Source of the DNA: an uncultured Bacteroidales bacterium
GTDB lineage: Bacteria > Bacteroidota > Bacteroidia > Bacteroidales > VadinHA17
Length of the DNA: 64,000 bases
NCBI GenBank assembly: GCA_963719235.1
Contig: CAVRBS010000014.1
Coordinates: forward strand, 64,688-128,687
Reading direction: 5' to 3'
Shown: piece by piece, positions 1 through 64,000 of the stretch
Position numbering within the stretch: position 1 is the stretch's first letter
Layout: each line of letters begins with the position of its first letter
The notes under the pieces: generated by a model
The model's input: the letters and a program-made list of their open reading frames with translations, nothing else
The model's database searches: none
What the model was told of the DNA's origin: nothing
Translations under genes and position numbers: made by a program

Positions 1-2
1 TG

Positions 3-356
3 GGAGGTGAGGTATATCCTGAAGGTTTATACAATATTCTCAAGAAATTCAGTCAATACAAGGGGATTAGAAACCTAATCGTAACAGAGAATGGTACCTG
101 CGTTCCTGACAAGCTTGAAGATGGACGGGTTCATGATAAGGAGAGAACAGAATATTATAAAAATCACCTCGCCGCTGTATTAAAGGCAAAGAAGGAAGGC
201 GTAAACGTAACCGGCTATTTTGCATGGTCGCCGACAGATAACTTCGAGTGGGACAAAGGCTTCAAGCCGCGTTTCGGACTTGTCTACGTTGATTTCAAGA
301 CACTGGAGCGGTATATCAAAGACTCCGGTCTCTGGTTCAGGGAGTTTCTTAAATAA
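3..356 (+). CDS. Glycoside hydrolase family 1 beta-glucosidase, C-terminal fragment (5' end outside window)
   Basis: Frame 3 is open from the window edge to TAA 354-356. It is absent from the ORF track because it has no start in the window. The translation ...IRNLIVTENGTCVPD...GYFAWSPTDNFEWDKGFKPRFGLVYVDF... carries the GH1 nucleophile motif (I/V)TENG and the GH1 C-terminal signature. Confidence 0.85.
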   Translation, partial: GGEVYPEGLYNILKKFSQYKGIRNLIVTENGTCVPDKLEDGRVHDKERTEYYKNHLAAVLKAKKEGVNVTGYFAWSPTDNFEWDKGFKPRFGLVYVDFKTLERYIKDSGLWFREFLK

Positions 357-404
357 GGTTAGGCGCGCGTCAGACGCTTGTTCCTCGTCAGGCGTTTTTC
401 CGTT

Positions 405-1993
405 CTATTTAACCCACTCCACCCGTGCTGACGGGTAGAAACTGATTCCCATGGCCGTCATCCGTTGGCCGTGATTTGCCAGGCGGACTTTATAATCATC
501 CCAGCTGCGCAGTTCCTTTGGTGTCCATCCTATCTCGGCATAACCAGGCAGGCGTGGAAAGAGAAGGTATTCAGCTTCAGCGCGGACAGCAATTGTTTCA
601 GCCCAGAGAGGAGCCTCTATCCCTAAGATGTTTTCCTTTTTTATTCCGGGAGCGAGACTGGCAGGATCCCAGTTGTAAGCCTCGTCGACCTCTATGTATG
701 CAGCCCAGTGTAATCCGTAGATGCTGGTCGAATCGTACTGCATGTCGATATAGGCATACTTTGACGGTGACATCAGCACTTTCGCACCCTGGGCAATGCC
801 TTTGAGGGCATTTGCCTCTTTGGCCCAGTACTGAACAGCGCTGTTGGGCTTCAGGGTTGCCAGGGCGATCTCGTCCCAGCCCAGCACCTGCTTGCCGTAA
901 GCGGCAACCGTATCCTGCACCCTGTTGACGAAAGGTATATAATCTTCCAGTTTGGTCGAATGTGATTCGTCACCACCGATGTGAAACCAGGGCCCGGGTG
1001 TAAGGGCGGACAGCTCACGGACGACATCACCGATGAATTTGTACGTAACTTCCTTGTGTGTTGCCAGCGAGCTGAAACCGACATCGGTGCCTGTGTACAG
1101 CTCCGTAGCCTTACCGCTGGCGTTTAATTCCGGGTATGATGCCAGGGCGGCATTGGTATGGCCCGGCATGTCGATCTCGGGGATAACGGTGATGAATCGC
1201 TCCTGAGCATATTTCACGATCTCGGAATACTGCTCCTGGGTATAGAATCCGCCTTCGCCCCCTCCTACTTCGCTCTTGCCGCCATGGGCAGTCAGGTTGG
1301 GCCACGATTTTATTTCGATCCTCCAGCCCTGGTCGTCGGACAGGTGGAGGTGAAGCACGTTCATCTTATAGGTTGCCAGCTGGTCGATAAAGATCTTAAT
1401 ATCATCCACCCCGAAGAAATGGCGTGCGACGTCGCGCATGGCTCCGCGATAGCCGTATGCCGGATAATCGCGGATCGTGCCTGTAGCAATCTCCCAGGGG
1501 CCTTCCTGTAGTGTGGCCATCTCAATCTTAGCGGGCAGAAGCTGCCTGAGGGTCTGAACACCGTAAAACAATCCTGCCGGCTTACTGGCAGTCAGCCTGA
1601 CCGATTTTTCATCGATAACCAGTTCGTAGCCTTCGTCGTCCAGTGCCGGATCATTTTCTGTCAGTGCAAGAAGAATTTTCCCCGGACAAGGTCTTTTTTC
1701 GTTGTTTTTACTTCAAGGCCAAACCCGGTGGAGGGATTCAGCCTGTCGGCCAGGTATTGTCCGATCTGCAGCAGTTCGGACGATTCCCCCTGAACATATA
1801 TGTCAGAACGGTCTGTAAGGGTGAATGAACCTCCTGCCGGTGTTATTGATACTGGTTTCGGAATGATATACGCTTTTGAAAGATCAGTGGGTGTTGATGC
1901 TTTCGGAAGGTCAGCGGGTGTTGAAGAGCAGGCAACAGTAGCTAACATTGTTGCTGAAGTCATGATGGCCACGATAGAGTTTAGTGTTTTCAA
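405..1993 (-). CDS. GH20 beta-N-acetylhexosaminidase lipoprotein, frame broken by a 1-nt indel at 1676-1683
   Basis: ORF 1661..1993 (signal peptide with lipobox ...LATVAC, GH20 N-domain) and ORF 405..1571 (HLHLSDDQGWR, GGDE region) are consecutive parts of one enzyme. The 405 frame stays open to at least 1700 and reads GKILLALTENDPALDDEGYELVIDEKSVRLTASKPAGLFYGVQTL. The two frames meet at the T4C4 run. Confidence 0.85.
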
Positions 1994-2133
1994 CGGCGGG
2001 TTATTTAATGTTTATAAGATTCAGTTCTCAGTTTCAGCCGGAAATCCGGTGGGATAAAGTTACTGAATTCAGTGAAGAATGCACAATGAGGCATTAGGCA
2101 GTAGGCAATAGGCAATAGTGATGGCGATGTTTT

Positions 2134-3183
2134 TTACAATGCGGTCAGAATATATTTTGATACGATTTCTAAAATGGGATATTCCTGCTCATTATCCCAG
2201 CTTATGTCAGGATTCGCAGTGGTCACGACAATCAGATCCAGCTCCGGGAAATTCATAATGTACTGCCCTCCCATCCCCCAGGCCATGAAGAGACTGTAGC
2301 CGTTCATCTTACCAAGCCACCACAGATAGCCATAGTTATAATCCGTCAGCACACCCCAGGTACCGTCTTTTGCAGCGGTCTTCTGCAGCGAAATATCTAC
2401 CCACCCGGCAGGCACTATCTGCCGGTTGTCTATCATCCCGTCATTTAGGTACATATATCCCAGCACTGCCATGTCATAAGGCTTCATGTAAATATCATAT
2501 CCGCCCACATTATATCCCTGGGGGTCGTGATCCCACTCAATTATCTCTATCCCCATCGGACCCGTGAGATTCTTCACCGCAAACTCCAGCGTGCTCATGC
2601 CGCTGACTTTAGTGATGATGGCCGAGAGGAGATGTGTCTGAAGGGAGTTATAGGAAAACTTCTGTCCGGGATCATACAGCAACGGAAGGTTAAATGTACC
2701 TTCGAGCCAGTCGCCAGAGGAGACAACAGGTATCAGGGTATTCTGCTCATTGTCTATCCCCATCCGCATCGTCAGCAGGTGCCTGACAGTTACATCAAAG
2801 AACCGCGGATCCATTCCATCATAAACATACTCGGGGAAGTAATCCATCACCTTCTTATCGGTACTCTCAATGAGGCCCTGGTGCAGTGCTATTCCCACCA
2901 GGGCAGACATGAAGCTCTTTGTATCTGACCAGATCTGATGAGCAGTATTTCGATCATACCCGTTATAATATCTTTCAGCAACCAGGTACCCGTTCTTAAT
3001 TATGAGGAGGGCATCAACGAAACCTGTCTGATCAGCTTCCAGATAAGCTTTATCTATCATACCCTGGTTTAGGCCCTGAGCTGCAGGCGTGGACACAGGC
3101 CACTGAAAACCAGACCTGTCTGATTCCGGTTGTTTATTACATCCCAGTAAGAGCAGGAAGGAGACCAATATCAGATCTTTCAT
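2134..3183 (-). CDS. Serine hydrolase of the beta-lactamase/transpeptidase-like family, lipoprotein
   Basis: ORF 2134..3270. The internal ATG at 3181-3183 gives the lipoprotein signal MKDLILVSFLLLLGC. It has an SxxK motif (SDTK) and an overall class-C-like profile. Confidence 0.75.
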   Translation of the reverse strand: MKDLILVSFLLLLGCNKQPESDRSGFQWPVSTPAAQGLNQGMIDKAYLEADQTGFVDALLIIKNGYLVAERYYNGYDRNTAHQIWSDTKSFMSALVGIALHQGLIESTDKKVMDYFPEYVYDGMDPRFFDVTVRHLLTMRMGIDNEQNTLIPVVSSGDWLEGTFNLPLLYDPGQKFSYNSLQTHLLSAIITKVSGMSTLEFAVKNLTGPMGIEIIEWDHDPQGYNVGGYDIYMKPYDMAVLGYMYLNDGMIDNRQIVPAGWVDISLQKTAAKDGTWGVLTDYNYGYLWWLGKMNGYSLFMAWGMGGQYIMNFPELDLIVVTTANPDISWDNEQEYPILEIVSKYILTAL

Positions 3184-3415
3184 CTTTCCCATAATAAGGA
3201 ATAATGAATATTTATTCCCACGGGATCGTTCCAGGTATTGACACAATAACTCCATAAGGAAACCCCGCAATAATAAGACCGTTTATCATGATGTGCACCC
3301 TATGTTACTTTTTCACCTCAATGCTATAACCAATATAGTGCAAATTGAACAAACGAACATTTGAAATCAGAGCGAACTGCATGCTTGCAGGACCTCAGAC
3401 CAGCCATCAAGAACC

Positions 3416-4696
3416 TTATTTATAGCCACAAATAGGCCAGATTTTCACTTCTGACCTCCTGATTGGCTCGCTTCTGAGCCCAAGCTTCACCGGAACCTCG
3501 AAAAGACGCTGCGACAACCGCATGGAATCCTTCCGTATGCAAGGCTGGAGTTTCGTAGCCAGTATTCTTACAGAGGGGAAAGGAATATCGGGTTGAGTTA
3601 AATCAACAACAATAACTTCGGAATCGATTTCCTTCAAACATGACAATAAAATCTCAATATTTTCTTTGATGTCAGATGTTGCGATATTTTTAAGGGCATC
3701 AAAATGAATTTCATCCATGAGATTGGATAAATAATACTGAGTTGCTCCGGACTTGAGCCATTTCTTATGATTGACAGAGGGTGGAAGCAGTTGTATTGCC
3801 TCAGTCAAGGCACGCTCAAGGGCAAGAGCAGGATCGGGATAACAACCAAATGCAACAGAACAGTTTGACGGATTCTTTTTGCAATGCAGGAAAACAGCTA
3901 TAAACGGGACTGGAATATCGGTTGTTCCAGATAGAATATAAACCTCAAAACCTTCGGCTGCCAGACGATCAATTGTTGGTTTACAATCTTTGGGAATGCT
4001 ATCAGGAATGACTCTTTTAAATGGCATCCGATTATATTCGCTAATAGTAACCTGGTCACGCTCAATAACTTCAAGAAGACCGTGAAGGATTGCTTCTTCC
4101 ATATTATTCCCTGAGGCAAGCCCGTTTGAATCAGATATCCCGATGTATTTCTCAATGCTGGATGCCATATAAGGACAAAAGACAAGATTTGCCGGAACCA
4201 AAACCGGTCTTTTTTGTGAAAAGGAATAGCCCCAGATCCAGTCAATTTTTTTTGCCCGATGAAAGTTGAAACTTTCGGCAAGACTGAAACGTTGCGGGTC
4301 TATTGCAAAATCACTGACCTCATCGAAAGATGATTCCACAATCTCATCATCATGGCTCATCCGGGCGTTATACCGCTCGAAGAATTCGAAACAGGCACTG
4401 GCTATGCTTTGATTAGTGCTGAGCCCTTTCCCGAAGTAATACTGATCTTGTGATTGATCGAAGGGTGAATGATATGTCAGGATTGCCTTGTTGGTTTTTC
4501 TGTATTTATTTTTAACGAAAGCAAACTGAACCTCGATTGGGCTTCTAAGAAAGAATTGTTCGATGTTGTTAATGGTTTCTGCAAGCGGAACAGACCGCTG
4601 ACCATTTTCTGCATAACACACAGTCCGGTTCTTCAATCGAATTTTACATTTTTTCCCCCGCCTGGCTATTGAAGTAGTCTGGTCTGTTTTCAGCAT
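3416..4696 (-). CDS. YcaO-domain protein (ATP-dependent amide-activating enzyme family)
   Basis: 426-aa ORF with the YcaO hallmarks GKG...SACFEFFERY and SNGLASGNNMEEAILHGLLEVIERD. No partner-domain genes lie nearby. Confidence 0.8.
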   Translation of the reverse strand: MLKTDQTTSIARRGKKCKIRLKNRTVCYAENGQRSVPLAETINNIEQFFLRSPIEVQFAFVKNKYRKTNKAILTYHSPFDQSQDQYYFGKGLSTNQSIASACFEFFERYNARMSHDDEIVESSFDEVSDFAIDPQRFSLAESFNFHRAKKIDWIWGYSFSQKRPVLVPANLVFCPYMASSIEKYIGISDSNGLASGNNMEEAILHGLLEVIERDQVTISEYNRMPFKRVIPDSIPKDCKPTIDRLAAEGFEVYILSGTTDIPVPFIAVFLHCKKNPSNCSVAFGCYPDPALALERALTEAIQLLPPSVNHKKWLKSGATQYYLSNLMDEIHFDALKNIATSDIKENIEILLSCLKEIDSEVIVVDLTQPDIPFPSVRILATKLQPCIRKDSMRLSQRLFEVPVKLGLRSEPIRRSEVKIWPICGYK

Positions 4697-4742
4697 ATTA
4701 AATAAAATGCGAACAACAATTTCCTTAAATTTAATTCAGGAG

Positions 4743-5303
4743 TTATCTGAGCTTTATATTAGAGCCAGCTGTAGCCGCTGTCGCAACAGTTGTCATTTTA
4801 ACGACAGGCCGGCTGACAACTCCTTCAAAAGTGTCAATGGCACCTTCCTTTAAGGTAATAATAAATGCCTCTGTCTCTGCCATTTGTGTATTGAATTTAT
4901 CTGTTTCTCCGGTAACGACTTTAACATAAATTCTGGAATTGGCTACGTTTTTCAGATCCACGACAACGGAACCCGATCCTTTGGTGTTGATGATCCCTTT
5001 TGAATTCGGGAATGCACCGTAATTCTCTCTTTCGTCACTTGCGGCTACAGCCACGAAATAATGCCTTCCCGGCTTTCCATTAATCGTAACAGTCAATGTC
5101 GAACCCGAACCACTGATGACAGCTTTTTCCTGAATATCCCGCGTCTTATTTTGCTGTACCTGTGACAACTCAGATGCGGAATTCGCTTCATTTTCAGGAG
5201 AAATTTTTAAGCTCACAAAAAAATATGGTACTGCTCCCAGGAAAATTCCTGTTTTTCCGATAAGTCCAAGAGCTTCCCTCCGTGTTTTTATTTCTTTTTT
5301 CAT
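4743..5303 (-). CDS. Hypothetical exported protein with twin-arginine-like signal
   Basis: 186-aa ORF 46 nt upstream of YcaO on the same strand. The N-terminus is MKKEIKTRREALGLIGKTGIFLGAV (RR motif plus a hydrophobic stretch). The C-terminus is T/A/G/S-rich (KMTTVATAATAGSNIKLR). Confidence 0.6.
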   Translation of the reverse strand: MKKEIKTRREALGLIGKTGIFLGAVPYFFVSLKISPENEANSASELSQVQQNKTRDIQEKAVISGSGSTLTVTINGKPGRHYFVAVAASDERENYGAFPNSKGIINTKGSGSVVVDLKNVANSRIYVKVVTGETDKFNTQMAETEAFIITLKEGAIDTFEGVVSRPVVKMTTVATAATAGSNIKLR

Positions 5304-5673
5304 TTTCTGATCTCCCAGATATTTTGTTTCTAACCTGTGATATAAAATTATATATACTTTCTTCCTGACTGGTTTATTGAAGAATTACATCCCGAAATAA
5401 TTTTCTTATCAAATTTAAAACAATTACAAGCCATAATCAATTTTAAAATATCCTTTTATAGAAGGCCATTAATTACAAATAAAAAATGGGAATTATTTTT
5501 ACAGTGCTTCGTGTGTAATATGGAAGTTATTAGCATCAAAGTTTAGATACGAAAGTATTAAATACTTTTAGAAGCAGACAGCATTGAAGGTGCAGGGTTC
5601 GCGGAATATAGCCCGGGTAAACATTTCACCTGCTGGTTTGTTTAAGTTAAAGATAACAAAACCGTGCCTGGAG

Positions 5674-6279
5674 ATGAAAACAGTTAATGCAACTATTATT
5701 ACAGTTCTGGCTTTGTTAATAATACAATCTTTCAATACAATGGCTTTCGCAAAAACAGAAAAACAAAAATACACTGTTGTTCATAAGGAGAAGGAATTCG
5801 AGATCAGGTTCTATCCTTCCGCTGTCCTTGCAACAGTATATACTGATGCCAGATCATATAAAGAGCTGGCCAACCCGGGTTTCAGGAAGCTTGCCGGATA
5901 TATTTTCGGCGGCAATGAATCGGACACTAAAATATCAATGACATCACCCGTGCACATGGATATTAACAGCCCGTCATCTTCCATGAGCTTTGTTATGCCA
6001 TCGTCATACAATGAGGAAAACCTTCCGAAACCAGACGATCCTGGTGTAATTATCGAAAGAACCGAGGATGTACATGTCGCCGTAATAACTTTCGGCGGGT
6101 ATGCCTCAGATAATGACATAAAGAAATACTCGGAAAAATTAAGAACCCTGCTCGACGAAAAAGGGATCACCCGGTACGGAAATTTCAGGTATCTGGGATA
6201 CAATCCTCCTTTCCAGCCTTTTGGCAGAAAAAATGAAATAATAGTATCTGTTCAATGGCCTGAAAACAGTTCTAAATGA
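5674..6279 (+). CDS. SOUL heme-binding family protein (secreted)
   Basis: ORF 5584..6279. ATG 5674 gives the signal peptide MKTVNATIITVLALLIIQSFNTMAFA. The SOUL/HBP profile is present: YTVVHKEKEFEIRFYP, GFRKLAGYIFGGN, ITFGGYASD, YNPPFQPFGRKNEI. Confidence 0.8.
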   Translation: MKTVNATIITVLALLIIQSFNTMAFAKTEKQKYTVVHKEKEFEIRFYPSAVLATVYTDARSYKELANPGFRKLAGYIFGGNESDTKISMTSPVHMDINSPSSSMSFVMPSSYNEENLPKPDDPGVIIERTEDVHVAVITFGGYASDNDIKKYSEKLRTLLDEKGITRYGNFRYLGYNPPFQPFGRKNEIIVSVQWPENSSK

Positions 6280-6284
6280 TTACG

Positions 6285-6926
6285 TCAGGAAGTCCGGCTT
6301 TTTATGACCCTGACAGATACAACCGCCAGGATAACTAAGCTGACAAGGATCCAAACAGCCAGTATCAGAATTGCCAGCAGGGCAAAACTGAAGTCGATAT
6401 CAAACTGGAACTGTTGCTGTTGGAATTTCCAAACCCCGTCCTCCTTCACCATTATGCCTGTCAGGCGCAACGGTATGACCAGGAGCTTTGACAGGTCAAA
6501 TTCCACGTAGCCTCTTGTTGAAAACCATGCAATGTCTCCCGCGGATGAAATATTTGCACTGTCGGGATTGAACTTGCAATCGCCCCAGGATTCCCAGTCA
6601 CTTCGCACCAGAGAGGTTGCTCTTTCATAACCGCTGAAAATTTCATTGGGGTTTGTTCCAAGGATCAGTAAATTTTCCCTGGAATAAAGTGATTCCATAA
6701 ACGCGTCTACCTGGCTGGTATCACGTTTGGAGTAGCCGTCCTGAAATTTATTTAACTGGCCAATGATCTCATTCCTTGTGCTGTCGGGAGCATTTCCTGC
6801 GGAATATACAGATGTAGCCGGAGATAAGATTTTTTGCTCATCAGCTCTTCTGAATATCCGGGTAACAAGAAAAAGAATTACCAGCAGTAATATTATTCTC
6901 AGTAAGATCTTAACTATCTCTTTCAT
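6285..6926 (-). CDS. Membrane-anchored NTF2/SnoaL-like (DUF4440-like) protein
   Basis: 213-aa ORF with N- and C-terminal hydrophobic helices. The central segment NKFQDGYSKRDTSQVDAFM...DIAWFSTRGYVEF is typical of SnoaL/NTF2-like folds. The family call is tentative. Confidence 0.5.
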   Translation of the reverse strand: MKEIVKILLRIILLLVILFLVTRIFRRADEQKILSPATSVYSAGNAPDSTRNEIIGQLNKFQDGYSKRDTSQVDAFMESLYSRENLLILGTNPNEIFSGYERATSLVRSDWESWGDCKFNPDSANISSAGDIAWFSTRGYVEFDLSKLLVIPLRLTGIMVKEDGVWKFQQQQFQFDIDFSFALLAILILAVWILVSLVILAVVSVRVIKSRTS

Positions 6927-7656
6927 GTTTTCAGTTTAAAAGGAAATTGGCATGCTGAACGCAAGATTGCCGTAAATGCCGCTATACGGATTTCTTCCAG
7001 TATACAGGCCTGATTTTTCAGTCTTTTTTAGTGAAAGCCCGTTGTGACAACCTGGCTATAACCACTCCTATCGAGGCGCCCAGGGCCAGAATAAGCCAGA
7101 ATCCGGCATGAGCTGGTTTACATTCAATTCTTGGTGTAGAAAACCAGGTACAGGCTGAGTGTAATTACCAGTGGCATCAGTGCGGAAATGATTTCATTTC
7201 TCTTTTTCATGTTACAGAGTTTTCTTCATTGTTTAAAAGTCTAATATATAAGAAATTAGCGGATAGACTCTTCCTATATTAATAATATTTTTATAAAAGC
7301 CTTGTAATTAATACGATACAAGAGGAATTACTGCATATTTCTGGCCGTGTCGTGGCTCAGACAGTAACGCTCCAAATGCCCTTCCCTCCTGCTGACCTCA
7401 GTCGCGTTCCCTTATCCGGAAAAATCTCAGGCCAATCCTTTAAGAATGGGTAATTGGTGGAAGCAAATAGGAAAACTTGCTTCATCCGGAAATTATCTTA
7501 GGCCAGTCCTTTAGATTTGAGAACGAAAATTGCTACCTCAAAAAATTTGCCGTATGAAAGTTTGCTCAATCCTAGCCTCCTTAGCGTCAACTGCGTTAAA
7601 GCTTCGAGAATGAAGCGGGCACTAGTGTAACTTTAAGGACTTTAAAGACTTACGAC

Positions 7657-9441
7657 TTAATCGACCTGCAGCGGAGCGATGTATTGCAGCCTGGTACCCC
7701 CTGAAGTAAAGCCTTCAATGATGACCGTATATTCCATGGCCTCATCGGAAGTGCAGAACTCAACGGCGGCAGCACCGTCGGCTGATGTGGCCACATCCGG
7801 GTTCCAGTAAAGAGTGTTGCGGAAATCCGGAATCCTGCTTAACCTCGCAGAGTCATTGCTGTAGTCAGGTGAATAAAAAATCTCATCCTTAAGACAGCCC
7901 TCATATACCTGCCTGAAAACAGAACTGCTTGACTCAATGGCACTTAACGACCCTTCTTTGGAGACAAAGCTTATGATTCCCTCAAAAATATAATCGGAAT
8001 AAAAATATCTGGTATTGATGATCTCTATCCTCTCCAGCTCCTTTGCGCTGACTTTCATCAACTCCTCAATATCATATACCGGAACCCCGTCAAAAAGCAC
8101 CAGTGCCGGATTATTAAAAATCTGGTACGGGTTGCTGCTGACAACCTTCAGGGCAGCCTTCTTATCCTTTGTGAATAATGTCACTTCGGGAAGGATCTCT
8201 TTCACCACCTCACGGATGTTTGACAGCTCAATATAATCTGACATATCAACAGTATGGTCGGAGCCGCCAAAAAAGTCACGGGTTTCAAAAGCAACAGGAG
8301 CAGCGCTTTTATCCCTGACCTGTTCGTAATTATTATTGACCTGCATGGCTATCACGGCATTGTTCAGCTTCGCGGCGAGGCTGCTGTCGGGCATAAAGAC
8401 TGGCGGACTAAATCCGTAATAAGTATTGCAGAATGGCTGATGCAGCTCGACATAGCTTCCTGAAATATCAGGGATAAGAGGCTGAATGACAATTTCCGCC
8501 AGTCCATCCTGGTCCTTGACCACAAAAATAAACTCCCCTTTTGCATTTGTCCTGGTGAACTGGCATCGTGCAGTCTTACCGACAAAGGACAGAGAGATAT
8601 CCGTCTCCCTCAACGGCTGGTTGGTAATCCTGTTAAAGATAACGCCCCTGATCAGCTCTCCCTCCAGTTCAGGCAGATGAGACCCTGATCCTAAAGGATC
8701 ACTTAACGAGCCATCATTGGCCTGTCCGGTAAAAAGATATTTCCGGTCAGTACCTGCAAGGTAAGACTTCATAACAGATACGGACAGATCAGCTTCGACA
8801 GGCCTTCCGTCAGTTCCGGCGACAGAAATATCTATTTTTACCCTGTCTCTCATCCCGTACTTCTTCCGGTCTGTATTGGCTGTTATCTTAACCTGGTCTT
8901 CAGTCGCTTCTTTGCAGGTTAATTCATTGCTTTCAACATAAGAAAGACCATTGCCGTTTACCTGCCCCGGGATTTGTGTTACAAGGTCATTGAGATCCTT
9001 AAACGGGTTGATCACCGTGATTGTCGTGTAAGAGAAGTAATTTTCCGGGAAATTCTCCATCCAGCTTGTATACGCCCTTAACAGGTAGTTACCCGAGCTA
9101 AGTGTATCTGAAAGCCTGAACACCGCTGATCCCGAAGTCCCTTCAACCCTGATCCTGGCCTGCCTGACGGGGTTATTGCCGGCGTTAAGCATTTCAAGAT
9201 AGACGATCTTGCTGAAACCGACCGGCAGGCACGAAAGCTCATCCATTTCATACACCTTTACCCGGACCTGCTCACCCGTGATGTAAATCTCCCTGTCGGT
9301 GATGATAAAAAGCTTTTCCCGGTAGTTATCGGACGTATCAACAGTTTTGCCTGCGCTTTGCCCCCACGCTGTCATGCCCATAACAGGAGCGACGACTAAA
9401 AGAGGGAGCAGAAGCAGCAGGGATTTTCTATTGATTCTCAT
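7657..9441 (-). CDS. Secreted hypothetical protein with MG2-like repeats and a plug-like C-terminal segment
   Basis: 594-aa ORF with a signal peptide (MRINRKSLLLLLPLLVVAPVMG). TDREIYITGEQVRVKV and TDRKKYGMRDRVKIDI resemble alpha-2-macroglobulin MG2 strands. LFDGVPVYDIEELMKVSAKELERIEI resembles a TonB-receptor plug. Confidence 0.55.
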   Translation of the reverse strand: MRINRKSLLLLLPLLVVAPVMGMTAWGQSAGKTVDTSDNYREKLFIITDREIYITGEQVRVKVYEMDELSCLPVGFSKIVYLEMLNAGNNPVRQARIRVEGTSGSAVFRLSDTLSSGNYLLRAYTSWMENFPENYFSYTTITVINPFKDLNDLVTQIPGQVNGNGLSYVESNELTCKEATEDQVKITANTDRKKYGMRDRVKIDISVAGTDGRPVEADLSVSVMKSYLAGTDRKYLFTGQANDGSLSDPLGSGSHLPELEGELIRGVIFNRITNQPLRETDISLSFVGKTARCQFTRTNAKGEFIFVVKDQDGLAEIVIQPLIPDISGSYVELHQPFCNTYYGFSPPVFMPDSSLAAKLNNAVIAMQVNNNYEQVRDKSAAPVAFETRDFFGGSDHTVDMSDYIELSNIREVVKEILPEVTLFTKDKKAALKVVSSNPYQIFNNPALVLFDGVPVYDIEELMKVSAKELERIEIINTRYFYSDYIFEGIISFVSKEGSLSAIESSSSVFRQVYEGCLKDEIFYSPDYSNDSARLSRIPDFRNTLYWNPDVATSADGAAAVEFCTSDEAMEYTVIIEGFTSGGTRLQYIAPLQVD

Positions 9442-9452
9442 GACATTCCGAC

Positions 9453-10688
9453 TTACTTCAGATCAATCCACCAGTCCGGTTGCACAAAGGATCCCGTCAA
9501 CTCACAGTCCGAGCATTCGTTAATGACAAAAACCAGGTCTTCCAGTTCATCGGTTTCCTCATTATATATAGGTTCAACAAATGTAAACTCACCTTCGCCG
9601 ACAAACATCTGATACAACTCATCCCAGGACATAGGCTCATTCATGGAGCCCTCCACCCAGTAATCCAGCGGTGAAACCACAAATCTTTTACAGTCAGGTT
9701 TAAACCACGGGAGGTTAAGTTCGTCGAGCTCACCGGGAGTTATATACTTTCTTTCCTGTTTTACAGCTGAGACCTGGAAATAACCCAGCACTTTTTCACC
9801 CGGATCATTCAGACAGCTGACGTTGCTTATTACCAGGTAAGGCTGTTCATCAAAGATAGTGCCTCCGGCTTCATTCACCTGTTTAAGATTATTCCAGAAA
9901 TCATATGCTTCCTTGGAGAGGGAATATTGTTTTACAAGGATACTATATTGCAATATCAGACGGTCGGACTTTGATGAAGCGACGAAGCAGACAGGTGCTT
10001 TTCTGATGAAATCATCCTCCCCCGGCACTATAGAACCTTCTACGATAGTTGACGATTTCACTGTCTTCCAGCAGAAATCCTTTACATCATAAATCGGTAA
10101 AATCACCGTATCATTGATATAATCATAACGCTTATAATCAGCCAGTTTGAACTTCCAGGTCTCTTCGTACTCCCATCGCAGGTACTGGTTCTCCCCGGAG
10201 CCCTCTTCTGTATCGACATAAATTCTTATGCCCTCCAGGATTTCGCTCTGATCGCCGCTGTACTCTTCATCATTTTCATAATAAATATCTTCAATCCCCG
10301 GAACGGGAAGCATTAAAGCGGGATCTGACGCATATTCCCTTCCGTCAGCAGTTGTGATATGCAGAGTATACGTTTTACCTGTAACACCCGTGAATTCTTC
10401 AGGGTCTGTCACGTATGATCCGTTACCGCTAAGTCCGAGGTACGCTTTATTACCCGATTCATCTGAAATATATACAGTGGCGTCCGTAACTCTTTCAGGA
10501 TCTGAATCTTCATTCTGAACACTGCGAGTCAGCCGGACTTCATAAGGAACAGCTTCGTCAGTCACCAGACCTTCTACAACAAGAAGAGATTCATAACCCT
10601 TAAGAACGGGAGTATAAGGATCAATGCAGGTACTGAATGCCCATGCCACAAGCAGCAATACAATGGCTTTTGAGAACGGCTTTAGCAT
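9453..10688 (-). CDS. DUF4249-family lipoprotein
   Basis: ORF 9453..10757. ATG 10686-10688 gives MLKPFSKAIVLLLVAWAFSTC followed by IDPYTPVLKGYESLLVVEGLVTDE...YEVRLTRS, the typical DUF4249 N-terminus. Confidence 0.7.
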   Translation of the reverse strand: MLKPFSKAIVLLLVAWAFSTCIDPYTPVLKGYESLLVVEGLVTDEAVPYEVRLTRSVQNEDSDPERVTDATVYISDESGNKAYLGLSGNGSYVTDPEEFTGVTGKTYTLHITTADGREYASDPALMLPVPGIEDIYYENDEEYSGDQSEILEGIRIYVDTEEGSGENQYLRWEYEETWKFKLADYKRYDYINDTVILPIYDVKDFCWKTVKSSTIVEGSIVPGEDDFIRKAPVCFVASSKSDRLILQYSILVKQYSLSKEAYDFWNNLKQVNEAGGTIFDEQPYLVISNVSCLNDPGEKVLGYFQVSAVKQERKYITPGELDELNLPWFKPDCKRFVVSPLDYWVEGSMNEPMSWDELYQMFVGEGEFTFVEPIYNEETDELEDLVFVINECSDCELTGSFVQPDWWIDLK

Positions 10689-10879
10689 GAACCGGTTATA
10701 TATTTTTCTATCACGCCGCGATTTCTTTAAAAGGAAAGCAAAAGTAACACTTATCATTTACTTTTTTCAATTATCGGACAATTCAGGATGAGATTTATTT
10801 TCATTTCCTTATAATTAATGTGAGCCTTTGTCATTGTCCGGTGGGAAAAATTTCGTTATTTCGGCATCTTAAAATTGGC

Positions 10880-11650
10880 ATGCCGTTAATGAACAGGCAG
10901 TTTTTTATTTTGCAATTCCTGGTATTATCAGTCGCAGTTTCTGGACAGGCTCCTCAGAACAAAGCAGAACGATCTCAGGACATTAATCTTCAGAAGAATT
11001 ATCTGTACAGCCTATACTATGAGTTTGTTTCAGTTCCGAATGAGCTTATAAACGGCAAAGAGTATCTTCCTTATTTTTTACGCAGCGTTCATAATCCGAT
11101 GCTGTTTGCAGACGAGAAACCGAATGCGACCCTGAAGATCAACGGCAGGGAATACAGGAGTATCAGGCTTGAGTATGATACATATCTTGACGAGGTTGTT
11201 TATACTGATACCTCCAGGATGGTCGACAACGCTTATCCCCGCATTGCACTCAACAAGGATAAGGTCGACGGATTTGAAGTATTTTTCCGGGGTGACAGTA
11301 TGATATTCAGATATTTAAGATTTCCGGGGAAGGAAATTGACGATGGGTTCTTTGAGATTGCCTATAACGGAGATACAAGGTTCATTATCAGACATAAGTC
11401 CTCCCAATACATTTTTGATGCTGTTAAAGAATATAAGTATTCACCTGAGAGATACATCCTGGCTGGCGGAAAATTCCATGAAATAAAAAGCAGCAGGGCC
11501 TTTCTGGCGCTCTTCGGAGAACGCTCCGGAGAAGTCAAGGCGTACATGAAGGGATTAAAGATCAAGCTCAGGACAGCTGACAAAAATGACATGATTAAAG
11601 TCGTGGCATATTATGATTCCATCATGAAATCAAATACCGGGAGGCAATGA
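10880..11650 (+). CDS. Hypothetical secreted protein
   Basis: ORF 10820..11650. ATG 10880 gives the signal-like MPLMNRQFFILQFLVLSVAVSGQ. Its stop overlaps the start of the next gene (ATGA at 11647-11650). Confidence 0.5.
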   Translation: MPLMNRQFFILQFLVLSVAVSGQAPQNKAERSQDINLQKNYLYSLYYEFVSVPNELINGKEYLPYFLRSVHNPMLFADEKPNATLKINGREYRSIRLEYDTYLDEVVYTDTSRMVDNAYPRIALNKDKVDGFEVFFRGDSMIFRYLRFPGKEIDDGFFEIAYNGDTRFIIRHKSSQYIFDAVKEYKYSPERYILAGGKFHEIKSSRAFLALFGERSGEVKAYMKGLKIKLRTADKNDMIKVVAYYDSIMKSNTGRQ

Positions 11651-14426
11651 AGAGGCTCGGGATCATAATTCTTCTTGTTTTCTTTTCAGTTGTACTGACA
11701 GCCCAGGATAATATTTTATCTCTTCAGTTCAGCAATATACTTTTCAGGGACCTGGCGGATACCATTGAAAAGACAGTTCCCGTAAAGATCTATTACTCTG
11801 ACAAGTGGGTTGACACACTCTATCTTGATATAAATTCGAGGGGAGAATCGCTAAGCGGACTTTTTGATCAATCGCTTCTGAATACAGGATTTTCATTTTT
11901 CATCACTGATGACAATAAGCTGATCCTTTCAAAGGGAAGCCGCATCAAGACAAATTTCAGCAGGGAGCTGCAGGATTATCTCAGTAAGAGAGTGTCTGTG
12001 CCAGATACGGTCAGGTATGATCAGCCTTCTGAAGCTGATGAGGAGGCAGCCATAAGTGATGAATATAAGATTTTCAGGATAGGGAGCCCTTCGGCGTTGA
12101 AAAAATCCGGGACGGCCTTTTTATCAGGTACGATAAAAGATATTGAAACCGGCGAGCCTTTTGCCGGGACGATAGTCTATGTTGAAAAGCTGAAGGCAGG
12201 TGTAGCTACGAATAATGCCGGTTACTATTCGCTTGAGCTGCCCAAGGGTCAGTTCGTGGTTGAATACAGGATGGTGGGGATGAAGACGGCAAAAAGGAAT
12301 GTGATAATTTATTCTGACGGGATGCTGGATGTGGAGTTGGCGCAAAGCACAAACCAGCTGGGCGAGGTTACCGTTTCTGCAAGCAGGGAGAGCAATGTGC
12401 GGGAGATTGAGATGGGGATCGAAAAGATCAATATGAAGATGCTGAAACAGATCCCCATGGGCATGGGTGAAGCCGACCTCTTGAAGACCTCGCTGCTGTT
12501 GCCTGGCGTAAATTCTGCAGGAGAGGCTTCAGCCGGTTTTAACATACGCGGAGGAAACGTCGATCAGAACCTGATCCTTTTTGACGGTGCACCGATCATC
12601 AATCCTTCTCATTTTTTTGGCTTCTTCTCCTCATTCAATCCCGATATTATTCAGGATGTCATTTTGTATAAGAGCGGTATTCCGGCTAAATACGGCGGCC
12701 GGATATCATCAGTGATGGATATTAAGCTGAAGGAAGGTTCCACGGAGAAAGTCAACATCAGCGGAGGGGTAAGTCTCTTTACGGCAAAACTAATGGTGGA
12801 GGTGCCACTGCAGAAGAAGAAAAGCTCTATCATCGTGAGCGGAAGGACGACTTATTCAGACTGGGTACTCGGACTGCTTGACGATGTCCAGCTACAGAAT
12901 AGCAGTGCGGGATTTAATGATATCCAGGGACTTCTGACATTTTCCGCAGGTCAGAAGGACGATTTTTCCATTTCGGGATACCTGAGCAATGACAGGTTCG
13001 ATTACTATGGAGAAAGCGCTACTAGCTATTCGAACCTTACCAGTTCAGTAAAATGGAACCACAAGTACAATTCCAGGCTATTCTCGCAGGTTGCGGGCAT
13101 AATAAGCAACTATGATTACGCGGTTGATACCAAACAAATTCCCGAGACATCAAACACCTTGAATTACAAGCTCAGCCAGCAGATACTGAGAACCAATTTC
13201 ACCTGGCTGCCGCGTGAGAACCATAAAGTGGAATTCGGCCTCGACGCGACGTATTATTCACTGTTTCCGGGAACTCTGAATCCTCTGGGGTTATCCTCCG
13301 AGACCGTGCCGAAATCGTTAGAGAAGGAACAGGCTGTTGAGCCTGCGTTATATATAAGCGATGAATATGAAGTCTCACCCAGGCTGCTTCTGTCAGGCGG
13401 GCTCAGGTTTACGATGTTCACCTCCATTGGTCCTGAGACGCGATTCATTTATACCGCCGGCCTTCCGAAATCAGTTGAAAATATTTCCGACACGGCATAT
13501 TACGGGGAAGGGCAGATACTAAAAATATATCCCGGTCCTGAATTCAGGTTTTCAGCAAGATACATTATTGCGCCTGATTTTTCGGTCAAAGCCGGCATTC
13601 AGCGTAATTTCCAGTATCTGAACATGGTATCCAATACCACATCGATGTCACCCACAGATATCTGGAAATTAAGCGACAGTTATATAAAGCCCCAGAGAGG
13701 CGATCAGGTCTCTTTCGGGTTATATAAGGATTTCCGGAGGAAAGCTATTGAATCATCAATCGAGGTCTATTATAAGAGTCTTAAGAATATTATGGATTAT
13801 AAAGGCGGGGCAACCTTGCTGATGAATGAACATCTTGAGACGGATATTCTGAGCGGGATCGGAAAAGCGTATGGTGTGGAGCTGATGCTCAAGAAACAAT
13901 CAGGGATACTGACGGGATGGATCAGCTATACTTATTCCAGGTCGTTCATTAAGGTTGATGGCGAGTTTGAGGAAGAAAAGATAAACGGAGGGGAATATTT
14001 CCCCGCAAATTTCGATAAGCCTCATGATCTGAAGGTTGTAGGGAATCTCAGGGTGATCAGGCGGCTGAACCTGACATCAAACCTTATATACACCACAGGT
14101 CGTCCCATCACTCATCCTGTCGGGTTCTATAACTTTTACAATGTGACCAGGGTCTTTTATTCGGAGAGGAATGAATTCCGTATACCTTACTATCTCAGGC
14201 TCGATTTCTCAGCCACGCTGAACGGTAATCTGAAGGCTAAGAAGTTAAATCACTCCTCCCTGACATTTACCTGTTATAATGTGCTTGGCAGGAAAATCCG
14301 TACTCAATATTCTTCAAGGTTGAGGATGGGATGGTCAATGGTTACCAGATGTCTATTTTCGGCAAGCCCATTTTTCTGCTGACCTATAATTTCCATATAC
14401 GAGGGAATGCGTCAACGGATTTCTGA
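11647..14426 (+). CDS. TonB-dependent outer-membrane receptor (CarboxypepD_reg + plug + barrel), 3' end shifted by an indel at A-run 14293-14296
   Basis: ORF 11647..14382 has a carboxypeptidase-regulatory-like domain (GTIKDIETGEPFAGTIVYVE...GYYSLELPKG) and a plug (NIRGGNVDQNLILFDGAPI). After the A4 run the +1 frame reads NPYSIFFKVEDGMVNGYQMSIFGKPIFLLTYNF..., a typical receptor C-terminus, ending at TGA 14424-14426. Confidence 0.8.
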
Positions 14427-15286
14427 GACAGGCAGCCGGCAACCGGATCGGAATGAGTGCATGCAACGGACAGAGTAACCGGCCCTTTTTCTGCCGTAAC
14501 CGCCATACAGACCTGCATCATTGTATGAGGCATAGTAAGTGTGGGCCAGATCAGCGTTGTACTCGGTGCTGGTCCACCATTCGGCATATAAGCCCACAAG
14601 GTCGTACTGGCCAAGGGAGCTGCGGAAGCCGGCGGGAACGGCCCCAAAGCCAAAGTTATCAGTGGCGTCTGTATTGGGGCTTTCCCAGTAGGGGTGCGTA
14701 TTAGGAGCGGTTCGCTTGCTTTTCAGCTTGCCTCCGGCAATATCTTCTCCTCCGAGGAAGGCAACAAGCTCATCCCAATCCTCTTGGGTGGGCACACGGA
14801 AGCCTGTCGGGCAAAGTCCTTTGCTGTTGGTTACTGCGGCCCAGTTGTAGAGGTGTCCGTAGGCGTCCGCCACTTCATCCTCATCGTCAAGGCCATCAAT
14901 ATAGGTGGGGTGATAAATGCAAAAAGCATCCCCGGCACTGGCCCATTCATATCCCTCATATAACCAGGTAAGCAGCGGAGTACCGTCGTTGAAGCTCGCA
15001 ACACGCAGGTTGCTGGTCAACCAGGTCTGATCGCCTATTATCATGGCACCATATTCATTGCCATTAATATCTTTAACAGTGGTTGTGCCGATATTTGGGC
15101 CCCCGGAGGGTCTTTGCGGCAATTGCTGAAAACCATTAATAATATGCCCAGCAGGATCAGCTGGTAAATCCTGAGTTTCATTACTGTTTTCATAGTTATA
15201 GGTTTTACCGTCAATGATACATTTCAAACAAGGAATGCGGCTGCAGGCTGACAATAAGAAATTAATTCAAACCTGGCAACTATCAT
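14412..15286 (-). CDS. FISUMP (Fibrobacter succinogenes major paralogous, TIGR02145-like) domain lipoprotein; 5' end uncertain
   Basis: ORF 14412..15254 contains HLYNWAAV, GLCPTGFRVPTQEDWDEL, GGKLKS, GFGAVPAGFR, WWTSTE and GYSVRC. The ORF opens with a lipobox-like LLSAC, but the only upstream ATG (15284-15286) is in another frame, which suggests a possible indel. Confidence 0.7.
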
Positions 15287-15293
15287 ACTATAG

Positions 15294-15324
15294 CAAATTT
15301 AAACCGGATTTTTGTCGAAGTCAA
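15294..15324 (-). promoter_or_regulatory. Bacteroidota-type promoter (TTGAC-N17-TAAATTTG) upstream of the FISUMP gene
   Basis: On the minus strand, TTGAC lies at 15323-15319 and TAAATTTG at 15301-15294. The latter matches the TAnnTTTG -7 consensus, and ATG 15286 follows. Confidence 0.4.
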
Positions 15325-15336
15325 GTTTATTTTAGC

Positions 15337-15470
15337 AGGCAGCAGTAATAATATTCTCAGTAAGATCTTAACTAAATCTTTCATAATTTCAGTTTAACTG
15401 TAATTTGTTCTGCTGGACGCAAGGCTGCTTCAAATGCCGCTCTGGTATTAATGCGATACAAGAGGTATTG
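15337..15470. repeat. Duplicated copy of the 5' end and upstream region of gene 6285..6926
   Basis: 15337-15444 aligns by eye with 6881-6989 (for example cagtaagatcttaact...tttcagttta...aaatgccgct). 15445-15470 aligns with 7306-7332 (ttaat[ga]cgatacaagagg). It encodes only a truncated MKDLVKILLRILLLL... start. Confidence 0.7.
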
Positions 15471-15565
15471 ATTTTTAATTTCTTTGTCTTAATTCAAGAA
15501 TTGTTACCCGTAACTTTACTCACCGCCATCAGGCGGGGGGAATTCGTAGACATGGGAACTGACAG

Positions 15566-17564
15566 TTATTTAATTTTTTCAAAGTGCACATTTTGAACGA
15601 CAAATCCCGATACAATTCCTTCATTTTTTCGCTCGAAGTTATAATCTCCCATATATCCATGGGAAAACACATCCGGATACTTTGGTCTCAGCTGCATTTC
15701 AATTCCTCCGGGATCCTTTACAATGAGGCGGGCGTTCAGGACATCAATAACATACACAAATTCTAACTCAGGACTGTAATAAAGTCCTTTAAAAGCCAGA
15801 AGATCCTCGTCTGACGGTTTGTACGGTGGAAGTCGACGAAGCGTGAAATCTCCGGCATAATGAAAACTGGCTTGCTTTACCTGTTTGTTCTTATCGAGGT
15901 TAAATGTTACGCTGATATCGAGGTCCTCCTTAACAAAATTAGAATCAGAAATCGCCTGCAGAGTAAACGAAGAAGGAAGGAGTTTTACCTGATATTACCT
16001 GAGTTGTAAACAGGTTTCCTCCCTGATAAATGTCACGATCATACGGTTATCTTCTTCTGCTGAATACCTTCCGGCGTAAGCATTCAGAAGGGCAGGATCG
16101 ATATCAGCACCTTGCTTCTCTTTTTCTCCCGGTTGTTCGCTTGCCTTTGCCGGTGTGGAATAATATTCACTGATAAACAGCTCCGACAGCCTCTTTGAAA
16201 ACTCAGGAAAAATACGAGAATTATTAATAATTATTGTACCGGCATCCAGCTCAGGATAATAGGCCATCTCTGACCAGTTGAAAGCATCAAATCCATCGTG
16301 ACTGTACCGGTGAATACCATTGCGCTTGTTGATATAGAGACCCAGCGAGCAATTTATTGTGTCACCGCCTGTCAGTATGCACGGGTTCGGTTAATCGGGA
16401 GATAACCTCCTGTCCGCCAACTCTGGCATCATTCAAATTAATCAGCCACTTAGACATGTCTCCTGCTGTTGAGTAGATGCTGCTGGCACCGTAGAAAGCT
16501 GGCTCATCAGGAGCAGTTCCGTATTCCCCGTAATTATCCATGGTACCCTGAGCACTGTTCGGAACAACCTTCTGGATTTGGCCACGGATCGGGTAGTTGA
16601 CCATAGTATGCTTCATCCCAAGGGGACCGAAGACATTAGCCTCCATCCACTGATCGAATGCCATGCCACTTACGCGTTCGACTACTTCGGCCATTAATAT
16701 GTAGCCTGTATTGCAGTAACTGTGCTTTGAACCAGGTGCATATTGAAGTTCACGCTGTTTTTGTATTTGCTTAATGAGATGTTCACGGGTTGTTGATCCG
16801 CCGCCCCTGCCACCTCTCATCCCATATGTCAGATTTATTTCGCGGTACCCGCCTGTATGATTCAGGAGGTTCTTAAGAGTTACCGGTTGTCCGAAGTCAG
16901 GACATTCGGGAATAAACTTCCGGATATCATCATCCAGCGACAGCTTCCCCTCCTTTTCAAGCAGGGCAATTGCAAATCCCGTAAACTGTTTTGAAACTGA
17001 TCCTATGTTAGTGGATGTTTCTGTTGTGTATGGTACCATATGAGATATATTGGCCATACCGTAAGCGCGGGAATAAATGATCCTGCCATCGCGGACGACA
17101 GCCACGGATCCCCCGGGTCCTTCATCACTGTATAAAGCGTCGATGATTTGATCAATCTGTTTATCAGGAGAATTGCCCAGAGTTTCAGCACATTTAATCT
17201 CAATAGTATATTCGCCGGGACCTGTGACAGAATTAGTAAACCTTAAAGGTATAATCTCAATACGATATAAACCGCCACTTGTGGTTTCAAGATAAAATCC
17301 TTTCTGCCCCATCAGCATATCTGACCTGCCGATCTGATTTCCCTCCGGATCAATCATTAAAACAGCGATATTAATATTCTTCTGACTGACTTCACCGCAC
17401 ACAAATTGCTTAGCGCCTACATTGAGCAGGTAAATATGTTTCTGGTTGGCAGAGATCTCTTTTACAACTCGTTGACCAATAACGAGCCTGGAAGTATCCT
17501 GCTCTTTGCCTGATGCATTAGTGCAAAGAACAAAACTGATAAAAACTGCAAAAATTCTGAGCAT
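15566..17564 (-). pseudogene. Beta-lactamase-family serine hydrolase with DUF3471-like C-terminal domain, disrupted by a frameshift and an in-frame TAA
   Basis: ORF 16362..17564 carries SVSKQF (SxxK). The next frame continues LTGGDTINCSLGLYINKRNGIHRYSHDGFDAFNWSEMAYYPELDAG into ORF 15995..16267. TAA 15995-15997 is in-frame with an open continuation, YQVKLLPSSFTLQAISDSNFV...FVYVIDVL, that runs into ORF 15566..15757. Confidence 0.75.
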
Positions 17565-17931
17565 GGTTCCCCCTTTCCTTATTAACGCCTTGTCGTCAAT
17601 ATGAGGCTGATTAAACAGCTCTCACTTATAACATGAAAATCAACATGTTACCTGTCACCCGGGCAGATAAATGTATCCTGGGTTTTGCTGTTGCTTTGCA
17701 AAGTTAACTTTTGAAAAAGCCAAAGTCAATTATATTTGTAACCAGACAGGTTACAATACATCACATTACGATAATATGATGTCATGTGCACTTTGAAACA
17801 AGCATTATGATACCTTTTACTTTATTTAATTCAGGAACCTGTCCAGTCAAAGCGAGAGAGCAGAACGGGGTATGACAGCAGACCATAATTGTAGGTGTCA
17901 ATTGCTGAAGGTTATTGGCCTGAATTAATAT

Positions 17932-18774
17932 CTATTCGAAGTAAGGTTTCTTTTGAAATACGCGAACGTAATCGATGTCGTGGTACTGCGGAAAGGTTGT
18001 GGTTGAATCAGGATTGCCGGGCCAGCTTCCACCGACAGCAGTATTCAGGATTATATAATGGGGTGTATGCGGAATTCCGTCAGAGGCAGAATGGAGCAGA
18101 TGTCCGTCGATATACCAGCGTATTGAATCAGGTTCCCATTCCAGTGCATAGATGTGAAAGTCTTCAGAATAGTCAACAGTGTCAATCCATTTTCCGGAAC
18201 TCGATTTCCTTGAACCGTCGAATGAGCAGTAATGAAAGGTTCCATATAGGACATTCGGTTCATGGCCCAGGAATTCCATAATATCGATCTCGGAATACCA
18301 TGGTCGTTCCTCCGGGATCAGTCGTTCTTTGCCGTTGGCGACAGCGTCTTCCATCGTCTTTTCCATCAGCCAGTCGCGGTTCTGAGGGTAAAGCCAGTGA
18401 GCCGGCCACAGACCCTGGCCTTTCGGAAGCCTGGCACGGATCTCAAAACGGCCGTAGGTCGGGGCGAATTTACTCTCTGTATCGAGCCTGCCGCTTGTGT
18501 ATTCTTTGGAACCGTATTTACGTTCGCGGCTTCTGATGCGGAGCAGGCCATTTTCAATGTACACCTCATCAGGGACATAATATTGAAGTTCATTGTGTTT
18601 GCTGGTCTCCCGTATCAGGACATTCCATTTGTTGGTATCGGGGCGCTTTCCGTCAAACTCATCCTGCCAGATTAACTTCCAGTCGTTTTTTGATTCAGTC
18701 TTGTTTTGCGACATGCCCATTCCGGGACAGAGCATCAAGAAGCATAGAAAAAACGGGGTTTTACTGGTATTCAT
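17932..18774 (-). CDS. GH16 beta-glucanase (laminarinase/licheninase-like), secreted
   Basis: ORF 17932..18846. ATG 18772-18774 gives MNTSKTPFFLCFLMLCPGMGMS. The GH16 catalytic motif E-I-D-I-M-E (WYSEIDIMEFLG) is present, along with GLWPAHWL. Confidence 0.85.
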   Translation of the reverse strand: MNTSKTPFFLCFLMLCPGMGMSQNKTESKNDWKLIWQDEFDGKRPDTNKWNVLIRETSKHNELQYYVPDEVYIENGLLRIRSRERKYGSKEYTSGRLDTESKFAPTYGRFEIRARLPKGQGLWPAHWLYPQNRDWLMEKTMEDAVANGKERLIPEERPWYSEIDIMEFLGHEPNVLYGTFHYCSFDGSRKSSSGKWIDTVDYSEDFHIYALEWEPDSIRWYIDGHLLHSASDGIPHTPHYIILNTAVGGSWPGNPDSTTTFPQYHDIDYVRVFQKKPYFE

Positions 18775-19303
18775 AATATTGATTTTTTTGAAACCATGGA
18801 ATGAACATCGATACCTTTTTTCGATATTCTTCATATTGATTTCCAAAATCCTTTAATAATCTCTTTTCTTCCATTTTCACAACAACAGTCAGCATAAAAA
18901 CAAAAATTGCACAGACTAATACAACAGCGGTTATTGAATTAAGAAATAGTGCAAAAGCAAGATATATTAAGAACGCTCCAAACAGCATAGGATTTCTTGT
19001 GTTTTTATATGGTCCTGATACAACGAGATTCTTTGTTTTCGGACTTATTTCTATATTTCCTATTTCGACAGGACCTCCTTTTCCAATAGTGTTTTGAACA
19101 ATCAATGACCAAATTCCATATATTAATCCTGTTACAAATAATATTATGATAATAATCCATTTTATTATCGAATTCCGGATGATTTCTATTCTATAAACAT
19201 TATCAACTAACGAAGTAATCAGATAAATAATTGAAGGTACTAATACAATAACAAGTAATCCGCCTACAATATATCCTAATATCATCTTTTTATCTTCATT
19301 CAT
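18761..19303 (-). CDS. Membrane methyltransferase of the ICMT/PEMT-like family
   Basis: 180-aa multi-helix ORF with GPYKNTRNPMLFGAFLIYLAFAL and EEKRLLKDFGNQYEEYRKKV, typical of isoprenylcysteine carboxyl / phospholipid methyltransferase-like proteins. Confidence 0.65.
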   Translation of the reverse strand: MNEDKKMILGYIVGGLLVIVLVPSIIYLITSLVDNVYRIEIIRNSIIKWIIIIILFVTGLIYGIWSLIVQNTIGKGGPVEIGNIEISPKTKNLVVSGPYKNTRNPMLFGAFLIYLAFALFLNSITAVVLVCAIFVFMLTVVVKMEEKRLLKDFGNQYEEYRKKVSMFIPWFQKNQYYEYQ

Positions 19304-19381
19304 GTAATACCTCCTTTCAGGTTATTTAGAAATCTGATTATCTATTCAGACGCCATTGATAGCAGCGCTTGCTGGCAAATG

Positions 19382-20398
19382 TTAAAGTTTCAATGACAAT
19401 CCGGCATTAAGTCCCAACCACATAAATAATTTTCCGCCTGACCATTCATTTGTATAAACAGAATATGGAATATTCAAAGTCCCATATTCACCATCAACTT
19501 GTTCTTCTGTCACATATACGTTAAATGATGGTCCGATCAACAGGGACAATCTCCCGGAAACACTGTACCTGTAATTAAAATCGGCCTTGCTCAACATGTT
19601 TGAACTGCCTTCCCATTTGTTATTGTAAACAATCTGGTTGGCCGATAAATCGATACTTATTTTTTGTTTTGCAGTTAAAGAAATATTTCCTCCAAACCCA
19701 AGGCCACAACTATAAACAGGGTTATTTTTATAAGAAGAATATCCTGCTTTATAGATCGTGTAAAACCTTTCAACTCCCATTTTGTAGTTCAGGTTAGAAT
19801 ATATTACTTCCCCACCGGTAAGTTCGAATTCGAAATGTCCGTTTTTTACAATGCTGAATATCCCAACCGGTAAACTTTCTGAGCCATCGAGAAGGAAATT
19901 TATAACTCCAAGCTGAACACCTTTAAGCTTCTTTGCATAATTAAAAACGCCCAACTGAAATCCCGTAAACTCATCAACATTAATATTAGTTGTCGCTAAC
20001 TGGAATCCTTTTGCATTTTGCCTTGAATAATTCAGCACTCCTGATATAAACAGGCCAGAAGTCGAATCCATGCAAATATTTGAAACACCTGAAAGCAAAA
20101 AGCCTCCTGAGTATCCTGTATTTATATTTGAAACTCCTGACAATTGAAATCCCCTGACTTCGCCTTTATTATAATTCAATATTGAACCGATTTCAACTCC
20201 GTTTACACCACCGTTTAGGCCATACAAAATATTGAACGAAAAATTATTTGAGTATTCCAGAGAACTCGTTCCGCTGCTACCAATGGGGTAGGCAAATGTA
20301 ACCTGAACCTTACGGGTTTTAAGACTGTTATTTTCCTGTGCAACAAGACTTAGTGACATTAAGAAAACCATTATGCTTAATAAAAATGTCTTCGGCAT
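19382..20398 (-). CDS. Outer-membrane repeat protein (G-x-Q-L-x-G-V-x-N type repeats)
   Basis: ORF 19382..20479. ATG 20396-20398 gives the signal MPKTFLLSIMVFLMSLSLVAQ. It has repeated GFQLSGVSNI / GVQLGVINF units and a beta-strand-rich C-terminal half. The family name is uncertain. Confidence 0.5.
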   Translation of the reverse strand: MPKTFLLSIMVFLMSLSLVAQENNSLKTRKVQVTFAYPIGSSGTSSLEYSNNFSFNILYGLNGGVNGVEIGSILNYNKGEVRGFQLSGVSNINTGYSGGFLLSGVSNICMDSTSGLFISGVLNYSRQNAKGFQLATTNINVDEFTGFQLGVFNYAKKLKGVQLGVINFLLDGSESLPVGIFSIVKNGHFEFELTGGEVIYSNLNYKMGVERFYTIYKAGYSSYKNNPVYSCGLGFGGNISLTAKQKISIDLSANQIVYNNKWEGSSNMLSKADFNYRYSVSGRLSLLIGPSFNVYVTEEQVDGEYGTLNIPYSVYTNEWSGGKLFMWLGLNAGLSLKL

Positions 20399-20475
20399 TT
20401 TTCTTCTCTTAAACAGAAAAAAGGTGATGCTCTTATTTACTTTGTCCGGGTTAGCGGATGCCCTTATTTTTGTGC

Positions 20476-21789
20476 TCATTGTTTAATGATTTTTCTTCTT
20501 ATGAAATTATCTGGCTGGTTAATCTCCAAAATATAAGTTCCTCGAGATAAATCAGAAGCATCTACATTTATTTGGTTGCCATTTAAGTTGTTTTTTTTAT
20601 AGACAATCTGTCCTAAGTTGTTATATATTTTTATCGATGAATTATGAAATGGTTTACCTGATAAAATTGTTATCTTATCAATGGTTGGATTTGGATAAAT
20701 ACTAATTTCGTCTTCTTCATTTAAATTGGTTATTCCTGATGGATTGCATATAGCTGGCGTTCCATTTGTTTGTCCGATAGTAAGTACACCGGAATTTACA
20801 GTCCAGTATTCATAGGTTCCACCCATTACCGTTATCCAATCATTTAAATTTACAGATTTTGTAGCTGCAGGGGCTGCATTATAATTACCCGGTCCTGCTA
20901 TAACATAAACTTTAACCCCGTTTGTCCAGGTAAGTGGTTGCCCCTGACTGCATGTTTCCGGAGCGGCACACCATTGCCTGAGAAAATAAGCTTTGCCCAA
21001 CCCCACAACCATTGCAATTCCATTTTCATCAATGCAAACAGCTGTTTTTTCGTTACAAGCAATACCCTTCACATCTACCATTGATGAGTTTGTAATCATA
21101 CGGGATAAAAATGTCATCAGCCTACCCTGTCTTCCTGTAATGCCGTTACTTGTAGTGCCCCCTTTTGTATTAAAATGAGTGTCGCAAATTGTTTTCTGCA
21201 AAAATGGATTATGTAAGAAATCATTATAGTGTATGCCTGTGCCTGATAAGTATGGATTAAGCAGAACTTCATCTGACAGAACGTTTGTAACTCCATCATA
21301 ATAAACATAACCTTGAATTGCCATGCCAGCACTGGTACCTCCGATAGGAACATGTTTGACATTTGCCAAATAATCCAGAGCCGACCCTAACGCAGTTCCC
21401 TTATAGTATGTGATATAATCATTTTGATCCCCACCGGCAAAAAAAACTGCTTCAGCCTTTCTTATTGTCTGAACAATCGCAGAATCATTTGAAAGCGTTA
21501 TTGAGTTAATAAGAAAGGTCTCAACTGAATTGGCAGACCCTAAACCGTATATATAATTGTTGTAAGCATTTGTGCCTGTGGCACGAATAACTACAAAATC
21601 TCCTCCACCTGATTTATTAATCATCCATGTAAAAGCTGCATCAACATCAGCACCTCCACCCATCAGCACCGTTCCGGCCGTGCATGCTGTATTTACATCA
21701 GAAGCAGATCCAACTCTTCCTAAACTTTGGGCTTTGGCGCAAATAACTCCGCTCAGGATAAGCCAAATTGCCAAAGTAATTATTTTCAT
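20476..21789 (-). CDS. Peptidase S51 (cyanophycinase-like) family protein with T9SS C-terminal sorting domain
   Basis: It has a signal peptide, FFAGGDQNDY, PIGGTSAGMAI and DTHF...GRQGRL, which are S51-type motifs. The C-terminus ISIYPNPTIDKITI...LSRGTYILEI is a Por/T9SS sorting domain. Confidence 0.7.
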   Translation of the reverse strand: MKIITLAIWLILSGVICAKAQSLGRVGSASDVNTACTAGTVLMGGGADVDAAFTWMINKSGGGDFVVIRATGTNAYNNYIYGLGSANSVETFLINSITLSNDSAIVQTIRKAEAVFFAGGDQNDYITYYKGTALGSALDYLANVKHVPIGGTSAGMAIQGYVYYDGVTNVLSDEVLLNPYLSGTGIHYNDFLHNPFLQKTICDTHFNTKGGTTSNGITGRQGRLMTFLSRMITNSSMVDVKGIACNEKTAVCIDENGIAMVVGLGKAYFLRQWCAAPETCSQGQPLTWTNGVKVYVIAGPGNYNAAPAATKSVNLNDWITVMGGTYEYWTVNSGVLTIGQTNGTPAICNPSGITNLNEEDEISIYPNPTIDKITILSGKPFHNSSIKIYNNLGQIVYKKNNLNGNQINVDASDLSRGTYILEINQPDNFIRRKIIKQ

Positions 21790-21932
21790 TTTACTCTCTT
21801 AAATGTTAAACATTCCCGGAAACCCCTCGAATTCGAGGATGCTAAAATCAGGATTGATCTGAAGTCATTTCAAAAAAGTCTTTGGCCAGTCCTAATAATT
21901 CATAAATTTATAAAACAAAATATAATAACGCC

Positions 21933-22851
21933 ATGAAAATGTTATTCAGTCTGATTAGCATGCTTATCACTTACTGTAGCATCGAACCTGAACGGACAGC
22001 AGGTATCTGACACAAGCTATAATCCTGTGATAAAGAACCCGGCATATGCCTCCGGTAAGGGTCCTGTGGTATATATTGATGAGGGTCACAATAACTTTCA
22101 TACGAAAGAGGGCAGGTACCTGCCTTTCGCCAGGCTCCTTGAAAGAGACGGGTACACCGTGGATGGCTATAAGGGCACTTTTGAGGCCGACAGGCTTAAG
22201 GGATGCAGGATACTTGTCATATCCAATGCCCTCAATGAGCTCAATACAGAGAATTGGTACCTCCCCACTCCTTCCGCATTCACTCCACAGGAGATAAAGA
22301 GTGTCAGGGATTGGGTGAAATCCGGCGGTTCACTGTTCCTCATCGCTGACCACATGCCTATGGGAGGTGCCGCAGCAGACCTGGCATCAGCCTTTGGATT
22401 TGCTTTCAGTAATGGTTTTGCAGTTGACACCGCCCGACCGGGACCAATAGCATTCTTGCGTGCTACAGGGGCACTGTGCGATAATATTATCACAAACGGC
22501 CGTGATCCGTCAGAGCGGGTTGATACCATAGTGACCTTCACCGGTCAGGCTTTCACGATACCTGATGATGCCTCGTCCATCCTTCGATTTGACGACAGGT
22601 ACGTGATGCTTCTCCCTGACACAGCCTGGGTTTTTGATAAAAGCACCAAGATGTTCAATATCGGTGGCTGGTCGCAGGCTGCATTTAAGAAGTATGGCAA
22701 AGGCAGAGTGGCCGTCGGCGGTGAAGCGGCCATGTTTACAGCACAACTGGCAGGCCCGCAGATGTACAGGGCAGGAATGAACTCACCGGAGGCAAAAGAG
22801 AATCATCAGCTGCTGTTGAATATCATACACTGGCTGGACGGGATATATTGA
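21933..22851 (+). CDS. Hypothetical secreted protein (DUF4350/GldG-like fold suspected); 5' end frameshifted
   Basis: ORF 22027..22851. Its frame is open back to 21955 (LACLSLTVASNLNGQQ...). ATG 21933 in another frame gives MKMLFSLISMLIT..., so a signal peptide is recovered only with a 1-nt correction near 21966-21980. Confidence 0.5.
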
Positions 22852-22971
22852 ATCGATCCATTTGTTAAGGGTTTGCATCGGACAGGACCTGTTGCAGAGC
22901 CGTTAAAAGATAGAGGAAGTATTTTTTGCTATCTTTAAAATGATTGAACAGCCAAAAATACAAGTAAAGAA

Positions 22972-24114
22972 GTGAGTAAAATTCTGGTGTTAGGTGCCGG
23001 GATGGTAGGCAGAGCAATGGCTATCGACCTGGCAAAAAAGCATGAGGTCACACTGGCAGACCTGCATGATAAACCTTTAACAGAGGCAAAGGAGAAATGC
23101 AGGCTCCTTAATACACTGAAGCTGGATGTAAATGACCATAAAAGCCTTCAATCGGCACTCAGACCTTTCGATCTCGTCGTTTGTGCAGTGCCCGGATCGC
23201 TGGGTTTTCATACTGTCAGGCAGATTATTGAATCAGGTAAAAATGCGGTGGACATCTCTTTTTTCCCGGAGAACGCTCTTGACCTCGATAAATCAGCAAA
23301 GGAAAAAGGAGTAACTGTTTTTGTTGACAGCGGCGTTGCCCCCGGAATGGATAATCTCATACTGGGACATTATAACGAAATCTTAAAGCTGACCGACTTC
23401 GAATGCCTCGTAGGCGGATTGCCCAGGGTAAAAAAGTGGCCCTTTTATTATAAAGCTCCCTTTTCCCCTATCGATGTAATAGAGGAATATACAAGGCCTG
23501 CCCGGTATGTTGAAAACGGTAATATTGTCGTGCGCGAGCCTCTGACAGACTGTGAAATGCATGAATTCGACAGGGTGGGCACGCTGGAATCGTTCAATAG
23601 TGACGGGTTAAGGACAATCCTGTTCACCATGCCCAACATCAGGAATATGAAGGAGAAAACACTCAGGTATCCGGGACATGTGGAATATGTCAGGGTGCTG
23701 AAGGAAAGCGGCTTCTTTAACAAGGATAAGATAACGGTAAACGGAATGGAGGTTACGCCACTGGAGGTTACCAATAAAATTCTCTTCAGTGAATGGAAAT
23801 TAGGCGACACAGAAGAAGAGATGACAGTTATGCGCATCACACTGAAGGGCGAAAATTCAACCGGAAAAATTGAGAAGGTGGTATATAACTTATATGATGA
23901 ATATTGTGCCGAAACGCAAACATCATCGATGGCGAGGACCACGGGCTATACTGCCACAGCGATCGTAAACCTGTTCCTGGAGGGCCTGTTTAACGGGAAA
24001 GGGGTGTTCCCGCCTGAACTCACCGGAAAGAACGAGGCGTGTTTCAATTACATTATGGACTATCTCCGGGAGAGAGGTATACATTACGAGAGAACAAGTA
24101 CGACAGAGCAGTAA
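22972..24114 (+). CDS. Saccharopine dehydrogenase family NAD(P)-binding protein
   Basis: 380-aa ORF with the Rossmann start SKILVLGAGMVGRAMAIDL and the overall Sacchrp_dh N/C profile. It has a GTG start. Confidence 0.75.
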   Translation: MSKILVLGAGMVGRAMAIDLAKKHEVTLADLHDKPLTEAKEKCRLLNTLKLDVNDHKSLQSALRPFDLVVCAVPGSLGFHTVRQIIESGKNAVDISFFPENALDLDKSAKEKGVTVFVDSGVAPGMDNLILGHYNEILKLTDFECLVGGLPRVKKWPFYYKAPFSPIDVIEEYTRPARYVENGNIVVREPLTDCEMHEFDRVGTLESFNSDGLRTILFTMPNIRNMKEKTLRYPGHVEYVRVLKESGFFNKDKITVNGMEVTPLEVTNKILFSEWKLGDTEEEMTVMRITLKGENSTGKIEKVVYNLYDEYCAETQTSSMARTTGYTATAIVNLFLEGLFNGKGVFPPELTGKNEACFNYIMDYLRERGIHYERTSTTEQ

Positions 24115-24222
24115 CCCGGCATTGTAATGTTACAGGCTTATATTATCCCGGAATAAAGAATTAAGATCCCTGGCGCCAACTTATCAAAGCCGGGCAAACA
24201 TTTGCCGGGGTGGTTTGTTTAA

Positions 24223-26033
24223 ATGAAAGACATACAATTTATGCCCGGGCCAGAGTATTTTAAAAGGAACAATCTTGATAAGTCATCATCGCCATACCTT
24301 CTGCAGCATGCAGGTAACCCGATATGGTGGCAGGAATGGAGCAGGGATGCAGTGGAGCAGGCTTTACGGACAATCAGCCTGTGTTCGTTTCCATAGGATA
24401 CGCAACCTGTCACTGGTGCCACGTGATGGCTGCCGAAGCCTTCTCAGACACTGAGACAGCCTCTTACCTGAACGATAATTATGTCTGTATCAAGGTCGAC
24501 AGGGAACAGCGGCCTGACATCGACCAGATCATGATGCATTTCATCCAGGCGCAAAGCGGCAGCGGAGGATGGCCCCTGAACGTCTTCCTGACGCCCGGGC
24601 TAAGACCGATCTATGCACTCACCTATGCACCGACCAGCTCATCCGGTAACAGGATTTCTTTCCTTGATATTGCAAAGAGCGTTCGCCGGTATTTCGAAAC
24701 AAACGGAAAGGGAGTTCCCGTATTTAATCCCTCAGAGGAAGAGCCACCTGTTGCAGCAGAAGAGACAATGGTTGAAGAACTGGCATCCTATTTTGATCAT
24801 GAACACGGCGGCTTCGGCATGGGACAGAAGTTCCCGCCTCATTCGACACTGCTGTTCCTGCTCTACCTCCTGCCGGTAAGGGATGACGCTGAGATCAGAA
24901 CGCTCTGCACATCGACGCTGGATGCCATGATGCTTCGCGGACTGAACGATCACCTCCAGGGAGGGATCTTCCGCTACTGCGTGGACCGTGAATGGACCAT
25001 ACCGCATTTTGAGAAGATGCTCTACGACCAGGCCATGGCGCTATGGTGTTACTCACTGGGCTATAAGGTGACAGGCAGAGATGATTATAAGATCATGGCT
25101 GAAAAGATCGTGAGATGCCTTGACGAGTGCTTTGAAGAGGATGGATTGTACATTTCTGCTTTTAACGCAGATACAGGTCATGAAGAGGGAGCAACATATC
25201 TCTGGAGTTTCCGGGAGATTGAAGATGCGCTTGACCCGGAGGATTTTCGACGGTTCTGCGAAACCTATATTATAAGCGAAGAAGGTAACTTTGAGGGATT
25301 GAACCACCTGATAAGAAGGAACAGTAATCGTTTAAACGATATCGAAGACAAACTGCTCACTATACGGAATTCGAGGCAGCAACCCACCAGGGATGACAAG
25401 ATCGTCTGCGGCATCAATGCGCTTGTCGCTGCCGCAATGATACAGGCAGGCCGGATGCTTGACAGGCCTGAGTTGGAGGTGAAGGCTGCGGAGACCGTTA
25501 AAAGCCTTCTGAACAGATTCTGGGACAGTACAACTCTCGGACACTCTTACTACAACGGCCTGCTTCAGAAACAGAGCTTCCTGTCAGATGCCGGGGCAAT
25601 GCTTACTGCAATAACGATGCTGTTCGAAAATGATGAGACATGGGGCGAGAAGATGACCGCGATGGCTCTTTATGTGGAATCATTCAGGGAGAACGGTAAG
25701 TGGATTGAGTTGCGGGCTGAAGATTTTCAGACGGTTTATGCATCATGGTTCGATCATCCTGTTCCTTCAGGGGTGAGTTTTGCAGAGACAGGACTGACCC
25801 GTGCTGCACTGCTGACAGGGAAGGATTGCAGGCCAGCAGATTACAGGAGGCCGTTCCAGTCAGATTTTTACAATATCAGTGCTTTGATCAGCAACGGCCT
25901 GTTTCACGTTTACACCACCGTTAAACCGATCCCCTGGATGCATATCCCGGTCAATTCGATACAAAAGAGAGGTGAGCCGGAGACGGATTGTTACAACGGG
26001 GTCTGCAGGATTCCGGATTTGATGGACTTGTAG
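24223..26033 (+). CDS. Thioredoxin-domain protein of the DUF255/YyaL family, frameshifted at T-run 24363-24365
   Basis: The ATG 24223 frame gives MKDIQF...SSSPYLLQHAGNPIWWQEWSRDAVEQA. ORF 24324..26033 continues FTDNQPVFVSIGYATCHWCHVMAAEAF...VDREQRPDID. Together these form the canonical DUF255 N-terminus. Confidence 0.8.
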
Positions 26034-26150
26034 CACGGGACATGCTGGTGATCCCGCGGAGCGGGAGAGGCAGACCCGCGAAGAGGGAGAGTATGGAGGA
26101 GGGAGAAGGCAATAGGCAATAGGCACCGACAGTAGTGTTGGCATGCAAGG

Positions 26151-27122
26151 TTATACAGGCACATGAACCGTAATAACTACATTCCCCTTTTTGTGACCTT
26201 GATCGACATACCTGTGGGCCTCGGCAATTTGTTCCAGTGAATAGTGTCTATCTATGACCGGTTCTATCTTTCCCGCCTCGATAAGTTCTTTCAGGAAAAC
26301 GAGATTCTCCTTTCTCTCGGTTGCTACTCCACCAATTACTTTCTTACTGCTTGTTATTGAAGTCCAAAGTCCTTGAACAAATGGTGATAATGTCATGTGG
26401 ACAGCTCTAAGATAGATCCCTCTTTGTTTTAATGATCTTACACAGCCAGAAAACGGGCTTTTACCTGTCGTGTCAAAAATAATATCATAGAACAGGCCAC
26501 TTTTGGTAAAGTCCTCTTTAGTGTAATCAATCACCTTGTCGGCTCCCAATGATTTAACCAGTTCTACGTTCGCAGTACTGCATACGCCGGTGACTTCCGC
26601 CCCAAAGTACTTAGCAAGCTGGATTGCAGCTGTACCTAAACTACCGGATGCACCATAGATAAGCACTTTTTGTCCAATCGTGATATTCCCTTTTCTGAGA
26701 AAATGCAATGCTGTATTTCCCCCGAAAGGAATGACAGATGCTTGTTCATAGGTTAAATTTGCCGGTTTTATTGCAAGAGTCCCCTCTTCAGGCAGACATA
26801 TGTACTCGGCATTAGCACCAAGACTCAATCCTGCCTGTCCAAAAACCTGGTCGCCCGTACTAAACATTTTTACATTTTTGCCCACAGCTTCAATTTCTCC
26901 GGCCAATTCATTTCCGAGAACAGTTATCTTTTTTGGTCTTGTGAGGCCATTGATAAATCTTACAGCAAATGGATCAGCCTTGCGCATCCGACAGTCTCCT
27001 GACGTTACGGTTGTCGCATATATTTTTATAAGTACTTCATTGTCGCTAGGAATAGGTTTTTCAACCTCTTTGAGCTTCAGAACGTCAGGTGATCCGTATT
27101 TTGTAAAGACAGCTGCTTTCAT
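26151..27122 (-). CDS. Medium-chain (zinc-type) dehydrogenase/reductase, quinone oxidoreductase-like
   Basis: 323-aa ORF with [23 protein letters not shown], the nucleotide-binding site [18 protein letters not shown], and the C-terminus HKKGNVVI. Confidence 0.85.
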
Positions 27123-27128
27123 GAGTAA

Positions 27129-27534
27129 TTATTCAAATTCGCCTTCAGGATTACGCCATTTCCATGCATAAAAGACAATTAGTGCAGTACTCGCAATTTC
27201 TATAACTGTGAAAAATACATAATACATAGTTGGCTTTGCAACAAAAAGAGTCACTGGCAGTACCACTGTCATTATTGTGCCTGCGATTATGCTCGCCAGT
27301 CGACTTGCCCGATACTTTAAAATCCGGGACAAGAGGACCATCGTAATCGGAATCATCATGAATATGGCACCTCCCAACAGGAATCCTTCAGTCATTTGAA
27401 TCGATCCGTGTTTAACAGGGTCCATTAATGTTACAACATCGCCGTAGGTATAAGTGAGGATTGCAAATAGCCACAGTGCGGAGAGTTCTCACTTTCATGT
27501 CCGGTAATTGAGTGGTCTTCTTAACGTCATTCAT
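27129..27534 (-). CDS. Small multi-pass membrane protein (DUF6326-like), frameshifted near 27480
   Basis: ATG 27532-27534 gives MNDVKKTTQLPDMKVRTL. The frame of ORF 27129..27425 is open from there and reads SALWLFAILTYTYGDVVTLMDP.... The junction is at a CC run. Confidence 0.5.
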
Positions 27535-27809
27535 ATTTTTTATTTTTAGTTATCAGTATGGGACTTAGCTTTTATTATTCGTCGCAAGGACTAATCCATT
27601 GTATATTAACATTATTAATAAGATAGAGTTCATCATCCAGTGTAATTTACTCTGCGAATGACCAATATTTTTAGTATTTTCCAGAATGCAGGCCAACGTT
27701 CGGCGGAACCGATCCCGACACCAAAAGGGGAATCCCGCTTCAGCGTGAAAGCAAAGCAAGCAAGGAAGGTTACGGATCTAAATGATCTCCGGGATAGCCG
27801 GAAACTGTT

Positions 27810-28535
27810 TCAGGCCAGTCCAGGCAGGCGTTTTTTAAAGAATGCCAGCAAAAGCAAAACAGCCACAACGCCCAAGGCAACAGCTGCAACAATGAAGATA
27901 GTGCGGTAATCAGCCTGGCGCTTTATCATTATTCCTGCAAAAGCCCATACCACCGATAACCCAATGAATGGATTATCAAGCCACCAGAGAGCCATAACAG
28001 TTATCAGGGCACCGACGATGATCATTATGACTGTCCATGTCTCTCCGGAAAGGCCAAAGCCGTTCCAGTTGTATGTAACAAGAAGAGCCGTCACATTGGC
28101 TATGGTGGCAATACAGATCCAACCCATGTAGATGCCGAAAGCTGCCTTGATCAGACCGTAGGGCAAGTCTTTGACAATAATGTTTATCCAGATCAGCGAT
28201 ACAAGCAATCCCAGCATAAGGATCAGTGAGAGTGGAAGCCTTTCATAATGCCATGCAACTATCCAAAGTGCATTAAAGAAACATGACACAGCAAACAGCC
28301 AGCCTATCCGGGAAATGACTGCCTGATTTGATGAAGTGAACTGGGTGACACAAAAAACCAGGAGCAGCAGATAGATCACACCCCAGATCGAGAAGGTAAG
28401 TCCTGCCGGGACAAAGAGGTTAGGGAATGAGTCGGACAGAGCCCCGGTAGTCTTGCCGTTAAGAGGAAGGGCATTGGCCAGATAGTTCATGACTATCATG
28501 ACAGCGAAGAAGAGAATGTTTATGTAGCGCATCAT
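27810..28535 (-). CDS. Multi-pass membrane protein (TspO/MBR-related N-terminal motif)
   Basis: 241-aa hydrophobic ORF with LPLNGKTTGALSDSFPNLFVPAGLTFSIWGVIY, a motif I associate with TspO/MBR-related proteins. The assignment is tentative. Confidence 0.4.
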   Translation of the reverse strand: MMRYINILFFAVMIVMNYLANALPLNGKTTGALSDSFPNLFVPAGLTFSIWGVIYLLLLVFCVTQFTSSNQAVISRIGWLFAVSCFFNALWIVAWHYERLPLSLILMLGLLVSLIWINIIVKDLPYGLIKAAFGIYMGWICIATIANVTALLVTYNWNGFGLSGETWTVIMIIVGALITVMALWWLDNPFIGLSVVWAFAGIMIKRQADYRTIFIVAAVALGVVAVLLLLAFFKKRLPGLA

Positions 28536-28763
28536 ATGTTGTTTATGTTCCGACGATAAATTTATAAAAAGTAAAACGATTCAAAAACAGAAATGAAAAT
28601 ATCAGAAAGTTTTCAGGACCCTGATAAAGTATTTCTAAAAATTTCTAACTTTAAGAAGTTAAACACATTTTGTTTTAACTCCGATGTTAAAGTAACCCTT
28701 GCAAAGCATAGCGGCTTATCACTCAGATCCTATATCAGAAAAACTCAAGAAACATTTTATATA

Positions 28764-31700
28764 ATGAAAAAAATCATTCCACAACCACAATCCGTAAGTA
28801 CCGCAGGTTTCAGGTTTGTTGTCTGTGTACTGCTTCTTCTGGTTAATGGCGTTTCGTTTGCAGATGGTCTGAAATTCACTCCGAAAAGTCAACAGGAGAA
28901 TGAGGCTATTTCAGATCAGGCTCAGAAAGAAATACGCATCACAGGCAAGGTTCTGGACGAAGAAGGGAAACCGCTGCCAGGTGCAAGCATATTGCTTGTT
29001 GGTTCAGTAAAAGGGGTTATGTCAGATGCTGACGGGTCCTATGTTATTACTGTTCCTTCCACTGCGAGTACCCTCGAGTATTCTTATGTGGGTTATGTAA
29101 AACAACAGATCAGGGTCGGAACCAGCACGGTTATTAATGTAACGCTGGTAATGCAGTACAATAGCATTTCAGCGGTGGTTGTCGTCGGATATGCAACAGA
29201 GCAGAAGGCTCTTCTGACCGGTTCTATTGATGTGGTCAACTCTGAGGTGATCAGGGATATCCCTGTTATGAATATTGACAACCTTATGCAGGGTCAGGCA
29301 AGCGGAGTGCAGGTTACGCAAAACTCCGGAACACCGGGAGGGTCAACTTCAGTAAGGATACGAGGAGTGAACTCGATCAGCGGTTCCAATCAGCCTCTTT
29401 ATGTAATCGATGGAATCCCTGTTGTTACAGGTGATTATGGACAGGTCGGATATGAAGGACAGGGAATAAATGCCTTGTCCGACCTCAATCCTAATGATAT
29501 CGAATCGATAAGCATTCTGAAGGATGCGGCAGCCGCATCAATTTACGGAGCGCGTGCATCAAACGGTGTTATTGTCATCACCACAAAAAGAGGCGCCAAT
29601 CAGAAAACACAGGTCAGCCTGAATGCATATTACGGAGTGCAACAGGTGTGGAGGACACTTGATATGCTTGATGCTCTTGGATGGATGGAATACAGGAATG
29701 ACCTTGCAGGCACGCCTGTTTTTTCGCAGGAGGAAATGGACAATATAACCATTGACACAGACTGGCAGGAAGAGATTTTCCGCACTGCACCCAATGCAAA
29801 TTATGAGCTGACAGCCAATGGCGGAAACGAGAAGACAAAGTTCTTTATGAGCGGCGACTACTTCACACAGGATGGTATCCTGATAGGAACAGATTATCAA
29901 AGGCTGAACGGAAGATTAAATCTGGACCATAATCTCTCCGATAAAATCACTGTCGGAGCAAGCGTTGGACTGACCTATGCCAAAACCAACCGTGTGGAAG
30001 GAGACCAGACGCTCCACGGCCCGCTGCCCAACGGTATCTCCACTCCGGCTATTTATCCCGTATACAATGAAGATGGCTCTTATAACCAGGATGGTCCTTA
30101 TTCAAATGCGGTATCCATTGCCAATGAGGCAATCAATGAGAACTTTTCATTCCGGGCGCTGGCCAACACTTACCTAACCTGGCAGATCATACCCCGCCTG
30201 AGCTTTACAACCAAATGGGGAGCAGACTTTTTAAACTTCCGCGAGCATGCTTTCGAGTACAATACAGTTCAGGGACAAAAATACAACGGACTGGGATTTG
30301 AGACATACACCAATGTGCTCAATATAGTCTCAAACAACCTGCTCACCTATGACTTCTCAGCCAATGAGAATAATTTCGGATTTTTACTGGGTTACAGCTT
30401 TGAAAAATACCAGGACAGGTCTTCGTTTATCAGGGCCCAGGACTATGCCGATGAAAGCCTTGAATACATCAATTCTGCCACAACAATTGCATCGGCCAGT
30501 TCAGATGCAAACAACTCAGGGTTAAGCTCATTCTTCGGAAGGATAAATTATGATTATGATACAAAATACATAGTCTCTCTGTCGGGCCGGTTTGATTCAT
30601 CCTCAAAATTCGGAGAAAACAACCGGACAGGTTTTTTCCCGGCAGCATCAGTCGCATGGAGGCTGGGCGAGGAAGATTTCATGGATAACCTTTCATCAGT
30701 ATCCGAGTTGAAAATAAGAGCCAGTTACGGCCTCACGGGTAATGATGACATCCCACCCTTCCTTTATGCCGAACTGTACGGTGTCACCTCTTACAACAGT
30801 GCATCGGCGATCTATCCGAGCAGCATCCCGAACCCGGATCTGAAATGGGAAAGCACGGCCCATCTGGATATCGGTCTGGATTTAGGATTTCTGGAGAACC
30901 GGATATTCCTCACCATCGATTACTATAATAAACAGACCAAGGATCTGCTTCTTGCAAGGCCATTGCCGGGAAGTTCCGGGTTTTCTTCCATAACAGAAAA
31001 TATCGGACAGGTCGAAAACAAGGGGCTGGAGCTGAATTTAACAACCAACAACCTGGTTGGCAAATTCAAATGGAATACGATGGCAAACCTGTCCTTCAAC
31101 AGAAATAAGGTGCTTAAGCTATACAACGGACAACCCATCGATGATATCGGGCGCGGAGGCAACCGTGTGATGGAGGGTCAGCCGATCGGCATATTCTACA
31201 GTTATGAATGGCTGGGTATCGACCCCTCAACAGGAGACTGCGTCTATTCCGATTTAAAGAAAGATGATCAGATAACAACCGAGGACCGCACCATAGTCGG
31301 AAATCCTCATGCCGATTTTCACGGGTGGCATAACCAATAACCTCAGTTACATCGGTTTTGACCTGAGTGTTTTCCTGCAGTTTTCATACGGGAATGATAT
31401 ATTCAACGGTTCTCGTCTGTTTCTCGAATCGCTACAGGGCGGTGATAACCAGGTTGCTGACATTGAACGCAGATGGCAGGAGCCCGGCGATATAACAGAT
31501 ATCCCCAGGGCAACCTCTGATGCTGTTGCTGCAGCGTCAAACAAGCGCGTTTCATCGAGGTTCATCGAGGACGGATCATACCTGAGGATTAAAAACCTGA
31601 CTCTTGGATACACTTTCAGTGATAATCTGATACGCAAACTGCACCTCTCAAACCTGAGGATCTACCTCACCTGTCAGAACCTGTTCACATTTACCAACTA

Positions 31701-31818
31701 TTCAGGCCTTGATCCTGAGGTGAATTACCTGGGCGATGACAATACGGTTATCGGGACGGATTTCTTTACATATCCGGAGGCACGTAGTTACAATTTCGGC
31801 GTTAATTTAAAATTCTAA
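28764..31818 (+). CDS. SusC/RagA-family TonB-linked outer-membrane transporter, frameshifted at T-run 31316-31319
   Basis: ATG 28764 (MKKIIPQPQ...) leads into a CarboxypepD_reg domain (ITGKVLDEEGKPLPGASILLVG) and a plug (SVRIRGVNSISGSNQPLYVIDGIPV). ORF 31309..31818 continues FTGGITNNLSYIGFDLSVFLQFSYGNDIFN...NFGVNLKF, the SusC C-terminus. Confidence 0.9.
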
Positions 31819-31821
31819 GCC

Positions 31822-33153
31822 ATGAAGAAAGCATTATATATAATTGGCATACTTGCCCTCCTGACCGGATGTGAGGTTTTAAATCTTGAATCTGAAGATG
31901 CCATTCCTGCAGATGAGGCATTTAAGGATAAGACCGGTATTGAAAAAGGGATATTGGGCAGTTATTCGTCGCTTCAGTACCTTAGTTATTATGGCAGGAA
32001 TTGCCTTATTTATTCTGACCTTGCCGCTGATGACCTGTCACACCCCACAGATGCCACCAACTCCGACTGTGCTGAGGTTGACAACAACGCCATGCTTGCA
32101 GAAAACTCTGCCGTGAGCGGACTCTGGGCTTCTGCTTACGACGGAATAAACGTTGCCAACAATGTGATCGTCAAGGTACCCGGAATGACTGACATGACAG
32201 AAACTGAAAAAAATGAAGCACTCGGTGAGCTTTATTTTCTCCGCGGCCTGGGCCATTTTAATCTCCTGAACTATTTTGGTGCTATCCCGATCAAAATCGA
32301 ACCCACGGTTGGGGTCAGCAATCTTGACGCAGGACGTGATCCGGTGAACGAGGTGTATGCTCAGATCAAATCTGATCTTACTCTTGCTTCCAAATACCTC
32401 GATGCTTCCGCATCAACAAAGACCAGGGCATCGAAATATGCCGCCATTGCCTTGCTTGCAAGAGTATGTCTCTATTCCGGTGATTATGAAATGGCCTGGC
32501 AGAAAGCTGACAGTGTGATAAAATACGGCGGTTATACTATGCCTGTTAATTACGCAGATGTATTTGCATCTGACGGATCGGCAGAAACAATATTCGAGAT
32601 TGATTTTAACGAGCTGGACCGGAACAGAATTGCCGAGTATAATTTCCCGAAAACGCTGAACGGAAGAAGGGAAGTCCAACCTGATCCTGGTATTATCAGC
32701 GCCTATGAGGCAGACGACGAGCGGAAAGCAGTCTCGATAGCTTATGACGGTGCGCTGGCATATGCCAACAAATACAATGACCTGAGCAAAGGAGCCGATA
32801 ATGTCATTATTCTTCGCCTGGCAGAGATGTACCTGATCAGGGCAGAGGCTGAAGCCAACCTGACCGGAGGAAACATCTCCTCAGTAAAAGCGGATATAAA
32901 CACAATAAGGGCCAGGGCAGATCTTGGTCCGACTTCCGCGAATACAGCAGGTGAATTGCTGCTGGCCATTGAGCAGGAAAGAAGGGTGGAGTTTGCCTTT
33001 GAGGGGCATCGATGGTTCGACCTGGTAAGAACAGGAAGGGCAATAGACGTTCTGCCTAATGTAACCAAATCCAATCAGACCCTATTCCCCATCCCCGCCG
33101 ATGAGATACTGACAAATAAAAGTCCTGAAATGATACAAAATCCTGGATATTAA
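31822..33153 (+). CDS. SusD/RagB-family outer-membrane lipoprotein
   Basis: It starts 3 nt after SusC. It has the lipobox LLTGC and the SusD profile: YFLRGLGHFNLLNYFG, RLAEMYLIRAEA, ERRVEFAFEGHRWFDLVR, FPIP. Confidence 0.9.
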   Translation: MKKALYIIGILALLTGCEVLNLESEDAIPADEAFKDKTGIEKGILGSYSSLQYLSYYGRNCLIYSDLAADDLSHPTDATNSDCAEVDNNAMLAENSAVSGLWASAYDGINVANNVIVKVPGMTDMTETEKNEALGELYFLRGLGHFNLLNYFGAIPIKIEPTVGVSNLDAGRDPVNEVYAQIKSDLTLASKYLDASASTKTRASKYAAIALLARVCLYSGDYEMAWQKADSVIKYGGYTMPVNYADVFASDGSAETIFEIDFNELDRNRIAEYNFPKTLNGRREVQPDPGIISAYEADDERKAVSIAYDGALAYANKYNDLSKGADNVIILRLAEMYLIRAEAEANLTGGNISSVKADINTIRARADLGPTSANTAGELLLAIEQERRVEFAFEGHRWFDLVRTGRAIDVLPNVTKSNQTLFPIPADEILTNKSPEMIQNPGY

Positions 33154-33183
33154 TTTTATAATAATTAACTAAACTACTACACA

Positions 33184-34047
33184 ATGAAAGCTACAAAACT
33201 TCTTTTACTGCTTGCTGCTGTTGCATTAACCTTTATGGTTTCATGCAAGGATGATGAAGAACCTGAGGTAATTCCATCGCTTTACTTCATGGATGCAAGC
33301 GATGAGATCATGGGAAAAATAGTACTCGACGGTACCAATACCTTAACAACTGTAAAAGACCTGGCAGAAATGTCAGGACCCGGCATTGCCTATGACGATG
33401 AAACCAAAAAGATCTATTTCAGTGATTATTATGATGCAGACACGCCAGATGGCAAAATATGGAGAATGAAACTGGACGGTACCGGACTTGAATCTATCGT
33501 CACCGGTATTCTTGATCCCTATGGTATTGCTATAGATCATGACAATAATAAGGTCTACTGGGCTGATGATGCCGAACATATTTCGAGGGCAAACCTCGAT
33601 GGCTCAAGCCTTGAGACTGGAATAGTGACCATCACTGACGCATACATGAGGGCAGTGGCCATTGACGAGAAGAACGACAAAATGTACTTTTATGAGGACT
33701 GGTATGAGAATTTGTATGTCGCCAACCTTGACGGTTCAAATCCTACGATTCTGATCTCAGGTGTATACGGATATTCAATATTCATAGACACAGAGAACAG
33801 TAAGATTTACTTTGACGATCAGAATACTCCGGCACTGAGAATGGCCAATCTGGACGGTTCCGGCATTGTGAATATTGCTGACGTTGATGACCGCGTCTCT
33901 GGCATTGACATTGATTATGACAAAAATAAATTGTACTGGTCCGACAGGGGTCTGGGAGAGATTTACGAAGCTAACCTTAACGGTACAGGTAAGGTTACGA
34001 TTGCTACAGGGCTCTCAAGCCCGAGGGGTATAACCCTGGTCAAATAA
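33184..34047 (+). CDS. Lipoprotein with YWTD (LDL-receptor class B-like) beta-propeller
   Basis: It has the lipobox FMVSC and five to six blades of the pattern KIYFSD / KVYWAD / KMYFYE / KIYFDD / KLYWSD, each followed by (M/A)NLDGS. Confidence 0.7.
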   Translation: MKATKLLLLLAAVALTFMVSCKDDEEPEVIPSLYFMDASDEIMGKIVLDGTNTLTTVKDLAEMSGPGIAYDDETKKIYFSDYYDADTPDGKIWRMKLDGTGLESIVTGILDPYGIAIDHDNNKVYWADDAEHISRANLDGSSLETGIVTITDAYMRAVAIDEKNDKMYFYEDWYENLYVANLDGSNPTILISGVYGYSIFIDTENSKIYFDDQNTPALRMANLDGSGIVNIADVDDRVSGIDIDYDKNKLYWSDRGLGEIYEANLNGTGKVTIATGLSSPRGITLVK

Positions 34048-34062
34048 AAAGACAGGCAGCTT

Positions 34063-34091
34063 CTTGCGGACCGGCGTTGCCGGTCCGCAAG
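34063..34091 (+). terminator. Perfect 13-bp stem / 3-nt loop hairpin inside the operon (attenuator or RNA-stability element; no T-tract)
   Basis: cttgcggaccggc (34063-34075), gtt, gccggtccgcaag (34079-34091) are exact reverse complements. It lies 16 nt after the stop of 33184..34047. Confidence 0.4.
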
Positions 34092-34171
34092 GCTTGCCTG
34101 ACTGTAATACTGACTAAAGTGTCGACCGGTCAGACTGCAACAGGCAGCCTGATCTAATAAAAACAGAAAAT

Positions 34172-35318
34172 ATGAAAATGAAGCTTGTTAGTCGGATTGT
34201 TATCGTGCTGTCACTTCCTTTAATGTTCAACAGCTGCAAGGACGAGGGATTTCCCGTGCCCCCCGCGAGTACAGTCCCCCGCTTTTCCTACACGGTTGAC
34301 AACAACGGATTTGCTCCGGCCACAGTTGAGTTTACCAATGAGTTCTATCGTTCCTGAGGAAGCAGGGAACCCATATTATTTCTGGGATTTCGGTGACGGG
34401 ACAAAGTCCACCGAGGTGAGCCCGGAACATCTGTACTCAGCACCGGGCGTCTTTGCAGCCTCCCTGGTAATCAAGACTGATGTTTCGCTGGAGATAAAGG
34501 AGCTTGCAAAAGACATTGTCATACTTAATTCAGAAGCAACGGGGATACCTGTTTTCTTTACAGACGGAAGCCAGGTTTATACCGGATTTCTGAATGACGA
34601 TAAACCGGTATTTTCTGCACTGCCCATCGGTCCTTTCCAGGATTCGTATGACCTGGCTGTCGATACGGTAAACTCAAAACTGTACATCAGTGATTACGAT
34701 GCAAGCGCAATTTACCGCTGCGATCTTGACGGTAGCAACCTGTCCGAATTCAGGACCGGCCTGCCAGGACCGGACGGCCTTGCAATCGATTATGCCGGAA
34801 ACAGACTTTACTGGGATACGGATGATGGTATCCAGAGGGCAGATATTTCGAATTCTGATGTTAACCAGAAAGAGGATTTCGTTATTGGACAGGGCGACGG
34901 TGACCCTGAAGGGGTGTCGATCGACCCTGTGCACAGCAAGCTTTACTGGATCAATTATAATGGTGGTCTATGGACAAAGAATCTCGACGGGACAGGTGAA
35001 ATTGAAATTATACCTCTTGTTGAAGGAGGGAGTACCCTGATCATTGGTAACCGGGTTTATTTTGACCAGTGGGTGGCTTCGGGAGATATCCATCTTAAAT
35101 CAGCGAATCTCGATGGAACAGCTATCAGCACACTTACTACAGGGATCAGCCGTGTGGTATTTGGTATCGGATACGAATCGGAATATAATAAGATCTATTG
35201 GGGCGACCGCACTCCGGGCAAGATCATGAGAGGCAACACTGACGGATCAGGCATCGAGACATGGTACGAAAAATCCGGATCAAGCCCGCGCGGAATAGAG
35301 TTTGGCAAGAAGAAATAA
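34172..35318 (+). CDS. Lipoprotein with PKD domain and YWTD beta-propeller, frameshifted at 34340-34346
   Basis: ORF 34172..34357 (lipobox MFNSC; ...APATVEFTNE) and ORF 34296..35318 (SIVPEEAGNPYYFWDFGDGTKS...HLYSAPGVF, then KLYISD / RLYWDT / KLYWIN / KIYWGD blades) join into one PKD-propeller protein. Confidence 0.7.
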
Positions 35319-35330
35319 ATAAGGAACTGT

Positions 35331-36179
35331 ATGTTAAAACCAATAGCTGTACGCATGATGCTGGTGATGGCATTATGCGCTGTATGTCTTTCGTGCCAGA
35401 GCAATACCGTAAAAGAAGGAAAACTGTTCATACTCGGAGGAGGAAACCTCTCCTCCTCCATCATTGAAAAAATAATAGCAGAATCAGGACTTGACAAAGG
35501 GGGATACGGAGTTATCCTCCCGATGTCAAGTGAAGAGCCCGATACGGCTGTTTTTTATACGACGGCCTATTTCACCAGTCAGGGGCTCGACAATGTCTAT
35601 GGCCTGCATTTTGTCAAGGGGAAGCCCTATTCACAAGCCCGGATTGATTCTATCCGTAATGCAAGCATGGTCTTTATATCGGGAGGCGATCAGAGCCGCT
35701 TCATGGATGCAATTGAGGGCACTCCCATCAAGGCTGCCATTCACGAGGCTTATGACAGGGGAAATGTGGTATGCGGGACCAGCGCAGGGGCAGCCCTGAT
35801 GAGCAAAACAATGATCACCGGGAATGAGCTGAAACATCCCGAGGCTGAAACTGTGTTCACTACCATGGAAGCAGAAAATGTGGAAACCATTGAAGGGCTC
35901 GGGATGCTGGAAAAGGTGATCATAGATCAGCATTTCATTATCCGGAAACGTCTGAACAGATCCGTCTGTGCTTGCATCGAGCACCCTGAATACATGATCG
36001 TGGGCATAGATGAGCCGGCGGGTATTTTTGTGGAAGGTAACACAGCTACCGTTCTTGATGCCCAGGTGGTGGTGCTTCAAAATCCGTCAGACCCAAAAAC
36101 CGAAAACGGTTTGCTGGGAGCCCGGAAAATACAACTGGATGTTTACCTGCCGGGAGAGAGTTTCCAGATAAAAAAATGA
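35331..36179 (+). CDS. cphE: Cyanophycinase (peptidase S51), lipoprotein/exported form
   Basis: It has the lipobox CLSC and LFILGGGN, FISGGDQSRF, VVCGTSAGAALMS (catalytic Ser) and IIDQHFIIRKRLNR, the cyanophycinase signature set. Confidence 0.85.
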   Translation: MLKPIAVRMMLVMALCAVCLSCQSNTVKEGKLFILGGGNLSSSIIEKIIAESGLDKGGYGVILPMSSEEPDTAVFYTTAYFTSQGLDNVYGLHFVKGKPYSQARIDSIRNASMVFISGGDQSRFMDAIEGTPIKAAIHEAYDRGNVVCGTSAGAALMSKTMITGNELKHPEAETVFTTMEAENVETIEGLGMLEKVIIDQHFIIRKRLNRSVCACIEHPEYMIVGIDEPAGIFVEGNTATVLDAQVVVLQNPSDPKTENGLLGARKIQLDVYLPGESFQIKK

Positions 36180-36190
36180 GGGATTGGTAA

Positions 36191-37796
36191 ATGACTAAAA
36201 AGCGACAGATCCCCCATACTTTTGTCCTTGTCTTCTCTATAATTGTATTAGCTGCCGCTGCCAGCTGGTTTGTCGATGGAGGTGAATATTCCAGGACAAT
36301 TAAAGTAATGCCTGACGGCACTACCAGGAATGTTATTGACCCCGGCTCATTTCAAAACGTCGAAAACAATCCTCAGACCTGGCAGATCTTTTCTGCCCTG
36401 TTCGAGGGGTTTGTATCCAAATCTGATATAATTGTGTTCATCCTGCTTATCGGGGGTGCATTCTGGATCATGAATGAAAGCAAGGCAATAGACGTTTCAA
36501 TTATTGCTTTTCTGGGTGTTGCCCGGCGACTGGAGAGATTTAAGTTCATAAAATGGATAGGCATAGACAATATCATCATTGCCCTCTTTATGATCATCTT
36601 CAGCATTTTCGGATCAGTGTTCGGGATGTCGGAAGAGACCATCGCATTTATAATCATCTTCGTACCGCTTTCGATAAGCATGGGATATGATTCCATCGTG
36701 GGAATATGCATGTGCTTTTTTGCTGCCGGGCTGGGGTTTGCAGGCGCAACCCTGAATCCCTTTACCATTGGCATTGCGCAGGGATTATCTGACCTGCCCC
36801 TCTTTTCCGGCCTGGAATACCGCATATTTGTGCTGGTTTGTGCTCACTGTAACCGGCATTGCCTATGTATTATGGTATGCGCGGAAGATCAAACGGGATC
36901 CGAAGAAATCGGTAATGTATGAGCTTGACGATGTATGGCGTAAAATGGTTCTTCAAAGGGAAACAAAGACGGAATACAGGACACCTGTCTCTGCCTGGGT
37001 TGTTTACGCTGTCCTCTTTGCCGTAATGGTTGTCTATTCATTTTTGTATCCTGTTTCGACTATAAATTTCGGACAGGCAGAAATGACAATACCGGTCATT
37101 CCGGTTATTGCCGGGTTGTTCTTAATATCAGGATTTGTATCGCTCCGTAAATCAGTACATTTCTTTATCCTTGATATTTTCATTTTCACCATCCTGTTTC
37201 TCCTGGTGGGGGTTATGGGCTATCACTGGTATGTGATGGAAATAGCGACCCTGTTTTTCGTAATGGGGCTTTCAAGCGGGGCGGCGATGGGCTATTCTCC
37301 GAACAAAATCACGGAGTTGTTCATTGCAGGAGTAAAGGATATTCTTTCTGCTGCCCTCGTGGTGGGCCTGGCCGGAGGAATAATAGTCGTCCTGCAGAAC
37401 GGCAAGGTCATTGATGCAATGCTGCACGGCATTGCAGGGTCAATGAGTGATGTCGGTAAATTTGGATCCCTCAGTATCATGTACGGGATCCAGACTCTGA
37501 TCAACCTGGTAATGACATCCGGATCAGCAAAAGCTGCACTGACAATGCCTATCATGGCACCCTTCTCAGACCTGATAGACGTTTCACGGCAGGCAACAGT
37601 AGTGGCATACCAGCTGGGCGACGGTATTACAAACATGATCACTCCCACCTCTGCTGTGCTGGTCGGGGTGCTGGGCGTTGCGAAAATCCCTTACGAAAAA
37701 TGGTTCAGGTGGGCATGGCCCCTGATACTGTTTCTAATGATCCTTGGCCTTCTTCTGCTCCTCCCGACAGCAACAATGGATCTTAACGGATTCTAA
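36191..37796 (+). CDS. YfcC-family (DcuC-like) membrane permease, frameshifted at about 36826-36836
   Basis: ORF 36191..36922 (MTKKRQIPHTFVLVFSIIVLAAAASWFV...) and ORF 36768..37796 (...WFVLTVTGIAYVLWYARKIKRDPKKS...) are halves of one roughly 530-aa permease. Confidence 0.8.
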
Positions 37797-37823
37797 CTGT
37801 TCTTTCATTACAAAAAACTTATT

Positions 37824-38993
37824 ATGAATATGTTGCTCATTAAAAATATTGAAGTGTACAGCCCCGGATTTCTGGGCAAAAAAGATATCCTGATTGCTGG
37901 CGAAAGAATAATCGCCGTTGAAGATGAGATCGATGTCAGGTCTCTGAAAAACATCGGGATCATCATCATTGACGGTAAGGGTAAAAGAGTGATACCGGGG
38001 CTTATCGATGCCCATGTACATATTGCAGGTGCCGGAGGCGAGGGCGGACCGGCAACCCGGACGCCGGAGATGCAGCTGTCACAGATGCTTGACGGAGGTA
38101 TTACAACTGTTGCAGGCTGCCTGGGGACAGACGGGTTCACAAGATCGCTGGAAGCAGTTTTAATGAAGGTCAAGTCATTGAAAGCCCAGGGGGTATCAGC
38201 TTATATGTATACCGGATCATACCAGGTTCCAACCCCGACCCTGCTGGGTGATGTGGGAAGGGATATCGCCCTGATAGAAGAGGTGATAGGCGTCGGAGAA
38301 ATAGCCATCTCCGATCACAGAAGCTCCTGTCCGACCACCAGTGAACTTATTCGTCTCGTTGAACATGCCAGGGTGGGCGGCATGCTCGGAGGAAAAGCAG
38401 GAATTGCCAATATCCATATGGGTGACGCCAGGGATCCGTTCCGGCCAATATATGATGCCGTTGCAAACAGTGAACTGAAACTGACACAGTTTTATCCAAC
38501 CCACTGTAACAGGAACCCCTATATTTTTGAAGACGCAAAAGTGTACGGAAAGAAAGGATATGTGGACCTTACAGCCAGCTCATACCCATATGATCCTGAC
38601 AATGAGATAAAACCCTCCAAAGCCATTGTTGAACTGATGGCCGGGGGAGTACCGCTGGAACATATCACCATGACATCCGACGGAAACGGATCGCTGCCTA
38701 ACTTCGACAAGGACGGCAAGCTGATAAGCATGGATATGGGATTGCCGAAATCGATCTTCTCAGTGATGATTGATGCGGTAATACAGGAGAACCTGCCACT
38801 GGAAAAAGCGGTGAAGGTAGTGACCTCAAATGTGGCTTCCATACTTAAGCTCAAAGATAAGGGAAGCATAGAGCCCGGGAAAGATGCTGATATCGTTATT
38901 CTAGATAAGGATTATACAATCTCAGATCTTATTGCCCGCGGACAGCTGATGACCCACAATTACCAACGAATGAAAAAAGGGACTTACGAATAG
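37824..38993 (+). CDS. iadA: Isoaspartyl (beta-aspartyl) dipeptidase
   Basis: It is colinear with E. coli IadA as I recall it: PGLIDAHVHIAGAGGEGGPATRTPE, GTDGFTRS, ISDHRSS, HMGD, THCNRN, TSDGNGSLP, GKDADIVILD, ARGQLM, KKGTYE. Confidence 0.85.
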   Translation: MNMLLIKNIEVYSPGFLGKKDILIAGERIIAVEDEIDVRSLKNIGIIIIDGKGKRVIPGLIDAHVHIAGAGGEGGPATRTPEMQLSQMLDGGITTVAGCLGTDGFTRSLEAVLMKVKSLKAQGVSAYMYTGSYQVPTPTLLGDVGRDIALIEEVIGVGEIAISDHRSSCPTTSELIRLVEHARVGGMLGGKAGIANIHMGDARDPFRPIYDAVANSELKLTQFYPTHCNRNPYIFEDAKVYGKKGYVDLTASSYPYDPDNEIKPSKAIVELMAGGVPLEHITMTSDGNGSLPNFDKDGKLISMDMGLPKSIFSVMIDAVIQENLPLEKAVKVVTSNVASILKLKDKGSIEPGKDADIVILDKDYTISDLIARGQLMTHNYQRMKKGTYE

Positions 38994-39020
38994 TCATGGA
39001 TCTGATTCTATAAGAATAAA

Positions 39021-40517
39021 ATGAAAAGGCTTTTCTTCTTCTTTCTGCTTGGCTGTTTTTCCGCCGTATCAGCCCAGGATTTTCAAACACCGTTACAGAA
39101 AAACGGTTTTACCAGGCCTTCTTCCTATGAAGAGCTGAGCGATTTTGTGAAACAGATGGACGCAAGTTCCTCCATGCTCACAGTTGAGACAGCAGGGCAA
39201 TCGGTGCGGGGAAGGAACATATATGCAATGAAGTTCTCCTCCTCGGTTTTCGGAGAAGATAAGTCAAAGATCAGAGTGCTTGTTTTTGCACAGCAACACG
39301 GGAACGAACAGTCAGGAAAGGATGGAGCCTTACTGCTTACGCTGGAGCTGTTAAAACCGGAGAACAGATACCTTCTTGACCGTATTGACCTTCTGCTGGT
39401 GCCCCTGGTGAATCCTGACGGATCAGAAGAAAACAAACGACGGAACGGAAATGATGCTGATCTTAACCGTAATCATTTGATTCTTACCGAGCCTGAAACC
39501 ATTACCCTGCATCGTCTCTTCGATCAGTATCTTTTCGATGTTACCATGGATGTACATGAATACTTCCCATACGGTGAGACATGGAAAAAATACGGTTACC
39601 GCAATAAATCAGACGAATTACTTGGAACTGCATCAAACATCAACGTTTCAGAAAAACTAAGAGAATTATCAAATGAAAGTTTTCTTCCCTTTATGAAAGA
39701 ATTCTTTGATGAGAGGAATGTCTCCAGTTTTATTTACTGCCCCGGAGGACCACCGGAGACAGAGTATATAAGGCACAGCACATTTGATATCAATGATGGA
39801 AGACAGAGCTTCGCAATCCTGAATACATTTTCATTTATTCAGGAAGGGCTGAACGGTCAGGATGCTTTTACCGATAATATAAAGCACCGGGCTGAAGGTC
39901 AGATGACAGGGATGAAGGGATTGTTAGAGTATGCCTATAAAAATTGCCAGACAATTAAAAAAACTGTCGCCGGTGAAAGGAAGAAGTTGATTCGCGGCAC
40001 GGCAGGAAAAACCGTCTCGATACAGAATGAGCATGTGAGAAACGGCCGGACACTGGAGCTGCCCTTGTATTCCTATTACTCAAATACTGATACAGTAGTG
40101 ACAGTGATTGATTACAGGCCTGTCGTCAGGTCACTTTATGATGTTGAAAAACCTTGCGGTTACCTGATCCCAAAAGAGCTGAACGATGTTACCGGCTGGG
40201 CTGAAAGACATGCTCTCGTGACAGAAAGCTTTACCGGCGGTGACCGGTATAGAATAGAACAGTATGAGATTTCCGCAATTGATTCTATCGACTTCGAGGG
40301 AGATATAATTGTTAATCCGGAGGTGACTTCGCATGACCAGGATGTCAGAATCAATTTCAGCGATTATGTCTATGTTCCCACTTCCCAGTTAAAAGGGAAT
40401 ATGATTGTCATTGCCCTTGAGCCAAAGTCGATGCTGGGTCTGGTGACATATCCGGGATTTGCTCATTTGCTAAGGTCAGGAGAAGAATTTCCGATACTCC
40501 GGGTGAGCAAGAAGTAG
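39021..40517 (+). CDS. M14-family zinc carboxypeptidase, secreted
   Basis: It has a signal peptide, the zinc ligand region FAQQHGNEQSG, and NPDGSEE...DLNRNH. Confidence 0.75.
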   Translation: MKRLFFFFLLGCFSAVSAQDFQTPLQKNGFTRPSSYEELSDFVKQMDASSSMLTVETAGQSVRGRNIYAMKFSSSVFGEDKSKIRVLVFAQQHGNEQSGKDGALLLTLELLKPENRYLLDRIDLLLVPLVNPDGSEENKRRNGNDADLNRNHLILTEPETITLHRLFDQYLFDVTMDVHEYFPYGETWKKYGYRNKSDELLGTASNINVSEKLRELSNESFLPFMKEFFDERNVSSFIYCPGGPPETEYIRHSTFDINDGRQSFAILNTFSFIQEGLNGQDAFTDNIKHRAEGQMTGMKGLLEYAYKNCQTIKKTVAGERKKLIRGTAGKTVSIQNEHVRNGRTLELPLYSYYSNTDTVVTVIDYRPVVRSLYDVEKPCGYLIPKELNDVTGWAERHALVTESFTGGDRYRIEQYEISAIDSIDFEGDIIVNPEVTSHDQDVRINFSDYVYVPTSQLKGNMIVIALEPKSMLGLVTYPGFAHLLRSGEEFPILRVSKK

Positions 40518-40562
40518 ATTGAATATTATCATCGTTATTATTTAAAGCTAAACATACTCAAA

Positions 40563-41672
40563 ATGCGTATCACACAGGTAGAACTAAGGCACATTAAGAT
40601 GGTACTGGTAAGCCCATTTGTTACATCAATGGGAACAGAATATGATGAGGAGCACATTATTGTGCGAGTTGATGGCGGAGATATAACTGGCTGGGGTGAA
40701 AGCGTTGCTGAAGGAACCCCTTTCTATTCGTATGAAACGGTGCAAACCGCCTGGCATATTCTCCGCGATTTTTTAATCCCCGCAATCCTCGGAAAAGATC
40801 TGTCAGGAATTGATGAAGCAATCGCCTCATATTCAATTGTGAGAGGTCACATGATGGCAAAAGCCGGACTGGAGGCAGCCCTGTGGGATGCATTTGCCAG
40901 GTCGAAGAACATGTCGCTTTCAAAGATGCTGGGCGGGGTGAGAGACAAGGTGGATGTAGGTGTGAGCATAGGTATACAGCCATCAGAGAAAGATCTGATC
41001 CATAAGGTGGAAGGATACCTTGCAGAAGGATATAAGAGGATCAAGATCAAAATTGCACCAGGAAATGACATTCAGTATGTCAGGGCGCTTCGCAAAGAGT
41101 TTCCCCGGCTGCTCCTTCAGGTGGATGCAAACTCAGCTTATACCCTCAATGACATTGCCCTGTTTAAAAAACTGGATGAATATAACCTTTCGCTGATCGA
41201 GCAGCCTCTTGGATACGAAGATATTTTTGACCATTCAAAACTTCAGCGCGAAATAAAAACTCCAATTTGCCTTGATGAAAGCATTCATTCCCTCGATGAC
41301 ACACGTGCAGCAATTGAATTAGAAAGCTGCAGGATAATAAACATCAAACCCGGGCGGGTAGGTGGATTTACTGAATCAAAACTAATTCACGATTACTGTG
41401 CTTCGATGAAAATACCTGTGTGGCATGGAGGCATGCTGGAGTCGGGTATCGGACGGGCAGGGAATGTTGCCCTGGCCTCCCTTCCTAATTTTACGCTTCC
41501 CGGGGATATTTCTGCCAGCAAACGTTACTATAAGGAAGATATCGTAATACCTGAGTTCGTGGTGAACAAGGACGGAACAATGGATGTTCCGGTGAAACCT
41601 GGCATTGGCGTTGAAGTAGACATGAAAATGCTGGCAAAAGTGACGGTGAGAAAAGAAGTATTCAAATTATAA
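40563..41672 (+). CDS. Enolase-superfamily enzyme (o-succinylbenzoate synthase / N-acylamino-acid racemase / dipeptide epimerase subgroup)
   Basis: It has the KxK motif (KRIKIKI), the metal ligands QVDAN, LIEQP and CLDES, and the second catalytic Lys in NIKPGRVGG. Confidence 0.8.
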   Translation: MRITQVELRHIKMVLVSPFVTSMGTEYDEEHIIVRVDGGDITGWGESVAEGTPFYSYETVQTAWHILRDFLIPAILGKDLSGIDEAIASYSIVRGHMMAKAGLEAALWDAFARSKNMSLSKMLGGVRDKVDVGVSIGIQPSEKDLIHKVEGYLAEGYKRIKIKIAPGNDIQYVRALRKEFPRLLLQVDANSAYTLNDIALFKKLDEYNLSLIEQPLGYEDIFDHSKLQREIKTPICLDESIHSLDDTRAAIELESCRIINIKPGRVGGFTESKLIHDYCASMKIPVWHGGMLESGIGRAGNVALASLPNFTLPGDISASKRYYKEDIVIPEFVVNKDGTMDVPVKPGIGVEVDMKMLAKVTVRKEVFKL

Positions 41673-41744
41673 GTTACCGGTTATTTCCGTTCCGTCTACT
41701 TGTTTAATTCGCTCAGTTCCAGACCGTAGTCGTATTGCAGGTCT

Positions 41745-42173
41745 TCATGCAGGACGAGATACTTTCTTAATGATGGTGTCTATCTGTCTGTTGTATAGGT
41801 TCATAAGCGCGGTGTTCCTTTTTATGGACGGGGAGAGTGTTTTCAGCTTTGTACAAAAATAAAGAAGCAACTCTACCTCTGTCTGTTTCTTCTGCGAATA
41901 CCTGATGTACTTCCTGGTGTTCTTTAAGATCTTCCTGACACTCTTTCTGATATAGTAATAGGTCGTCTTGTTGATCTTTTCAAATTCCTCATCTATCTCC
42001 TTCTTTACACCAGCTATATATGACTGCTCGTCGGATGATTCGAACAGCAGATAAGTCAGCAACTCCTTGTTCTCCTTTTTAAATCTCGACAGGCGGAGAC
42101 AGAGATCGCGCAGTTCCTTTGGCGTGCGATACGTTAATTCCTGGCTTAGTTCTCTGACCGTGACTGTCTTCAT
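41745..42173 (-). CDS. Hypothetical protein (conserved-looking, basic, helical)
   Basis: ORF 41745..42278 with preferred ATG 42171-42173 (MKTVTVRELSQEL...). A shifted frame at the 3' end reads YLVLHEDLQYDYGLELSELNK to TAG 41696-41698, so the true C-terminus may be displaced. Confidence 0.4.
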   Translation of the reverse strand: MKTVTVRELSQELTYRTPKELRDLCLRLSRFKKENKELLTYLLFESSDEQSYIAGVKKEIDEEFEKINKTTYYYIRKSVRKILKNTRKYIRYSQKKQTEVELLLYFCTKLKTLSPSIKRNTALMNLYNRQIDTIIKKVSRPA

Positions 42174-42403
42174 AGATAAGACGGTTAAAATGGGTAGCAT
42201 TGTTACACGCAAAGGTAAAATATAATCCGCTCCAGAGTGGGAGCATCGAAAAGGGACAGACTGAACTGAACTGAGCAATTAAGAATTAATACTTAATAAT
42301 TTAGAATTCGGCAGTCTTTGAGTTTGTCGAATAATTCGAATCTGAATGACTACATAGCAGCACGACATCAGACTCTTGAAACCTGCAGACGAGCGAAATC
42401 CGG

Positions 42404-43155
42404 TTATTCCTTAATGCAACGGACAGCGTAACCGGATCTCTTTTTCTTCGTAGTATATATACATGGTGGCATCCTCGGTAGGAGACATAATAGGTATAAC
42501 ACTGAAGCTAGTATCGAACACGGAAGTGCACCAGTAGTAAGTGCATAGTAACCCAAATCATCTAAACTCACCGATGAGAGGAGCGATAGCCGGAGGGAAG
42601 GGTCGTAAAAACCATGTTATCGGTGGCATCAGTGTTAGGGCTGTCCCAGCGAGGGTGTTAGGATCAGGATCGGTCCGCTGGCTTTTCAGCTTGCCGCCGG
42701 CAACTGATCCTCGCCTCCGAAGGAATGTGACAAGATCATCCCAATCATCATCGGTAGGTACACGCCAGCCTGTCGGGCAAAGCCCTCTGCTGGCAGCTCA
42801 CAGCGTAAAAGTTGTAGAGTAACCCATAAGCGTGCTAATCATATCGGAATCGGAATTAAGGCCATCAATGTAAGGAACATGGATAAACGGTGCAGGCAGC
42901 ACCGGCGCTGGCCCATTCCATAATCATCATATAACCCTGTTAACATGCCGGTGCCGTCACGGAAACTTATAGTGCGGAGGTTTTCCTTTCATCCAAACCT
43001 GATCGTTTATTACCTGAAGTACGATAAACATTACCGCTCCGCGTCTTTAACAGTTTCAGAGTCGTCAAGTCCTTAGCTGCAAGCCGATCAGAAACATTAA
43101 TGCTACTCCTATCAGGGATTAATGAGATAATCCGGAGTTTCATTTGCGTATTCAT
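42404..43155 (-). pseudogene. Degraded paralog of the FISUMP-domain gene 14412..15286
   Basis: It shows clear nucleotide similarity to 14640-15060 (for example cttttcagcttgcc[tg]ccggcaa, cctgtcgggcaaag, ggccatcaat, ctggcccattc). The translation has many stops and frame changes, though GLLYNF, DSPNTDATDN and ...VRCIKE* remain recognisable. Confidence 0.7.
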
Positions 43156-43296
43156 ATTCTTGTGTATTAAGATTAGTACTCCAATTCAATCAAGTAAATG
43201 TCTGTGCAGACTGCCAGGTAAGCAGTGAAATTACAATCATGCTGATTATCAAATTAATGACAATTTACGAATTTTTCAGACTGAAGTCAAATTTTT

Positions 43297-44136
43297 TTAT
43301 ATCAGGAAACCAGGCTTACCGCGGCTAAAAGAAACAAGACCAGATAACAGACATACGGATCTTAAGATGAAATTGCCGTCGTAGTCCATACGGGGATCAG
43401 CATTGGACAGATCGATGACCCTGTGAAAGCCGATATTGCCATTCTTATGGGTCGATGATCCGGCATTGTAACACCGCGGGATACCCCAGACACCGTTATA
43501 GATCTTGCCGGCAGTGACAGGATTGACATGATAATGACCGAACAAGAGCATATCGACCTTGTTTTCGATAATCTCCTTCAAATCGTTGCTGTCCTTCAGC
43601 TGCATCCCGAGCTTAAAATCGAACGGGTGATGGTGCAGGTAGACAACCTTCTTCCGGCTGATGACCTCCGGCCTGTTCAGTATCCTCTTCAAACGCATTA
43701 ACTGTGCCACTCCTATCTCACCCTCGGAGAGGAAACGGTCGCGCCAGTGCAGCTCATCGGCTGTTAAGTCAAGCCCGATAAAAGCAATTTTACCAATGAT
43801 ATCCAGCTTTGGATAAGAGATCCTTTTCGACCCGAAATATCTCTCTTTGAACAAAGTGACAGATTTCTCATATCCCCTTGTGCCGGTTCCGTAGTCGTGG
43901 TTGCCGGGAACGACCAGCACCCTGTACCCGCGTTCTTCAAGCTGCCTGAGGCCGTCAACAGCCTCATCGGTCTGTTCACTTTTCGTGGCATTGTCAACAA
44001 TGTCGCCGGTAACCACAATCACGTAATTGTCTGCCGGTTGTTTCAGGAAGGTGATGTTATCAATCAGAGCCCGGAATTTGTCGCCGCAGTCTTCGTGTCC
44101 GATATGAAGGTCGGATAAATGAATGATCTTTTTCAC
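43297..44136 (-). CDS. Calcineurin-like metallophosphoesterase
   Basis: MKKIIHLSDLHIGH, VTGDIVDN, VPGNHD, LHHHP and GHYH form the full phosphoesterase motif set. Confidence 0.85.
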   Translation of the reverse strand: MKKIIHLSDLHIGHEDCGDKFRALIDNITFLKQPADNYVIVVTGDIVDNATKSEQTDEAVDGLRQLEERGYRVLVVPGNHDYGTGTRGYEKSVTLFKERYFGSKRISYPKLDIIGKIAFIGLDLTADELHWRDRFLSEGEIGVAQLMRLKRILNRPEVISRKKVVYLHHHPFDFKLGMQLKDSNDLKEIIENKVDMLLFGHYHVNPVTAGKIYNGVWGIPRCYNAGSSTHKNGNIGFHRVIDLSNADPRMDYDGNFILRSVCLLSGLVSFSRGKPGFLI

Positions 44137-44261
44137 GGTACGGTTGTGATGTATAACTGATGTTAAAAATAAGACTTTCTATCTTTCGTTATCTTACTTT
44201 CTTGCCCTGTAATAAGAAAGTACAATTTAAAAGGCATCACCTCCCTTTAAATGTCTTGCTG

Positions 44262-44568
44262 CATCAGGGTGTCGCCCTAATAACGGATAAGGAAGTGCTG
44301 CCGATATGGGCTCTGGTAGTGGTTTCGAAGGCTAAAACCCTGTCAGTGATTTTTCTACCTCCATCTGTATCCGTTGAAATATTTGCCAACCCATAACTAT
44401 AAGCTAATCCAAATTGGATAGTTATAATTTCTATTCCTTCGCAGAACTCATTGCATTACTCCCAATTGGATAGGCAAATGTAACCTGGCCTTAGCGAGTT
44501 CTTAAACTGACATTTTCTTGTGCAATAATATTTATTGACATTGAAAATACCAACATGCTTAATAGCAT
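44262..44568 (-). pseudogene. Remnant of the 5' third of a paralog of repeat-OMP gene 19382..20398
   Basis: 44440-44568 aligns with 20270-20398 (ggtaggcaaatgtaacctg...catgcttaata). The minus-strand translation MLLSMLVFSMSINIIAQENVSLRTR*GQVTFAYPIGS... parallels MPKTFLLSIMVFLMSLSLVAQENNSLKTRKVQVTFAYPIGS, and then decays. Confidence 0.55.
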
Positions 44569-45039
44569 TATTTTTTTTTCTTTTAGGATATTACATTCAT
44601 AATAATACTTGCTAACGGCCTGGCAATAAAGAGGGCCGAACGTTAAGTCCCGCCATGTTATTTCGGGATAACGGGGAGCCAGCTTGAAGGTGTGGCATGT
44701 TACCCGACGACAACACCGTCGTGGTCATGGTATCACCAGTACTAATGTGTCTTAAGTGCGGGAACAAATTACAAAAAATGTGACATCCTGCCCTGCAAGG
44801 CGGAAAGCAACTTACCCTGATCGCCTGTGTTAGGTGGTCGTGGCTATTATTTATATGTTTATTTTATTGTATTAATGCTATTTTATATTTGAACATTTAC
44901 ATGTCTGTTTTACGGAATGTTAAAGGCAGAAAACAAATACTATGATGCCAATATGTTTGTCTGAGAAGAATTAGCAACAGCTTGAAGATTATTTTAATTA
45001 ATAGTCAGGTACTGCGGGAAAAACAGATCTCTAAAATGA

Positions 45040-45567
45040 TCAAAACTTAAGGCAGATTTTTGCTCCATTCCCTGTAAGATTAAGATCCATTGTTACAGCA
45101 GTTTTTCCTGATCGAGAGCGCATTTCAGAATTGTAAAGATTTATTGACTTATTAAAATTTGAAGACGACATAAGAAAGAATGGAACGCTGCCAAGCATAA
45201 CCACGGCACCACTTATTAAAAAGGTACCTGCTGTCTTTGAATATTCATCCGACTGAGCTAGGTCTCCTTCATTAACAGCACTTGCACTCATTATTTCATA
45301 AACAAGTCCAACTCCGATAAGAGCCGTTCCTCCAATCATCACCGACTGACCAATGATAGCATTGGTTTTGTAAGCCTTATAAGCACCTTCAGAAGAAGGA
45401 TTTGATTTAAGCAAATTGCCCAGGTCTTTATAGGCAATTGGATTACCCTCATTAAGATAGGTTTTTTTTAGTCCTTTCTTTTGGGTAGTTAACGGTCCAG
45501 TCTCCTGTGCAAAAACAGCAATGGAGAAAACTAATAAGAGAATTGAAGAAATTGCATGTCTTTTCAT
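45040..45567 (-). CDS. Hypothetical protein with signal peptide and two hydrophobic segments (AT-rich gene)
   Basis: 175-aa ORF starting MKRHAISSILLLVFSIAVFAQE. I recognise no family. Confidence 0.5.
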   Translation of the reverse strand: MKRHAISSILLLVFSIAVFAQETGPLTTQKKGLKKTYLNEGNPIAYKDLGNLLKSNPSSEGAYKAYKTNAIIGQSVMIGGTALIGVGLVYEIMSASAVNEGDLAQSDEYSKTAGTFLISGAVVMLGSVPFFLMSSSNFNKSINLYNSEMRSRSGKTAVTMDLNLTGNGAKICLKF

Positions 45568-45758
45568 TTCTATTAAGGTTTAGTTCGGCTTAAAGATAGC
45601 TTTCTTCTTGTAAACATTCTATTCTTATTTACAATATTAAGTAATAATTTGATTTGCAATTTTCTTGGGACATTTTATTAATTAAGAGTTTACGATGTTA
45701 ATTTGATAATTACTAATCAGCAATGACTTTTATATATATTTTTTTTAATAATAATTAG

Positions 45759-45786
45759 GTTTGCATTGCAAACAACATTATATTTG
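45759..45786 (+). promoter_or_regulatory. Perfect 15-nt palindrome (candidate operator) followed 5 nt later by a TAnnTTTG -7 box
   Basis: gtttgcaTtgcaaac lies at 45759-45773 and tatatttg at 45779-45786, 33 nt before ATG 45819. A further tttgcaat half-site occurs near 45650. Confidence 0.4.
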
Positions 45787-45818
45787 CAATATTGTTTATT
45801 GTTTAAATATGAAAAAAC

Positions 45819-46388
45819 ATGAAAAATTCAGAAAGATTAGATCTAAACCAAAGCTTAGATATTATATCTAATGCAATTCAAAAAACTAAAGAAAACATTA
45901 AAGAGCAAAGTTTTTATTATTTACTGTGGGGGTGGTTAGCTTCAATAGCAGCTATTATGAACTATATTATTCTAAATTTCACTGACTTTGCAAATCACTG
46001 GTTACCTTGGGCCATTCTAATGCCGTTAGGAGGGATTGTTACGATGGTTTACTCAATAAAAAATAATAAGCAGAAGAGCTACGAAACTTATCTGGATATG
46101 TTCTTAAAATATCTGTGGATATCTATTGGAGTTTCTTTCATTTTAGCTGTATTCATATCCCTGATATTGAAAATAAGTCCAGCAATAATTGTATTATTAT
46201 TGGCGGGAATTGGAACTTTGATATCAGGCCTGGCAATGAAATTTAAACCTCTGATTTTGGGAGGAATATTATTCTTTCTGTTTTCATTATCTTCCGTCTT
46301 TGTTGACAACTCGTTCAAACTGTTAATATTTGCGATTGCAATTACTATTGGTTATTTAATACCTGCCTATATTTTAAAAAGACAATAA
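45819..46388 (+). CDS. Hypothetical multi-pass membrane protein
   Basis: 189-aa ORF with four to five hydrophobic helices. A small HTH gene follows 11 nt downstream. Confidence 0.55.
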   Translation: MKNSERLDLNQSLDIISNAIQKTKENIKEQSFYYLLWGWLASIAAIMNYIILNFTDFANHWLPWAILMPLGGIVTMVYSIKNNKQKSYETYLDMFLKYLWISIGVSFILAVFISLILKISPAIIVLLLAGIGTLISGLAMKFKPLILGGILFFLFSLSSVFVDNSFKLLIFAIAITIGYLIPAYILKRQ

Positions 46389-46399
46389 TGTAGTTAGCT

Positions 46400-46684
46400 A
46401 TGTATGGGAAAATAGATAGTGTACTCAATCAACCAATAAGACTAGCAATTATTTCTATTTTGATAAAAGTTCAATCAGCAGATTTTAATTTCTTAAAAGA
46501 GAGCACTGGAACAACTCAAGGAAACCTAAGTCATCAATTAAAAAAGCTGAAGGAAGCTGAATATATTGAAATTGATAAGAAATTTGTAAATAATTATCCG
46601 AGAACAATTTGCAGAATAACTAATAAAGGAAAGTCAGCATTTGAAAATTATGTTGAACAAATGAAATTATATCTTAATCTTTAG
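46400..46684 (+). CDS. Winged-helix transcriptional regulator (HTH_34-like)
   Basis: 94 aa with LNQPIRLAIISIL...FNFLKESTGTTQGNLSHQLKKLKEAEYIEI...TNKGKSAFENY, typical of the small wHTH regulators paired with membrane proteins. Confidence 0.7.
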   Translation: MYGKIDSVLNQPIRLAIISILIKVQSADFNFLKESTGTTQGNLSHQLKKLKEAEYIEIDKKFVNNYPRTICRITNKGKSAFENYVEQMKLYLNL

Positions 46685-47009
46685 GATTATTTTCCAGATA
46701 TCAATATTTAATCCTTACAAATCAATGCATAATAGGATCTATTATGCCCGCCTAAAAATATTCCAGAAATCATTTCTTAAATTTATAGAAGTCAGCATGG
46801 CAGCGATAGCAATTGCTCTGCTCATCAGGTCTTGTTTCTTTCGAGATATTAATTAAATCAGCATTTAAAGCGCAACCCTCACTTTTTAAAATAACTATTG
46901 CATCTGCTTCACTGTAACGATGTGAAAATCCGGAGTCACTCAATTTACTTGTACCAATTATAGTGGTTACTTAATCTGTTATAATGTCAAATTTCATTTT
47001 CTGAACATT

Positions 47010-47283
47010 ACAATTCACATAAGACGAATTTTTCAGATTGAAGTCAAGTTTTATTTAGGATCAGGACTCAGAGTGCTGACTTTGCGGACTTTCGGCTTTT
47101 AGGACTTTCGACTGTCTTAAATGAAATTGCCGTCATAGTCCATCCGGGGATCGGCATTGGCCAGATCGATGACCCTGTGGAAGCCGATATTGCCGTTCTT
47201 AAAGGCTTTGAATCTTTCATTATCTTACTTTCTTGTCCTGCCAGAAGAAAGTATAATTTTAGAAAGCTTCACTCCCTGTAATC
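47010..47283 (-). pseudogene. Internal-deletion remnant of a second copy of the metallophosphoesterase locus
   Basis: 47116-47201 aligns with 43361-43447 (last ~28 codons, ...NGNIGFHRVIDLANADPRMDYDGNFI*). 47205-47283 aligns with 44174-44250 (the upstream leader). 47010-47057 aligns with 43260-43299. About 0.7 kb of coding sequence is missing between them. Confidence 0.75.
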
Positions 47284-47284
47284 A

Positions 47285-47821
47285 TTATTGCTTTTCCAGT
47301 TTTTCGACGACTGCCTTGTATTTCTCGTAAACCATCTTCCGGTCTAATTCTCCGAATTCTGCGAATATGGCCTGGTCTTCTTCATCAGTGAAGTAGGCCC
47401 TGGATGCCGGGTAGAATTTCTTATCTTCCTTCTCAATGTGTTTTGGGAAGAATTCGATAATGGTTTTGAGGTTGTTGGCAATAACGATTAAGGCTATATC
47501 ATCACCATCGCGGTAGCGGTCATTGGCGTTGCTTATTAATGCTGTTGTCTGGCGCACCAGCACATGCTCCCTGATCAATTCATCCATGACCTGCTGATCA
47601 TCGGCAGATAACTTTTTATTTTTCAATTCCCGCATAAGGATGTCTTCCTCCTTGCCATGATGTGTTTTATCGGCATATACTCTGATGAAATCAACGGCGG
47701 TATCTACAAATACCGGGTCTATCTCGTGTTTGAATTCGATTTTGGATAAAGCAGCTTTTATAACAATAAGCATCCGCTCAATAAGACGATGCTCTATCAT
47801 GAGCAAACCATATGCATGCAT
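47285..47821 (-). CDS. Hemerythrin (HHE cation-binding) domain protein
   Basis: 178 aa with LMIEHRLIERML, YADKTHHGKEEDILMREL and IREHVLVRQ. Confidence 0.75.
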   Translation of the reverse strand: MHAYGLLMIEHRLIERMLIVIKAALSKIEFKHEIDPVFVDTAVDFIRVYADKTHHGKEEDILMRELKNKKLSADDQQVMDELIREHVLVRQTTALISNANDRYRDGDDIALIVIANNLKTIIEFFPKHIEKEDKKFYPASRAYFTDEEDQAIFAEFGELDRKMVYEKYKAVVEKLEKQ

Positions 47822-48037
47822 TTATAAAACTCCTTCCTGTTAGTAGTGATCCAAAATTCCTTGACCAAGATAAATAAAATAAAATTTATTGTCTGCTAAA
47901 AATAAATCCCCATTTGATTTATTATTTCCAGGATTGTGGTGAACCGGCGTTGTCAGGCGAGTTCACGCTCGCGTAAGGCGAAGTGATGTAGAACCTGACA
48001 GAATTTATTCTACTTTTATAAATCAAACTCATCATTG

Positions 48038-48259
48038 ATGCCGCAGCTTGGTAAAATATTAATAATCACAGGCATAATTCTGGTCGTTGCCGGGCTGATA
48101 ATATATTTTGCAGGTAACAGGTTTGCCTGGTTCGGCCATCTTCCCGGCGATATACGGATCGAAAGAGAAAACATGAGACTTTATTTCCCGGTAACAACAA
48201 TGCTCATACTAAGCATAGTGGCTTCCGTAGTTTTCTGGCTGATAAAAAAGTTGTTTTAG
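48038..48259 (+). CDS. DUF2905-family small membrane protein
   Basis: MPQLGKILIITGIILVVAGLIIY...HLPGDIRIERENMRLYFPVTTMLILSIV. The LPGDI motif and two helices are diagnostic. Confidence 0.8.
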   Translation: MPQLGKILIITGIILVVAGLIIYFAGNRFAWFGHLPGDIRIERENMRLYFPVTTMLILSIVASVVFWLIKKLF

Positions 48260-48280
48260 AAAATTCATCCGGCAATAACC

Positions 48281-48718
48281 ATGGACGCTCTCTTTATAAA
48301 GACATTCCTATTGCTGCTTCTGCCTGCCACGATCATTGACGCACAGGAAGTTGAGGTTACCATCACCGGGATCAGAAATACAGAGGGACAGATTGTCATA
48401 GGTGTTTTCAAAGACAGTGAAAGCTATAAGACAGAGGAGACATTCCTAACCATAAGTTTTAACAAGGATATCAGCCCTGACGGCGAGATGAGAGTTCACT
48501 TCAGGCTTGAACCCGGTGTCTATGGCCTCTGCCTGCTGGATGACGAGGACAGAGATGGCATTATGCATTATAATTTCCTGGGGATGCCGAAAGAAGGATT
48601 TGGGTTCTCGGATCTTTACTTTACAGGATTAATAAAGCCAACGTTCGACTCGTTCAAATTCACTATTGCCAAGGGCCAGCAGAAGAGTATAAATATCAGG
48701 GTGAGATATATTCTTTGA
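48281..48718 (+). CDS. DUF2141-family secreted protein
   Basis: It has a signal peptide plus ITGIRNTEGQIVIGVFKDSESY and GVYGLCLLDDEDRDGIMHYNFLGMPKEGFGFS. Confidence 0.8.
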   Translation: MDALFIKTFLLLLLPATIIDAQEVEVTITGIRNTEGQIVIGVFKDSESYKTEETFLTISFNKDISPDGEMRVHFRLEPGVYGLCLLDDEDRDGIMHYNFLGMPKEGFGFSDLYFTGLIKPTFDSFKFTIAKGQQKSINIRVRYIL

Positions 48719-48800
48719 ACAGCCAGCAATGTTAAAAAGCAAGGAGCATGCTGCACGGGGCATGTTGACGAACGCAGTGAGGAAATCCCGCGAAGCGGGA

Positions 48801-48918
48801 GGGCAAGGGGCGCGGGGCATGGAGCAAGGGGTAAGGAGCAGGGGTAAGGAGCAAGGGGTAATGTGAATATCGAACAGGGAACATCGATTTTTGAAGCCTG
48901 AAGTGATTGCAGGACTTC
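48801..48918. repeat. Dispersed intergenic repeat (second copy 59839-59935) containing a 13/14-nt x3 tandem array
   Basis: The shared blocks are ggggcatggagcaagggg ... tgaatatcgaaca[ga]gga ... cgatttttgaag[ct]ctgaa ... tgcaggac. The array ggagca(a)ggggtaa x3 lies at 48821-48861. Confidence 0.7.
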
Positions 48919-48923
48919 AGATC

Positions 48924-50831
48924 TCAGACAGAATAGACTCTCCTGGATGCAGCCTTCGCGAAATCATCTATCTGCCGCTGCATGTCGGTTTTTTGGTGGC
49001 TGACTGAATCCCCGGACTTCCAGACTATTCTGCCCAATGTCTGGATCAACATGTCGATATCTGATTCGCTGTTACCAATACCAATGCTAACCCTGGCGAG
49101 ACCGGGAAACCGTAACCAGGGTATGAGAATCGCTATCAGTCGTTGGAACCATTCCAGTGCAGGGGGAACACCGACAAGATGCTTGACTAAAATATGAGCG
49201 CAATGACAGCCGCATCGTATACCTATCCCACCCTGCTCAGCCAGTTCTCTGGCCACCCTGGGTGACAACATGCCCTTAAGGACAAATGAAATTACACCAC
49301 CCTTCCGGTCGAACCTGGGCGAGTTTGGATCTTTGATACCGTATATAGTCAGTCCGGGTACCTGTGCCAGTCCGTGAAGAGCATGTGCAGTCAGAGCCTG
49401 TTCTTCCTTTATTATCAGGTCCATGCCAATGCGCCGTAACAGCACGATCGCCTTTCCCAATGCGGCAATGCCACCTGCGTTTTCTTCACCTGAATGCCGT
49501 ATCATCTCCATCTCAGCCGGGCTGTAATTAAGGAGTCCCTTTCTTACTACAAGCACTCCGCTACCGAAGGGTGCATACACTTTATGGGCAGAAAAGGCGA
49601 GATAGTCAATACAGCATTCTTCCATATCAACCTTCCGGTGAGCGACCATCTGCGCCGCATCAACAAGCAGTCGTGCCCCATATTGGTGAGCGATACGGCT
49701 GATCTCCGCCATATCGTTAAATACACCGAGGACATTAGAAGCACCACAAACGGCCACAAGCCTGATACGTTTCTTCCCGTGCTGACACGCCTGATTATAA
49801 CTGTTCAGGACAGAATTTAGCTGTTTCAGGTTCACAAACCCCTCACTATCAATTGATAGCCTTATAAGAGGAAAATGGGTGGCAACGCGCCAGGGAAGAT
49901 CGTTGGAGGAATGTTCGAGGAGTGTAGCAAGCAAAACGGGCTCAGTATCCTGTTCAGAGTTACGACTTAGGCTTTCAGCTGCCAGGTTGATGGCTTCCGT
50001 AGTGTTAATAGTAAATATAATATCATAGTCAGTACCTGGTGCACCGAGGAACCCTGCGCATAGTGACCTGACCTCCTCATTTATCTCCTGCTGTACCTCA
50101 GGGGTCTGGTGCCATGTCTGGCGGACAGCCTCCCATACCGGCATGAATGTAGGTGTGCTGGCGCTGTTGTCGAGGTGTATATAAGGTCTGGGACCCAGGG
50201 TTGTAGGGATCAGTACGGTGCGGCCTATCAGAGTCTGCCTGAGCTCATTAATAAGCCCCCTGCCGGAGTAATTATCCAGTTCATCATGATAAAGAATTTT
50301 GTGTGCTGGCAAGCTGTCTGCGGATTTGTTCAGGAAGATATCCTTTCCGTACTGCCGGATCAGAAGCAGCGCTCTGGCAAACGCGATGACGTTAATGATT
50401 GCCGGCGTGCCAGCCTCGAACCTGTCCGGAGCATCAGCCCATACGACCCACTCAGGAGAGACAATCCTGGTCGTACCTCCTCCGGTCTGAAAGGGGGTGC
50501 CTTTAGGCAGTGCCTTTCTCTTAACAGCCAATGCTCTGACACCCAGTGGCAAACCTGTGTCGAAGCTTGAAACACTGTGATAATCCTTTGACTTCAGCAG
50601 CGCCTTAAGAGATGTTTCTCTTCTGGGTGTGCAGAAGATGACAACGTACCTGCCTTTGTCGAGACCCAGATGATCAAGGATAATATCCCTGGCCTGCTCG
50701 TACAAATACGTTGATACAACTGAGTTGTGACCGCTGCCGCGGTGAACGTTGGCATAAGTCTCCAGCGCAGCATGCACTCCCCGTTCCAGTTCCGGGAACT
50801 TATCCGGGTGGTCTCTTTTTATGCCTGTCAT
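48924..50831 (-). CDS. Aminotransferase class V-fold PLP-dependent enzyme (cysteine desulfurase/SufS-like), 635 aa with extra N-terminal module
   Basis: The core has HLDNSASTP, FTINTTEAINLA, LVDAAQMVAH and the PLP lysine in AFSAHKVYAPFG. The N-terminal ~175 aa repeat SufS-like end segments (ANVHRGSGHNS; GGGTTRIV...RFEAGTPAIINVIAFARAL). The start overlaps the stop of the upstream gene. Confidence 0.75.
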   Translation of the reverse strand: MTGIKRDHPDKFPELERGVHAALETYANVHRGSGHNSVVSTYLYEQARDIILDHLGLDKGRYVVIFCTPRRETSLKALLKSKDYHSVSSFDTGLPLGVRALAVKRKALPKGTPFQTGGGTTRIVSPEWVVWADAPDRFEAGTPAIINVIAFARALLLIRQYGKDIFLNKSADSLPAHKILYHDELDNYSGRGLINELRQTLIGRTVLIPTTLGPRPYIHLDNSASTPTFMPVWEAVRQTWHQTPEVQQEINEEVRSLCAGFLGAPGTDYDIIFTINTTEAINLAAESLSRNSEQDTEPVLLATLLEHSSNDLPWRVATHFPLIRLSIDSEGFVNLKQLNSVLNSYNQACQHGKKRIRLVAVCGASNVLGVFNDMAEISRIAHQYGARLLVDAAQMVAHRKVDMEECCIDYLAFSAHKVYAPFGSGVLVVRKGLLNYSPAEMEMIRHSGEENAGGIAALGKAIVLLRRIGMDLIIKEEQALTAHALHGLAQVPGLTIYGIKDPNSPRFDRKGGVISFVLKGMLSPRVARELAEQGGIGIRCGCHCAHILVKHLVGVPPALEWFQRLIAILIPWLRFPGLARVSIGIGNSESDIDMLIQTLGRIVWKSGDSVSHQKTDMQRQIDDFAKAASRRVYSV

Positions 50832-53008
50832 TCCGGCAGATTGAGCCTGCTGACCATATCCTTAAACCGGGGGTCGTCCCACAATATCTTCAGATTATTG
50901 TCATACCTTATCCATGGAATAAAATCCTGATGCATCCTGTAGGCTTCCTCGAGGAAATAGATTGCTTTATCCTTATCTTCCAGTGCGGCATAAATTTCGG
51001 CAAGTCCCCATACATTCCATGAATCAAGGTTTTTCTCCATCTCAGATGCAACCCCGATCGCATTCTCTTTCTGTCCGGCTCTGGCATATGCAATCCCAAG
51101 TCCCAAATTATAGCCTTCGGCAATCTCAAGTCCCTTTTTATGAATTTCGATAGCTTCAGAATACCTGCCCAACTCAGCATATGCTGATCCTTTCACATAA
51201 TAAGCCATGACATAGTTTGGGTCTAGCTGAAGAGTCTTATCAGCTTCGATAATTGCCTCCTCGTTATGGCCCATCCATAAATAGAGCCAGCTAAGATAAC
51301 CCTGCATCAACGGATCGGTAGGGTCAATCTCAATAGCGGTCCTCATAGCTTTTGTTGCTTTATCAACATTCCCCGAGAGAGTAAGAAACCATCCATAATG
51401 CGTAAAGGCTGTCGAGCTATTAGGATTTAGTTCCATAGCACGTTTCAAGTGATATTCAGCTTTAGCAAAATCCCATTCAGTGTAGAGATATCTTGTAGCA
51501 AGAACGACATGGGCATCAGCCATTGTTGAATCAAGCTCAAGGGCTTTCAGGGCATATGCTTTTGCCCTTTTGGAGGCTTCCTCTCCGATGCCTGCAGCGT
51601 GACCGCCTTCAGTGTATCCGATGGCAAGTTTAATATAAGGCAGCGGATTGGCCGGATCAATGGCCATAGCATCATTAAGATACTTTACACCCATCTGAAA
51701 TCCCTCGGGAGTCAGCTGACTCATATAATATTCACCGCGGGCGCAGGCTTTCAGGAGCTCGGGGTCCACGTACTTTTTCCCTGTGATCATGCTCTCTTCC
51801 CGGGGAGTGAGTTTGACCTTTACGCCATCGAGGATACGATTTAATATCTCGGGATATATGCCTGCCAGCTCCTTCCATGGCAGGCTGAAAGAAGAGCTCC
51901 AGATGTACTTTTCCTCAGGAAATGCTTCAACCAGCCGTACTTCCACGCGCAGGTTATCTTCACTGCCCCTGATTGATGATTCGACAATATGGTTAACACT
52001 GAGTTTTTTGGCTATCTGCTGAACGGATTCTTCACTATCCCTGAATTGCATAGTTGACTGTTTAGGTCTTACGACCAACCCGCTTACGGTATTTAGCGGA
52101 CCTATTATGTCGTCCTGAATTGTTTGGGGGATCCAGCCAAGATCAGGATTGCCGGTGAGGTTAGCGACAGGCATGATCGCTATTGCTTTTCTTACAGCAT
52201 CTTCTTCCTGTGTCTGGTTCTTCGATTTCCTCAGCCATCCGGGCCAGATGAGCAGCAAAATTGCCAGAGCGGCCACAGCCAGCAATGGCAGGATTTTGGA
52301 TGAAACTGTCCTTCTCCGGGCAGGGCCAACCTGAATAAAAGGCTTGCGGACGGCGGTGTGATCAGCCTGCTCCCTGGTCTGATAGGTTCTGGTTGCTCTT
52401 TTCTTCTCATCTGGGTGCACGCTGTAGATTATCTCCTTTATCGTATTTGCTACCTTGTTGATCTGGTCACGATAAAAAGTCCTATTAAGGTTCTTGTCAG
52501 GATTGTCAGAGGGAGTAAGCGGACGGTTCACGCCCGAGGCACTGTAGATAAAATCAATTGAACGGAGCCTGCCGCCCAGTTCTCTTTCAATGAGCTCTGT
52601 ATCTGACGTATCGAGCTCATGGATCTTAACAGGGATAATCCTGCTGCAGACGTTGCCTCCCGCCAGTTTAACATCTCTTCCGAGCTGGTCCCCGCCTGCC
52701 ATCTTGTTGAAAGCGACAAACTCATTCTGCCAGGCAAAGCTTTTGGGGTCACAATAGGTTTGTGAAATTACCGGAACAAAGACCAGTGACCTGAGTTTTG
52801 CCTCAAGGCTTTTATCCACATTATGGATCTCAAGCAGCCCGTCGGAGGGATTTTCGTCAAAATAGATTGAGACATCTTCCTTGAAAGTCGCATCAAGCTC
52901 TCTTTTCAGGTTGTCGACGAACTCGGTCACCCAGCCGTCGTACTTGTTGTCTTTCTGGCGATAGCTGATGAAGATGTCATACTCATAGCCAGGGATAATG
53001 CTTGCCAT
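50828..53008 (-). CDS. TIR domain - transmembrane - TolB-N-like - TPR repeat protein
   Basis: It has YEYDIFISYRQKDNKYDGWV...FVPVISQTY...SFAWQNEF (a TIR domain with a conserved Glu), the helix ILPLLAVAALAILLLIW, AIAIMPVANLTGNPD...LRVEVRLVEA, and then multiple TPRs to the C-terminus. Confidence 0.8.
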   Translation of the reverse strand: MASIIPGYEYDIFISYRQKDNKYDGWVTEFVDNLKRELDATFKEDVSIYFDENPSDGLLEIHNVDKSLEAKLRSLVFVPVISQTYCDPKSFAWQNEFVAFNKMAGGDQLGRDVKLAGGNVCSRIIPVKIHELDTSDTELIERELGGRLRSIDFIYSASGVNRPLTPSDNPDKNLNRTFYRDQINKVANTIKEIIYSVHPDEKKRATRTYQTREQADHTAVRKPFIQVGPARRRTVSSKILPLLAVAALAILLLIWPGWLRKSKNQTQEEDAVRKAIAIMPVANLTGNPDLGWIPQTIQDDIIGPLNTVSGLVVRPKQSTMQFRDSEESVQQIAKKLSVNHIVESSIRGSEDNLRVEVRLVEAFPEEKYIWSSSFSLPWKELAGIYPEILNRILDGVKVKLTPREESMITGKKYVDPELLKACARGEYYMSQLTPEGFQMGVKYLNDAMAIDPANPLPYIKLAIGYTEGGHAAGIGEEASKRAKAYALKALELDSTMADAHVVLATRYLYTEWDFAKAEYHLKRAMELNPNSSTAFTHYGWFLTLSGNVDKATKAMRTAIEIDPTDPLMQGYLSWLYLWMGHNEEAIIEADKTLQLDPNYVMAYYVKGSAYAELGRYSEAIEIHKKGLEIAEGYNLGLGIAYARAGQKENAIGVASEMEKNLDSWNVWGLAEIYAALEDKDKAIYFLEEAYRMHQDFIPWIRYDNNLKILWDDPRFKDMVSRLNLPE

Positions 53009-53056
53009 TGCAGTGTTTTTATTAAAAGAACGTTATTGTAAAGTCTTAATGTCAGT

Positions 53057-53088
53057 CAAATTTAAACCTTAATACCTTTAAAGTCAAG
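53057..53088 (-). promoter_or_regulatory. Candidate promoter of the TIR gene (TTGAC-N18-TAAATTTG)
   Basis: On the minus strand, TTGAC lies at 53087-53083 and TAAATTTG at 53064-53057, 49 nt upstream of ATG 53008. Confidence 0.4.
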
Positions 53089-53096
53089 CTGCGGAT

Positions 53097-53170
53097 GATC
53101 CGGCGGGCAAAACTTTTATGACTGTCAGATCCGGCGGGCAAAACTATTGTGACTGTCAGATCAGGCAGCA
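53097..53170. repeat. 31-nt tandem direct repeat, two full units plus a partial third
   Basis: Unit 1 is gatccggcgggcaaaacttttatgactgtca (53097-53127). Unit 2 is gatccggcgggcaaaactattgtgactgtca (53128-53158). A partial third, gatcaggcagcag, follows. Confidence 0.9.
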
Positions 53171-53174
53171 GATT

Positions 53175-53939
53175 TTACTGGAACAGGCTGCCGAGTACCG
53201 AGCCGGCCTCCTTGCCCTTGTTCCTGCCCATGGGTGCCAGGGCTCTTATCAGCTTGCGTATGGGCATCGACTGGAGCCATACCTTACCGGTGCCTCTCAT
53301 GGTAGCGAGGAATAATCCTTCACCGCCAAAAACCATCGATTTGAGGCTGCCGGTGGTCTCGATATCAAAATCGAGTGACGGCTCAAAAGCAACGACGCAC
53401 CCGGTGTCTATGCGGAGGGTCTCATTGTTCAGCTGTTTCTCTATTACCGTACCTCCGGCGTGGATGAAAGCTCTCCCGTCTCCCTCAAGCTTCTGGAGGA
53501 TGAAACCTTCGCCTCCGAGTATACCCGACCCTATCTTCTTGTTCAGGGTGACAGTCAGTTTTGTGCCAAAGGCAGCGCACAGGAAGCCATCTTTCTGCAC
53601 AAGAAGGGAGTTCCTGACTTCCCTGAGATCGACCGGTATGATCGTCCCGGGATAAGGAGCTGCAAAGGCCACCTTGCTTTTTCCGCTTCCCTTGTTTGTA
53701 AAGTGGGTCAGGAAAAGAGATTCACCGGTAAGCACGCGCGATCCGGCCTGGAGAAGTTTTCCCATCACTCCCTGTTCCGCCGAGGCGCCGTCACCCATCC
53801 TGGCTTCGAAAGTTATTCCCTGCTCCATGTAAACCATGGTGCCTGCCTCGGCTATGACCGTCTCGTTAGGATCGAGCTCGACCTCAACAAACTGAATGTC
53901 ATCGCCAATAATTTTGTAATCTAATTCATGTGATATCAT
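53175..53939 (-). CDS. AIM24/TIGR00266 (DUF124) family protein
   Basis: [38 protein letters not shown]...[23 protein letters not shown]...[13 protein letters not shown]. Confidence 0.85.
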
Positions 53940-54011
53940 AGGATAGAGATTTAAGTGCCGGACGTTTTATTTTGTAACGAAGTTAGGTCTATCGTATGAG
54001 AAAATCAAAAA

Positions 54012-54140
54012 AAAGGAGAAAGGAGAAAGGAGAAAGTCTGAAGGTCTGAGAGTCAGGAGAATTTGCGATTTGCGATTTGCGAATTGCGAATTAGCTGATT
54101 CTCAAATTCTTAATTCTAAATTCTTAATTCTTAATTCCTC
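54012..54140. repeat. Mosaic of four different 7-8-nt tandem arrays in a divergent intergenic spacer
   Basis: The blocks are (aaggaga)x3 at 54012-54034, gtctgaag/gtctgaga/gtcaggaga, (atttgcg)x3 plus (aattgcg)x1-2 at 54061-54092, and (attcttaa / ttctaaa) units at 54100-54140. Confidence 0.9.
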
Positions 54141-54259
54141 ACTGCTGCCTGCCCTCCAATCTGACAGCTCCCTATCCCGATATACCATGTCGGGACGTTA
54201 CGGTCGCTTCACTATTGCCAATTGCCTGTTTATTTATAACTTTAGCCCATTCGGGAGCT

Positions 54260-55003
54260 ATGAACGTAAACGAAATCAAATCGAAGACAATACTCTCTGC
54301 ATCAAAGATTTATGATTATGTTATAAATCCATATGTGGGGTGCCAGCATGGTTGCTCTTACTGTTATGCACGGTATATTAAAAGATTCAGCGGGCATCTG
54401 GAGCCGTGGGGACTGTTTGCCGATGTCAAAATCAATGCCCCTGAGCTGCTCCGTAAAGAGATTACAAAGAAGAAACGCGGCAGGGTATGGATAAGCGGGT
54501 TGTGTGATCCCTACCAGCCCCTGGAACTTAAATACGAACTGACAAGAAAGTGCCTCGAGATACTTGCAGCCAACGAATGGCCGGTAACGATACAGACCCG
54601 CTCACCGCTTGTGCTCCGTGATCTGGATATCCTCAAGGGTGCAAAGGACCTTGAAGCTGGACTAACCATCACCACGGCTGACGATAAGATCAGGCGATTG
54701 TTCGAACCGTATGCGACGTCAGTGGAAGACCGTCTTGACACGCTGGAAGAGTTACATCTGAACGGCATCAGGACATACGCAATGATTGCACCCGTGCTTC
54801 CCGGAGCTGAAGGGCTCGCCGAAGCCCTGGCCGGCAAAGTCGATCATATCATCATCGACCGGATGAATTATCACTATGCCGACTGGATCTACAGTAAAAA
54901 CAGGATGGACACTGCCCTGTCAGACGAATACTTCCGGAAGGTAAGCACAGAGATTGCAGATGGATGCAAAAAATCAGGGATAACATGTAATGTTGTGTAT
55001 TAA
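54260..55003 (+). CDS. Radical SAM protein (SplB/COG1533-like)
   Basis: ORF 54215..55003, with preferred start ATG 54260 (MNVNEIKSKTIL). It has the CxxxCxxC cluster in YVGCQHGCSYCYARY. Confidence 0.75.
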   Translation: MNVNEIKSKTILSASKIYDYVINPYVGCQHGCSYCYARYIKRFSGHLEPWGLFADVKINAPELLRKEITKKKRGRVWISGLCDPYQPLELKYELTRKCLEILAANEWPVTIQTRSPLVLRDLDILKGAKDLEAGLTITTADDKIRRLFEPYATSVEDRLDTLEELHLNGIRTYAMIAPVLPGAEGLAEALAGKVDHIIIDRMNYHYADWIYSKNRMDTALSDEYFRKVSTEIADGCKKSGITCNVVY

Positions 55004-55197
55004 AAATTAGTAGGCGACTGCCTCACATTATCCTGCTGCTGACAATTTGCTCTGGCATTACTGCCAATATATTCACCCAGCCATATTATGTGGCCTTTAA
55101 CGGCACTGACACTAACAACGGTACGCTGGGCAGTCCTTTTCGTACCATTGAAAAAGCCGTGAGCGTGGTTCATTTGCTGTTTCGACAGCTTGACTAA
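55003..55197 (+). pseudogene. Orphan N-terminal fragment of a right-handed beta-helix (DUF1565-like) secreted protein
   Basis: An open frame without ATG/GTG/TTG reads ...LPHIILLLTICSGITANIFTQPYYVAFNGTDTNNGTLGSPFRTIEKAVSVV and then terminates at TAA 55195-55197. YYV-x-NG-x-D-x-N-x-GT-x2-PF-x-TI is the usual start of such proteins. Confidence 0.4.
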
Positions 55198-55313
55198 GGA
55201 CAATATTCTTCGTAAATTTGATATGCCTGAGCAGGGAAAGAACCTGCCCATCGATTTGAGATTCCGGTAGCAGGAGAAATCATATCTAAAACTTATAAGC
55301 GGAGGCTAATATC

Positions 55314-56225
55314 ATGAAAACAAGAAGTTCCTTTTCAGGATTGATCTTTTTTGTCATCATTATCATTGGCGCAGTATTTACATATCTCAGTTATAATGCG
55401 CAAAACGTGACAGGAGCCATATGGATCGGAGTGATCACCTTTGTGGTTGCCCTCATCGTTTCATCTGCAATAAAGATTGCAGATCAATGGGAAAAGGCAG
55501 TGGTGTTACGGTTAGGTAAATTCCATTCACTAAGGGGTCCGGGATTGTTTTTCATTATACCGATAGTAGATACCGTAGCTTACTGGATTGACCTGCGCGT
55601 CATAAATACTACTTTCACGGCGGAAAAAACTCTTACAAAAGATACTGTGCCTGTTGATGTGGACGCAGTACTGTTCTGGAAAGTTATTGATGCCAAGAAA
55701 GCAGCTCTTGAAATAGCTGAATATAAGAGCGCAATAAACTGGGCCTCACAAACAGCACTGCGTGATGTTATCGGCAAGACGATGCTCTCGGAGATGCTGG
55801 AAGGCAGAGATAAAATGAGTCATATACTGCAGAAGATAATTGATGAACGTACCGAACCCTGGGGAATAAATGTAATATCCGTGGAGGTCAAAGATGTCAA
55901 TATTCCCTCTGCACTGCAGGATGCTATGTCAATGCAGGCCCAGGCAGAGAGAGAACGCCAGGCAAGGGTGATCCTGGGCGATTCTGAACGACAGGTGGCA
56001 GAGAAGTTCGGAGAAGCTGCCAAAACATACCATGATGATCCTGTTGCACTTCACCTGAGGGCAATGAACATGCTTTATGAAGGTCTGAAGACCAACTCAA
56101 CAATAGTTATAGTTCCCAGCTCAGCTCTTGAGACCATGCAGTTAGGTGGCCTGGCAGGGATTTCCGCCTTAACCATGGAACTGAATAAGCAGCCTAAGAA
56201 GAAAGAGAGTGAGCCCGGGAAATAG
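55314..56225 (+). CDS. SPFH/band-7 (stomatin/slipin-like) membrane protein
   Basis: It has an N-terminal hairpin helix, then QWEKAVVLRLGKF..RGPGLFFIIP..D...DLRV....F..E..TKD.VPV.VDAV..WKV, followed by a coiled coil. Confidence 0.85.
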   Translation: MKTRSSFSGLIFFVIIIIGAVFTYLSYNAQNVTGAIWIGVITFVVALIVSSAIKIADQWEKAVVLRLGKFHSLRGPGLFFIIPIVDTVAYWIDLRVINTTFTAEKTLTKDTVPVDVDAVLFWKVIDAKKAALEIAEYKSAINWASQTALRDVIGKTMLSEMLEGRDKMSHILQKIIDERTEPWGINVISVEVKDVNIPSALQDAMSMQAQAERERQARVILGDSERQVAEKFGEAAKTYHDDPVALHLRAMNMLYEGLKTNSTIVIVPSSALETMQLGGLAGISALTMELNKQPKKKESEPGK

Positions 56226-56282
56226 AGATTGACTGAACAACGATGCGAATGACGACTTAGAGACTAAGAGACAATGAAACAG

Positions 56283-56319
56283 CAGCGCCCCGATCTGCCA
56301 GCTGGCAGACGGGGCGCTG
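56283..56319. terminator. Long inverted repeat between convergent genes (bidirectional terminator candidate)
   Basis: cagcgccccgatctgccag / ctggcagacggggcgctg form an 18-bp stem with one bulged T. It lies 58 nt after the plus-strand gene and 27 nt after the minus-strand gene. Confidence 0.55.
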
Positions 56320-56345
56320 TGTCAAGGCAAAAGGTCTGAAAGATC

Positions 56346-56600
56346 TCAGCCCTTCATCAGGAGCTCTACTGCCTTATGCCAGTCGTCTGCCTGGGTGCCG
56401 GTTTCTCCGCGGCTGATACGCTGGTTGTATATCTCATAAGCCTTCATGCTTATCTCTTCAATAGTTGGTTCATGTTTCAGGGCTTTTACTTTGCTGCTCT
56501 TCACTGCTGTGCCTTTTGTCTCTTTGCTGCTCTTCACTGCTTTGACGGCCTTAGTCGTCTTCTTTGCCTTGCTGCTTGTCTTAGCTTCTGTTTTTTTCAT
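56346..56600 (-). CDS. DUF2934-domain protein with Lys/Ala/Thr/Ser-rich (histone H1-like) N-terminal tail
   Basis: KKTEAKTSSKAKKTTKAVKAVKSSKETKGTAVKSSKVKA is followed by EEISMKAYEIYNQRISRGETGTQADDWHKAVELL, the DUF2934 motif. Confidence 0.7.
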   Translation of the reverse strand: MKKTEAKTSSKAKKTTKAVKAVKSSKETKGTAVKSSKVKALKHEPTIEEISMKAYEIYNQRISRGETGTQADDWHKAVELLMKG

Positions 56601-56768
56601 TATTTCAAAATTTAATAATCCAATAAATGTATTTGAAGCGGCAAATTTACATCAAATATTCACAAGGGAATAACCGAAAGCTCACCATCATATATTAATG
56701 CACTCATTATTTGATCTTGACATCCCAATAAAACATTTGCAATTATGTAGAAAACTTTAGATGGAAAA

Positions 56769-59228
56769 CTACTTATCAGGTTTAAGGATCAGCGTATACT
56801 TTGCTGAAGAGAGGACGGCTTCATCAGTAAAGTGATCTTTATAGAACTTACCCCCGATATAGGAATCTATCTGTGAGAGGTAGAATTCGCTGTGGGGAAC
56901 ACCTGAGGCACCGCCGGGTATTACAGAATACGACTCGTCCCAGTCGGCTGTGTTGAAGATATGTCTCACCGACGCTCCTATATTCACCTCAAAGCCCGGC
57001 TTAAAGGAAAAATAAGGACTGACAGTATGGTCACCCCCTCCTACTTCGTATTCATCAGAATTCAGGTTAAAGAGTAAGTTCAGTATTTTTACTGAACCCA
57101 GCGGGTGTACAAAAGTGAGGGTATTGATTTTGCCCCATTTCCAGTTTTCCGGATTCTTGCCATGCTCTTTTATCAATGCTCCAATACCTTCCCTGAAGCT
57201 CTGCATCACAATGTCTTCCAGGGTCTCCACCAAATCAGTGTTTACATTATCGATCCATTTACCGGGTTTGTCGGTGATAATTCTATATACGTAATATTCT
57301 CCCGACAGGTAGTTCAGGTGCTCATACATCTGGCCCAGTTCGTCAGCGAGGAGATTCCTCTTAAAACTGATCCTGAAGAACTCAAGAACTGTAGGAGCTA
57401 TCAGGGAAGGGTCCATATTGTAATCCCAATCTGTCAGGGCTGCCAGGGCCGTGATCTCTGCCGGAGACAACTCGGTAGTTCTGTCTTTCAGCTTCAGAAC
57501 AATGGGAGTGAGCAACGCAGCAAGGTAAGAATGCTGGTCGTTCACCATCCGTTTAAAATCTTCTGTGTCTAAAACTGGCTTTTCATCAAGCATCTGCCTT
57601 ATCCTGTGTATCCTGTAGGGTACGAAATAGTTCTGACTGATAAAATACGGATAATCGCCGTCCACGGTTTTATTATTAGCCGATGAGACATATCCGTTTG
57701 CAGGATTATAGCTGTAAGGAAGCTGTTCAAAGGGGACATATCCCTGCCAGTCATATTCGCCGGTCATCCCGTTACGGATCATAATGCCGTCACCTTTTCT
57801 AATAGGGATGCCTCCGGCAGCATTCAGTCCTATATTTCCATCCGTATCAGCATACACAACATTCTGGCTCACCAGCCTGAAGGTGCTCAATGCCGATCTG
57901 AAGTCGTCCCATCCCCCGGCCCTGTTAAGCAGATAGACAGACCTGACCTCGTCGCTCTCATCGTATCCCACCCATTTCATGCTTAGAGCAATACTGTCCA
58001 CATGATGAAAACCATTGAGATATTCGAAACCAGTCCATTCCACCTTGTCTGAAGGATCGGCAGGTTTGAGCAAACCTGTAAGTAATGGTCCCCTGTGAGT
58101 GGACCTGATAACAATGGTATCCTTCTTCCCGCCTTTAATGGCAATTATCTCGGATCTGTCAGTCATGTCCTTCCACTCGCCGTTAAAAAGATACTGGTCC
58201 GGGTTTTCAGGATTTATTTTCTCTGCATAGATATCAATGTCATCAGACAGGAGGTTAGTCATGCCCCAGGCAATTCTCTCGTTATGTCCTGCCACGATGA
58301 ATGGTTCGCCGGGTATCATGACGCCCGTGACATTTAGTAATCCCGGGATCACCTGGTGCATCTGCATCCATATACCCGGGTTGGTAAGGGTCAGGTGCAT
58401 ATCGTTTGACAGGATGGGTCTGCCGGTCGCGGTTCTGTCCCCGGATACAGCCCAGTTATTGCTTGCAGAGGAAGCGCTAACTCCAAGATCCCTGACCATG
58501 TCAGCCGAGGCAGTAAGTGAAATGACTTCATGGATCAGGCTGTCGCTGATATGAAAATCAGGATATGCGAAATCATTTGCCACATCCCAGTCGGGTATCA
58601 GTTCGGAAGCCTTTTCTGCTCCTCCCAGCAGAATAAGGGAGTAATTAAAAATCTCATCGTCAAGGTTTTTTGAACTCAGATTCCAGCCCAGCAATCCTAA
58701 TATACTGACGATATCCTCCAGGGTCCATGGTTCAGGTTCATAGGAGAGTACCCTGAATTCGAAAGGCAGTTTTCTGCCGGGTGAACTGATAAATGCATTT
58801 ACGCCATCGGTATAGGCCTGCAGGCATGCGACTATTACGGGATCTTCATCCCTCAGCATAAGCTTTGATTTTTCCTTTATCCGGAGACACCTGGTAAGGA
58901 TGTCGGTCTGCACAAACGCTTTGCCGAATATCTCAGCCATCCGGCCGGTGGAGCTGCGTCTTACCAGGTCCATCTGCCAGAGTCTCTCCTGCGCTGTGAT
59001 GTAGCCTGTGGCAAGGTACAGATCATGTTCGCACGTTGCATAGATATGAGGCATGCCTCTCTCATCCCTGAATACCGTGACGCTGTCAGTGAGGCCGGGA
59101 ATGACAATTATTCCTTCATACTGTGGTGACGACTTGCCGGTTTTATCTGGTGATGGAGCGAGGCCGGATGTCAGCAGAGCCGTCAGAAGCAGGAATCCCG
59201 AGAATAGTATTCTTACAGGAGTTTTCAC
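56769..59228 (-). CDS. Penicillin/AHL acylase family (peptidase S45, Ntn hydrolase)
   Basis: 819 aa with a signal peptide, VFRDERGMPHIYA, QERLWQMD, and the beta-subunit nucleophile in SSASNNWAVSG. Confidence 0.85.
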   Translation of the reverse strand: MKTPVRILFSGFLLLTALLTSGLAPSPDKTGKSSPQYEGIIVIPGLTDSVTVFRDERGMPHIYATCEHDLYLATGYITAQERLWQMDLVRRSSTGRMAEIFGKAFVQTDILTRCLRIKEKSKLMLRDEDPVIVACLQAYTDGVNAFISSPGRKLPFEFRVLSYEPEPWTLEDIVSILGLLGWNLSSKNLDDEIFNYSLILLGGAEKASELIPDWDVANDFAYPDFHISDSLIHEVISLTASADMVRDLGVSASSASNNWAVSGDRTATGRPILSNDMHLTLTNPGIWMQMHQVIPGLLNVTGVMIPGEPFIVAGHNERIAWGMTNLLSDDIDIYAEKINPENPDQYLFNGEWKDMTDRSEIIAIKGGKKDTIVIRSTHRGPLLTGLLKPADPSDKVEWTGFEYLNGFHHVDSIALSMKWVGYDESDEVRSVYLLNRAGGWDDFRSALSTFRLVSQNVVYADTDGNIGLNAAGGIPIRKGDGIMIRNGMTGEYDWQGYVPFEQLPYSYNPANGYVSSANNKTVDGDYPYFISQNYFVPYRIHRIRQMLDEKPVLDTEDFKRMVNDQHSYLAALLTPIVLKLKDRTTELSPAEITALAALTDWDYNMDPSLIAPTVLEFFRISFKRNLLADELGQMYEHLNYLSGEYYVYRIITDKPGKWIDNVNTDLVETLEDIVMQSFREGIGALIKEHGKNPENWKWGKINTLTFVHPLGSVKILNLLFNLNSDEYEVGGGDHTVSPYFSFKPGFEVNIGASVRHIFNTADWDESYSVIPGGASGVPHSEFYLSQIDSYIGGKFYKDHFTDEAVLSSAKYTLILKPDK

Positions 59229-59440
59229 CTGTTGCTTGAGATATCTTTACAAAAGGTAAGAAATTTCAGGGAAACAAAAAAATAATAAAGGCAGTTGGCA
59301 ATAGAGTAGAGGGTGACCGTAAAGTTGCACTGCCTGCCACGGGATAGCGGAGCATGCAGAGCGAGGAGATTGTACAGAGCTACACTGTTAGGATAAACAG
59401 GATATGTGAAATTCAGATTTTACCATGTGAATTCATGGCT

Positions 59441-59838
59441 TTAAGACTTCAATTTCTGCTTACGTCTTCTCTTCCTGAAATCTCTGATATTAAGGAAAAG
59501 GGAAATTGCCAGGGCAGCGATGAAGGAATATAATGTAGCCTTGTCGACCAGGGATTGGTTAACATCAAGTCCGGTGAGACGGTCAATCAGATACTTAATA
59601 TAAGAGGTTGGCAGGTCGGTCATGCCGAGTTTTTCAAGAATATCGAAGTGCCAGTCAGTCAGCGGGCAGTATCCCGGAACCCCTACCAACAGTCCGAGAA
59701 AGAGCCATGAAGCACCAGTCAGCGCCAGGGTTATCAGGTTAGCCAGCCTGGTCTTCTTCCATATCCACCCAAGAGGTTGAAGAGGGTCAGGGAGGTGTGG
59801 AAGACCACAAATAATATGTCGAGGATTCTGTATAGCAT
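59441..59838 (-). CDS. DUF2784-family membrane protein, frameshifted at G-run about 59765-59770
   Basis: ATG 59836-59838 gives MLYRILDILFVVFHTSLTLFNLLG. The frame of ORF 59441..59971 continues WIWKKTRLANLITLALTGASWLFLGLLVGVPGYCPLTDWHFDILEKLG. The longer ORF-track N-terminus runs through an intergenic repeat and is spurious. Confidence 0.65.
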
Positions 59839-59920
59839 GGGGCAAGGGGCATGGAGCAAGGGGCTGTTTGAATATCGAACAAGGATTAACGATTTTTGAA
59901 GTCTGAATTGATAACTGACA

Positions 59921-59975
59921 GCAGACTGCAGGACCGCAGGACTGCAGGACCGCAGGACTGCAGGACCGCAAGACT
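59921..59975. repeat. Octamer tandem array GCAGGAC(C/T) x about 7 abutting a stop codon
   Basis: The sequence is gcagact gcaggacc gcaggact gcaggacc gcaggact gcaggacc gcaagact. The last unit overlaps TAG 59974-59976 of the DUF3795 gene. Confidence 0.9.
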
Positions 59976-60261
59976 AATTAGACCTCAGCAGCCCAACCCT
60001 GACGCCGATGAGTCGCTGATGCTCCTCGTCGCTGGTATTCGGGTCTTTCATCTGCAGGAAGGTGGCGCATGGCAGCTCGGCACACTGACCGCAGTCCTTG
60101 AGCCCCTTCTTGTTGACCGAGCAGTCATACAGAGGACAGACCTTTGAAGGCATCATTTCTTTGGCCCAGAAGGTGGAGCCTTTGACCATATGGCACCCGG
60201 TGCAGGTCTTGTTGAAGAATTCGCACTCGTCACATTTAAGTCCACAGGCAGAGAGTATCAT
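59974..60261 (-). CDS. DUF3795-family Cys-rich (zinc-binding) protein
   Basis: MILSACGLKCDECEFFNKTCTGCHMVKG...CPLYDCSVNKKGLKDCGQCAELPC. ATG 60259-60261 is preferred over the TTG at 60282. Confidence 0.75.
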   Translation of the reverse strand: MILSACGLKCDECEFFNKTCTGCHMVKGSTFWAKEMMPSKVCPLYDCSVNKKGLKDCGQCAELPCATFLQMKDPNTSDEEHQRLIGVRVGLLRSN

Positions 60262-60442
60262 GGTTGTATGGTTTTGATGCAAGGTACTAATTTATTTTTA
60301 AGGGCAGTCAGCAGTCAGAAGCCGGCAGTCAATTTGCAGACCGGGGACTGAAGACTGAGGACCAAGAGTGGATTGGATTTCTGAATAATTTATCATAACT
60401 TTGATAATACATAGTGCGTGCGCATTCTTAAAAACTGAACGT

Positions 60443-61693
60443 ATGAAACGCTTCATGAAAATATTGTTTCTGCCGGTATTAGGTTTGCTGGTAATAGTAA
60501 TGCCGGGGTGCTCCGGCGAGGAAGAGAGCCATTTAGCCAATATAGAAGGATTTGTGCAGAAGGGACCCTTCGTCCAGGGCAGTTCGGTGACAGTATTTGA
60601 CCTCAGAAACGATCTTACCCAGACCGGCATTTCCTTCAATACCCAGATAAATGACAACAAAGGTTCATTCTCACTGGAAAGCATAACGCTCAGTTCTGGT
60701 TATATAACCCTCAGAGCTGACGGTTTCTATTTCAACGAGGTGAAAGGTGAGGCGTCGAAGTCACAGATTACACTTTATGCCCTTGCTGATGCTGATGATG
60801 TCAACAATGTCAATGTAAATATTCTCACCCACCTTGAAAAGGCACGGGTAGAATATCTCATCAAAAACGGGAAGAGCTTCTCGGAAGCCAAATCGCAGGC
60901 TCAGCAAGAGGTGCTGAAGATCTTCAGCATCGAGAAGAATGATATCACGACATCTGAAAACCTTAATATAACGGAAGGAGGAAATGACAACGCCATCTTG
61001 CTGGCGGTATCTGCTATCGTCCAGGGCTTCAGGTCCGAGGGTGACCTGACCGAGCTGCTGTCGAACATCAGCAACGATATCAGGGAAGATGGCATACTGA
61101 ACGAGGGTAACCTTGGTTCACAGCTGGTGTCTCATGCCCTGTACCTCGATACTGCAGCAATACGTGATAACCTGATCATGAAGTACCAGCCCCTGGGGGT
61201 TAATCCTGACTTCGGAGGGTTTGGAGCATACGTAATGAATTTCCTGGGACAGACAGAATTTGACCCGGTGGAATCAATAATAAGCTATCCGCAGACGGGA
61301 ACATACGGATTTAATGTGCTCTATCTGTCAGGAAATCAGTATGCTTCAGGGATGGACAAAAGCTACAGCCTCGCAGCAGGCCTTCCTGAAAATATTTCCC
61401 TGAAAATCAAGTTGACGGCATCTGAGTGCAGATCAGTCCTGATACCTTCCTCAGATTCAACTGCTTCATATCTGCAGATTACACCAAAGATCTGGTACTA
61501 TGGCTTTGGGAGCGGCGTGAACTGGTCAGTAAGTACTTTTGACACGAGCACATCAACACAGGAATTTACCTCACTAGAACCGGGAAAGACATGTGACCAC
61601 AAATTGCACTTTGAGAAGGGTAAATTTCTCATTGAATATTTCGAGATGAATTCTGCCACTCCCACCCGCACCAGGGAGATTACTATGAACTGA
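60443..61693 (+). CDS. Hypothetical lipoprotein
   Basis: ORF 60401..61693. ATG 60443 gives MKRFMKILFLPVLGLLVIVMPGC (lipobox). The N-terminal region is beta-sandwich-like (IEGFVQKGPFVQGSSVTVFDL). Confidence 0.55.
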   Translation: MKRFMKILFLPVLGLLVIVMPGCSGEEESHLANIEGFVQKGPFVQGSSVTVFDLRNDLTQTGISFNTQINDNKGSFSLESITLSSGYITLRADGFYFNEVKGEASKSQITLYALADADDVNNVNVNILTHLEKARVEYLIKNGKSFSEAKSQAQQEVLKIFSIEKNDITTSENLNITEGGNDNAILLAVSAIVQGFRSEGDLTELLSNISNDIREDGILNEGNLGSQLVSHALYLDTAAIRDNLIMKYQPLGVNPDFGGFGAYVMNFLGQTEFDPVESIISYPQTGTYGFNVLYLSGNQYASGMDKSYSLAAGLPENISLKIKLTASECRSVLIPSSDSTASYLQITPKIWYYGFGSGVNWSVSTFDTSTSTQEFTSLEPGKTCDHKLHFEKGKFLIEYFEMNSATPTRTREITMN

Positions 61694-61715
61694 CCACTGA
61701 AACAATAAAATATTT

Positions 61716-62447
61716 ATGAGGAAGCCGACTCTTATGCTGGCCATGATCATTCTTATGATCCCGGCGCTGGCACAAAATGACGGAACCTTTCAGTTTGCAC
61801 TGGTGTCTGACACGCATATCGGCGGGGATGGTGCTGATGAGGATTTGCGGCGGACCGTGAACGACATCAATACCAATGATTCGCTGGCCTTTGTAATAAT
61901 TTCGGGCGATGTGACCGAGTTCGGCTCCGACCTGGAGCTGCTGCTGGCAAAAAAGATACTTGACGGGCTGAACAAACCATGGTATATTATTCCAGGTAAT
62001 CACGACACGAAATGGTCGGAGAGCGGAGCCGAAAGCTTCCGCAGGGTCTTCGGGTCGGAAGCCTTTGCATTCCTTCACAACGGGTACCTCTTCATCGGCA
62101 CCAACTCGGGTCCGAACATGCGCATGGGTCCCGGGCAGATCCCCCGTGAGAACATCGTGTGGCTTGACTCGGTGCTGAATGTGCCTCAGAACAGGGAAGT
62201 GAAGATCATTTCAATCAATCACTATCCTCTTGATGACGGCCTTAACAACTGGTATGAGCTTATTGACAGGCTGAAAAAGAGAGATGTGCGGCTGGCGTTA
62301 TGCGGCCATGGTCACTCAAACAGGGTGCTGGATTTCGAAGGGATACCGGCTCTGATGGCCCGCTCGAACCTGCACGCCAAAGATAGCGTCGGAGGGTATA
62401 ACATCATTCGCTTTCAACGGAGACACAATGCTGACAGCATGCGGTGA
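61716..62447 (+). CDS. Calcineurin-like metallophosphoesterase, secreted
   Basis: It has a signal peptide, FALVSDTHIG, ISGDVTEFG, IPGNHD, NHYP and CGHGH. Confidence 0.8.
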   Translation: MRKPTLMLAMIILMIPALAQNDGTFQFALVSDTHIGGDGADEDLRRTVNDINTNDSLAFVIISGDVTEFGSDLELLLAKKILDGLNKPWYIIPGNHDTKWSESGAESFRRVFGSEAFAFLHNGYLFIGTNSGPNMRMGPGQIPRENIVWLDSVLNVPQNREVKIISINHYPLDDGLNNWYELIDRLKKRDVRLALCGHGHSNRVLDFEGIPALMARSNLHAKDSVGGYNIIRFQRRHNADSMR

Positions 62448-62492
62448 GAATGCCGGGTGTTGTAACGCTGCCTCCATGGACTTCGAGTGAAG

Positions 62493-64000
62493 ATGGCAAT
62501 GCATGACTACAGCAATGATACAGCCTCCTATCCCCGTCCTGATTTCTCCGTGAACATGAAATACCCTGACGTGAAAGAGTTATGGCGTGTGCAGGAGAAG
62601 AGTGATATAGGCACAGGGTCGGTAATGGCCGGAAGCTTGCTAATAGTAACAGGTACCGATGGGTACGTAAGGGCCCTGGATATTGAATCCGGTCAGCAGA
62701 AGTGGCAGTTTGCCACAGGAGCAAAGATTTACAGCACACCGGCTGTCAGCGGGAAGAGAGTGATCGCTGCTGCCACCGACGGCAAAGTGTATGCCCTGAA
62801 GCTTAAATCGGGGAAAAAGAAATGGAGCTTCGACTCACAGCAGCCGATGGTGTCATCGCCGGTAATCCATGGTGACAGGGTGTACATTACAGGATCCTCG
62901 GGCAAATGCTACGCCCTCAGACTGGACAATGGCTCAGTGATATGGAGCAATGATCAGATCGACGGTTTCGTGGAGACCATACCGATCGTCTATAAGGGCA
63001 TGCTGATCTTCGGAACATGGAACAATCACCTTTATGCCCTGGATACCGGGACAGGTAAGATAAAATGGGACTGGAGCACCGGCCACAGCAACCGTATGCT
63101 TTCACCTGCCGCATGTGTTCCGGTTGCCGTCAATGACAGGGTGTTTGTGGTTGCGCCTGACAGAAAGATGGCATGTATTGATGCGATGACGGGGAAGCTG
63201 ATATGGAATTCTGACCTTGATGGCAACAAGGTCAGGGAGTCAATGGGCATCTCTGCTGACAGCACACTCGTCTACGCCAAGACGATGGACGGGAAGATCA
63301 TATATGTAAGAACTGACGGCCAGGAAGGTGTCATTTCTGGTAAGGCTAATGTCAGTATGGGGTATGACATAGCTCCAGGAGTTATCACAGAGAGAGACGG
63401 GGTGGTCTTTGTTCCGACAGACAAAGGATTCATTTACGCTATAGCCAGGGAGGATGGCAGGCTTCTATGGGCACACAGGATTTCATCATGCCTTATCAAT
63501 CATATATTGCCGTTAGGCAGTAACTCATTGGTATGCAGCTCAATGGATGGTGTCATCACCCGGCTTTCATTTACCGTTACCGCGAGTGATGATCTTAAGC
63601 AGTGGCCTGTGGGATCGTCGCCGCAGGAGATCGGAATGCGCATAGCAAAAAAATTCCTCAGCACTCCTCACTCACAGTTTAGCTATTTACAATATTCAGT
63701 CACACCTACTCAAATAACATATTCCGAAGCATGCACCTGGCTGGGCGGGCTCTGGCTCGCCGGTGTTACGGACAATGCTGATCTGCTTGCCAGCCTGAAG
63801 CAGCGGTTTGATCCTCTTTTCGACACTGACAAGAGGCTTTTACCTCCTCCCAACCATGTTGATAACAATGTGTTTGGCGCGGTACCCCTTGAGCTTTTCA
63901 TGCAAACAAAAGAAGAGAAGTACCTTGAGACGGGGAAAAACTATGCTGACACGCAATGGATCCTGCCACCCGGTGCCAGCGAAAATGAGAAAGCATGGCA
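62493..64000 (+). CDS. PQQ-like beta-propeller repeat protein with C-terminal six-hairpin-glycosidase-like (GH88/GH105-like) region; 3' end outside window, 5' end uncertain
   Basis: The frame is open from 62466 to the window end, so it is not in the ORF track. It has repeats DGYVRALDIESGQQKWQF, DGKVYALKLKSGKKKWSF, KCYALRLDNGSVIW, HLYALDTGTGKIKW and MACIDAMTGKLIW. The tail is ...ITYSEACTWLGGLWLAGVT...EEKYLETGKNYADTQW. It is probably one gene with 61716..62447. Confidence 0.65.
   Translation, partial: MAMHDYSNDTASYPRPDFSVNMKYPDVKELWRVQEKSDIGTGSVMAGSLLIVTGTDGYVRALDIESGQQKWQFATGAKIYSTPAVSGKRVIAAATDGKVYALKLKSGKKKWSFDSQQPMVSSPVIHGDRVYITGSSGKCYALRLDNGSVIWSNDQIDGFVETIPIVYKGMLIFGTWNNHLYALDTGTGKIKWDWSTGHSNRMLSPAACVPVAVNDRVFVVAPDRKMACIDAMTGKLIWNSDLDGNKVRESMGISADSTLVYAKTMDGKIIYVRTDGQEGVISGKANVSMGYDIAPGVITERDGVVFVPTDKGFIYAIAREDGRLLWAHRISSCLINHILPLGSNSLVCSSMDGVITRLSFTVTASDDLKQWPVGSSPQEIGMRIAKKFLSTPHSQFSYLQYSVTPTQITYSEACTWLGGLWLAGVTDNADLLASLKQRFDPLFDTDKRLLPPPNHVDNNVFGAVPLELFMQTKEEKYLETGKNYADTQWILPPGASENEKAW

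Follow-up and report, generated by a model that had tools for sequence, protein, structure and literature searches.

The window, i.e., the whole 64,000-nucleotide stretch of DNA analysed from an uncultured Bacteroidales bacterium (GCA_963719235.1 CAVRBS010000014.1:64688-128687), carries on its minus strand a gene for a 186-aa protein (hereafter, the partner) followed after 46 nt by a gene for a YcaO enzyme. The features of the site were as follows.

4743-5303, minus strand: partner (putative precursor) gene, 186 aa, starting MKKEIKTRREALGLIGKTGIFLGAV... and ending ...KMTTVATAATAGSNIKLR
5196..5303, minus strand: signal segment of the partner (residues 1-36), with a basic N-region, T-R-R-E-A-L-G, a moderately hydrophobic stretch, and S-L-K-x-x-P
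5136..5195, minus strand: linker (residues 37-56), variable, acidic/polar, disordered
4809..5135, minus strand: Ig-like beta-sandwich body (residues 57-165), with the motif G-K-P-G-R-H and the end F-E-G-V-V-S-R
4746..4808, minus strand: C-terminal tail (residues 166-186), PVVKMTTVATAATAGSNIKLR, disordered; Ala-rich motif (A174-x-x-A177...), semi-conserved; basic end
4697..4742, minus strand: spacer of 46 nt from the partner stop to the YcaO start
3416-4696, minus strand: YcaO gene, 426 aa, stand-alone, C-terminus ...VKIWPICGYK
3419..3439, minus strand: C-terminal motif of YcaO, W-P-I-C-G-Y-K-COOH, family-specific (family form W-P-x-C-G-Y-K/R)
3324-3407, minus strand: 27-codon ORF beginning 8 nt past the YcaO stop

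The coordinates and quoted sequences of all three ORFs in a first-pass annotation, made from the sequence alone, were correct. No terminator-like site was found in the 46-nt spacer, and the spacer was short, or the genes overlapped, in all related loci. The two genes are likely to share one transcript, as inferred from their common strand and the short spacer, without evidence of co-transcription. The genes within 5 kb of the pair encode a GH20, a beta-lactamase-fold hydrolase, a SOUL protein, and a SnoaL-like protein; further away (~7.6-10.8 kb) lie a gene for a secreted protein of 594 aa and an ORF of 434 aa. An E1/Ocin-ThiF protein, TfuA, a dehydrogenase, and an exporter were absent among the genes around the pair, including the distant ones, which upheld the first-pass claim that none of them lies within 5 kb. 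The cassette also has no protease; leader removal would need YcaO or a general peptidase. The source genome is 83% complete and contains a duplicate of the locus, in which the tail of the partner contains Cys.

The 426-aa protein matched the Pfam YcaO model (PF02624) over profile positions 2-323 of 325 (E 5e-71, 240 bits against a cut-off of 25.7) and scored above the cut-off of the YcaO kinase domain model TIGR00702 (160.5 versus 75.65 bits). Its ATP/Mg motif residues (E104/E107/R108, E200/E201, and E209/E212/R213/D214) were invariant in 68 homologues and aligned to identical residues of TruD, confirming the ATP/Mg-binding glutamate motifs that had been proposed. Family membership suggests an ATP-dependent enzyme that activates backbone amides; activity on the partner has not been shown. 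The AlphaFold2 model (pLDDT 91.7) had no extra domain, and the nearest structures were LynD, MusD, and TruD (TMq 0.78-0.81), then MJ1094 (0.73). The enzyme is not of the E. coli housekeeping type, a placement that would have refuted the first-pass reading: NF040716 gave 52.5 bits against a cut-off of 700, and E. coli YcaO (PDB 4q84) matched weakly and only over residues 187-302 (E 3.7e-10). The TOMM SagD-type model TIGR03604 was the best NCBIfam match at 193.4 bits, still below its cut-off of 219.25, and methan_mark_1 (TIGR03266) reached 168.4 bits, below its equivalog cut-off of 365. Overall similarity did not decide between azoline and thioamide chemistry (E 1.5e-25 for TruD versus 5.9e-25 for MJ1094; 193 bits for TOMM versus 168 for methan_mark_1). 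No E1-like/Ocin-ThiF or RRE component was fused or adjacent to the enzyme, only the 186-aa family being conserved beside YcaO in 16 loci. No TfuA (PF07812) or other sulfur-delivery gene was found in the source genome (83% complete) and five other cassette genomes; this absence does not exclude thioamidation, because TfuA-independent thioamidation is known.

The C-terminal W-P-I-C-G-Y-K lies roughly at the presumed place of PxPxP in azoline-forming YcaOs, a placement that does not rest on an alignment. The first-pass annotation had noted that the C-terminus lacks a Pro-rich tail, and this held, with W-P-x-C-G-Y-K/R found instead. C-G-[YFW] was located at the end, or within two residues of it, in 92 of 120 homologues; among the 68 homologues above, G424 was invariant and C423 was conserved in at least 90%. 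In one subclade, the Cys of this motif is replaced by Val and the partner is normal, which weakens the C-terminal Cys as a candidate for an essential persulfide carrier.

The partner matched no Pfam or NCBIfam model (in Pfam, none even at E<=10), and no description of it was found in the literature searched, which also held nothing relevant on YcaO with Tat or signal-peptide precursors or on the AVAGVRG motif introduced below. Its homologues comprised 24 close ones, and 68 matches were obtained among the 1.84 billion representatives searched. The protein is built of four parts (RR signal segment, variable linker, Ig-like beta-sandwich, and disordered tail), of which the signal segment is the most conserved, with a mean pairwise identity of 0.66 compared with 0.53 for the body and 0.20 for the linker. 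R8, R9, L12, G19, and F28 of the signal segment were invariant in the partner alignment. In the AlphaFold2 model, linker residues 38-55 had a pLDDT below 50, the body formed eight strands with a pLDDT of ~75-90, and the tail had a pLDDT of ~33. No specific fold could be assigned, as Foldseek against the PDB gave only generic Ig-like sandwiches, all at E>0.01. One RiPP-type criterion, a conserved recognition region combined with a more variable C-terminal core, was met by this layout. It is possible that the signal segment doubles as a recognition ('leader') element, although this is only inferred.

The partner gene was located immediately upstream of YcaO in all 24 informative loci, 18 of which were reached from the partner side and six (6/6) from the YcaO side. 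Lack of conservation of the 186-aa gene beside homologous YcaOs had been set beforehand as an outcome that would refute the first-pass reading, and this outcome was not observed at any informative locus. The pairing was kept at YcaO identities as low as 36% and spanned Bacteroidales, Prolixibacteraceae, Chitinophagaceae, and one delta-proteobacterial MAG. A further RiPP-type criterion, a precursor gene adjoining and co-oriented with its maturase in a pairing kept across taxa (24/24 informative loci), was thereby met. All-against-all clustering of flanking ORFs showed that the YcaO and partner families alone recurred in all 16 loci for which flanks were available, the next most frequent neighbour family being present in 3 of the 16, all close relatives; because only these two families recur, the linkage is far beyond chance. 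The two-family result of this clustering also ruled out a third conserved component (protease, exporter, dehydrogenase, or beta-lactamase-fold hydrolase). The two proteins co-diverged, with partner/YcaO identities of 90/94, 65/77, 52/58, and 36-45/47-51%. Of the 401 genomes of the phylum that were sampled, one contained the partner, which also occurs in other phyla, and from this rare and patchy distribution we infer an accessory cassette and not a housekeeping YcaO. The hosts are uncultured sediment and soil bacteria.

The 27-codon ORF was rejected as a precursor or part of the system. Outside the window it occurred solely in the intragenomic duplicate, in a copy with three amino-acid changes, and the DNA downstream of YcaO was unrelated in loci L012 and L007, whose YcaOs are 96% and 94% identical. 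The ORF had been described from the start as lacking independent support, and it remains so.

The window's own tail is Thr/Ser-rich (TTVATAATAGS), whereas the residues enriched in tails family-wide are Ala, Cys, and Met and not Thr, Ser, or Gly, a caveat to the earlier description of a Thr/Ala/Gly/Ser-rich tail. Ala makes up 18% of the tails versus 8% of the bodies, and Cys is enriched ~10-fold in the tails. A174 and A177 were conserved in at least 90% of the sequences, 38 of 40 members had A..A[ATSVG] in their final 30 residues, and with a mean tail identity of 0.36-0.42 the motif is only semi-conserved. In nearly all tails, Thr, Ser, or Cys sits 1-3 residues after the Ala run; no nucleophile occupies a fixed tail position, and C and G alternate at the same motif position. 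A role of the tail as a C-terminal sorting signal (PEP-CTERM/LPXTG-like) was rejected, as the hydrophobic stretch is too short and because the tandem proteins P0159 and P0161, in which the unit of sandwich and Ala-rich motif is repeated twice, carry the motif internally after the first sandwich. The tail is our candidate for the modified region (the 'core'), a role that is inferred without any demonstrated modification. Low-complexity tails may keep their composition without being substrates.

Set against the S/T-R-R-x-F-L-K-like motif of Tat substrates, the window's partner reads T-R-R-E-A-L-G. RR was present in 40 of 41 clade members, and [STKP]RR.[AVFLI][LI] in 39 of 41; RR was absent in the distant YcaO-linked members of the partner family. 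The best 19-residue Kyte-Doolittle window of the signal segment was 1.57, and no Tat-signal model in Pfam/NCBIfam matched the partner. TatC was not found in the source genome (83% complete), which contains two TatA/B genes, and was found in five of the five other cassette genomes. The segment may be a Tat-like signal or a signal-anchor, and the label 'Tat' is plausible but unproven. The RR-type Tat signal of the first-pass annotation was accordingly only partly supported, in that RR is nearly universal in the clade and Tat export is not demonstrated. YcaO has no signal or transmembrane segment and no hydrophobic N-terminus; the enzyme is predicted to be cytoplasmic and the bulk of the partner extracytoplasmic. 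It is established biochemistry that YcaO enzymes need ATP. As the YcaO lacks a signal or transmembrane segment and needs ATP, any modification would have to precede export, an order that is inferred from topology.

A distant sister subfamily shares the sandwich body of the partner (hhalign probability 99.0, E 5e-18) and differs in its tails, which carry AVAGVRG in 42 of 97 members and several other motif classes. In three of three contexts, the sister gene was followed by genes for a B12-radical-SAM enzyme and a double rSAM/SPASM enzyme, the latter passing the cut-off for PapB ranthipeptide maturases (348 versus 340 bits). Since both the tails and the maturases differ from those of the YcaO clade, a change of tail class accompanies a change of maturase class, and the sandwich scaffold is inferred from this pairing to behave as a precursor family common to both. 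It is conceivable that the radical-SAM enzymes encoded beside the sister genes act on a different substrate. The first of two options offered initially, that the partner is a substrate modified on its C-terminal tail, gains support from the sister subfamily, again without a modification having been shown.

The best explanation in our judgement, to which we assign a probability of roughly 0.6 in the absence of any demonstrated modification, is a self-contained two-gene cassette for post-translational modification, in which YcaO acts on the tail of the partner before export. The upstream gene would encode an exported precursor protein and the downstream gene a stand-alone cytoplasmic YcaO. The precursor would be bound by YcaO in the cytoplasm, with the conserved signal segment, the sandwich, or both probably taking the part of a leader in recognition. 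ATP-dependent O-phosphorylation by YcaO would then activate at least one backbone amide within A-x-x-A-A-[T/S/V]-x-[C/G]..., and a nucleophile would resolve the activated amide. The modified, folded protein would be exported, by Tat in the window's clade and through Sec-type signals in distant clades, to the periplasm or cell surface, where the modified tail would provide the function, perhaps metal binding. The gene anatomy, obligate pairing, fold predictions, motif conservation, and contexts of the sister family are shown. That YcaO acts on the partner, at which site and by which chemistry it does so, that modification comes before export, and what the signal segment contributes are only inferred.

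If the tail is the substrate, a backbone thioamide formed from sulfide is ranked first, as a proposal that could go either way, followed by an azoline formed from a neighbouring Thr, Ser, or Cys, for which the odds are slightly unfavourable, and by an amidine or MusD-like cleavage, which can only be called conceivable. The slight preference for a thioamide over an azoline rests on the absence of E1/RRE and PxPxP, the Ala-rich tails, the lack of a fixed nucleophile, and the MJ1094-like architecture. An azoline is not excluded, because the YcaO is marginally closer to LynD/TruD/MusD than to MJ1094 in sequence and structure.

Among the alternatives, the variant in chemistry survives best. It is possible that YcaO is a cyclodehydratase that forms (methyl)oxazolines or thiazolines from Thr, Ser, or Cys of the tail, as in a TOMM system without a dehydrogenase. 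The Thr/Ser-rich tail in the window, the Cys in the duplicate copy, the Thr/Ser/Cys placed 1-3 residues past the Ala run, and the ~10-fold enrichment of Cys in tails are in its favour, as are the best NCBIfam match (TOMM SagD) and the best structures (LynD/TruD/MusD), the C-terminal segment included. Stand-alone azoline-forming YcaOs also exist, e.g., the thiazoline-forming YcaO of bottromycin. Against it, the TOMM score falls short of the cut-off (193 < 219.25), an E1-like/Ocin-ThiF/RRE partner or fusion and a dehydrogenase are absent, WPxCGY[KR] stands in place of the PxPxP end, the nucleophile position is not fixed, and across the family the tails show no enrichment of Thr or Ser.

A second alternative, which we regard as unlikely, is that the partner is an accessory (membrane anchor, chaperone, regulator, or immunity-like protein) and that the true substrate, either a short unannotated peptide or a cellular protein, has its gene at another place. 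There are precedents for stand-alone YcaOs that act on proteins encoded far away (E. coli YcaO/uL16 and archaeal YcaO/McrA; PMC13063428), no modification of the partner has been shown, and the hydrophobic N-segment is conserved to a degree that is unusual for a mere signal peptide and might be expected of a transmembrane interaction element. However, no other gene or small ORF was conserved beside the pair in 16 loci (the 27-codon ORF was not), and the presence of the cassette in 1 of 401 genomes makes a universal housekeeping substrate unlikely. The predicted topology, with the bulk of the partner extracytoplasmic and YcaO cytoplasmic, also speaks against this alternative, and the partner homologues with unrelated maturases and other tails fit a substrate scaffold and not a YcaO-specific helper. 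The remaining alternative, that YcaO cleaves the partner in an ATP-dependent, MusD-like manner or forms an amidine or other crosslink, releasing or cyclising a tail peptide, is very unlikely: MusD (PDB 7u58, 'YcaO-mediated ATP-dependent peptidase activity') ranks high in both the structure and sequence matches, the cassette has no protease, and a released peptide could lie between the variable linker and the basic C-terminal end, but the likeness to MusD is no greater than that to LynD or TruD, an exporter for the peptide is absent, the signal segment would be pointless if a cytoplasmic tail peptide alone mattered, and the doubled (sandwich + tail) unit of the tandem proteins speaks for a tail that works jointly with its domain.

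The two-gene cassette was compared with known systems. LynD, TruD, and MusD (PDB 4v1t, 4bs9, and 7u58), the best sequence and structure matches (E 1e-24 to 1e-25), share with the window YcaO the ATP/Mg glutamate motifs and a C-terminal R-L-(F/Y)-(E/D)-V-P-V-K-L-G (R-L-F-E-V-P-V-K-L-G in the window). They differ in being ~780 aa long, in having fused E1-like/RRE domains, by which a short leader peptide is bound, and in their Pro-rich end; compared with these cyanobactin heterocyclases, the window YcaO is 426 aa long and stand-alone, and its presumed substrate is a signal-bearing, folded protein of 186 aa. The archaeal McrA-thioglycine YcaOs (MJ1094, PDB 6pe3/6peu; M. kandleri, 6ci7) are of similar size, stand-alone, and act on a protein substrate, MJ1094 matching the window YcaO at E 5.9e-25 with a TMt of 0.80, and some of the archaeal McrA enzymes work without TfuA in sulfidic settings (PMC13063428). 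The window YcaO is nevertheless not an orthologue, with its TIGR03266 score of 168 bits against 365. It also has a bacterial host and an adjacent substrate gene for a putatively exported protein, and a thioamide has not been shown. E. coli YcaO, which thioamidates the ribosomal protein uL16 (PMC13063428), likewise modifies a full-length protein without TfuA, but it is a widely conserved housekeeping enzyme of 586 aa with a TPR dimerisation domain, whereas the window cassette is rare and patchy.

Bufferins/oxazolins are RiPPs whose MNIO-modified precursors bear signal peptides, which reportedly contribute to the recognition element (PMC12452194). The likeness lies in a precursor gene directly before the maturase gene, an export signal in place of a classical leader, precursors that are in some cases protein-sized, and modification that precedes export. 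Bufferin systems differ in using an MNIO (DUF692) with a DUF2063 partner, whereas YcaO is the only conserved enzyme of the window cassette, which has no such partner protein, and the likeness is therefore one of logic only. The window partner also has no conserved Cys motif and an RR/Tat-like instead of a Sec signal. NHLP/Nif11-type long leaders are known to be reused with variable C-terminal cores and different maturase classes, the same pattern as that of the YcaO clade versus the radical-SAM clade of the partner scaffold. These leaders are cytoplasmic, ~70-80 aa long, and removed by a PCAT-type exporter, and they are neither signal peptides nor Ig-like folds; the partner has no sequence similarity to them and no Pfam or NCBIfam match.

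In a bolder reading, which we consider as likely to fail as to hold, the partner founds an unrecognised superfamily of exported carrier precursors into which lineages plug different maturases, namely a stand-alone YcaO in the window and B12-rSAM plus PapB-like rSAM/SPASM enzymes in other cases. Each carrier would combine an Ig-like sandwich with a signal segment that also serves as leader and with a short core at its C-terminus. If this reading is true, the cassette would be the first YcaO system with a secreted, folded, backbone-modified protein product, made by two genes without partner proteins or TfuA and with a W-P-x-C-G-Y-K/R active-site tail.

The known chemistry of YcaO enzymes (azolines, thioamides, and amidines) concerns short leader-bearing peptides and two cytoplasmic proteins, McrA and uL16, and a 2026 paper held that more protein substrates are still undiscovered (PMC13063428). 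The cassette is a testable candidate, as it consists of two genes without accessory proteins, and its substrate is small and probably soluble with the presumed site in a disordered 20-residue tail. Should no modification be found, what remains is merely two conserved neighbouring genes without a known function in uncultured bacteria from sediment and soil. If the modification is confirmed, YcaO biology would be extended to exported proteins, and YcaO would be the second enzyme class, after MNIO/bufferins, to use signal-peptide-bearing precursors; one would then have to ask what keeps the precursor from being exported too early. Confirmation would further provide a new precursor scaffold common to radical-SAM pathways and useful in genome mining, and a compact enzyme/tag pair with which backbone modifications could be installed on proteins.

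The 186-aa partner gene and the stand-alone YcaO gene lie side by side on the minus strand, and the ORFs, coordinates, strand, and peptide strings in the first-pass annotation were all confirmed when re-derived from the window.

Features of the locus
4743-5303, minus strand: partner ORF, 186 aa (ORF call)
46 nt, minus strand: spacer between the partner and YcaO ORFs
3416-4696, minus strand: stand-alone YcaO, 426 aa (ORF call and Pfam)
3324-3407, minus strand: 27-codon ORF starting 8 nt past the YcaO stop

The 27-codon ORF was not conserved and was rejected as a member of the system. The YcaO is flanked by a GH20 hydrolase, a beta-lactamase-fold hydrolase, a SOUL protein, and a SnoaL-like membrane protein, and a 594-aa secreted protein and a 434-aa ORF lie farther from the cassette (about 7.6-10.8 kb). 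No E1/Ocin-ThiF protein, TfuA, dehydrogenase, or exporter was identified among the flanking genes inspected (out to ~10.8 kb), in line with the earlier claim for 5 kb, and TfuA was absent from the window's own genome (83% complete) and five other cassette-bearing genomes.

Window 1-9460 (~9.5 kb), which takes in the GH20, beta-lactamase-fold, YcaO, partner, SOUL, SnoaL, and 594-aa genes, has a second copy on the same contig at a distance of ~39 kb (C14:16614-25598; loci L028-L031 and L002), inverted and 95-97% identical. The YcaO of this copy contains an in-frame TAA, and its partner tail, ...TTVASAATACSNIKLR, includes a Cys. Two origins are possible: a genuine, old inverted duplication in which one copy is decaying, or chimeric joining of sequence from two strains in the MAG. 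The element at window 2085-2124, just past the stop of the beta-lactamase-fold gene (AGGCAAT-type array), occurs in >30 copies (89-100% identity) spread over at least 12 of the genome's contigs, and is thus a dispersed genome-wide repeat and not a local feature.

The linkage of the two genes was examined from both sides, through partner homologues and through increasingly distant YcaOs. Only 24 partner homologues were retrieved from a collection of 5.8 billion proteins; partner loci numbered five in 185,579 species genomes (Bacteroidales, Prolixibacteraceae, Chitinophagaceae, and one 'delta proteobacterium' MAG) and ten in metagenome contigs. A YcaO of 53-96% identity was located directly downstream of the partner wherever the downstream DNA sufficed, two contigs being uninformative as they end too early. 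YcaOs of 51, 49, 47, 47, 42, and 36% identity were all (6/6) preceded by a gene of 184-218 aa (at locus L025, the contig ends within this gene, of which 132 aa remain), which matched the partner profile or visibly had the same architecture. With the window and its intragenomic duplicate included, partner and YcaO were adjacent at 24 of 24 informative loci, and the conservation of the partner beside homologous YcaOs, which the first-pass annotation had proposed to check, was thereby confirmed. The identities of the two proteins dropped in parallel across loci. When the flanking ORFs of 16 loci were clustered all against all, only the partner and YcaO families were present in all 16, and the next most frequent family was found at three, all close relatives. 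Of 401 genomes sampled across the phylum, only the window's own matched the partner profile, and only 68 of 1.84 billion representative proteins matched at E<=1e-3; given this rarity, the cassette represents a mobile or patchy two-gene unit and not a housekeeping YcaO.

The earlier YcaO call and its glutamate motifs both held. The protein matched Pfam YcaO (E 5e-71, 2-323 of 325 profile positions) and scored above the TIGR00702 cut-off, and the ATP-Mg motifs (E104/E107/R108, E200/E201, and E209/E212/R213/D214) were invariant in 68 homologues, with the same residues in aligned TruD. It is stand-alone and has no hydrophobic N-terminus, from which a cytoplasmic location is inferred. In sequence, it is equally distant from the cyanobactin heterocyclases (TruD 1.5e-25, MusD, LynD) and the thioamide-forming M. 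jannaschii YcaO (5.9e-25). In structure (AlphaFold2 model, pLDDT 91.7), LynD/MusD/TruD ranked first (TMq ~0.8), followed by MJ1094 (0.73), M. kandleri YcaO, E. coli YcaO (0.56), and McbD. The protein fell under the cut-off of every functional NCBIfam model: TOMM SagD (193 bits against 219.25), methan_mark_1 (168 against 365), and the E. coli-type model (52 against 700), so that clustering with E. coli-type YcaO, named earlier as a refutation, was not observed. The reported lack of the Pro-rich tail of azoline-forming YcaOs also held: in place of PxPxP, the family ends in a conserved W-P-x-C-G-Y-K/R (window 3419-3439), and C-G-[YFW] lies at or within two residues of the end in 92 of 120 homologues; one subclade has Val instead of the Cys.

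The partner begins with a 36-residue segment comprising an invariant RR (T/S-R-R-E/D-A-L-G), a moderately hydrophobic stretch (KD 1.57 over 19 residues), and S-L-K-x-S-P. An AlphaFold2 model built with the family alignment predicted a disordered linker (residues 38-55), an Ig-like beta-sandwich (residues ~57-165, pLDDT ~75-90), and a disordered tail (residues 171-186, pLDDT ~33). Foldseek returned only generic Ig-like folds, and no Pfam or NCBIfam model matched, even with Pfam scanned at E<=10. Mean pairwise identity was 0.66 in the signal, 0.53 in the body, 0.20 in the linker, and 0.36 in the tail; the best-conserved region is therefore the signal, which is unusual for a signal peptide.

In the tail, at least 90% of sequences keep A174 and A177, and A..A[ATSVG] occurs within the last 30 residues of 38 of 40 members, recurrently as A-x-x-A-A-[T/S/V]-x-[C/G]-[Y/F/S] followed by a basic end. 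Compared with the body, tails are enriched in Ala (18% vs 8%), Cys (2.0% vs 0.2%), and Met; Thr and Ser are not enriched, and the 'Thr/Ala/Gly/Ser-rich' description thus holds for the window's protein and fails as a family signature. Two distant tandem partners, P0159 (329 aa) and P0161 (328 aa), carry one signal and two copies of the sandwich plus Ala-rich motif (e.g., ...VAYVAAAAGYRN... and ...IAATAAAAGFAAS...). As the motif follows each sandwich, it belongs with the domain, and a C-terminal sorting signal was rejected on the same repetition. The tail of the closest relative (locus L007) is only seemingly truncated by a one-base frameshift, with ...AAAACSNIKLR in the next frame (L007:6440-6560), and a single frameshift splits the partner gene within the body at L011:5827-6571. 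Since the sequence downstream stays open and conserved, these are probably assembly indels of the two MAGs and not decay. Many tails finish the motif with (C/G)-(Y/F), such as ...AGY and ...VCY, and the YcaO itself has the W-P-x-C-G-Y-K/R end; mimicry of the substrate motif by the enzyme terminus, or competition with it, is raised only as a question.

A more distant sister subfamily also emerged from the profile search; its members share the sandwich and have a classical Sec-type signal, ...TVPxxAxA (hhalign of the two subfamilies: probability 99.0, E 5e-18, 90 columns). Its tails carry AVAGVRG in 42 of 97 members, nearly always at the very C-terminus, besides several other tail classes; the VRG motif was found in none of 40 YcaO-linked proteins. 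In the three contexts inspected, YcaO was absent, and the sandwich protein was followed by a B12-binding radical SAM (rSAM) enzyme (~504 aa) and an SDR.

Gene clusters of the sister subfamily
L035:692-9344: CHAT-TPR first; double rSAM/SPASM and second B12-rSAM directly after the SDR
L037:2022-10549: CHAT-TPR first; double rSAM/SPASM and second B12-rSAM directly after the SDR
L036:5001-10534: no CHAT-TPR in the order; gap after the SDR, then another B12-rSAM

The first B12-rSAM best matched the RiPP rSAM ApyD family, below cut-off, and the double rSAM/SPASM protein (717-779 aa across the two loci) passed the PapB ranthipeptide-maturase cut-off (348 bits vs 340) and also resembled QhpD. Source annotations of the members were Proteobacteria, Syntrophobacter, Smithellaceae, Geobacteraceae, Nitrospirota, Phycisphaerae, and Aminicenantes MAGs. 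From gene context, the sister cluster is itself likely an apparently undescribed radical-SAM RiPP or protein-modification system. One scaffold is thus paired with two unrelated peptide-maturase classes, and because a different enzyme class comes with a different tail motif, it behaves as a precursor family with the tail as core. We regard this pattern as the strongest indirect evidence for the partner as the substrate of the YcaO.

The first option of the first-pass annotation, a partner modified in its tail, is therefore supported as far as genomics reaches, and we favor it with a probability of about 0.6; the enzyme-substrate relation, site, chemistry, and export order are all inferred from comparative genomics and predicted structures. 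The YcaO would bind the precursor in the cytoplasm through the conserved signal segment and/or the sandwich, and bufferin signal peptides are reported as part of the recognition element (PMC12452194). It would then activate one or more backbone amides in the Ala-rich tail with ATP, a nucleophile would resolve the activated intermediate, and the modified protein would be exported. As YcaO needs ATP and export of the partner body and tail from the cytoplasm is predicted, by Tat or not, modification would have to precede export, an order that Tat fits because it exports folded proteins. A 'Tat-like' signal is reasonable and unproven: RR is near-universal in the partner clade and missing in distant YcaO-linked members (e.g., locus L026), and no Tat-signal HMM matched the partner. 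TatC (PF00902) was found in all five other cassette-bearing genomes; in the window's genome, only two TatA/B genes were found, and the missing TatC is most likely a gap of the 83%-complete assembly.

No modification data exist, and thioamide is inferred to be slightly ahead of azoline for several reasons: both an E1/RRE partner and a terminal PxPxP are lacking; the core is rich in Ala, shows no Thr/Ser enrichment, and has no nucleophile at a fixed position; one motif position is taken by either C or G; the enzyme resembles MJ1094 in size and stand-alone form; and the hosts come from sediments and soils, with TfuA-less thioamidation using sulfide being known (PMC13063428). The thioviridamide core (...VMAAAATV...) also seems to resemble tail motifs such as IAMAAT and TMAAV. 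Azoline formation on the tail, the slightly weaker candidate, is not excluded, as Thr/Ser/Cys lies near the Ala run in almost all tails, the YcaO C-terminal segment resembles TruD, and stand-alone azoline-forming YcaOs exist. MusD-type cleavage and amidine formation are minor options. Metal binding by the modified tail is no more than a guess.

Whole-protein YcaO substrates are known in McrA and, since 2026, uL16 (PMC13063428), and signal-bearing RiPP precursors, called highly unusual, are known for MNIO enzymes (PMC12452194). NHLP and Nif11 are long conserved leaders common to several maturase classes. Within the searchable literature, no YcaO was found to be described as paired with a folded precursor that bears a signal, and the sandwich family was found neither there nor in Pfam or NCBIfam. 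What is new here is the precursor scaffold and the minimal architecture, within what would be YcaO-dependent RiPP-like or protein modification.

Follow-up and report, generated by a model that had tools for sequence, protein, structure and literature searches.

A predicted SusCD-based cyanophycin utilization locus in an uncultured Bacteroidales bacterium

Gene content of the operon and of its surroundings

The window analyzed here, a 64,000-nucleotide stretch of DNA from an uncultured Bacteroidales bacterium, carries a nine-gene operon on its forward strand (28764-41672). The genes encode, in order, a SusC transporter, a SusD lipoprotein, two β-propeller lipoproteins (propeller 1 and propeller 2), a compact S51 peptidase (S51a), a YfcC/DcuC-family permease, an isoaspartyl dipeptidase (IadA), an M14 carboxypeptidase, and an enolase-superfamily enzyme, with intergenic gaps of 3, 30, 124, 12, 11, 27, 27, and 45 nt. 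A first-pass annotation of this DNA had proposed these nine same-strand identities and the close spacing (3-124 nt), and both were borne out, by Pfam and NCBIfam profile searches and by recomputing the gaps, respectively. As it had also stated for the operon, glycoside hydrolases, lyases, and esterases are absent, and this extends to the adjoining genes: the domain search found no GH, PL, or CE domain in the nine genes or their immediate neighbors, and the closest glycoside hydrolase gene (GH16) sits beyond the operon at 17932-18846. Its further statement that no regulator is attached holds as well, with none of the HTCS, SusR, or ECF types within or adjoining the operon in this genome. CAZymes encoded together with the susCD pair, by which a polysaccharide utilization locus (PUL) is recognized, are lacking at 28764-41672; the locus is PUL-like in its working, yet it is no glycan PUL.

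The first gene (28764..31818, split near 31315) encodes a SusC/RagA-type TonB-dependent outer-membrane transporter, which matched TIGR04056 with 740 bits (one ORF covering model positions 2-823 and the next one 822-981) and carries the TIGR04057 signature (61.8 bits). Only 3 nt separate it from susD (31822..33153), and the two adjacent genes form a SusC/SusD import pair, a type of outer-membrane system that ordinarily serves sugar uptake. The susD product is a 443-aa SusD/RagB-family surface lipoprotein (PF14322, PF07980), whose lipobox LTG-C is followed by EVLNLESED and whose mature form has a net charge of about -25. Propeller 1 (33184..34047, 287 aa, PF00058) is a lipoprotein with a six-bladed YWTD (LDL-receptor class B) β-propeller, the AlphaFold model of which has a pLDDT of 93.1 and retrieves the LRP6, LRP4, and LDLR propellers as top Foldseek matches (E ~1e-17, TM 0.77-0.80). 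As modeled, it is a ligand-binding YWTD fold and no enzyme fold. Its N-terminus, VS-C-KDDEE, fits an acidic lipoprotein export signal (pI 4.1), and the protein is predicted to be surface-exposed and is a candidate surface cyanophycin-binding protein. Propeller 2 (34172..35318, split near 34343) is a lipoprotein combining a PKD domain (PF18911, PF00801) with a YWTD propeller, and its N-terminus reads NS-C-KDEG. An acidic export motif after the lipidated cysteine is thus present in SusD and both propellers, and is missing from S51a; compartments here and below are assigned by reading such motifs.

S51a (35331..36179), a 282-aa lipoprotein, is a candidate cyanophycinase, predicted to hydrolyze cyanophycin to β-Asp-Arg. 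It matched PF03575 (Peptidase_S51) at E = 2.9e-19 and narrowly passed the cyanophycinase equivalog TIGR02069 (134.6 bits, cutoff 126.6), while the dipeptidase E (PepE) model matched weakly (34 bits, cutoff 156). The top PDB matches of S51a are the cyanophycinases 7UQV and 3EN0, and its similarity to solved cyanophycinases is distant by sequence (91 and 60 bits). Among 24 homologues (50-92% identity), the residues Q121, S151, D199, Q200, H201, R205, R207, R210, and E228 are invariant, as are the motifs GGDQ, GTSAGA, DQHF-R-R-R, and GIDE, which align to 3EN0 and 7UQV; the first three motifs had already been read by the first-pass annotation. The catalytic triad and the six pocket residues are all kept, where we take the roles of these residues (the Ser-His-Glu triad, the Gln of GGDQ, the Asp-Gln ahead of the His, and the three Arg after it) to be those given in the CphB structure literature. 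This enzyme had been proposed to cleave its substrate outside the cell. However, QSNTVK stands after its lipobox in place of an acidic surface-export signal, and its orthologues in Flavobacteriia and Cytophagia carry plain signal-peptidase-I signals, so that S51a is probably periplasmic rather than extracellular.

The YfcC/DcuC-family inner-membrane permease (36191..37796, split near 36832; PF03606 and NF008611 on two ORFs) is a candidate β-Asp-Arg importer, and its gene adjoins that of S51a in nine other loci (L007, L013, L018, L021, L024, L025, L032, L049, and L057). The cytoplasmic isoaspartyl (β-aspartyl) dipeptidase IadA (37824..38993) matched TIGR01975 with 475 bits (cutoff 331) over positions 2-389 of 389 and the isoaspartyl dipeptidases of the PDB at E 1e-96 to 1e-88; its colinearity with E. 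coli IadA, noted earlier, was confirmed against PDB 1ONW (residues 4-389 versus 10-388, E = 1.8e-89). The M14 zinc carboxypeptidase (39021..40517, PF00246), which has a signal peptide and is assigned to the periplasm, gave weak matches to PDB carboxypeptidases, and we infer a role for it in the locus. The last gene (40563..41672) encodes a cytoplasmic MR_MLE protein, previously annotated as an enolase-superfamily racemase/epimerase. The superfamily assignment stands, and by sequence the protein classes with the NSAR/OSBS subfamily (N-succinylamino-acid racemase / o-succinylbenzoate synthase type): it scored 369.6 bits against TIGR01928 (cutoff 200.65), and the KxK, D, E, D, K catalytic motifs can be read in its translation. 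Its sequence does not, in contrast, class it as a dipeptide epimerase, with E = 1.7e-102 to the N-acylamino acid racemase 1SJA and only 1e-37 to L-Ala-D/L-Glu epimerase. Among the loci compared, the M14 and NSAR/OSBS genes are confined to the closest relatives (L001, L003, L087, and L088).

A second S51 peptidase, S51b (20476..21789, reverse strand, 437 aa), is encoded some 7 kb upstream of susC with unrelated genes in between, and it was absent from the first-pass description of the locus. It possesses a signal peptide (MKIITLAIWLILSGVICAKAQS, read from the sequence) and a C-terminal sorting domain (TIGR04183 Por_Secre_tail, 51.2 bits, cutoff 23, residues 364-437), the two marks of type IX secretion system (T9SS) cargo. 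S51b keeps the Ser, His, and Glu residues, GGDQ, GTSAG, D-T-H-F, and two of the three pocket Arg, carries the substitutions Q200 to T and R205 to T as well as a 9-residue insertion, and is much more divergent than S51a from known cyanophycinases. With 43.2 bits against TIGR02069, far under the cutoff of 126.6, and an incomplete pocket, it is filed as cyanophycinase-like and not as a cyanophycinase proper. In relatives its counterpart is directly divergent from susC; the full-length identity is 79% to this gene in L087 and L088, and 35% to the equivalent gene in L003. S51b is a candidate extracellular or surface enzyme, and judged from these signals it is likelier than S51a to act outside the cell.

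Conservation across Bacteroidota and relation to known systems

Members of the Bacteroidia, Flavobacteriia, and Cytophagia share a conserved gene order, SusC-SusD-propeller-propeller-S51a, which was found at 47-71% SusC identity in Bacteroidales MAGs, Cryomorpha ignava, Winogradskyella forsetii, Ohtaekwangia, and metagenome contigs. SusC and SusD lie upstream of S51a on the same strand in 15 of the 34 loci whose upstream sequence extends for 6.5 kb or more. The SusCD-S51 adjacency, part of the SusCD-cphE-iadA arrangement whose conservation the first-pass annotation had put up for checking, hence recurs in three Bacteroidota classes, and in many loci S51a has IadA and/or YfcC as flanking genes, whether SusCD is present or not. 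A second S51 gene also recurs beside S51a and SusCD, either of the T9SS type or, between susD and S51a, of a lipoprotein type, a paired layout that parallels a surface enzyme with a periplasmic one. The Winogradskyella locus has FecR and a SusC with an STN domain.

According to PMC10206079 and PMC6243061, Ben Hania et al. 2017 (Environ Microbiol) reported a cyanophycin utilization locus in Salinivirga cyanobacteriivorans L21-Spi-D4, a cyanobacteria-scavenging member of the Bacteroidetes, and because of this report the first-pass claim that no SusCD-type cyanophycin locus had been described fails. The locus type has been known from a genome since 2017, and the present copy is predicted to be a further member. 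As in that cited case of a scavenger genome, a cyanophycinase, iadA, and a transporter are clustered here, with S51a, IadA, YfcC, and SusCD in one operon. Like the window, S. cyanobacteriivorans encodes two S51 enzymes, and a Por (T9SS) secretion domain is present in one of them. Possible differences are that the T9SS enzyme is encoded 7 kb away from susC in this window and that the M14 gene, the NSAR/OSBS gene, and a conserved intergenic hairpin could be particular to the clade studied here. The 2017 abstract reportedly described the transport complex as homologous to polysaccharide utilization loci.

In genomes lacking cphA1, Sharon et al. 2023 (PMC10206079) described clusters that join a cyanophycinase to iadA and a transporter for amino acids or peptides, and these match the S51a-YfcC-IadA part of the operon; however, the passages of that article that concern the clusters speak of amino-acid transporters only and mention no SusCD, propellers, or second S51. 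Similar to Bacteroides Sus PULs, the locus contains susC and susD followed by genes for surface lipoproteins, a predicted surface or secreted and a predicted periplasmic depolymerase, an inner-membrane permease, and a cytoplasmic hydrolase, and is stepwise analogous to them. Unlike classical PULs, it has serine and metallo peptidases with no GH, lyase, or esterase, and no adjacent HTCS, SusR, or ECF. RagAB of Porphyromonas gingivalis (Madej et al. 2020; PDB 6SLI) is likewise a SusCD-family pair for peptides and not for glycans. While RagAB takes up ribosomal oligopeptides made by gingipains, the enzymes encoded here point to a branched non-ribosomal poly-amino acid. As for the hydrolase, S51a shares the S51 fold, the Ser-His-Glu triad, GGDQ, and the DQHF-R-R-R pocket with the extracellular CphE of Pseudomonas anguilliseptica and the intracellular CphB of Synechocystis (PDB 3EN0, 7UQW; 7UQV), but differs from both in being lipid-anchored or periplasmic and in lying inside a SusCD operon.

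Proposed pathway and general peptide scavenging

Taken as a whole, this is likely to be a PUL-like cyanophycin scavenging locus of the uncultured Bacteroidales bacterium, and the gene set reads with good probability as a cyanophycin utilization system founded on a SusCD importer. The corresponding first-pass proposal is carried by the equivalog pass of S51a, the kept residues, and the conserved synteny, while its claim of novelty, its extracellular S51a, and its epimerase reading are not supported. Gene identities and synteny were obtained with tools, whereas every compartment, substrate, and step of what follows is inferred. Cyanophycin, a nitrogen-storage polymer, would be set free when producer cells lyse and be attacked extracellularly by S51b, the type IX-secreted peptidase. 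SusD and both YWTD propellers, all three of them strongly acidic lipoproteins, would catch the polymer or its fragments on the cell surface. TonB energy would then drive oligomers through the SusC barrel, after which the periplasm-tethered S51a would cut them to β-Asp-Arg dipeptides, the YfcC/DcuC-family permease would bring the dipeptide in, and the cytoplasmic IadA would hydrolyze it to Asp and Arg. The periplasmic M14 enzyme and the cytoplasmic NSAR/OSBS-type enzyme would form a clade-specific add-on, which may process N-acyl-arginine-like or epimerised products; by structural reasoning, β-Asp-Arg is N-succinyl-Arg plus one extra amino group.

Several points speak against this pathway, including the narrow pass of S51a, the 43-bit score of S51b and its position 7 kb away, the promiscuity of IadA, the missing regulator, and three formally disrupted genes. 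Moreover, known cyanophycinases are described in PMC10206079 as exo-acting dipeptide producers, and nothing seen here accounts for importable oligomers arising from an insoluble polymer. A bolder version, which we regard as rather doubtful, combines a "selfish" two-tier import of oligomeric cyanophycin (surface or secreted S51b, then periplasmic S51a) with the propellers as a new class of surface cyanophycin-binding proteins and with an M14/NSAR branch acting on β-Asp-Arg; if true, the M14 enzyme and the NSAR-type racemase would represent a previously unknown branch of cyanophycin catabolism in this clade.

The operon might instead serve general RagAB-type scavenging of peptides and isoaspartyl peptides, with SusCD importing assorted oligopeptides from decaying biomass; S51, M14, and IadA would then trim peptides with Asp, damaged (isoAsp), or D residues, and cyanophycin would be no more than one of many substrates. 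In favor of this, RagA is a clear homologue of SusC among its PDB relatives (326 bits); against it, RagA is no closer than glycan-type SusC homologues, which reach 489 bits. Regarding the enzymes, IadA is described as promiscuous for β-aspartyl dipeptides even in cyanophycin clusters (PMC10206079), and the S51 family includes dipeptidase E; S51a, however, has the full set of pocket Arg together with the equivalog pass, against a PepE score far below its cutoff. The M14 enzyme and the NSAR-type racemase are not known cyanophycin enzymes, yet they occur in the closest relatives only, and the core shared across classes consists of SusCD, the propellers, and S51. We therefore consider general scavenging, including its detailed trimming scheme, rather unlikely, and retain cyanophycin utilization as the preferred reading.

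Split genes and the intergenic hairpin

One inserted base interrupts each of three genes in the sequence as given, susC (~31315), propeller 2 (~34343), and yfcC (~36832), a caveat that was absent from the first-pass annotation. Removing one base per site restores ORFs of 1017, 379, and 534 aa, respectively (propeller 2 being counted from 34178, or 381 aa from the ATG at 34172), and these lengths equal those in the relative L087. SusC is intact at 1030 aa in L001 and 1017 aa in L087, propeller 2 at 407 aa in L001 (a mechanical TTG-start ORF) and 379-381 aa in L087 and L088, and YfcC at 534 aa in L001, L003, and L087. If the frameshifts were real, the locus would be a decaying pseudogene cluster, non-functional in this organism, and the insertion sites indeed do not fall within long homopolymers. 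Against this, the three insertions are unique to the window sequence, L087 and L088 have intact copies of all nine genes, and the 90%-identical L001 has single-base frameshifts elsewhere, in M14 and NSAR, a pattern typical of error-prone assemblies. Furthermore, no in-frame stops occur, and dN/dS is 0.04-0.14 across all genes, indicating purifying selection downstream of the frameshifts too (0.07 before and 0.09 after in SusC, 0.05 on either side in YfcC, and 0.10 downstream in propeller 2). Since the relatives are intact and dN/dS is low throughout, the frameshifts are probably assembly errors, and real decay of the predicted cyanophycin locus appears improbable.

The 124-nt gap between the propeller genes (34048..34171, forward strand) encodes a conserved structured RNA with a minimum free energy of -57.1 kcal/mol (z = -6.95), within which a perfect 13-bp GC-rich hairpin without a U-tract (34063-34091) occurs only once in the window. 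It is very improbable that this strong hairpin and the S51a-IadA-YfcC clusters without SusCD (L013, L014, L020, L021, and L033) betray two unrelated units, a glycan-uptake module of SusCD and propellers abutting a peptidase/transporter operon, because the hairpin lies upstream of propeller 2 and not at the supposed boundary, S51a follows propeller 2 by 12 nt here and is the next gene after it (5-79 nt) in Flavobacteriia and Cytophagia loci lacking IadA and YfcC, and no CAZyme stands beside the SusCD pair in any core locus compared in the three classes. An Rfam search of the RNA gave no match. Its column identity among the window, L001, and L087 is 91%, paired changes are present, and it is probably an intra-operon stabilizer or attenuator.

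Gene content and conserved order of the cyanophycinase locus

Nine consecutive genes lie on the + strand of the window at 28764-41672, and all nine assignments of the first-pass annotation, which had read them as a SusCD-headed operon and candidate cyanophycin utilisation locus, were borne out by profile searches (Pfam, TIGRFAM/NCBIfam). They encode a SusC transporter (TIGR04056, 740 bits, and the SusC/RagA signature), SusD (PF14322 with PF07980), a pair of YWTD propeller proteins (LDL-receptor class B), of which the second includes a PKD domain, an S51 peptidase (S51a, 35331-36179) that reaches 134.6 bits with the cyanophycinase model TIGR02069 (curated cutoff 126.6), a DcuC/YfcC permease, the isoaspartyl dipeptidase IadA (matched over its full length by TIGR01975, at 475 bits), an M14 carboxypeptidase with a signal peptide, and an MR_MLE enolase-superfamily protein. 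The colinearity claimed for IadA with the E. coli enzyme was confirmed against PDB 1ONW. The motifs GGDQ, GTSAGA and DQHF-R-R-R are present in S51a as claimed and, together with GIDE, are invariant in 24 homologues (50-92% identity); they align with the same motifs of the solved cyanophycinases 7UQV and 3EN0. Intergenic gaps of 3-124 nt also hold, given that the second propeller gene starts at the ATG at 34172, and profile searches of the operon and its immediate neighbours agreed that neither a regulator nor any glycoside hydrolase, lyase or esterase is encoded there. The locus is real, conserved and well annotatable, and its earlier functional reading holds for the most part; the topology has to be revised, one component had been missed and the claim of novelty was wrong.

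The adjacency of SusCD and S51, the point on which that reading was said to be most open to refutation, is conserved in relatives. The block SusC-SusD-propeller-propeller-S51 was found in a second Bacteroidales MAG (L003, S51 identity 60%), Cryomorpha ignava (L004), Winogradskyella forsetii (L005), Ohtaekwangia (L006) and the metagenome contigs L032 and L036, and in part in L007, L010, L011 and L015, while the soda-lake contigs L019 and L025 have the order IadA-SusC-SusD-x-S51-YfcC. Among the 34 loci whose sequence extends 6.5 kb or more upstream of S51, 15 encode SusC and SusD in that stretch on the same strand. Many other S51 loci possess IadA and/or YfcC and lack SusCD, and these match the scavenging clusters listed by Sharon et al. 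2023 (PMC10206079). The M14 and enolase-superfamily genes join the block only in L003, in the 90%-identical Bacteroidales MAG L001 and in the close relatives L087 and L088.

In W. forsetii, a FecR anti-sigma gene and a SusC with an STN domain (L005, 1656-6142) imply trans-envelope ECF-sigma control, and an equivalent regulator is absent from the window. As well, an M20 peptidase gene directly adjoins S51a in two loci devoid of IadA (L005, 11042-12361; L006, 10849-12186). According to Sharon et al., the isoaspartyl dipeptidase of Bacteroidota was still undiscovered (PMC10206079), and this M20 peptidase is a candidate for that role, with beta-Asp-Arg as its substrate.

A second S51 enzyme and the predicted pathway

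The enzyme set described earlier was incomplete, because a second S51 gene (S51b) at 20476-21789 (-) had been overlooked. It was located by tblastn with an S51 protein of L003 that carries a Por_Secre_tail domain and is encoded divergently from susC there. S51b is a 437-aa protein with a signal peptide and a C-terminal domain for type IX secretion (TIGR04183, 51 bits). It shows the motifs GGDQ, GTSAG and DTHF, and its score with the cyanophycinase model is just 43 bits. In L087 and L088, an orthologue with 79% identity is the immediate upstream neighbour of susC, in divergent orientation. In the window, a stretch of about 7 kb (22027-28535) that does not intervene in L087 and L088 separates S51b from susC. 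Its genes, which seem unrelated, encode a 274-aa protein, a saccharopine-dehydrogenase-like protein, a DUF255 thioredoxin, a Zn-ADH and a membrane protein resembling TspO; the saccharopine-dehydrogenase-like gene is also found upstream of susC in L001.

S51b recurs beside S51a in three forms, namely two T9SS forms, one of about 435 aa and a long one of about 670 aa, and a lipoprotein of about 365 aa; all three retain Ser, His, usually Glu, and two or three pocket arginines. The lipoprotein form, which has no T9SS domain, lies between SusCD and S51a in L053, L060, L062, L068, L077 and L078 (at about 6.9-8.9 kb in each); the SusCD pair of these six loci is distant (28-31% identity), and they are a different solution to the two-enzyme layout. 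Just downstream of S51b, the gene at 19382-20479 (-) encodes a protein of 365 aa that has a signal peptide and surface repeats of the LA_2272 type, and this gene is probably co-transcribed with S51b, since its start overlaps the S51b stop codon by 4 nt. Just past S51b lie a GH16 glycoside hydrolase (17932-18846, -), not part of the operon and the one CAZyme observed in the vicinity of the locus, and a beta-lactamase-fold protein (16362-17564, -).

The N-terminal signals point to a division of compartments between these proteins. The lipobox Cys of SusD is followed by EVLNLESED, and propellers 1 and 2 begin with C-KDDEE and C-KDEG; these motifs resemble the acidic lipoprotein export signal for surface exposure in Bacteroidota, known from Capnocytophaga and Bacteroides. 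The mature forms of these three lipoproteins have a net charge of -25 to -28 and a pI of 4.1-4.5. S51a had been assigned to the cell surface, and this placement was not supported, as its sequence, C-QSNTVKEGK, lacks the acidic motif. Its Bacteroidales homologues are likewise basic or neutral after the Cys, and orthologues from Flavobacteriia and Cytophagia have ordinary AxA-type signal peptides. For these reasons S51a is placed in the periplasm, as predicted from its signals, and S51b becomes the candidate for the extracellular enzyme. Propeller 1 was modelled as a six-bladed YWTD propeller (pLDDT 93), most similar in structure to the propellers with which LRP6, LRP4 and LDLR bind ligands (TM about 0.8), and the model therefore argues for a role in binding, not catalysis. 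Matches of the propellers to lactonases or Vgb-lyase-like enzymes were below threshold, and with a fold of the ligand-binding YWTD type, such enzymatic readings were rejected.

Gene identities, the conserved adjacency, the catalytic residues and the signal motifs were shown directly, and a pathway is proposed for which the substrates, the compartments and the sequence of steps are predictions. Secreted S51b would attack cyanophycin outside the cell, the polymer or its fragments would be captured by SusD and both propellers, and oligomers would be imported through SusC. Periplasmic S51a would then produce beta-Asp-Arg, which the YfcC-family permease might take into the cell, where Asp and Arg would be released by IadA. 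A periplasmic cyanophycinase makes sense only if molecules larger than the dipeptide cross SusC. Known cyanophycinases are described by Sharon et al. as exo-acting (PMC10206079), so the weakest link of the pathway is what generates the oligomers.

The last gene of the operon matches N-acyl/N-succinylamino-acid racemases (NSAR) and OSBS at E = 1e-102, versus 1e-37 for L-Ala-D/L-Glu epimerase, and passes TIGR01928. A murein-peptide reading of the last two genes, as dipeptide epimerase (YcjG) and MpaA, was rejected for the enolase gene on these matches, and the M14 protein matches MpaA just at E = 3e-4. A single amino group distinguishes beta-Asp-Arg from N-succinyl-Arg. The cyanophycin dipeptide hydrolases, CphZ, are members of the succinylglutamate desuccinylase/aspartoacylase family, as stated by Sharon et al. 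(PMC10206079). By these analogies it is conceivable, as a speculation, that the NSAR-type enzyme and the M14 protein act on cyanophycin-derived products.

Relation to known systems

The first-pass annotation knew of no described SusCD-type cyanophycin locus, and this claim fell: a cyanophycin utilisation locus of Salinivirga cyanobacteriivorans (Ben Hania et al. 2017) is cited by Sharon et al. (PMC10206079). Another paper ascribes to this species two S51 enzymes, of which one carries a Por secretion domain. The abstract of the 2017 study reportedly describes a cyanophycin transport complex homologous to polysaccharide utilisation loci (PULs). Full-text literature searches returned no other paper tying cyanophycin or cyanophycinase to SusC/SusD loci, further searches gave no fuller description of the S. 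cyanobacteriivorans locus, and a protein search seeded with a soda-lake homologue gave no Salinivirga entry among the matches listed. Judged from its genes, the locus is of an already known, genome-predicted kind; its breadth across Bacteroidota, the propeller pair, the pairing of S51a with S51b and the NSAR/M14 addition may go beyond the published description. The locus is proposed to work like PULs and RagAB. It lacks CAZymes and so falls outside the functional definition of a glycan PUL, and RagA is not a nearer relative of its SusC than the glycan SusC homologues are.

Cyanobacteria and many other bacteria make cyanophycin as a storage polymer rich in nitrogen, and what its breakdown releases is a valuable public good. 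No cyanophycin synthetase gene was found among the larger window ORFs profiled. If the reading is true, Bacteroidota could privatise cyanophycin nitrogen by means of a conserved SusCD route for capture and import. Since the module is present in the cultured species W. forsetii and C. ignava, the one-genome idea of 2017 is directly testable, and candidates for characterisation are the propeller pair, the division of labour between S51a and S51b, and the M20 peptidases beside S51a where IadA is absent.

Frameshifts and an intra-operon RNA element

In the window sequence, single-base indels at about 31315, 34343 and 36832 split the genes of SusC, propeller 2 and YfcC, respectively, into two overlapping ORFs each; the sites were located by alignment with L001 (90% identity across 28745-42177). 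A four-way comparison showed that each indel is one extra base found only in the window; removing one base per site restores ORFs of 1017, 379 and 534 aa, the same lengths as in L087 and L088, in which none of the nine genes is interrupted. When the window is compared with L087, dN/dS is 0.04-0.14 for every gene, and the segments past the frameshifts have similar dN/dS and zero in-frame stops. From these comparisons we conclude that the frameshifts are probably assembly errors or extremely recent events, leaving real decay of the locus a minor possibility. L001 carries its own, different single-base frameshifts in the M14 gene (about 14383) and the NSAR/OSBS gene (about 15592 in L001), which suggests indel errors in both assemblies, roughly one per 4-6 kb of this region.

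The 124-nt spacer between the propeller genes (34048-34171) is predicted to form a very stable structure (-57 kcal/mol, z = -6.95), part of which is a perfect GC hairpin of 13 bp (34063-34091) that lacks a U-tract. Conservation of the spacer in the window, L001 and L087 amounts to 91%, above the 83% whole-locus DNA identity of the window and L087, and some of the changes keep base pairing. Rfam gave zero matches anywhere in the window, this hairpin included, and a REP-like repeat was rejected, as the hairpin occurs once in the window. A scan for sigma-70 promoters and terminators performed no better than on shuffled sequences, and no Bacteroidetes -33/-7 promoter motif was found upstream of susC. 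The spacer is suggested to be a putative mRNA-stabilising or attenuating element. Elsewhere in the window are a TonB-receptor-like protein beside a DUF4249 protein (9453-14382), a YcaO cyclodehydratase (3416-4696, -) and a penicillin-amidase family protein (56769-59228, -).

Follow-up and report, generated by a model that had tools for sequence, protein, structure and literature searches.

The locus described here raises the question of whether three neighbouring genes, encoding an AIM24 protein, a membrane protein with an N-terminal TIR-like domain (hereafter the receptor) and a long PLP enzyme, form one dedicated system. They lie in a 64,000-nucleotide stretch of DNA from an uncultured Bacteroidales bacterium, hereafter the window, and a first-pass annotation had described them as a translationally coupled module of three co-directional genes. 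The three open reading frames are indeed all on the minus strand, with AIM24 at 53939-53175, the 726-aa receptor at 53008-50828 and the 635-aa PLP enzyme at 50831-48924. The features of the locus are as follows:

53175..53939, minus strand: AIM24/TIGR00266-family gene, 254 aa, a separate upstream neighbour outside the coupled pair
53097..53166, no strand assigned: 31-bp tandem duplication, 2.3 copies (TRF score 119, 92% matches)
53057..53087, minus strand: promoter-like site for the putative receptor-PLP operon, TTGACT, 17 nt, TAAATT, overlapping TAAATTTG (sigma-70-type scan)
52418..53008, minus strand: predicted cytoplasmic divergent TIR-like domain, receptor residues 1-197, with E96 in FAWQNEF (AF2, Foldseek, hhalign)
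52232..52294, minus strand: predicted single TM helix, receptor residues 239-259, ILPLLAVAALAILLLIWPGWL (sole Kyte-Doolittle 19-residue window above 1.8)
51674..52225, minus strand: predicted membrane-proximal alpha/beta domain of the CadC-sensor/TolB-N/LpoB type, receptor residues 262-445 (AF2, Foldseek)
50831..51673, minus strand: predicted extracytoplasmic TPR array and TPR end-of-group domain, receptor residues 446-726 (Pfam TPR families, NF047558)
50828..50831, minus strand: ATGA, overlap of the receptor TGA stop and the PLP-enzyme ATG start (read directly from the sequence)
50187..50831, minus strand: N-terminal extension of the PLP enzyme, about 215 aa, a remnant of a second SufS-like domain (Aminotran_5 profile, alignment with SufS 8d8s)
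48924..50186, minus strand: catalytic class-V domain of the PLP enzyme, SufS-like and complete (residues 219-595 on positions 2-371 of the Aminotran_5 profile, 9e-77)

The proposed coupling applies to the receptor and the PLP enzyme and does not extend to AIM24. As annotated, the start codon of the 635-aa class-V PLP enzyme overlaps the receptor stop codon, and this ATG is the earliest start available in its reading frame. The arrangement suggests that the two genes are co-transcribed. AIM24 is separated from the receptor gene by a gap of 166 bp with a promoter-like site in it (sigma-70-type scan match at 53087..53059), where TAAATTTG fits the Bacteroidota -7 motif TAnnTTTG. The AIM24 gene would be a neighbour under its own, separate promoter. 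Its assignment to the AIM24/TIGR00266 family was correct, with full-length matches above both curated cut-offs (PF01987: 6.2e-71, 238.8 bits, cut-off 25.7; TIGR00266: 127.8 bits, cut-off 96.6).

The linkage of the three genes was assessed in two scans, one for the PLP enzyme and one for the TIR domain of the receptor. Each covers the best-scoring 80 loci, and more distant co-occurrences may therefore have been missed. The PLP enzyme was found with 54-69% identity in 80 species genomes from Bacteroidota, Chloroflexota, Acidobacteriota and Actinomycetota, and in two of these (L001 and L002) the receptor and AIM24 lie close by, according to both tblastn and HMMs. Among 80 metagenomic receptor loci, in which the TIR domain is 64-93% identical, a PLP enzyme or AIM24 was present in one (L081). 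Neither an HMM search for divergent partners nor an all-against-all ORF clustering for conserved ones detected any in the 80 PLP and 80 receptor loci. With the pairing missing from 78 of the 80 PLP-enzyme genomes and 79 of the 80 receptor loci, the three genes do not constitute a conserved module. The annotation had proposed synteny in other genomes as the test of its module, and this largely failed, since the linkage is confined to eight close relatives from one Bacteroidales clade (the linked loci). Because the genes co-occur in one narrow lineage only, there is probably no dedicated system, and by a slight preference we regard the locus as a juxtaposition of three autonomous gene families. 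The receptor and PLP-enzyme genes would be a lineage-specific operon of two independent genes.

Within the clade, AIM24 is lost or displaced in two of the eight linked loci. It is missing from L163, where a 251-aa ORF in its position has no AIM24 or other Pfam match, and in L164 two inserted genes separate it from the receptor. A promoter-like block (GCAGCTTGACTTTAA..TAAATTTGA) is kept in five relatives, among them L163, which retains it although the upstream gene differs from AIM24. The 31-bp intergenic unit that is duplicated in the window is present as a single copy in the relatives. The 4-bp ATGA overlap is found in seven of the eight linked loci (also in L001, L002, L081, L161, L163 and L166), and a 125-bp repeat-containing spacer replaces it in L164. 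Identity between linked loci falls to 81% for the receptor and to 69-75% for the PLP enzyme. At the nucleotide level, the DUF2141 gene and the 3' four-fifths of the PLP gene show 66-73% identity, compared to 85-95% in the flanks. A xenologous origin of the window's PLP gene (69% versus 89-97% for its flanks) was considered. However, the PLP genes of six linked loci (the window, L001, L002, L081, L161 and L163) are monophyletic in a neighbour-joining (NJ) tree, which led us to reject a replacement from outside the clade. A recombination event within the clade, with its breakpoint some 300-450 bp inside the PLP gene, fits better. That ATGA is kept in seven of eight loci despite the divergence and the apparent recombinational replacement of most of the PLP gene speaks for some selective benefit of co-expression in this lineage.

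That the PLP enzyme is SufS-like, as annotated, was correct. Its score with the sufS model TIGR01979 (256.5 bits) does not reach the cut-off of 475.1. The enzyme remains under every NCBIfam cut-off, including those of PRK09295 (186 vs 661) and CsdA (155 vs 607). Its best family and PDB matches are the type II enzymes SufS and CsdA, with which it shares Lys417, an R-x-G-x-H-C-A loop with Cys544, His307, Asp391/Gln394 and Arg580. In the alignment with SufS, SAHK417 provides the PLP lysine (K417 codon 49581-49583), RCGCHC544AH the Cys loop (C544 codon 49200-49202) and R580 the substrate arginine. H307, D391, Q394, H416, K417, R539, C542, H543, C544 and R580 are invariant in 12 homologues from four phyla. 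Desulfurase activity is plausible on the basis of these residues. In contrast to SufS and CsdA with about 405-420 aa, the enzyme has 635 aa, its catalytic domain is shorter at SufS residues ~250-292, and its N-terminal 215 aa are what is left of a second SufS-like domain that has lost its core. This extension keeps an 'ANVHRG' helix-loop and a 'GGG...RFEAGTP' segment, while the PLP-binding core is gone; its residues 95-170 match Aminotran_5 profile positions 205-280, and residues 95-156 align with SufS 8d8s residues 237-298. It is kept at full length across phyla.

Cargo desulfurases of Family 2A encapsulins are of similar length (~620-650 aa) and also have a SufS-like C-terminal domain. The corresponding model NF041166 matches the PLP enzyme with 6.5e-60, but with 203.9 bits against a cut-off of 800. 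The N-terminus of these cargo proteins is a disordered targeting region, whereas the extension of the PLP enzyme is conserved, SufS-derived sequence, and no recurrent shell-like neighbour of the PLP gene was found in its best-scoring 80 loci. In the same loci, whose neighbours were partly domain-scanned, no sufE, sufU or sufBCD gene adjoins it, and all-against-all ORF clustering yielded no neighbour cluster in more than 10 of the 80. The neighbours that do recur are DUF4395, DUF4386, DUF6326, a SAM methyltransferase, a dienelactone hydrolase (DLH) and carotenoid genes. A housekeeping desulfurase with its own conserved context, which would have spoken against the annotated module, is not what was found, as both a suf context and conserved neighbours are absent.

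For the receptor, which begins MASIIPGYEYDIFISYRQKD and contains FAWQNEF with E96 as its glutamate, an N-terminal TIR domain had been proposed. The Pfam model TIR_2 (PF13676) stays below its gathering score of 28 (16.7-17.2 bits, E 0.008-0.011), matches 23 of 36 relatives weakly (best E=0.0019), and a profile of the 36 relatives reached the flax L6/L7 TIR among PDB sequences at E about 0.7-1 only. Since confirmation from sequence was weak, structure prediction and a comparison with L6 were used. An AF2 model of residues 1-210 (pLDDT 86.7, pTM 0.87) was compared with the PDB using Foldseek, and the 14 best matches were all TIR domains with a probability of 1.00 and E-values from 1e-4 to 7e-4, at modest TM-scores to solved TIRs of 0.45-0.65 (TMt 0.55-0.65). 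The best of them are the catalytic TIRs RUN1, RPP1, AbTir and SARM1, and the TIRs of MyD88, TLR and IL-1R are also included. Alignment with a flax L6-type TIR using hhalign, for which part of the target sequence is approximate, gave a probability of 77% (E=2e-5) and placed E96 on the catalytic glutamate of 'LMEL'. With a likewise approximate SARM1 TIR sequence, the 12-residue beta-A motif was aligned and nothing more. W93 and E96 are invariant across 221 relatives, and of the 195 residues of the domain about 50 show conservation of 97% or more. Fold and conserved glutamate bear out the proposed domain despite the sub-threshold Pfam scores, and from its alignment with a plant TIR the glutamate is a candidate catalytic residue. 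Catalytic competence, for which one aligned glutamate and its conservation are the basis, is plausible, and the receptor may have NADase or signalling activity.

The remaining parts of the receptor are also as the annotation had described them, with one TM helix, a 'TolB-N-like' module and a long TPR array. The Arg/Lys-rich N-terminal flank of the helix (RRR..K within ARRRTVSSK) points to an N-in orientation, a signal peptide is absent from the receptor, and 64 of 76 full-length relatives have a single TM segment at residues ~220-250. The AF2 model of residues 262-445 (pLDDT 92.8) matches the CadC periplasmic domain (3ly7/3ly8/3ly9, TMq 0.60-0.65, E 2e-5 to 6e-5) as well as the TolB N-domain, LpoB, GNA1162 and PelC in Foldseek. 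The NCBIfam models of CadC and HilA/EilA show sub-threshold matches across residues 256-566; for CadC (NF007540), E is 4e-5 over residues 256-564 with 22.6 bits against a cut-off of 400. The TPR repeats are strong (TPR_2 5.6e-18, with multiple Pfam TPR families matching), and the TPR_END_plus model NF047558 exceeds its cut-off (9.4e-19). Taken from these predictions, the likely topology is a cytoplasmic N-domain followed by a single membrane passage and an extracytoplasmic C-terminal part.

The receptor family is large, with at least 500 clusters seen so far in Bacteroidota. At 50% identity, it comprises 1160, 808 and 504 clusters at E<=1e-3, 1e-10 and 1e-30, respectively. The TIR-like domain always covers residues 1-197 of proteins with 680-900 aa. 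Identity of this domain to that of the window's receptor is 61-90% (median 71), while the median for the ectodomain is 27%. The sole recurrent neighbour of the receptor is another receptor paralogue, with 98 copies in 68 loci, and paralogues often lie in chromosomal tandem arrays with housekeeping-type neighbours. A literature search found neither the receptor family nor the long class-V desulfurase family described. It is this large, uncharacterised receptor family that gives the locus most of its interest.

Several known systems resemble the receptor in part. CadC and ToxR share with it the predicted cytoplasmic N-terminal output, one TM helix and the C-terminal periplasmic sensor, and the part of its ectodomain next to the membrane can be superposed on the periplasmic domain of CadC. 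However, its output is TIR-like and lacks a winged helix, with no Trans_reg_C (OmpR/PhoB-type) match in the N-domain, and farther from the membrane it continues as a long TPR array that includes a TPR end-of-group domain. The receptor would work like the ToxR/CadC family, yet is no member of it. With the catalytic TIRs (RUN1/RPP1/L6, SARM1, AbTir and ThsB of Thoeris), it has the flavodoxin-like fold in common, as well as a beta-A motif of the form YD(I/V)F(I/L)S(Y/F)R, and its invariant glutamate aligns with the catalytic one. Its domain differs in being below Pfam and NCBIfam thresholds, in its length of ~195 residues with extra beta-hairpins, in a Trp-to-Glu spacing of +3, where canonical TIRs have +4, and in being anchored to a membrane sensor without a ThsA, STING, NLR or Argonaute partner. 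Animal Toll-like receptors are likewise single-pass proteins that combine a solenoid-repeat ectodomain outside the cell with a TIR domain in the cytoplasm, and diversified ectodomains with a conserved TIR in a multi-copy family are found in both. The polarity of the receptor is opposite, with the TIR domain at the N-terminus, and TPR and a CadC-like domain take the place of LRR. This likeness is an analogy alone, and common descent of the whole architecture is unsupported. Sensor modules of the COG5616 ('TolB-like') and TPR kind also occur fused to adenylate cyclases, wHTH regulators and Ser/Thr kinases, whereas the fused output in the receptor is a TIR domain. Some distant relatives of the ectodomain, with 24-31% identity, carry Trans_reg_C (PF00486), and for others the source annotation reads adenylate cyclase, TolB-like protein or Ser/Thr kinase. 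The cyclases CyaD1, CyaD2 and CyaK may share this COG5616 and TPR architecture. These receptor-like cyclases of S. meliloti are reported to respond to a plant signal (PMC5498481).

Based on these comparisons, the receptor would be a one-component single-pass membrane protein of the ToxR/CadC type. A cytoplasmic N-terminal output domain would be followed by the TM helix, a periplasmic CadC/TolB-N-like domain and a TPR solenoid, and the divergent TIR domain would stand in for the usual DNA-binding output. In a family with an almost frozen TIR domain, a highly diversified ectodomain and often tandem paralogues, binding of a ligand outside the cytoplasm, or of an envelope partner, to the ectodomain could alter how the cytoplasmic TIR domains oligomerise. 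Such a change could trigger NAD+ cleavage or an NAD-derived signal via the invariant Glu96. The PLP enzyme would be a SufS-like (type II-like) cysteine or selenocysteine desulfurase with intact PLP lysine, Cys loop and arginine and an N-terminal vestige of a second protomer-like domain. As an accessory enzyme, sporadic over several phyla, it might make persulfide for some acceptor. In one Bacteroidales lineage, the receptor and PLP genes would have been joined in one co-expressed operon with a shared promoter and ATGA. Against this explanation count the retention of ATGA within the clade, the coverage of each scan by its best-scoring 80 loci, the single aligned glutamate and its conservation as the basis for catalysis, the modest TM-scores and a TIR-like domain about 55 residues longer than a canonical TIR.

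Whether the two genes form more than an operon was weighed against the same data. A true two-gene functional unit of this lineage, with the PLP enzyme downstream of the TIR receptor or supplying a sulfur or selenium cofactor or ligand, or with the receptor regulating desulfurase output on an envelope or extracellular cue, is unlikely. The 4-bp overlap and shared conserved promoter-like site in seven of eight related loci, the intact junction next to PLP and DUF2141 sequences that have fallen to 66-73%, and the monophyly of the six PLP genes in the NJ tree are in its favour. However, co-occurrence outside the clade was not seen from either side, L164 has a 125-bp spacer between the genes, the PLP homologue of L165 (71% identical to the window's) is in an unrelated context, and each family is abundant without the other. 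The arrangement is lineage-specific, and any functional dependence between receptor and PLP enzyme is hypothetical. Another possibility is anti-phage defence, with the TIR domain as an NAD+-depleting abortive-infection effector and the desulfurase as a DndA/SspA-like enzyme of DNA phosphorothioation. Bacterial TIRs are often defence NADases, the TIR domain is weakly similar to ThsB (E=0.011) and FxsC (E=0.007), and the PLP enzyme matches the PADLOC models SspA (1.9e-34) and DndA (2.7e-32). An SspA/DndA identity was nevertheless rejected, because these matches reflect generic class-V similarity and SufS models score much higher. The receptor had no PADLOC match beyond the TPR-only PDC-M71B (E=0.0027), and with generic or insignificant matches for the three proteins and the TIR domain, membership of a defence system was rejected. 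This agrees with the annotation, which could match the pairing to no described defence or signalling system. Searches of the window neighbourhood and the relatives found no dndBCDE, sspBCD, ThsA or other partner genes, the former two in the relatives' gene tables, and the genes around the locus are of ordinary kinds (radical SAM, Band_7, penicillin amidase, hemerythrin, DUF2141, metallophosphoesterase). Moreover, the mass of the receptor is mostly extracytoplasmic, a poor fit to intracellular phage sensing, and the family occurs in chromosomal tandem arrays beside housekeeping-type genes. A defence role is very improbable.

In contrast to the proposed NAD+-cleaving output, the TIR-like domain could be non-enzymatic, a conserved oligomerisation or adaptor surface recruiting an unlinked cytoplasmic partner, as in animal TLR/MyD88. 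Its conservation, beyond the need of an active site, fits a large interface, and the structural matches include TIRs of MyD88, TLR and IL-1R. As no partner is encoded near the receptor, any partner would be a conserved gene elsewhere. However, the glutamate at the catalytic position and the preceding tryptophan are invariant in 221 sequences, and the best structural matches are catalytic TIRs, which makes an adaptor role somewhat unlikely. The boldest reading of the locus combines both genes. It holds that an undescribed transmembrane TIR receptor family follows Toll-like-receptor logic, with tandem hypervariable ectodomains each sensing a different cue and a near-invariant TIR domain making an NAD-derived messenger or depleting NAD+, and that the long SufS-like enzyme was recruited as a dedicated co-expressed partner in the window's lineage. 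Such a combination is quite improbable.

If the module reading were true, TIR signalling would be tied to sulfur mobilisation, a link for which we know of no precedent; the evidence opposes it as a general one. The putative lineage-specific operon of two independent genes directs attention to the receptor family, in which a near-invariant TIR-type domain is combined with one TM helix and a fast-diverging periplasmic sensor. To our knowledge, nearly all TIR domains described from bacteria are either enzymes of cytoplasmic defence or effectors that are secreted, and this family would extend their biology to transmembrane sensing of the outside world. The 200-residue domain and an E96A mutant offer a clean test system. 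A smaller, second lead is the PLP enzyme, by its sequence a conserved 'one and a half' SufS on a single chain.

Three minus-strand ORFs were borne out by the ORF reading, which the first-pass annotation had described as a translationally coupled three-gene module:

53939-53175, minus strand, AIM24 gene (254 aa)
53008-50828, minus strand, receptor gene (726 aa)
50831-48924, minus strand, PLP enzyme gene (635 aa)

The coupling holds for the receptor and PLP enzyme genes, as the TGA stop of the former and the ATG of the latter overlap in the proposed ATGA at 50828-50831. Since this ATG is the earliest start codon available in the PLP ORF and the conserved part of the PLP family starts about ten residues past it, the overlap does not depend on the choice of start codon. 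The AIM24 gene, whose identity was confirmed by clear PF01987 and TIGR00266 membership, ends 166 bp upstream of the receptor gene and is not coupled to it. A block, TTGAC..TAAATTTG, lies about 50 nt upstream of the receptor ATG and is kept in five relatives irrespective of which gene precedes it; we take it to fit the Bacteroidota -33/-7 promoter type. Immediately upstream of this promoter-like site, the AIM24-receptor intergenic region carries 2.3 copies of a 31-bp unit (53097-53166), which is present as a single copy in relatives. Tandem arrays of 7-8 bp (AAAGGAG, ATTTGCG, AATTCTT) cluster at 54012-54137 in the divergent radical-SAM/AIM24 intergenic region.

As a conserved three-gene module, the arrangement was mostly refuted by synteny in other genomes. 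Among 80 species genomes with the PLP enzyme, only L001 and L002 had the receptor and AIM24 genes upstream of the PLP gene, by tblastn and HMMs alike. The neighbours in the remaining 78 were heterogeneous, and no common PLP-gene neighbour was found, with every neighbour cluster occurring in at most 10 of the 80 loci. On the receptor side, the PLP enzyme or AIM24 was near the receptor in one of 80 metagenome loci (L081). A look-up of the closest PLP proteins added L161, L163, L164 and L166, giving a total of eight loci, window counted, in which receptor and PLP genes are linked. All taxonomically labelled loci among them are Bacteroidales MAGs, and the common flanks are radical SAM, Band_7, DUF2141 and hemerythrin genes. 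In a neighbour-joining (NJ) tree, the six PLP genes placed (window, L001, L002, L081, L161 and L163) form one clade. The ATGA overlap is found in seven of the eight linked loci; in L164 the two genes are separated by 125 bp that include a heptamer repeat. This array (AACCGAA/C, L164 5907-6000) is similar to those at 54012-54137 in the window. AIM24 is missing from L163, and two genes are inserted between AIM24 and the receptor gene in L164. A PLP homologue with 71% identity to that of the window (L165) lies in an unrelated context. Based on the scarce co-occurrence, the loss or displacement of AIM24 and the conserved promoter-like block, the real unit is a predicted two-gene receptor-PLP operon limited to one lineage, with AIM24 as a bystander, and the two genes are paired only locally.

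The N-terminal TIR domain claimed for the receptor is supported by its fold, although not by Pfam, which at normal thresholds detected TPRs alone. The N-terminal 200 residues matched TIR_2 at E=0.011, under the gathering score, with equally weak TIR_2 matches in 23 of 36 relatives and equally weak matches of the N-domain to the ThsB and FxsC TIR-like models. Residues 1-210 gave a confident AlphaFold2 model (pLDDT 86.7, pTM 0.87) from an alignment of 36 relatives, and all 14 of its top PDB matches were TIR domains, including RUN1, RPP1, AbTir, SARM1 and MyD88. The sole poorly predicted segment, residues 54-62, presumably corresponds to the expected BB loop position. In a profile-sequence alignment (probability 77%; target sequence partly approximate), E96 of the FAWQNEF motif falls on the catalytic Glu of a flax L6-type TIR, and neither W93 nor E96 varies among 221 family members, so the Glu noted in the first pass is indeed conserved. 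Taken together, the PDB matches, this alignment and the invariance point to a TIR fold in which E96 is a plausible catalytic residue. The domain constitutes a distinct, longer TIR subfamily.

The single TM helix and the long TPR array of the first-pass annotation were recovered; the helix is the hydrophobic segment at residues 239-259, preceded by an Arg/Lys-rich flank, and the array is terminated by a 'TPR end-of-group' domain. The 'TolB-N-like' assignment was confirmed and sharpened: residues 262-445 (pLDDT 92.8) best match the CadC periplasmic sensor domain (TMq 0.60-0.65), followed by the TolB N-domain, LpoB, GNA1162 and PelC. With its TIR-fold N-domain, single helix, CadC-like domain and TPR array, the receptor thus shares the build of ToxR/CadC one-component receptors but carries a TIR in place of their DNA-binding head. 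Since distant ectodomain relatives contain PF00486 or bear the name adenylate cyclase or Ser/Thr kinase in their source records, the ectodomain fits a portable sensor module.

A full HMMER pass of the N-domain over 1.84 billion representatives yielded 1160 clusters (50% identity) at E<=1e-3, 808 at 1e-10 and 504 at 1e-30. Among the best 150 matches, the N-domain is nearly always at residues 1-197 and most proteins have 680-900 aa; judging by match names, the family belongs to Bacteroidota (Porphyromonadaceae, Flammeovirgaceae, Chitinophagaceae). For 76 full-length receptors encoded in metagenome loci, identity to the window receptor was 61-90% (median 71%) for the N-domain and a median of 27% for the ectodomain, and 64 had exactly one TM segment at residues ~220-250. 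Paralogues are often in tandem, with five in L089 and four in L114, and within such arrays the N-domains are 63-90% and the ectodomains mostly 24-47% identical. Arrays of two to five were observed in the metagenome loci L089, L112, L114, L115, L139, L141, L142, L147 and L148, and a few recently duplicated pairs have ectodomains with 74-81% identity. Apart from paralogues, no recurrent receptor neighbour was found in the 80 receptor loci. No description of the family was found in the literature; its architecture is an uncharacterised variant of known superfamilies and is worth follow-up even though the module claim was mostly refuted.

The best-supported reading is a CadC-like TM receptor with a predicted TIR output that, in this lineage, would be co-expressed with a putative accessory SufS-like desulfurase whose function may be independent of it. 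The frozen TIR and variable ectodomains suggest that many extracytoplasmic inputs could feed one conserved cytoplasmic reaction or partner. This output might be NAD+ chemistry or else scaffolding; the former is favoured by the invariant Glu and by the best structural matches being catalytic TIRs. A role in defence is unlikely given the outward-facing sensor, the ordinary neighbourhood, in which no defence partner genes were found, and the lack of any PADLOC model match, consistent with the first-pass annotation, which had recognised no described defence system.

The partner of the receptor is, as annotated, a class-V aminotransferase-fold enzyme (PF00266 at 9e-77), nearest to SufS models and under every curated cut-off. 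The long form is present in at least 582 species genomes, and full-length homologues (620-690 aa, 64-79% identical) occur in Bacteroidota, Chloroflexota, Acidobacteriota and Actinomycetota. Its invariant residues H307, D391, Q394, H416-K417, R539, C542-H543-C544 and R580 align with SufS active-site residues. The catalytic loop R-C-G-C-H-C-A-H (residues 540-546, window 49194-49214) includes an extra invariant cysteine, Cys542, at what we take to be a His position in SufS. Lying two residues from the catalytic cysteine, it could be relevant to persulfide handling.

Aminotran_5 and SufS matches ruled out a new domain in the N-terminal ~215 residues. Residues 23-60 hold the SufS-specific 'ANVHRG' segment, residues 95-170 correspond to Aminotran_5 profile positions 205-280 and to SufS residues 237-298, and the PLP-binding core between these segments is missing. 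The complete C-terminal domain is ~19 residues shorter at SufS residues 250-292 and, by direct sequence reading, has no 'NVHRG'. From this complementarity, we infer that the N-extension may be a vestigial second protomer, which would provide in cis what SufS dimers provide across the interface. This 'one and a half' desulfurase is an uncharacterised variant of known superfamilies. Among the 80 PLP loci, only L075 (Aquimarina sp. Aq78) has a normal-length paralogue adjoining the long PLP gene, a 405-aa class-V/SufS-like protein encoded ~850 bp upstream on the same strand.

The neighbourhood shows mosaic divergence at 47900-50500 when compared with L001, L002, L081 and L161. Nucleotide identity to L001 is 85-95% from 56000 down to ~50650, 66-73% over DUF2141 and all but the 5' fifth of the PLP gene, and 87% again at the hemerythrin gene; compared with L161, the divergence is confined to the DUF2141 region. 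The protein identities in the mosaic comparison are 69% for the PLP enzyme, 97% for AIM24 and 89% for the receptor. This looks like a recombinational allele replacement with a putative breakpoint inside the PLP gene. The stretch at 44137-47284, probably an insertion, is missing in both L001 and L002, whose metallophosphoesterase gene comes right after the hemerythrin gene. It has a low GC content (35% vs ~46%) and contains three small genes: one for an HTH_34 regulator and two for membrane proteins, of which one is CD225-like and the other has 189 aa.
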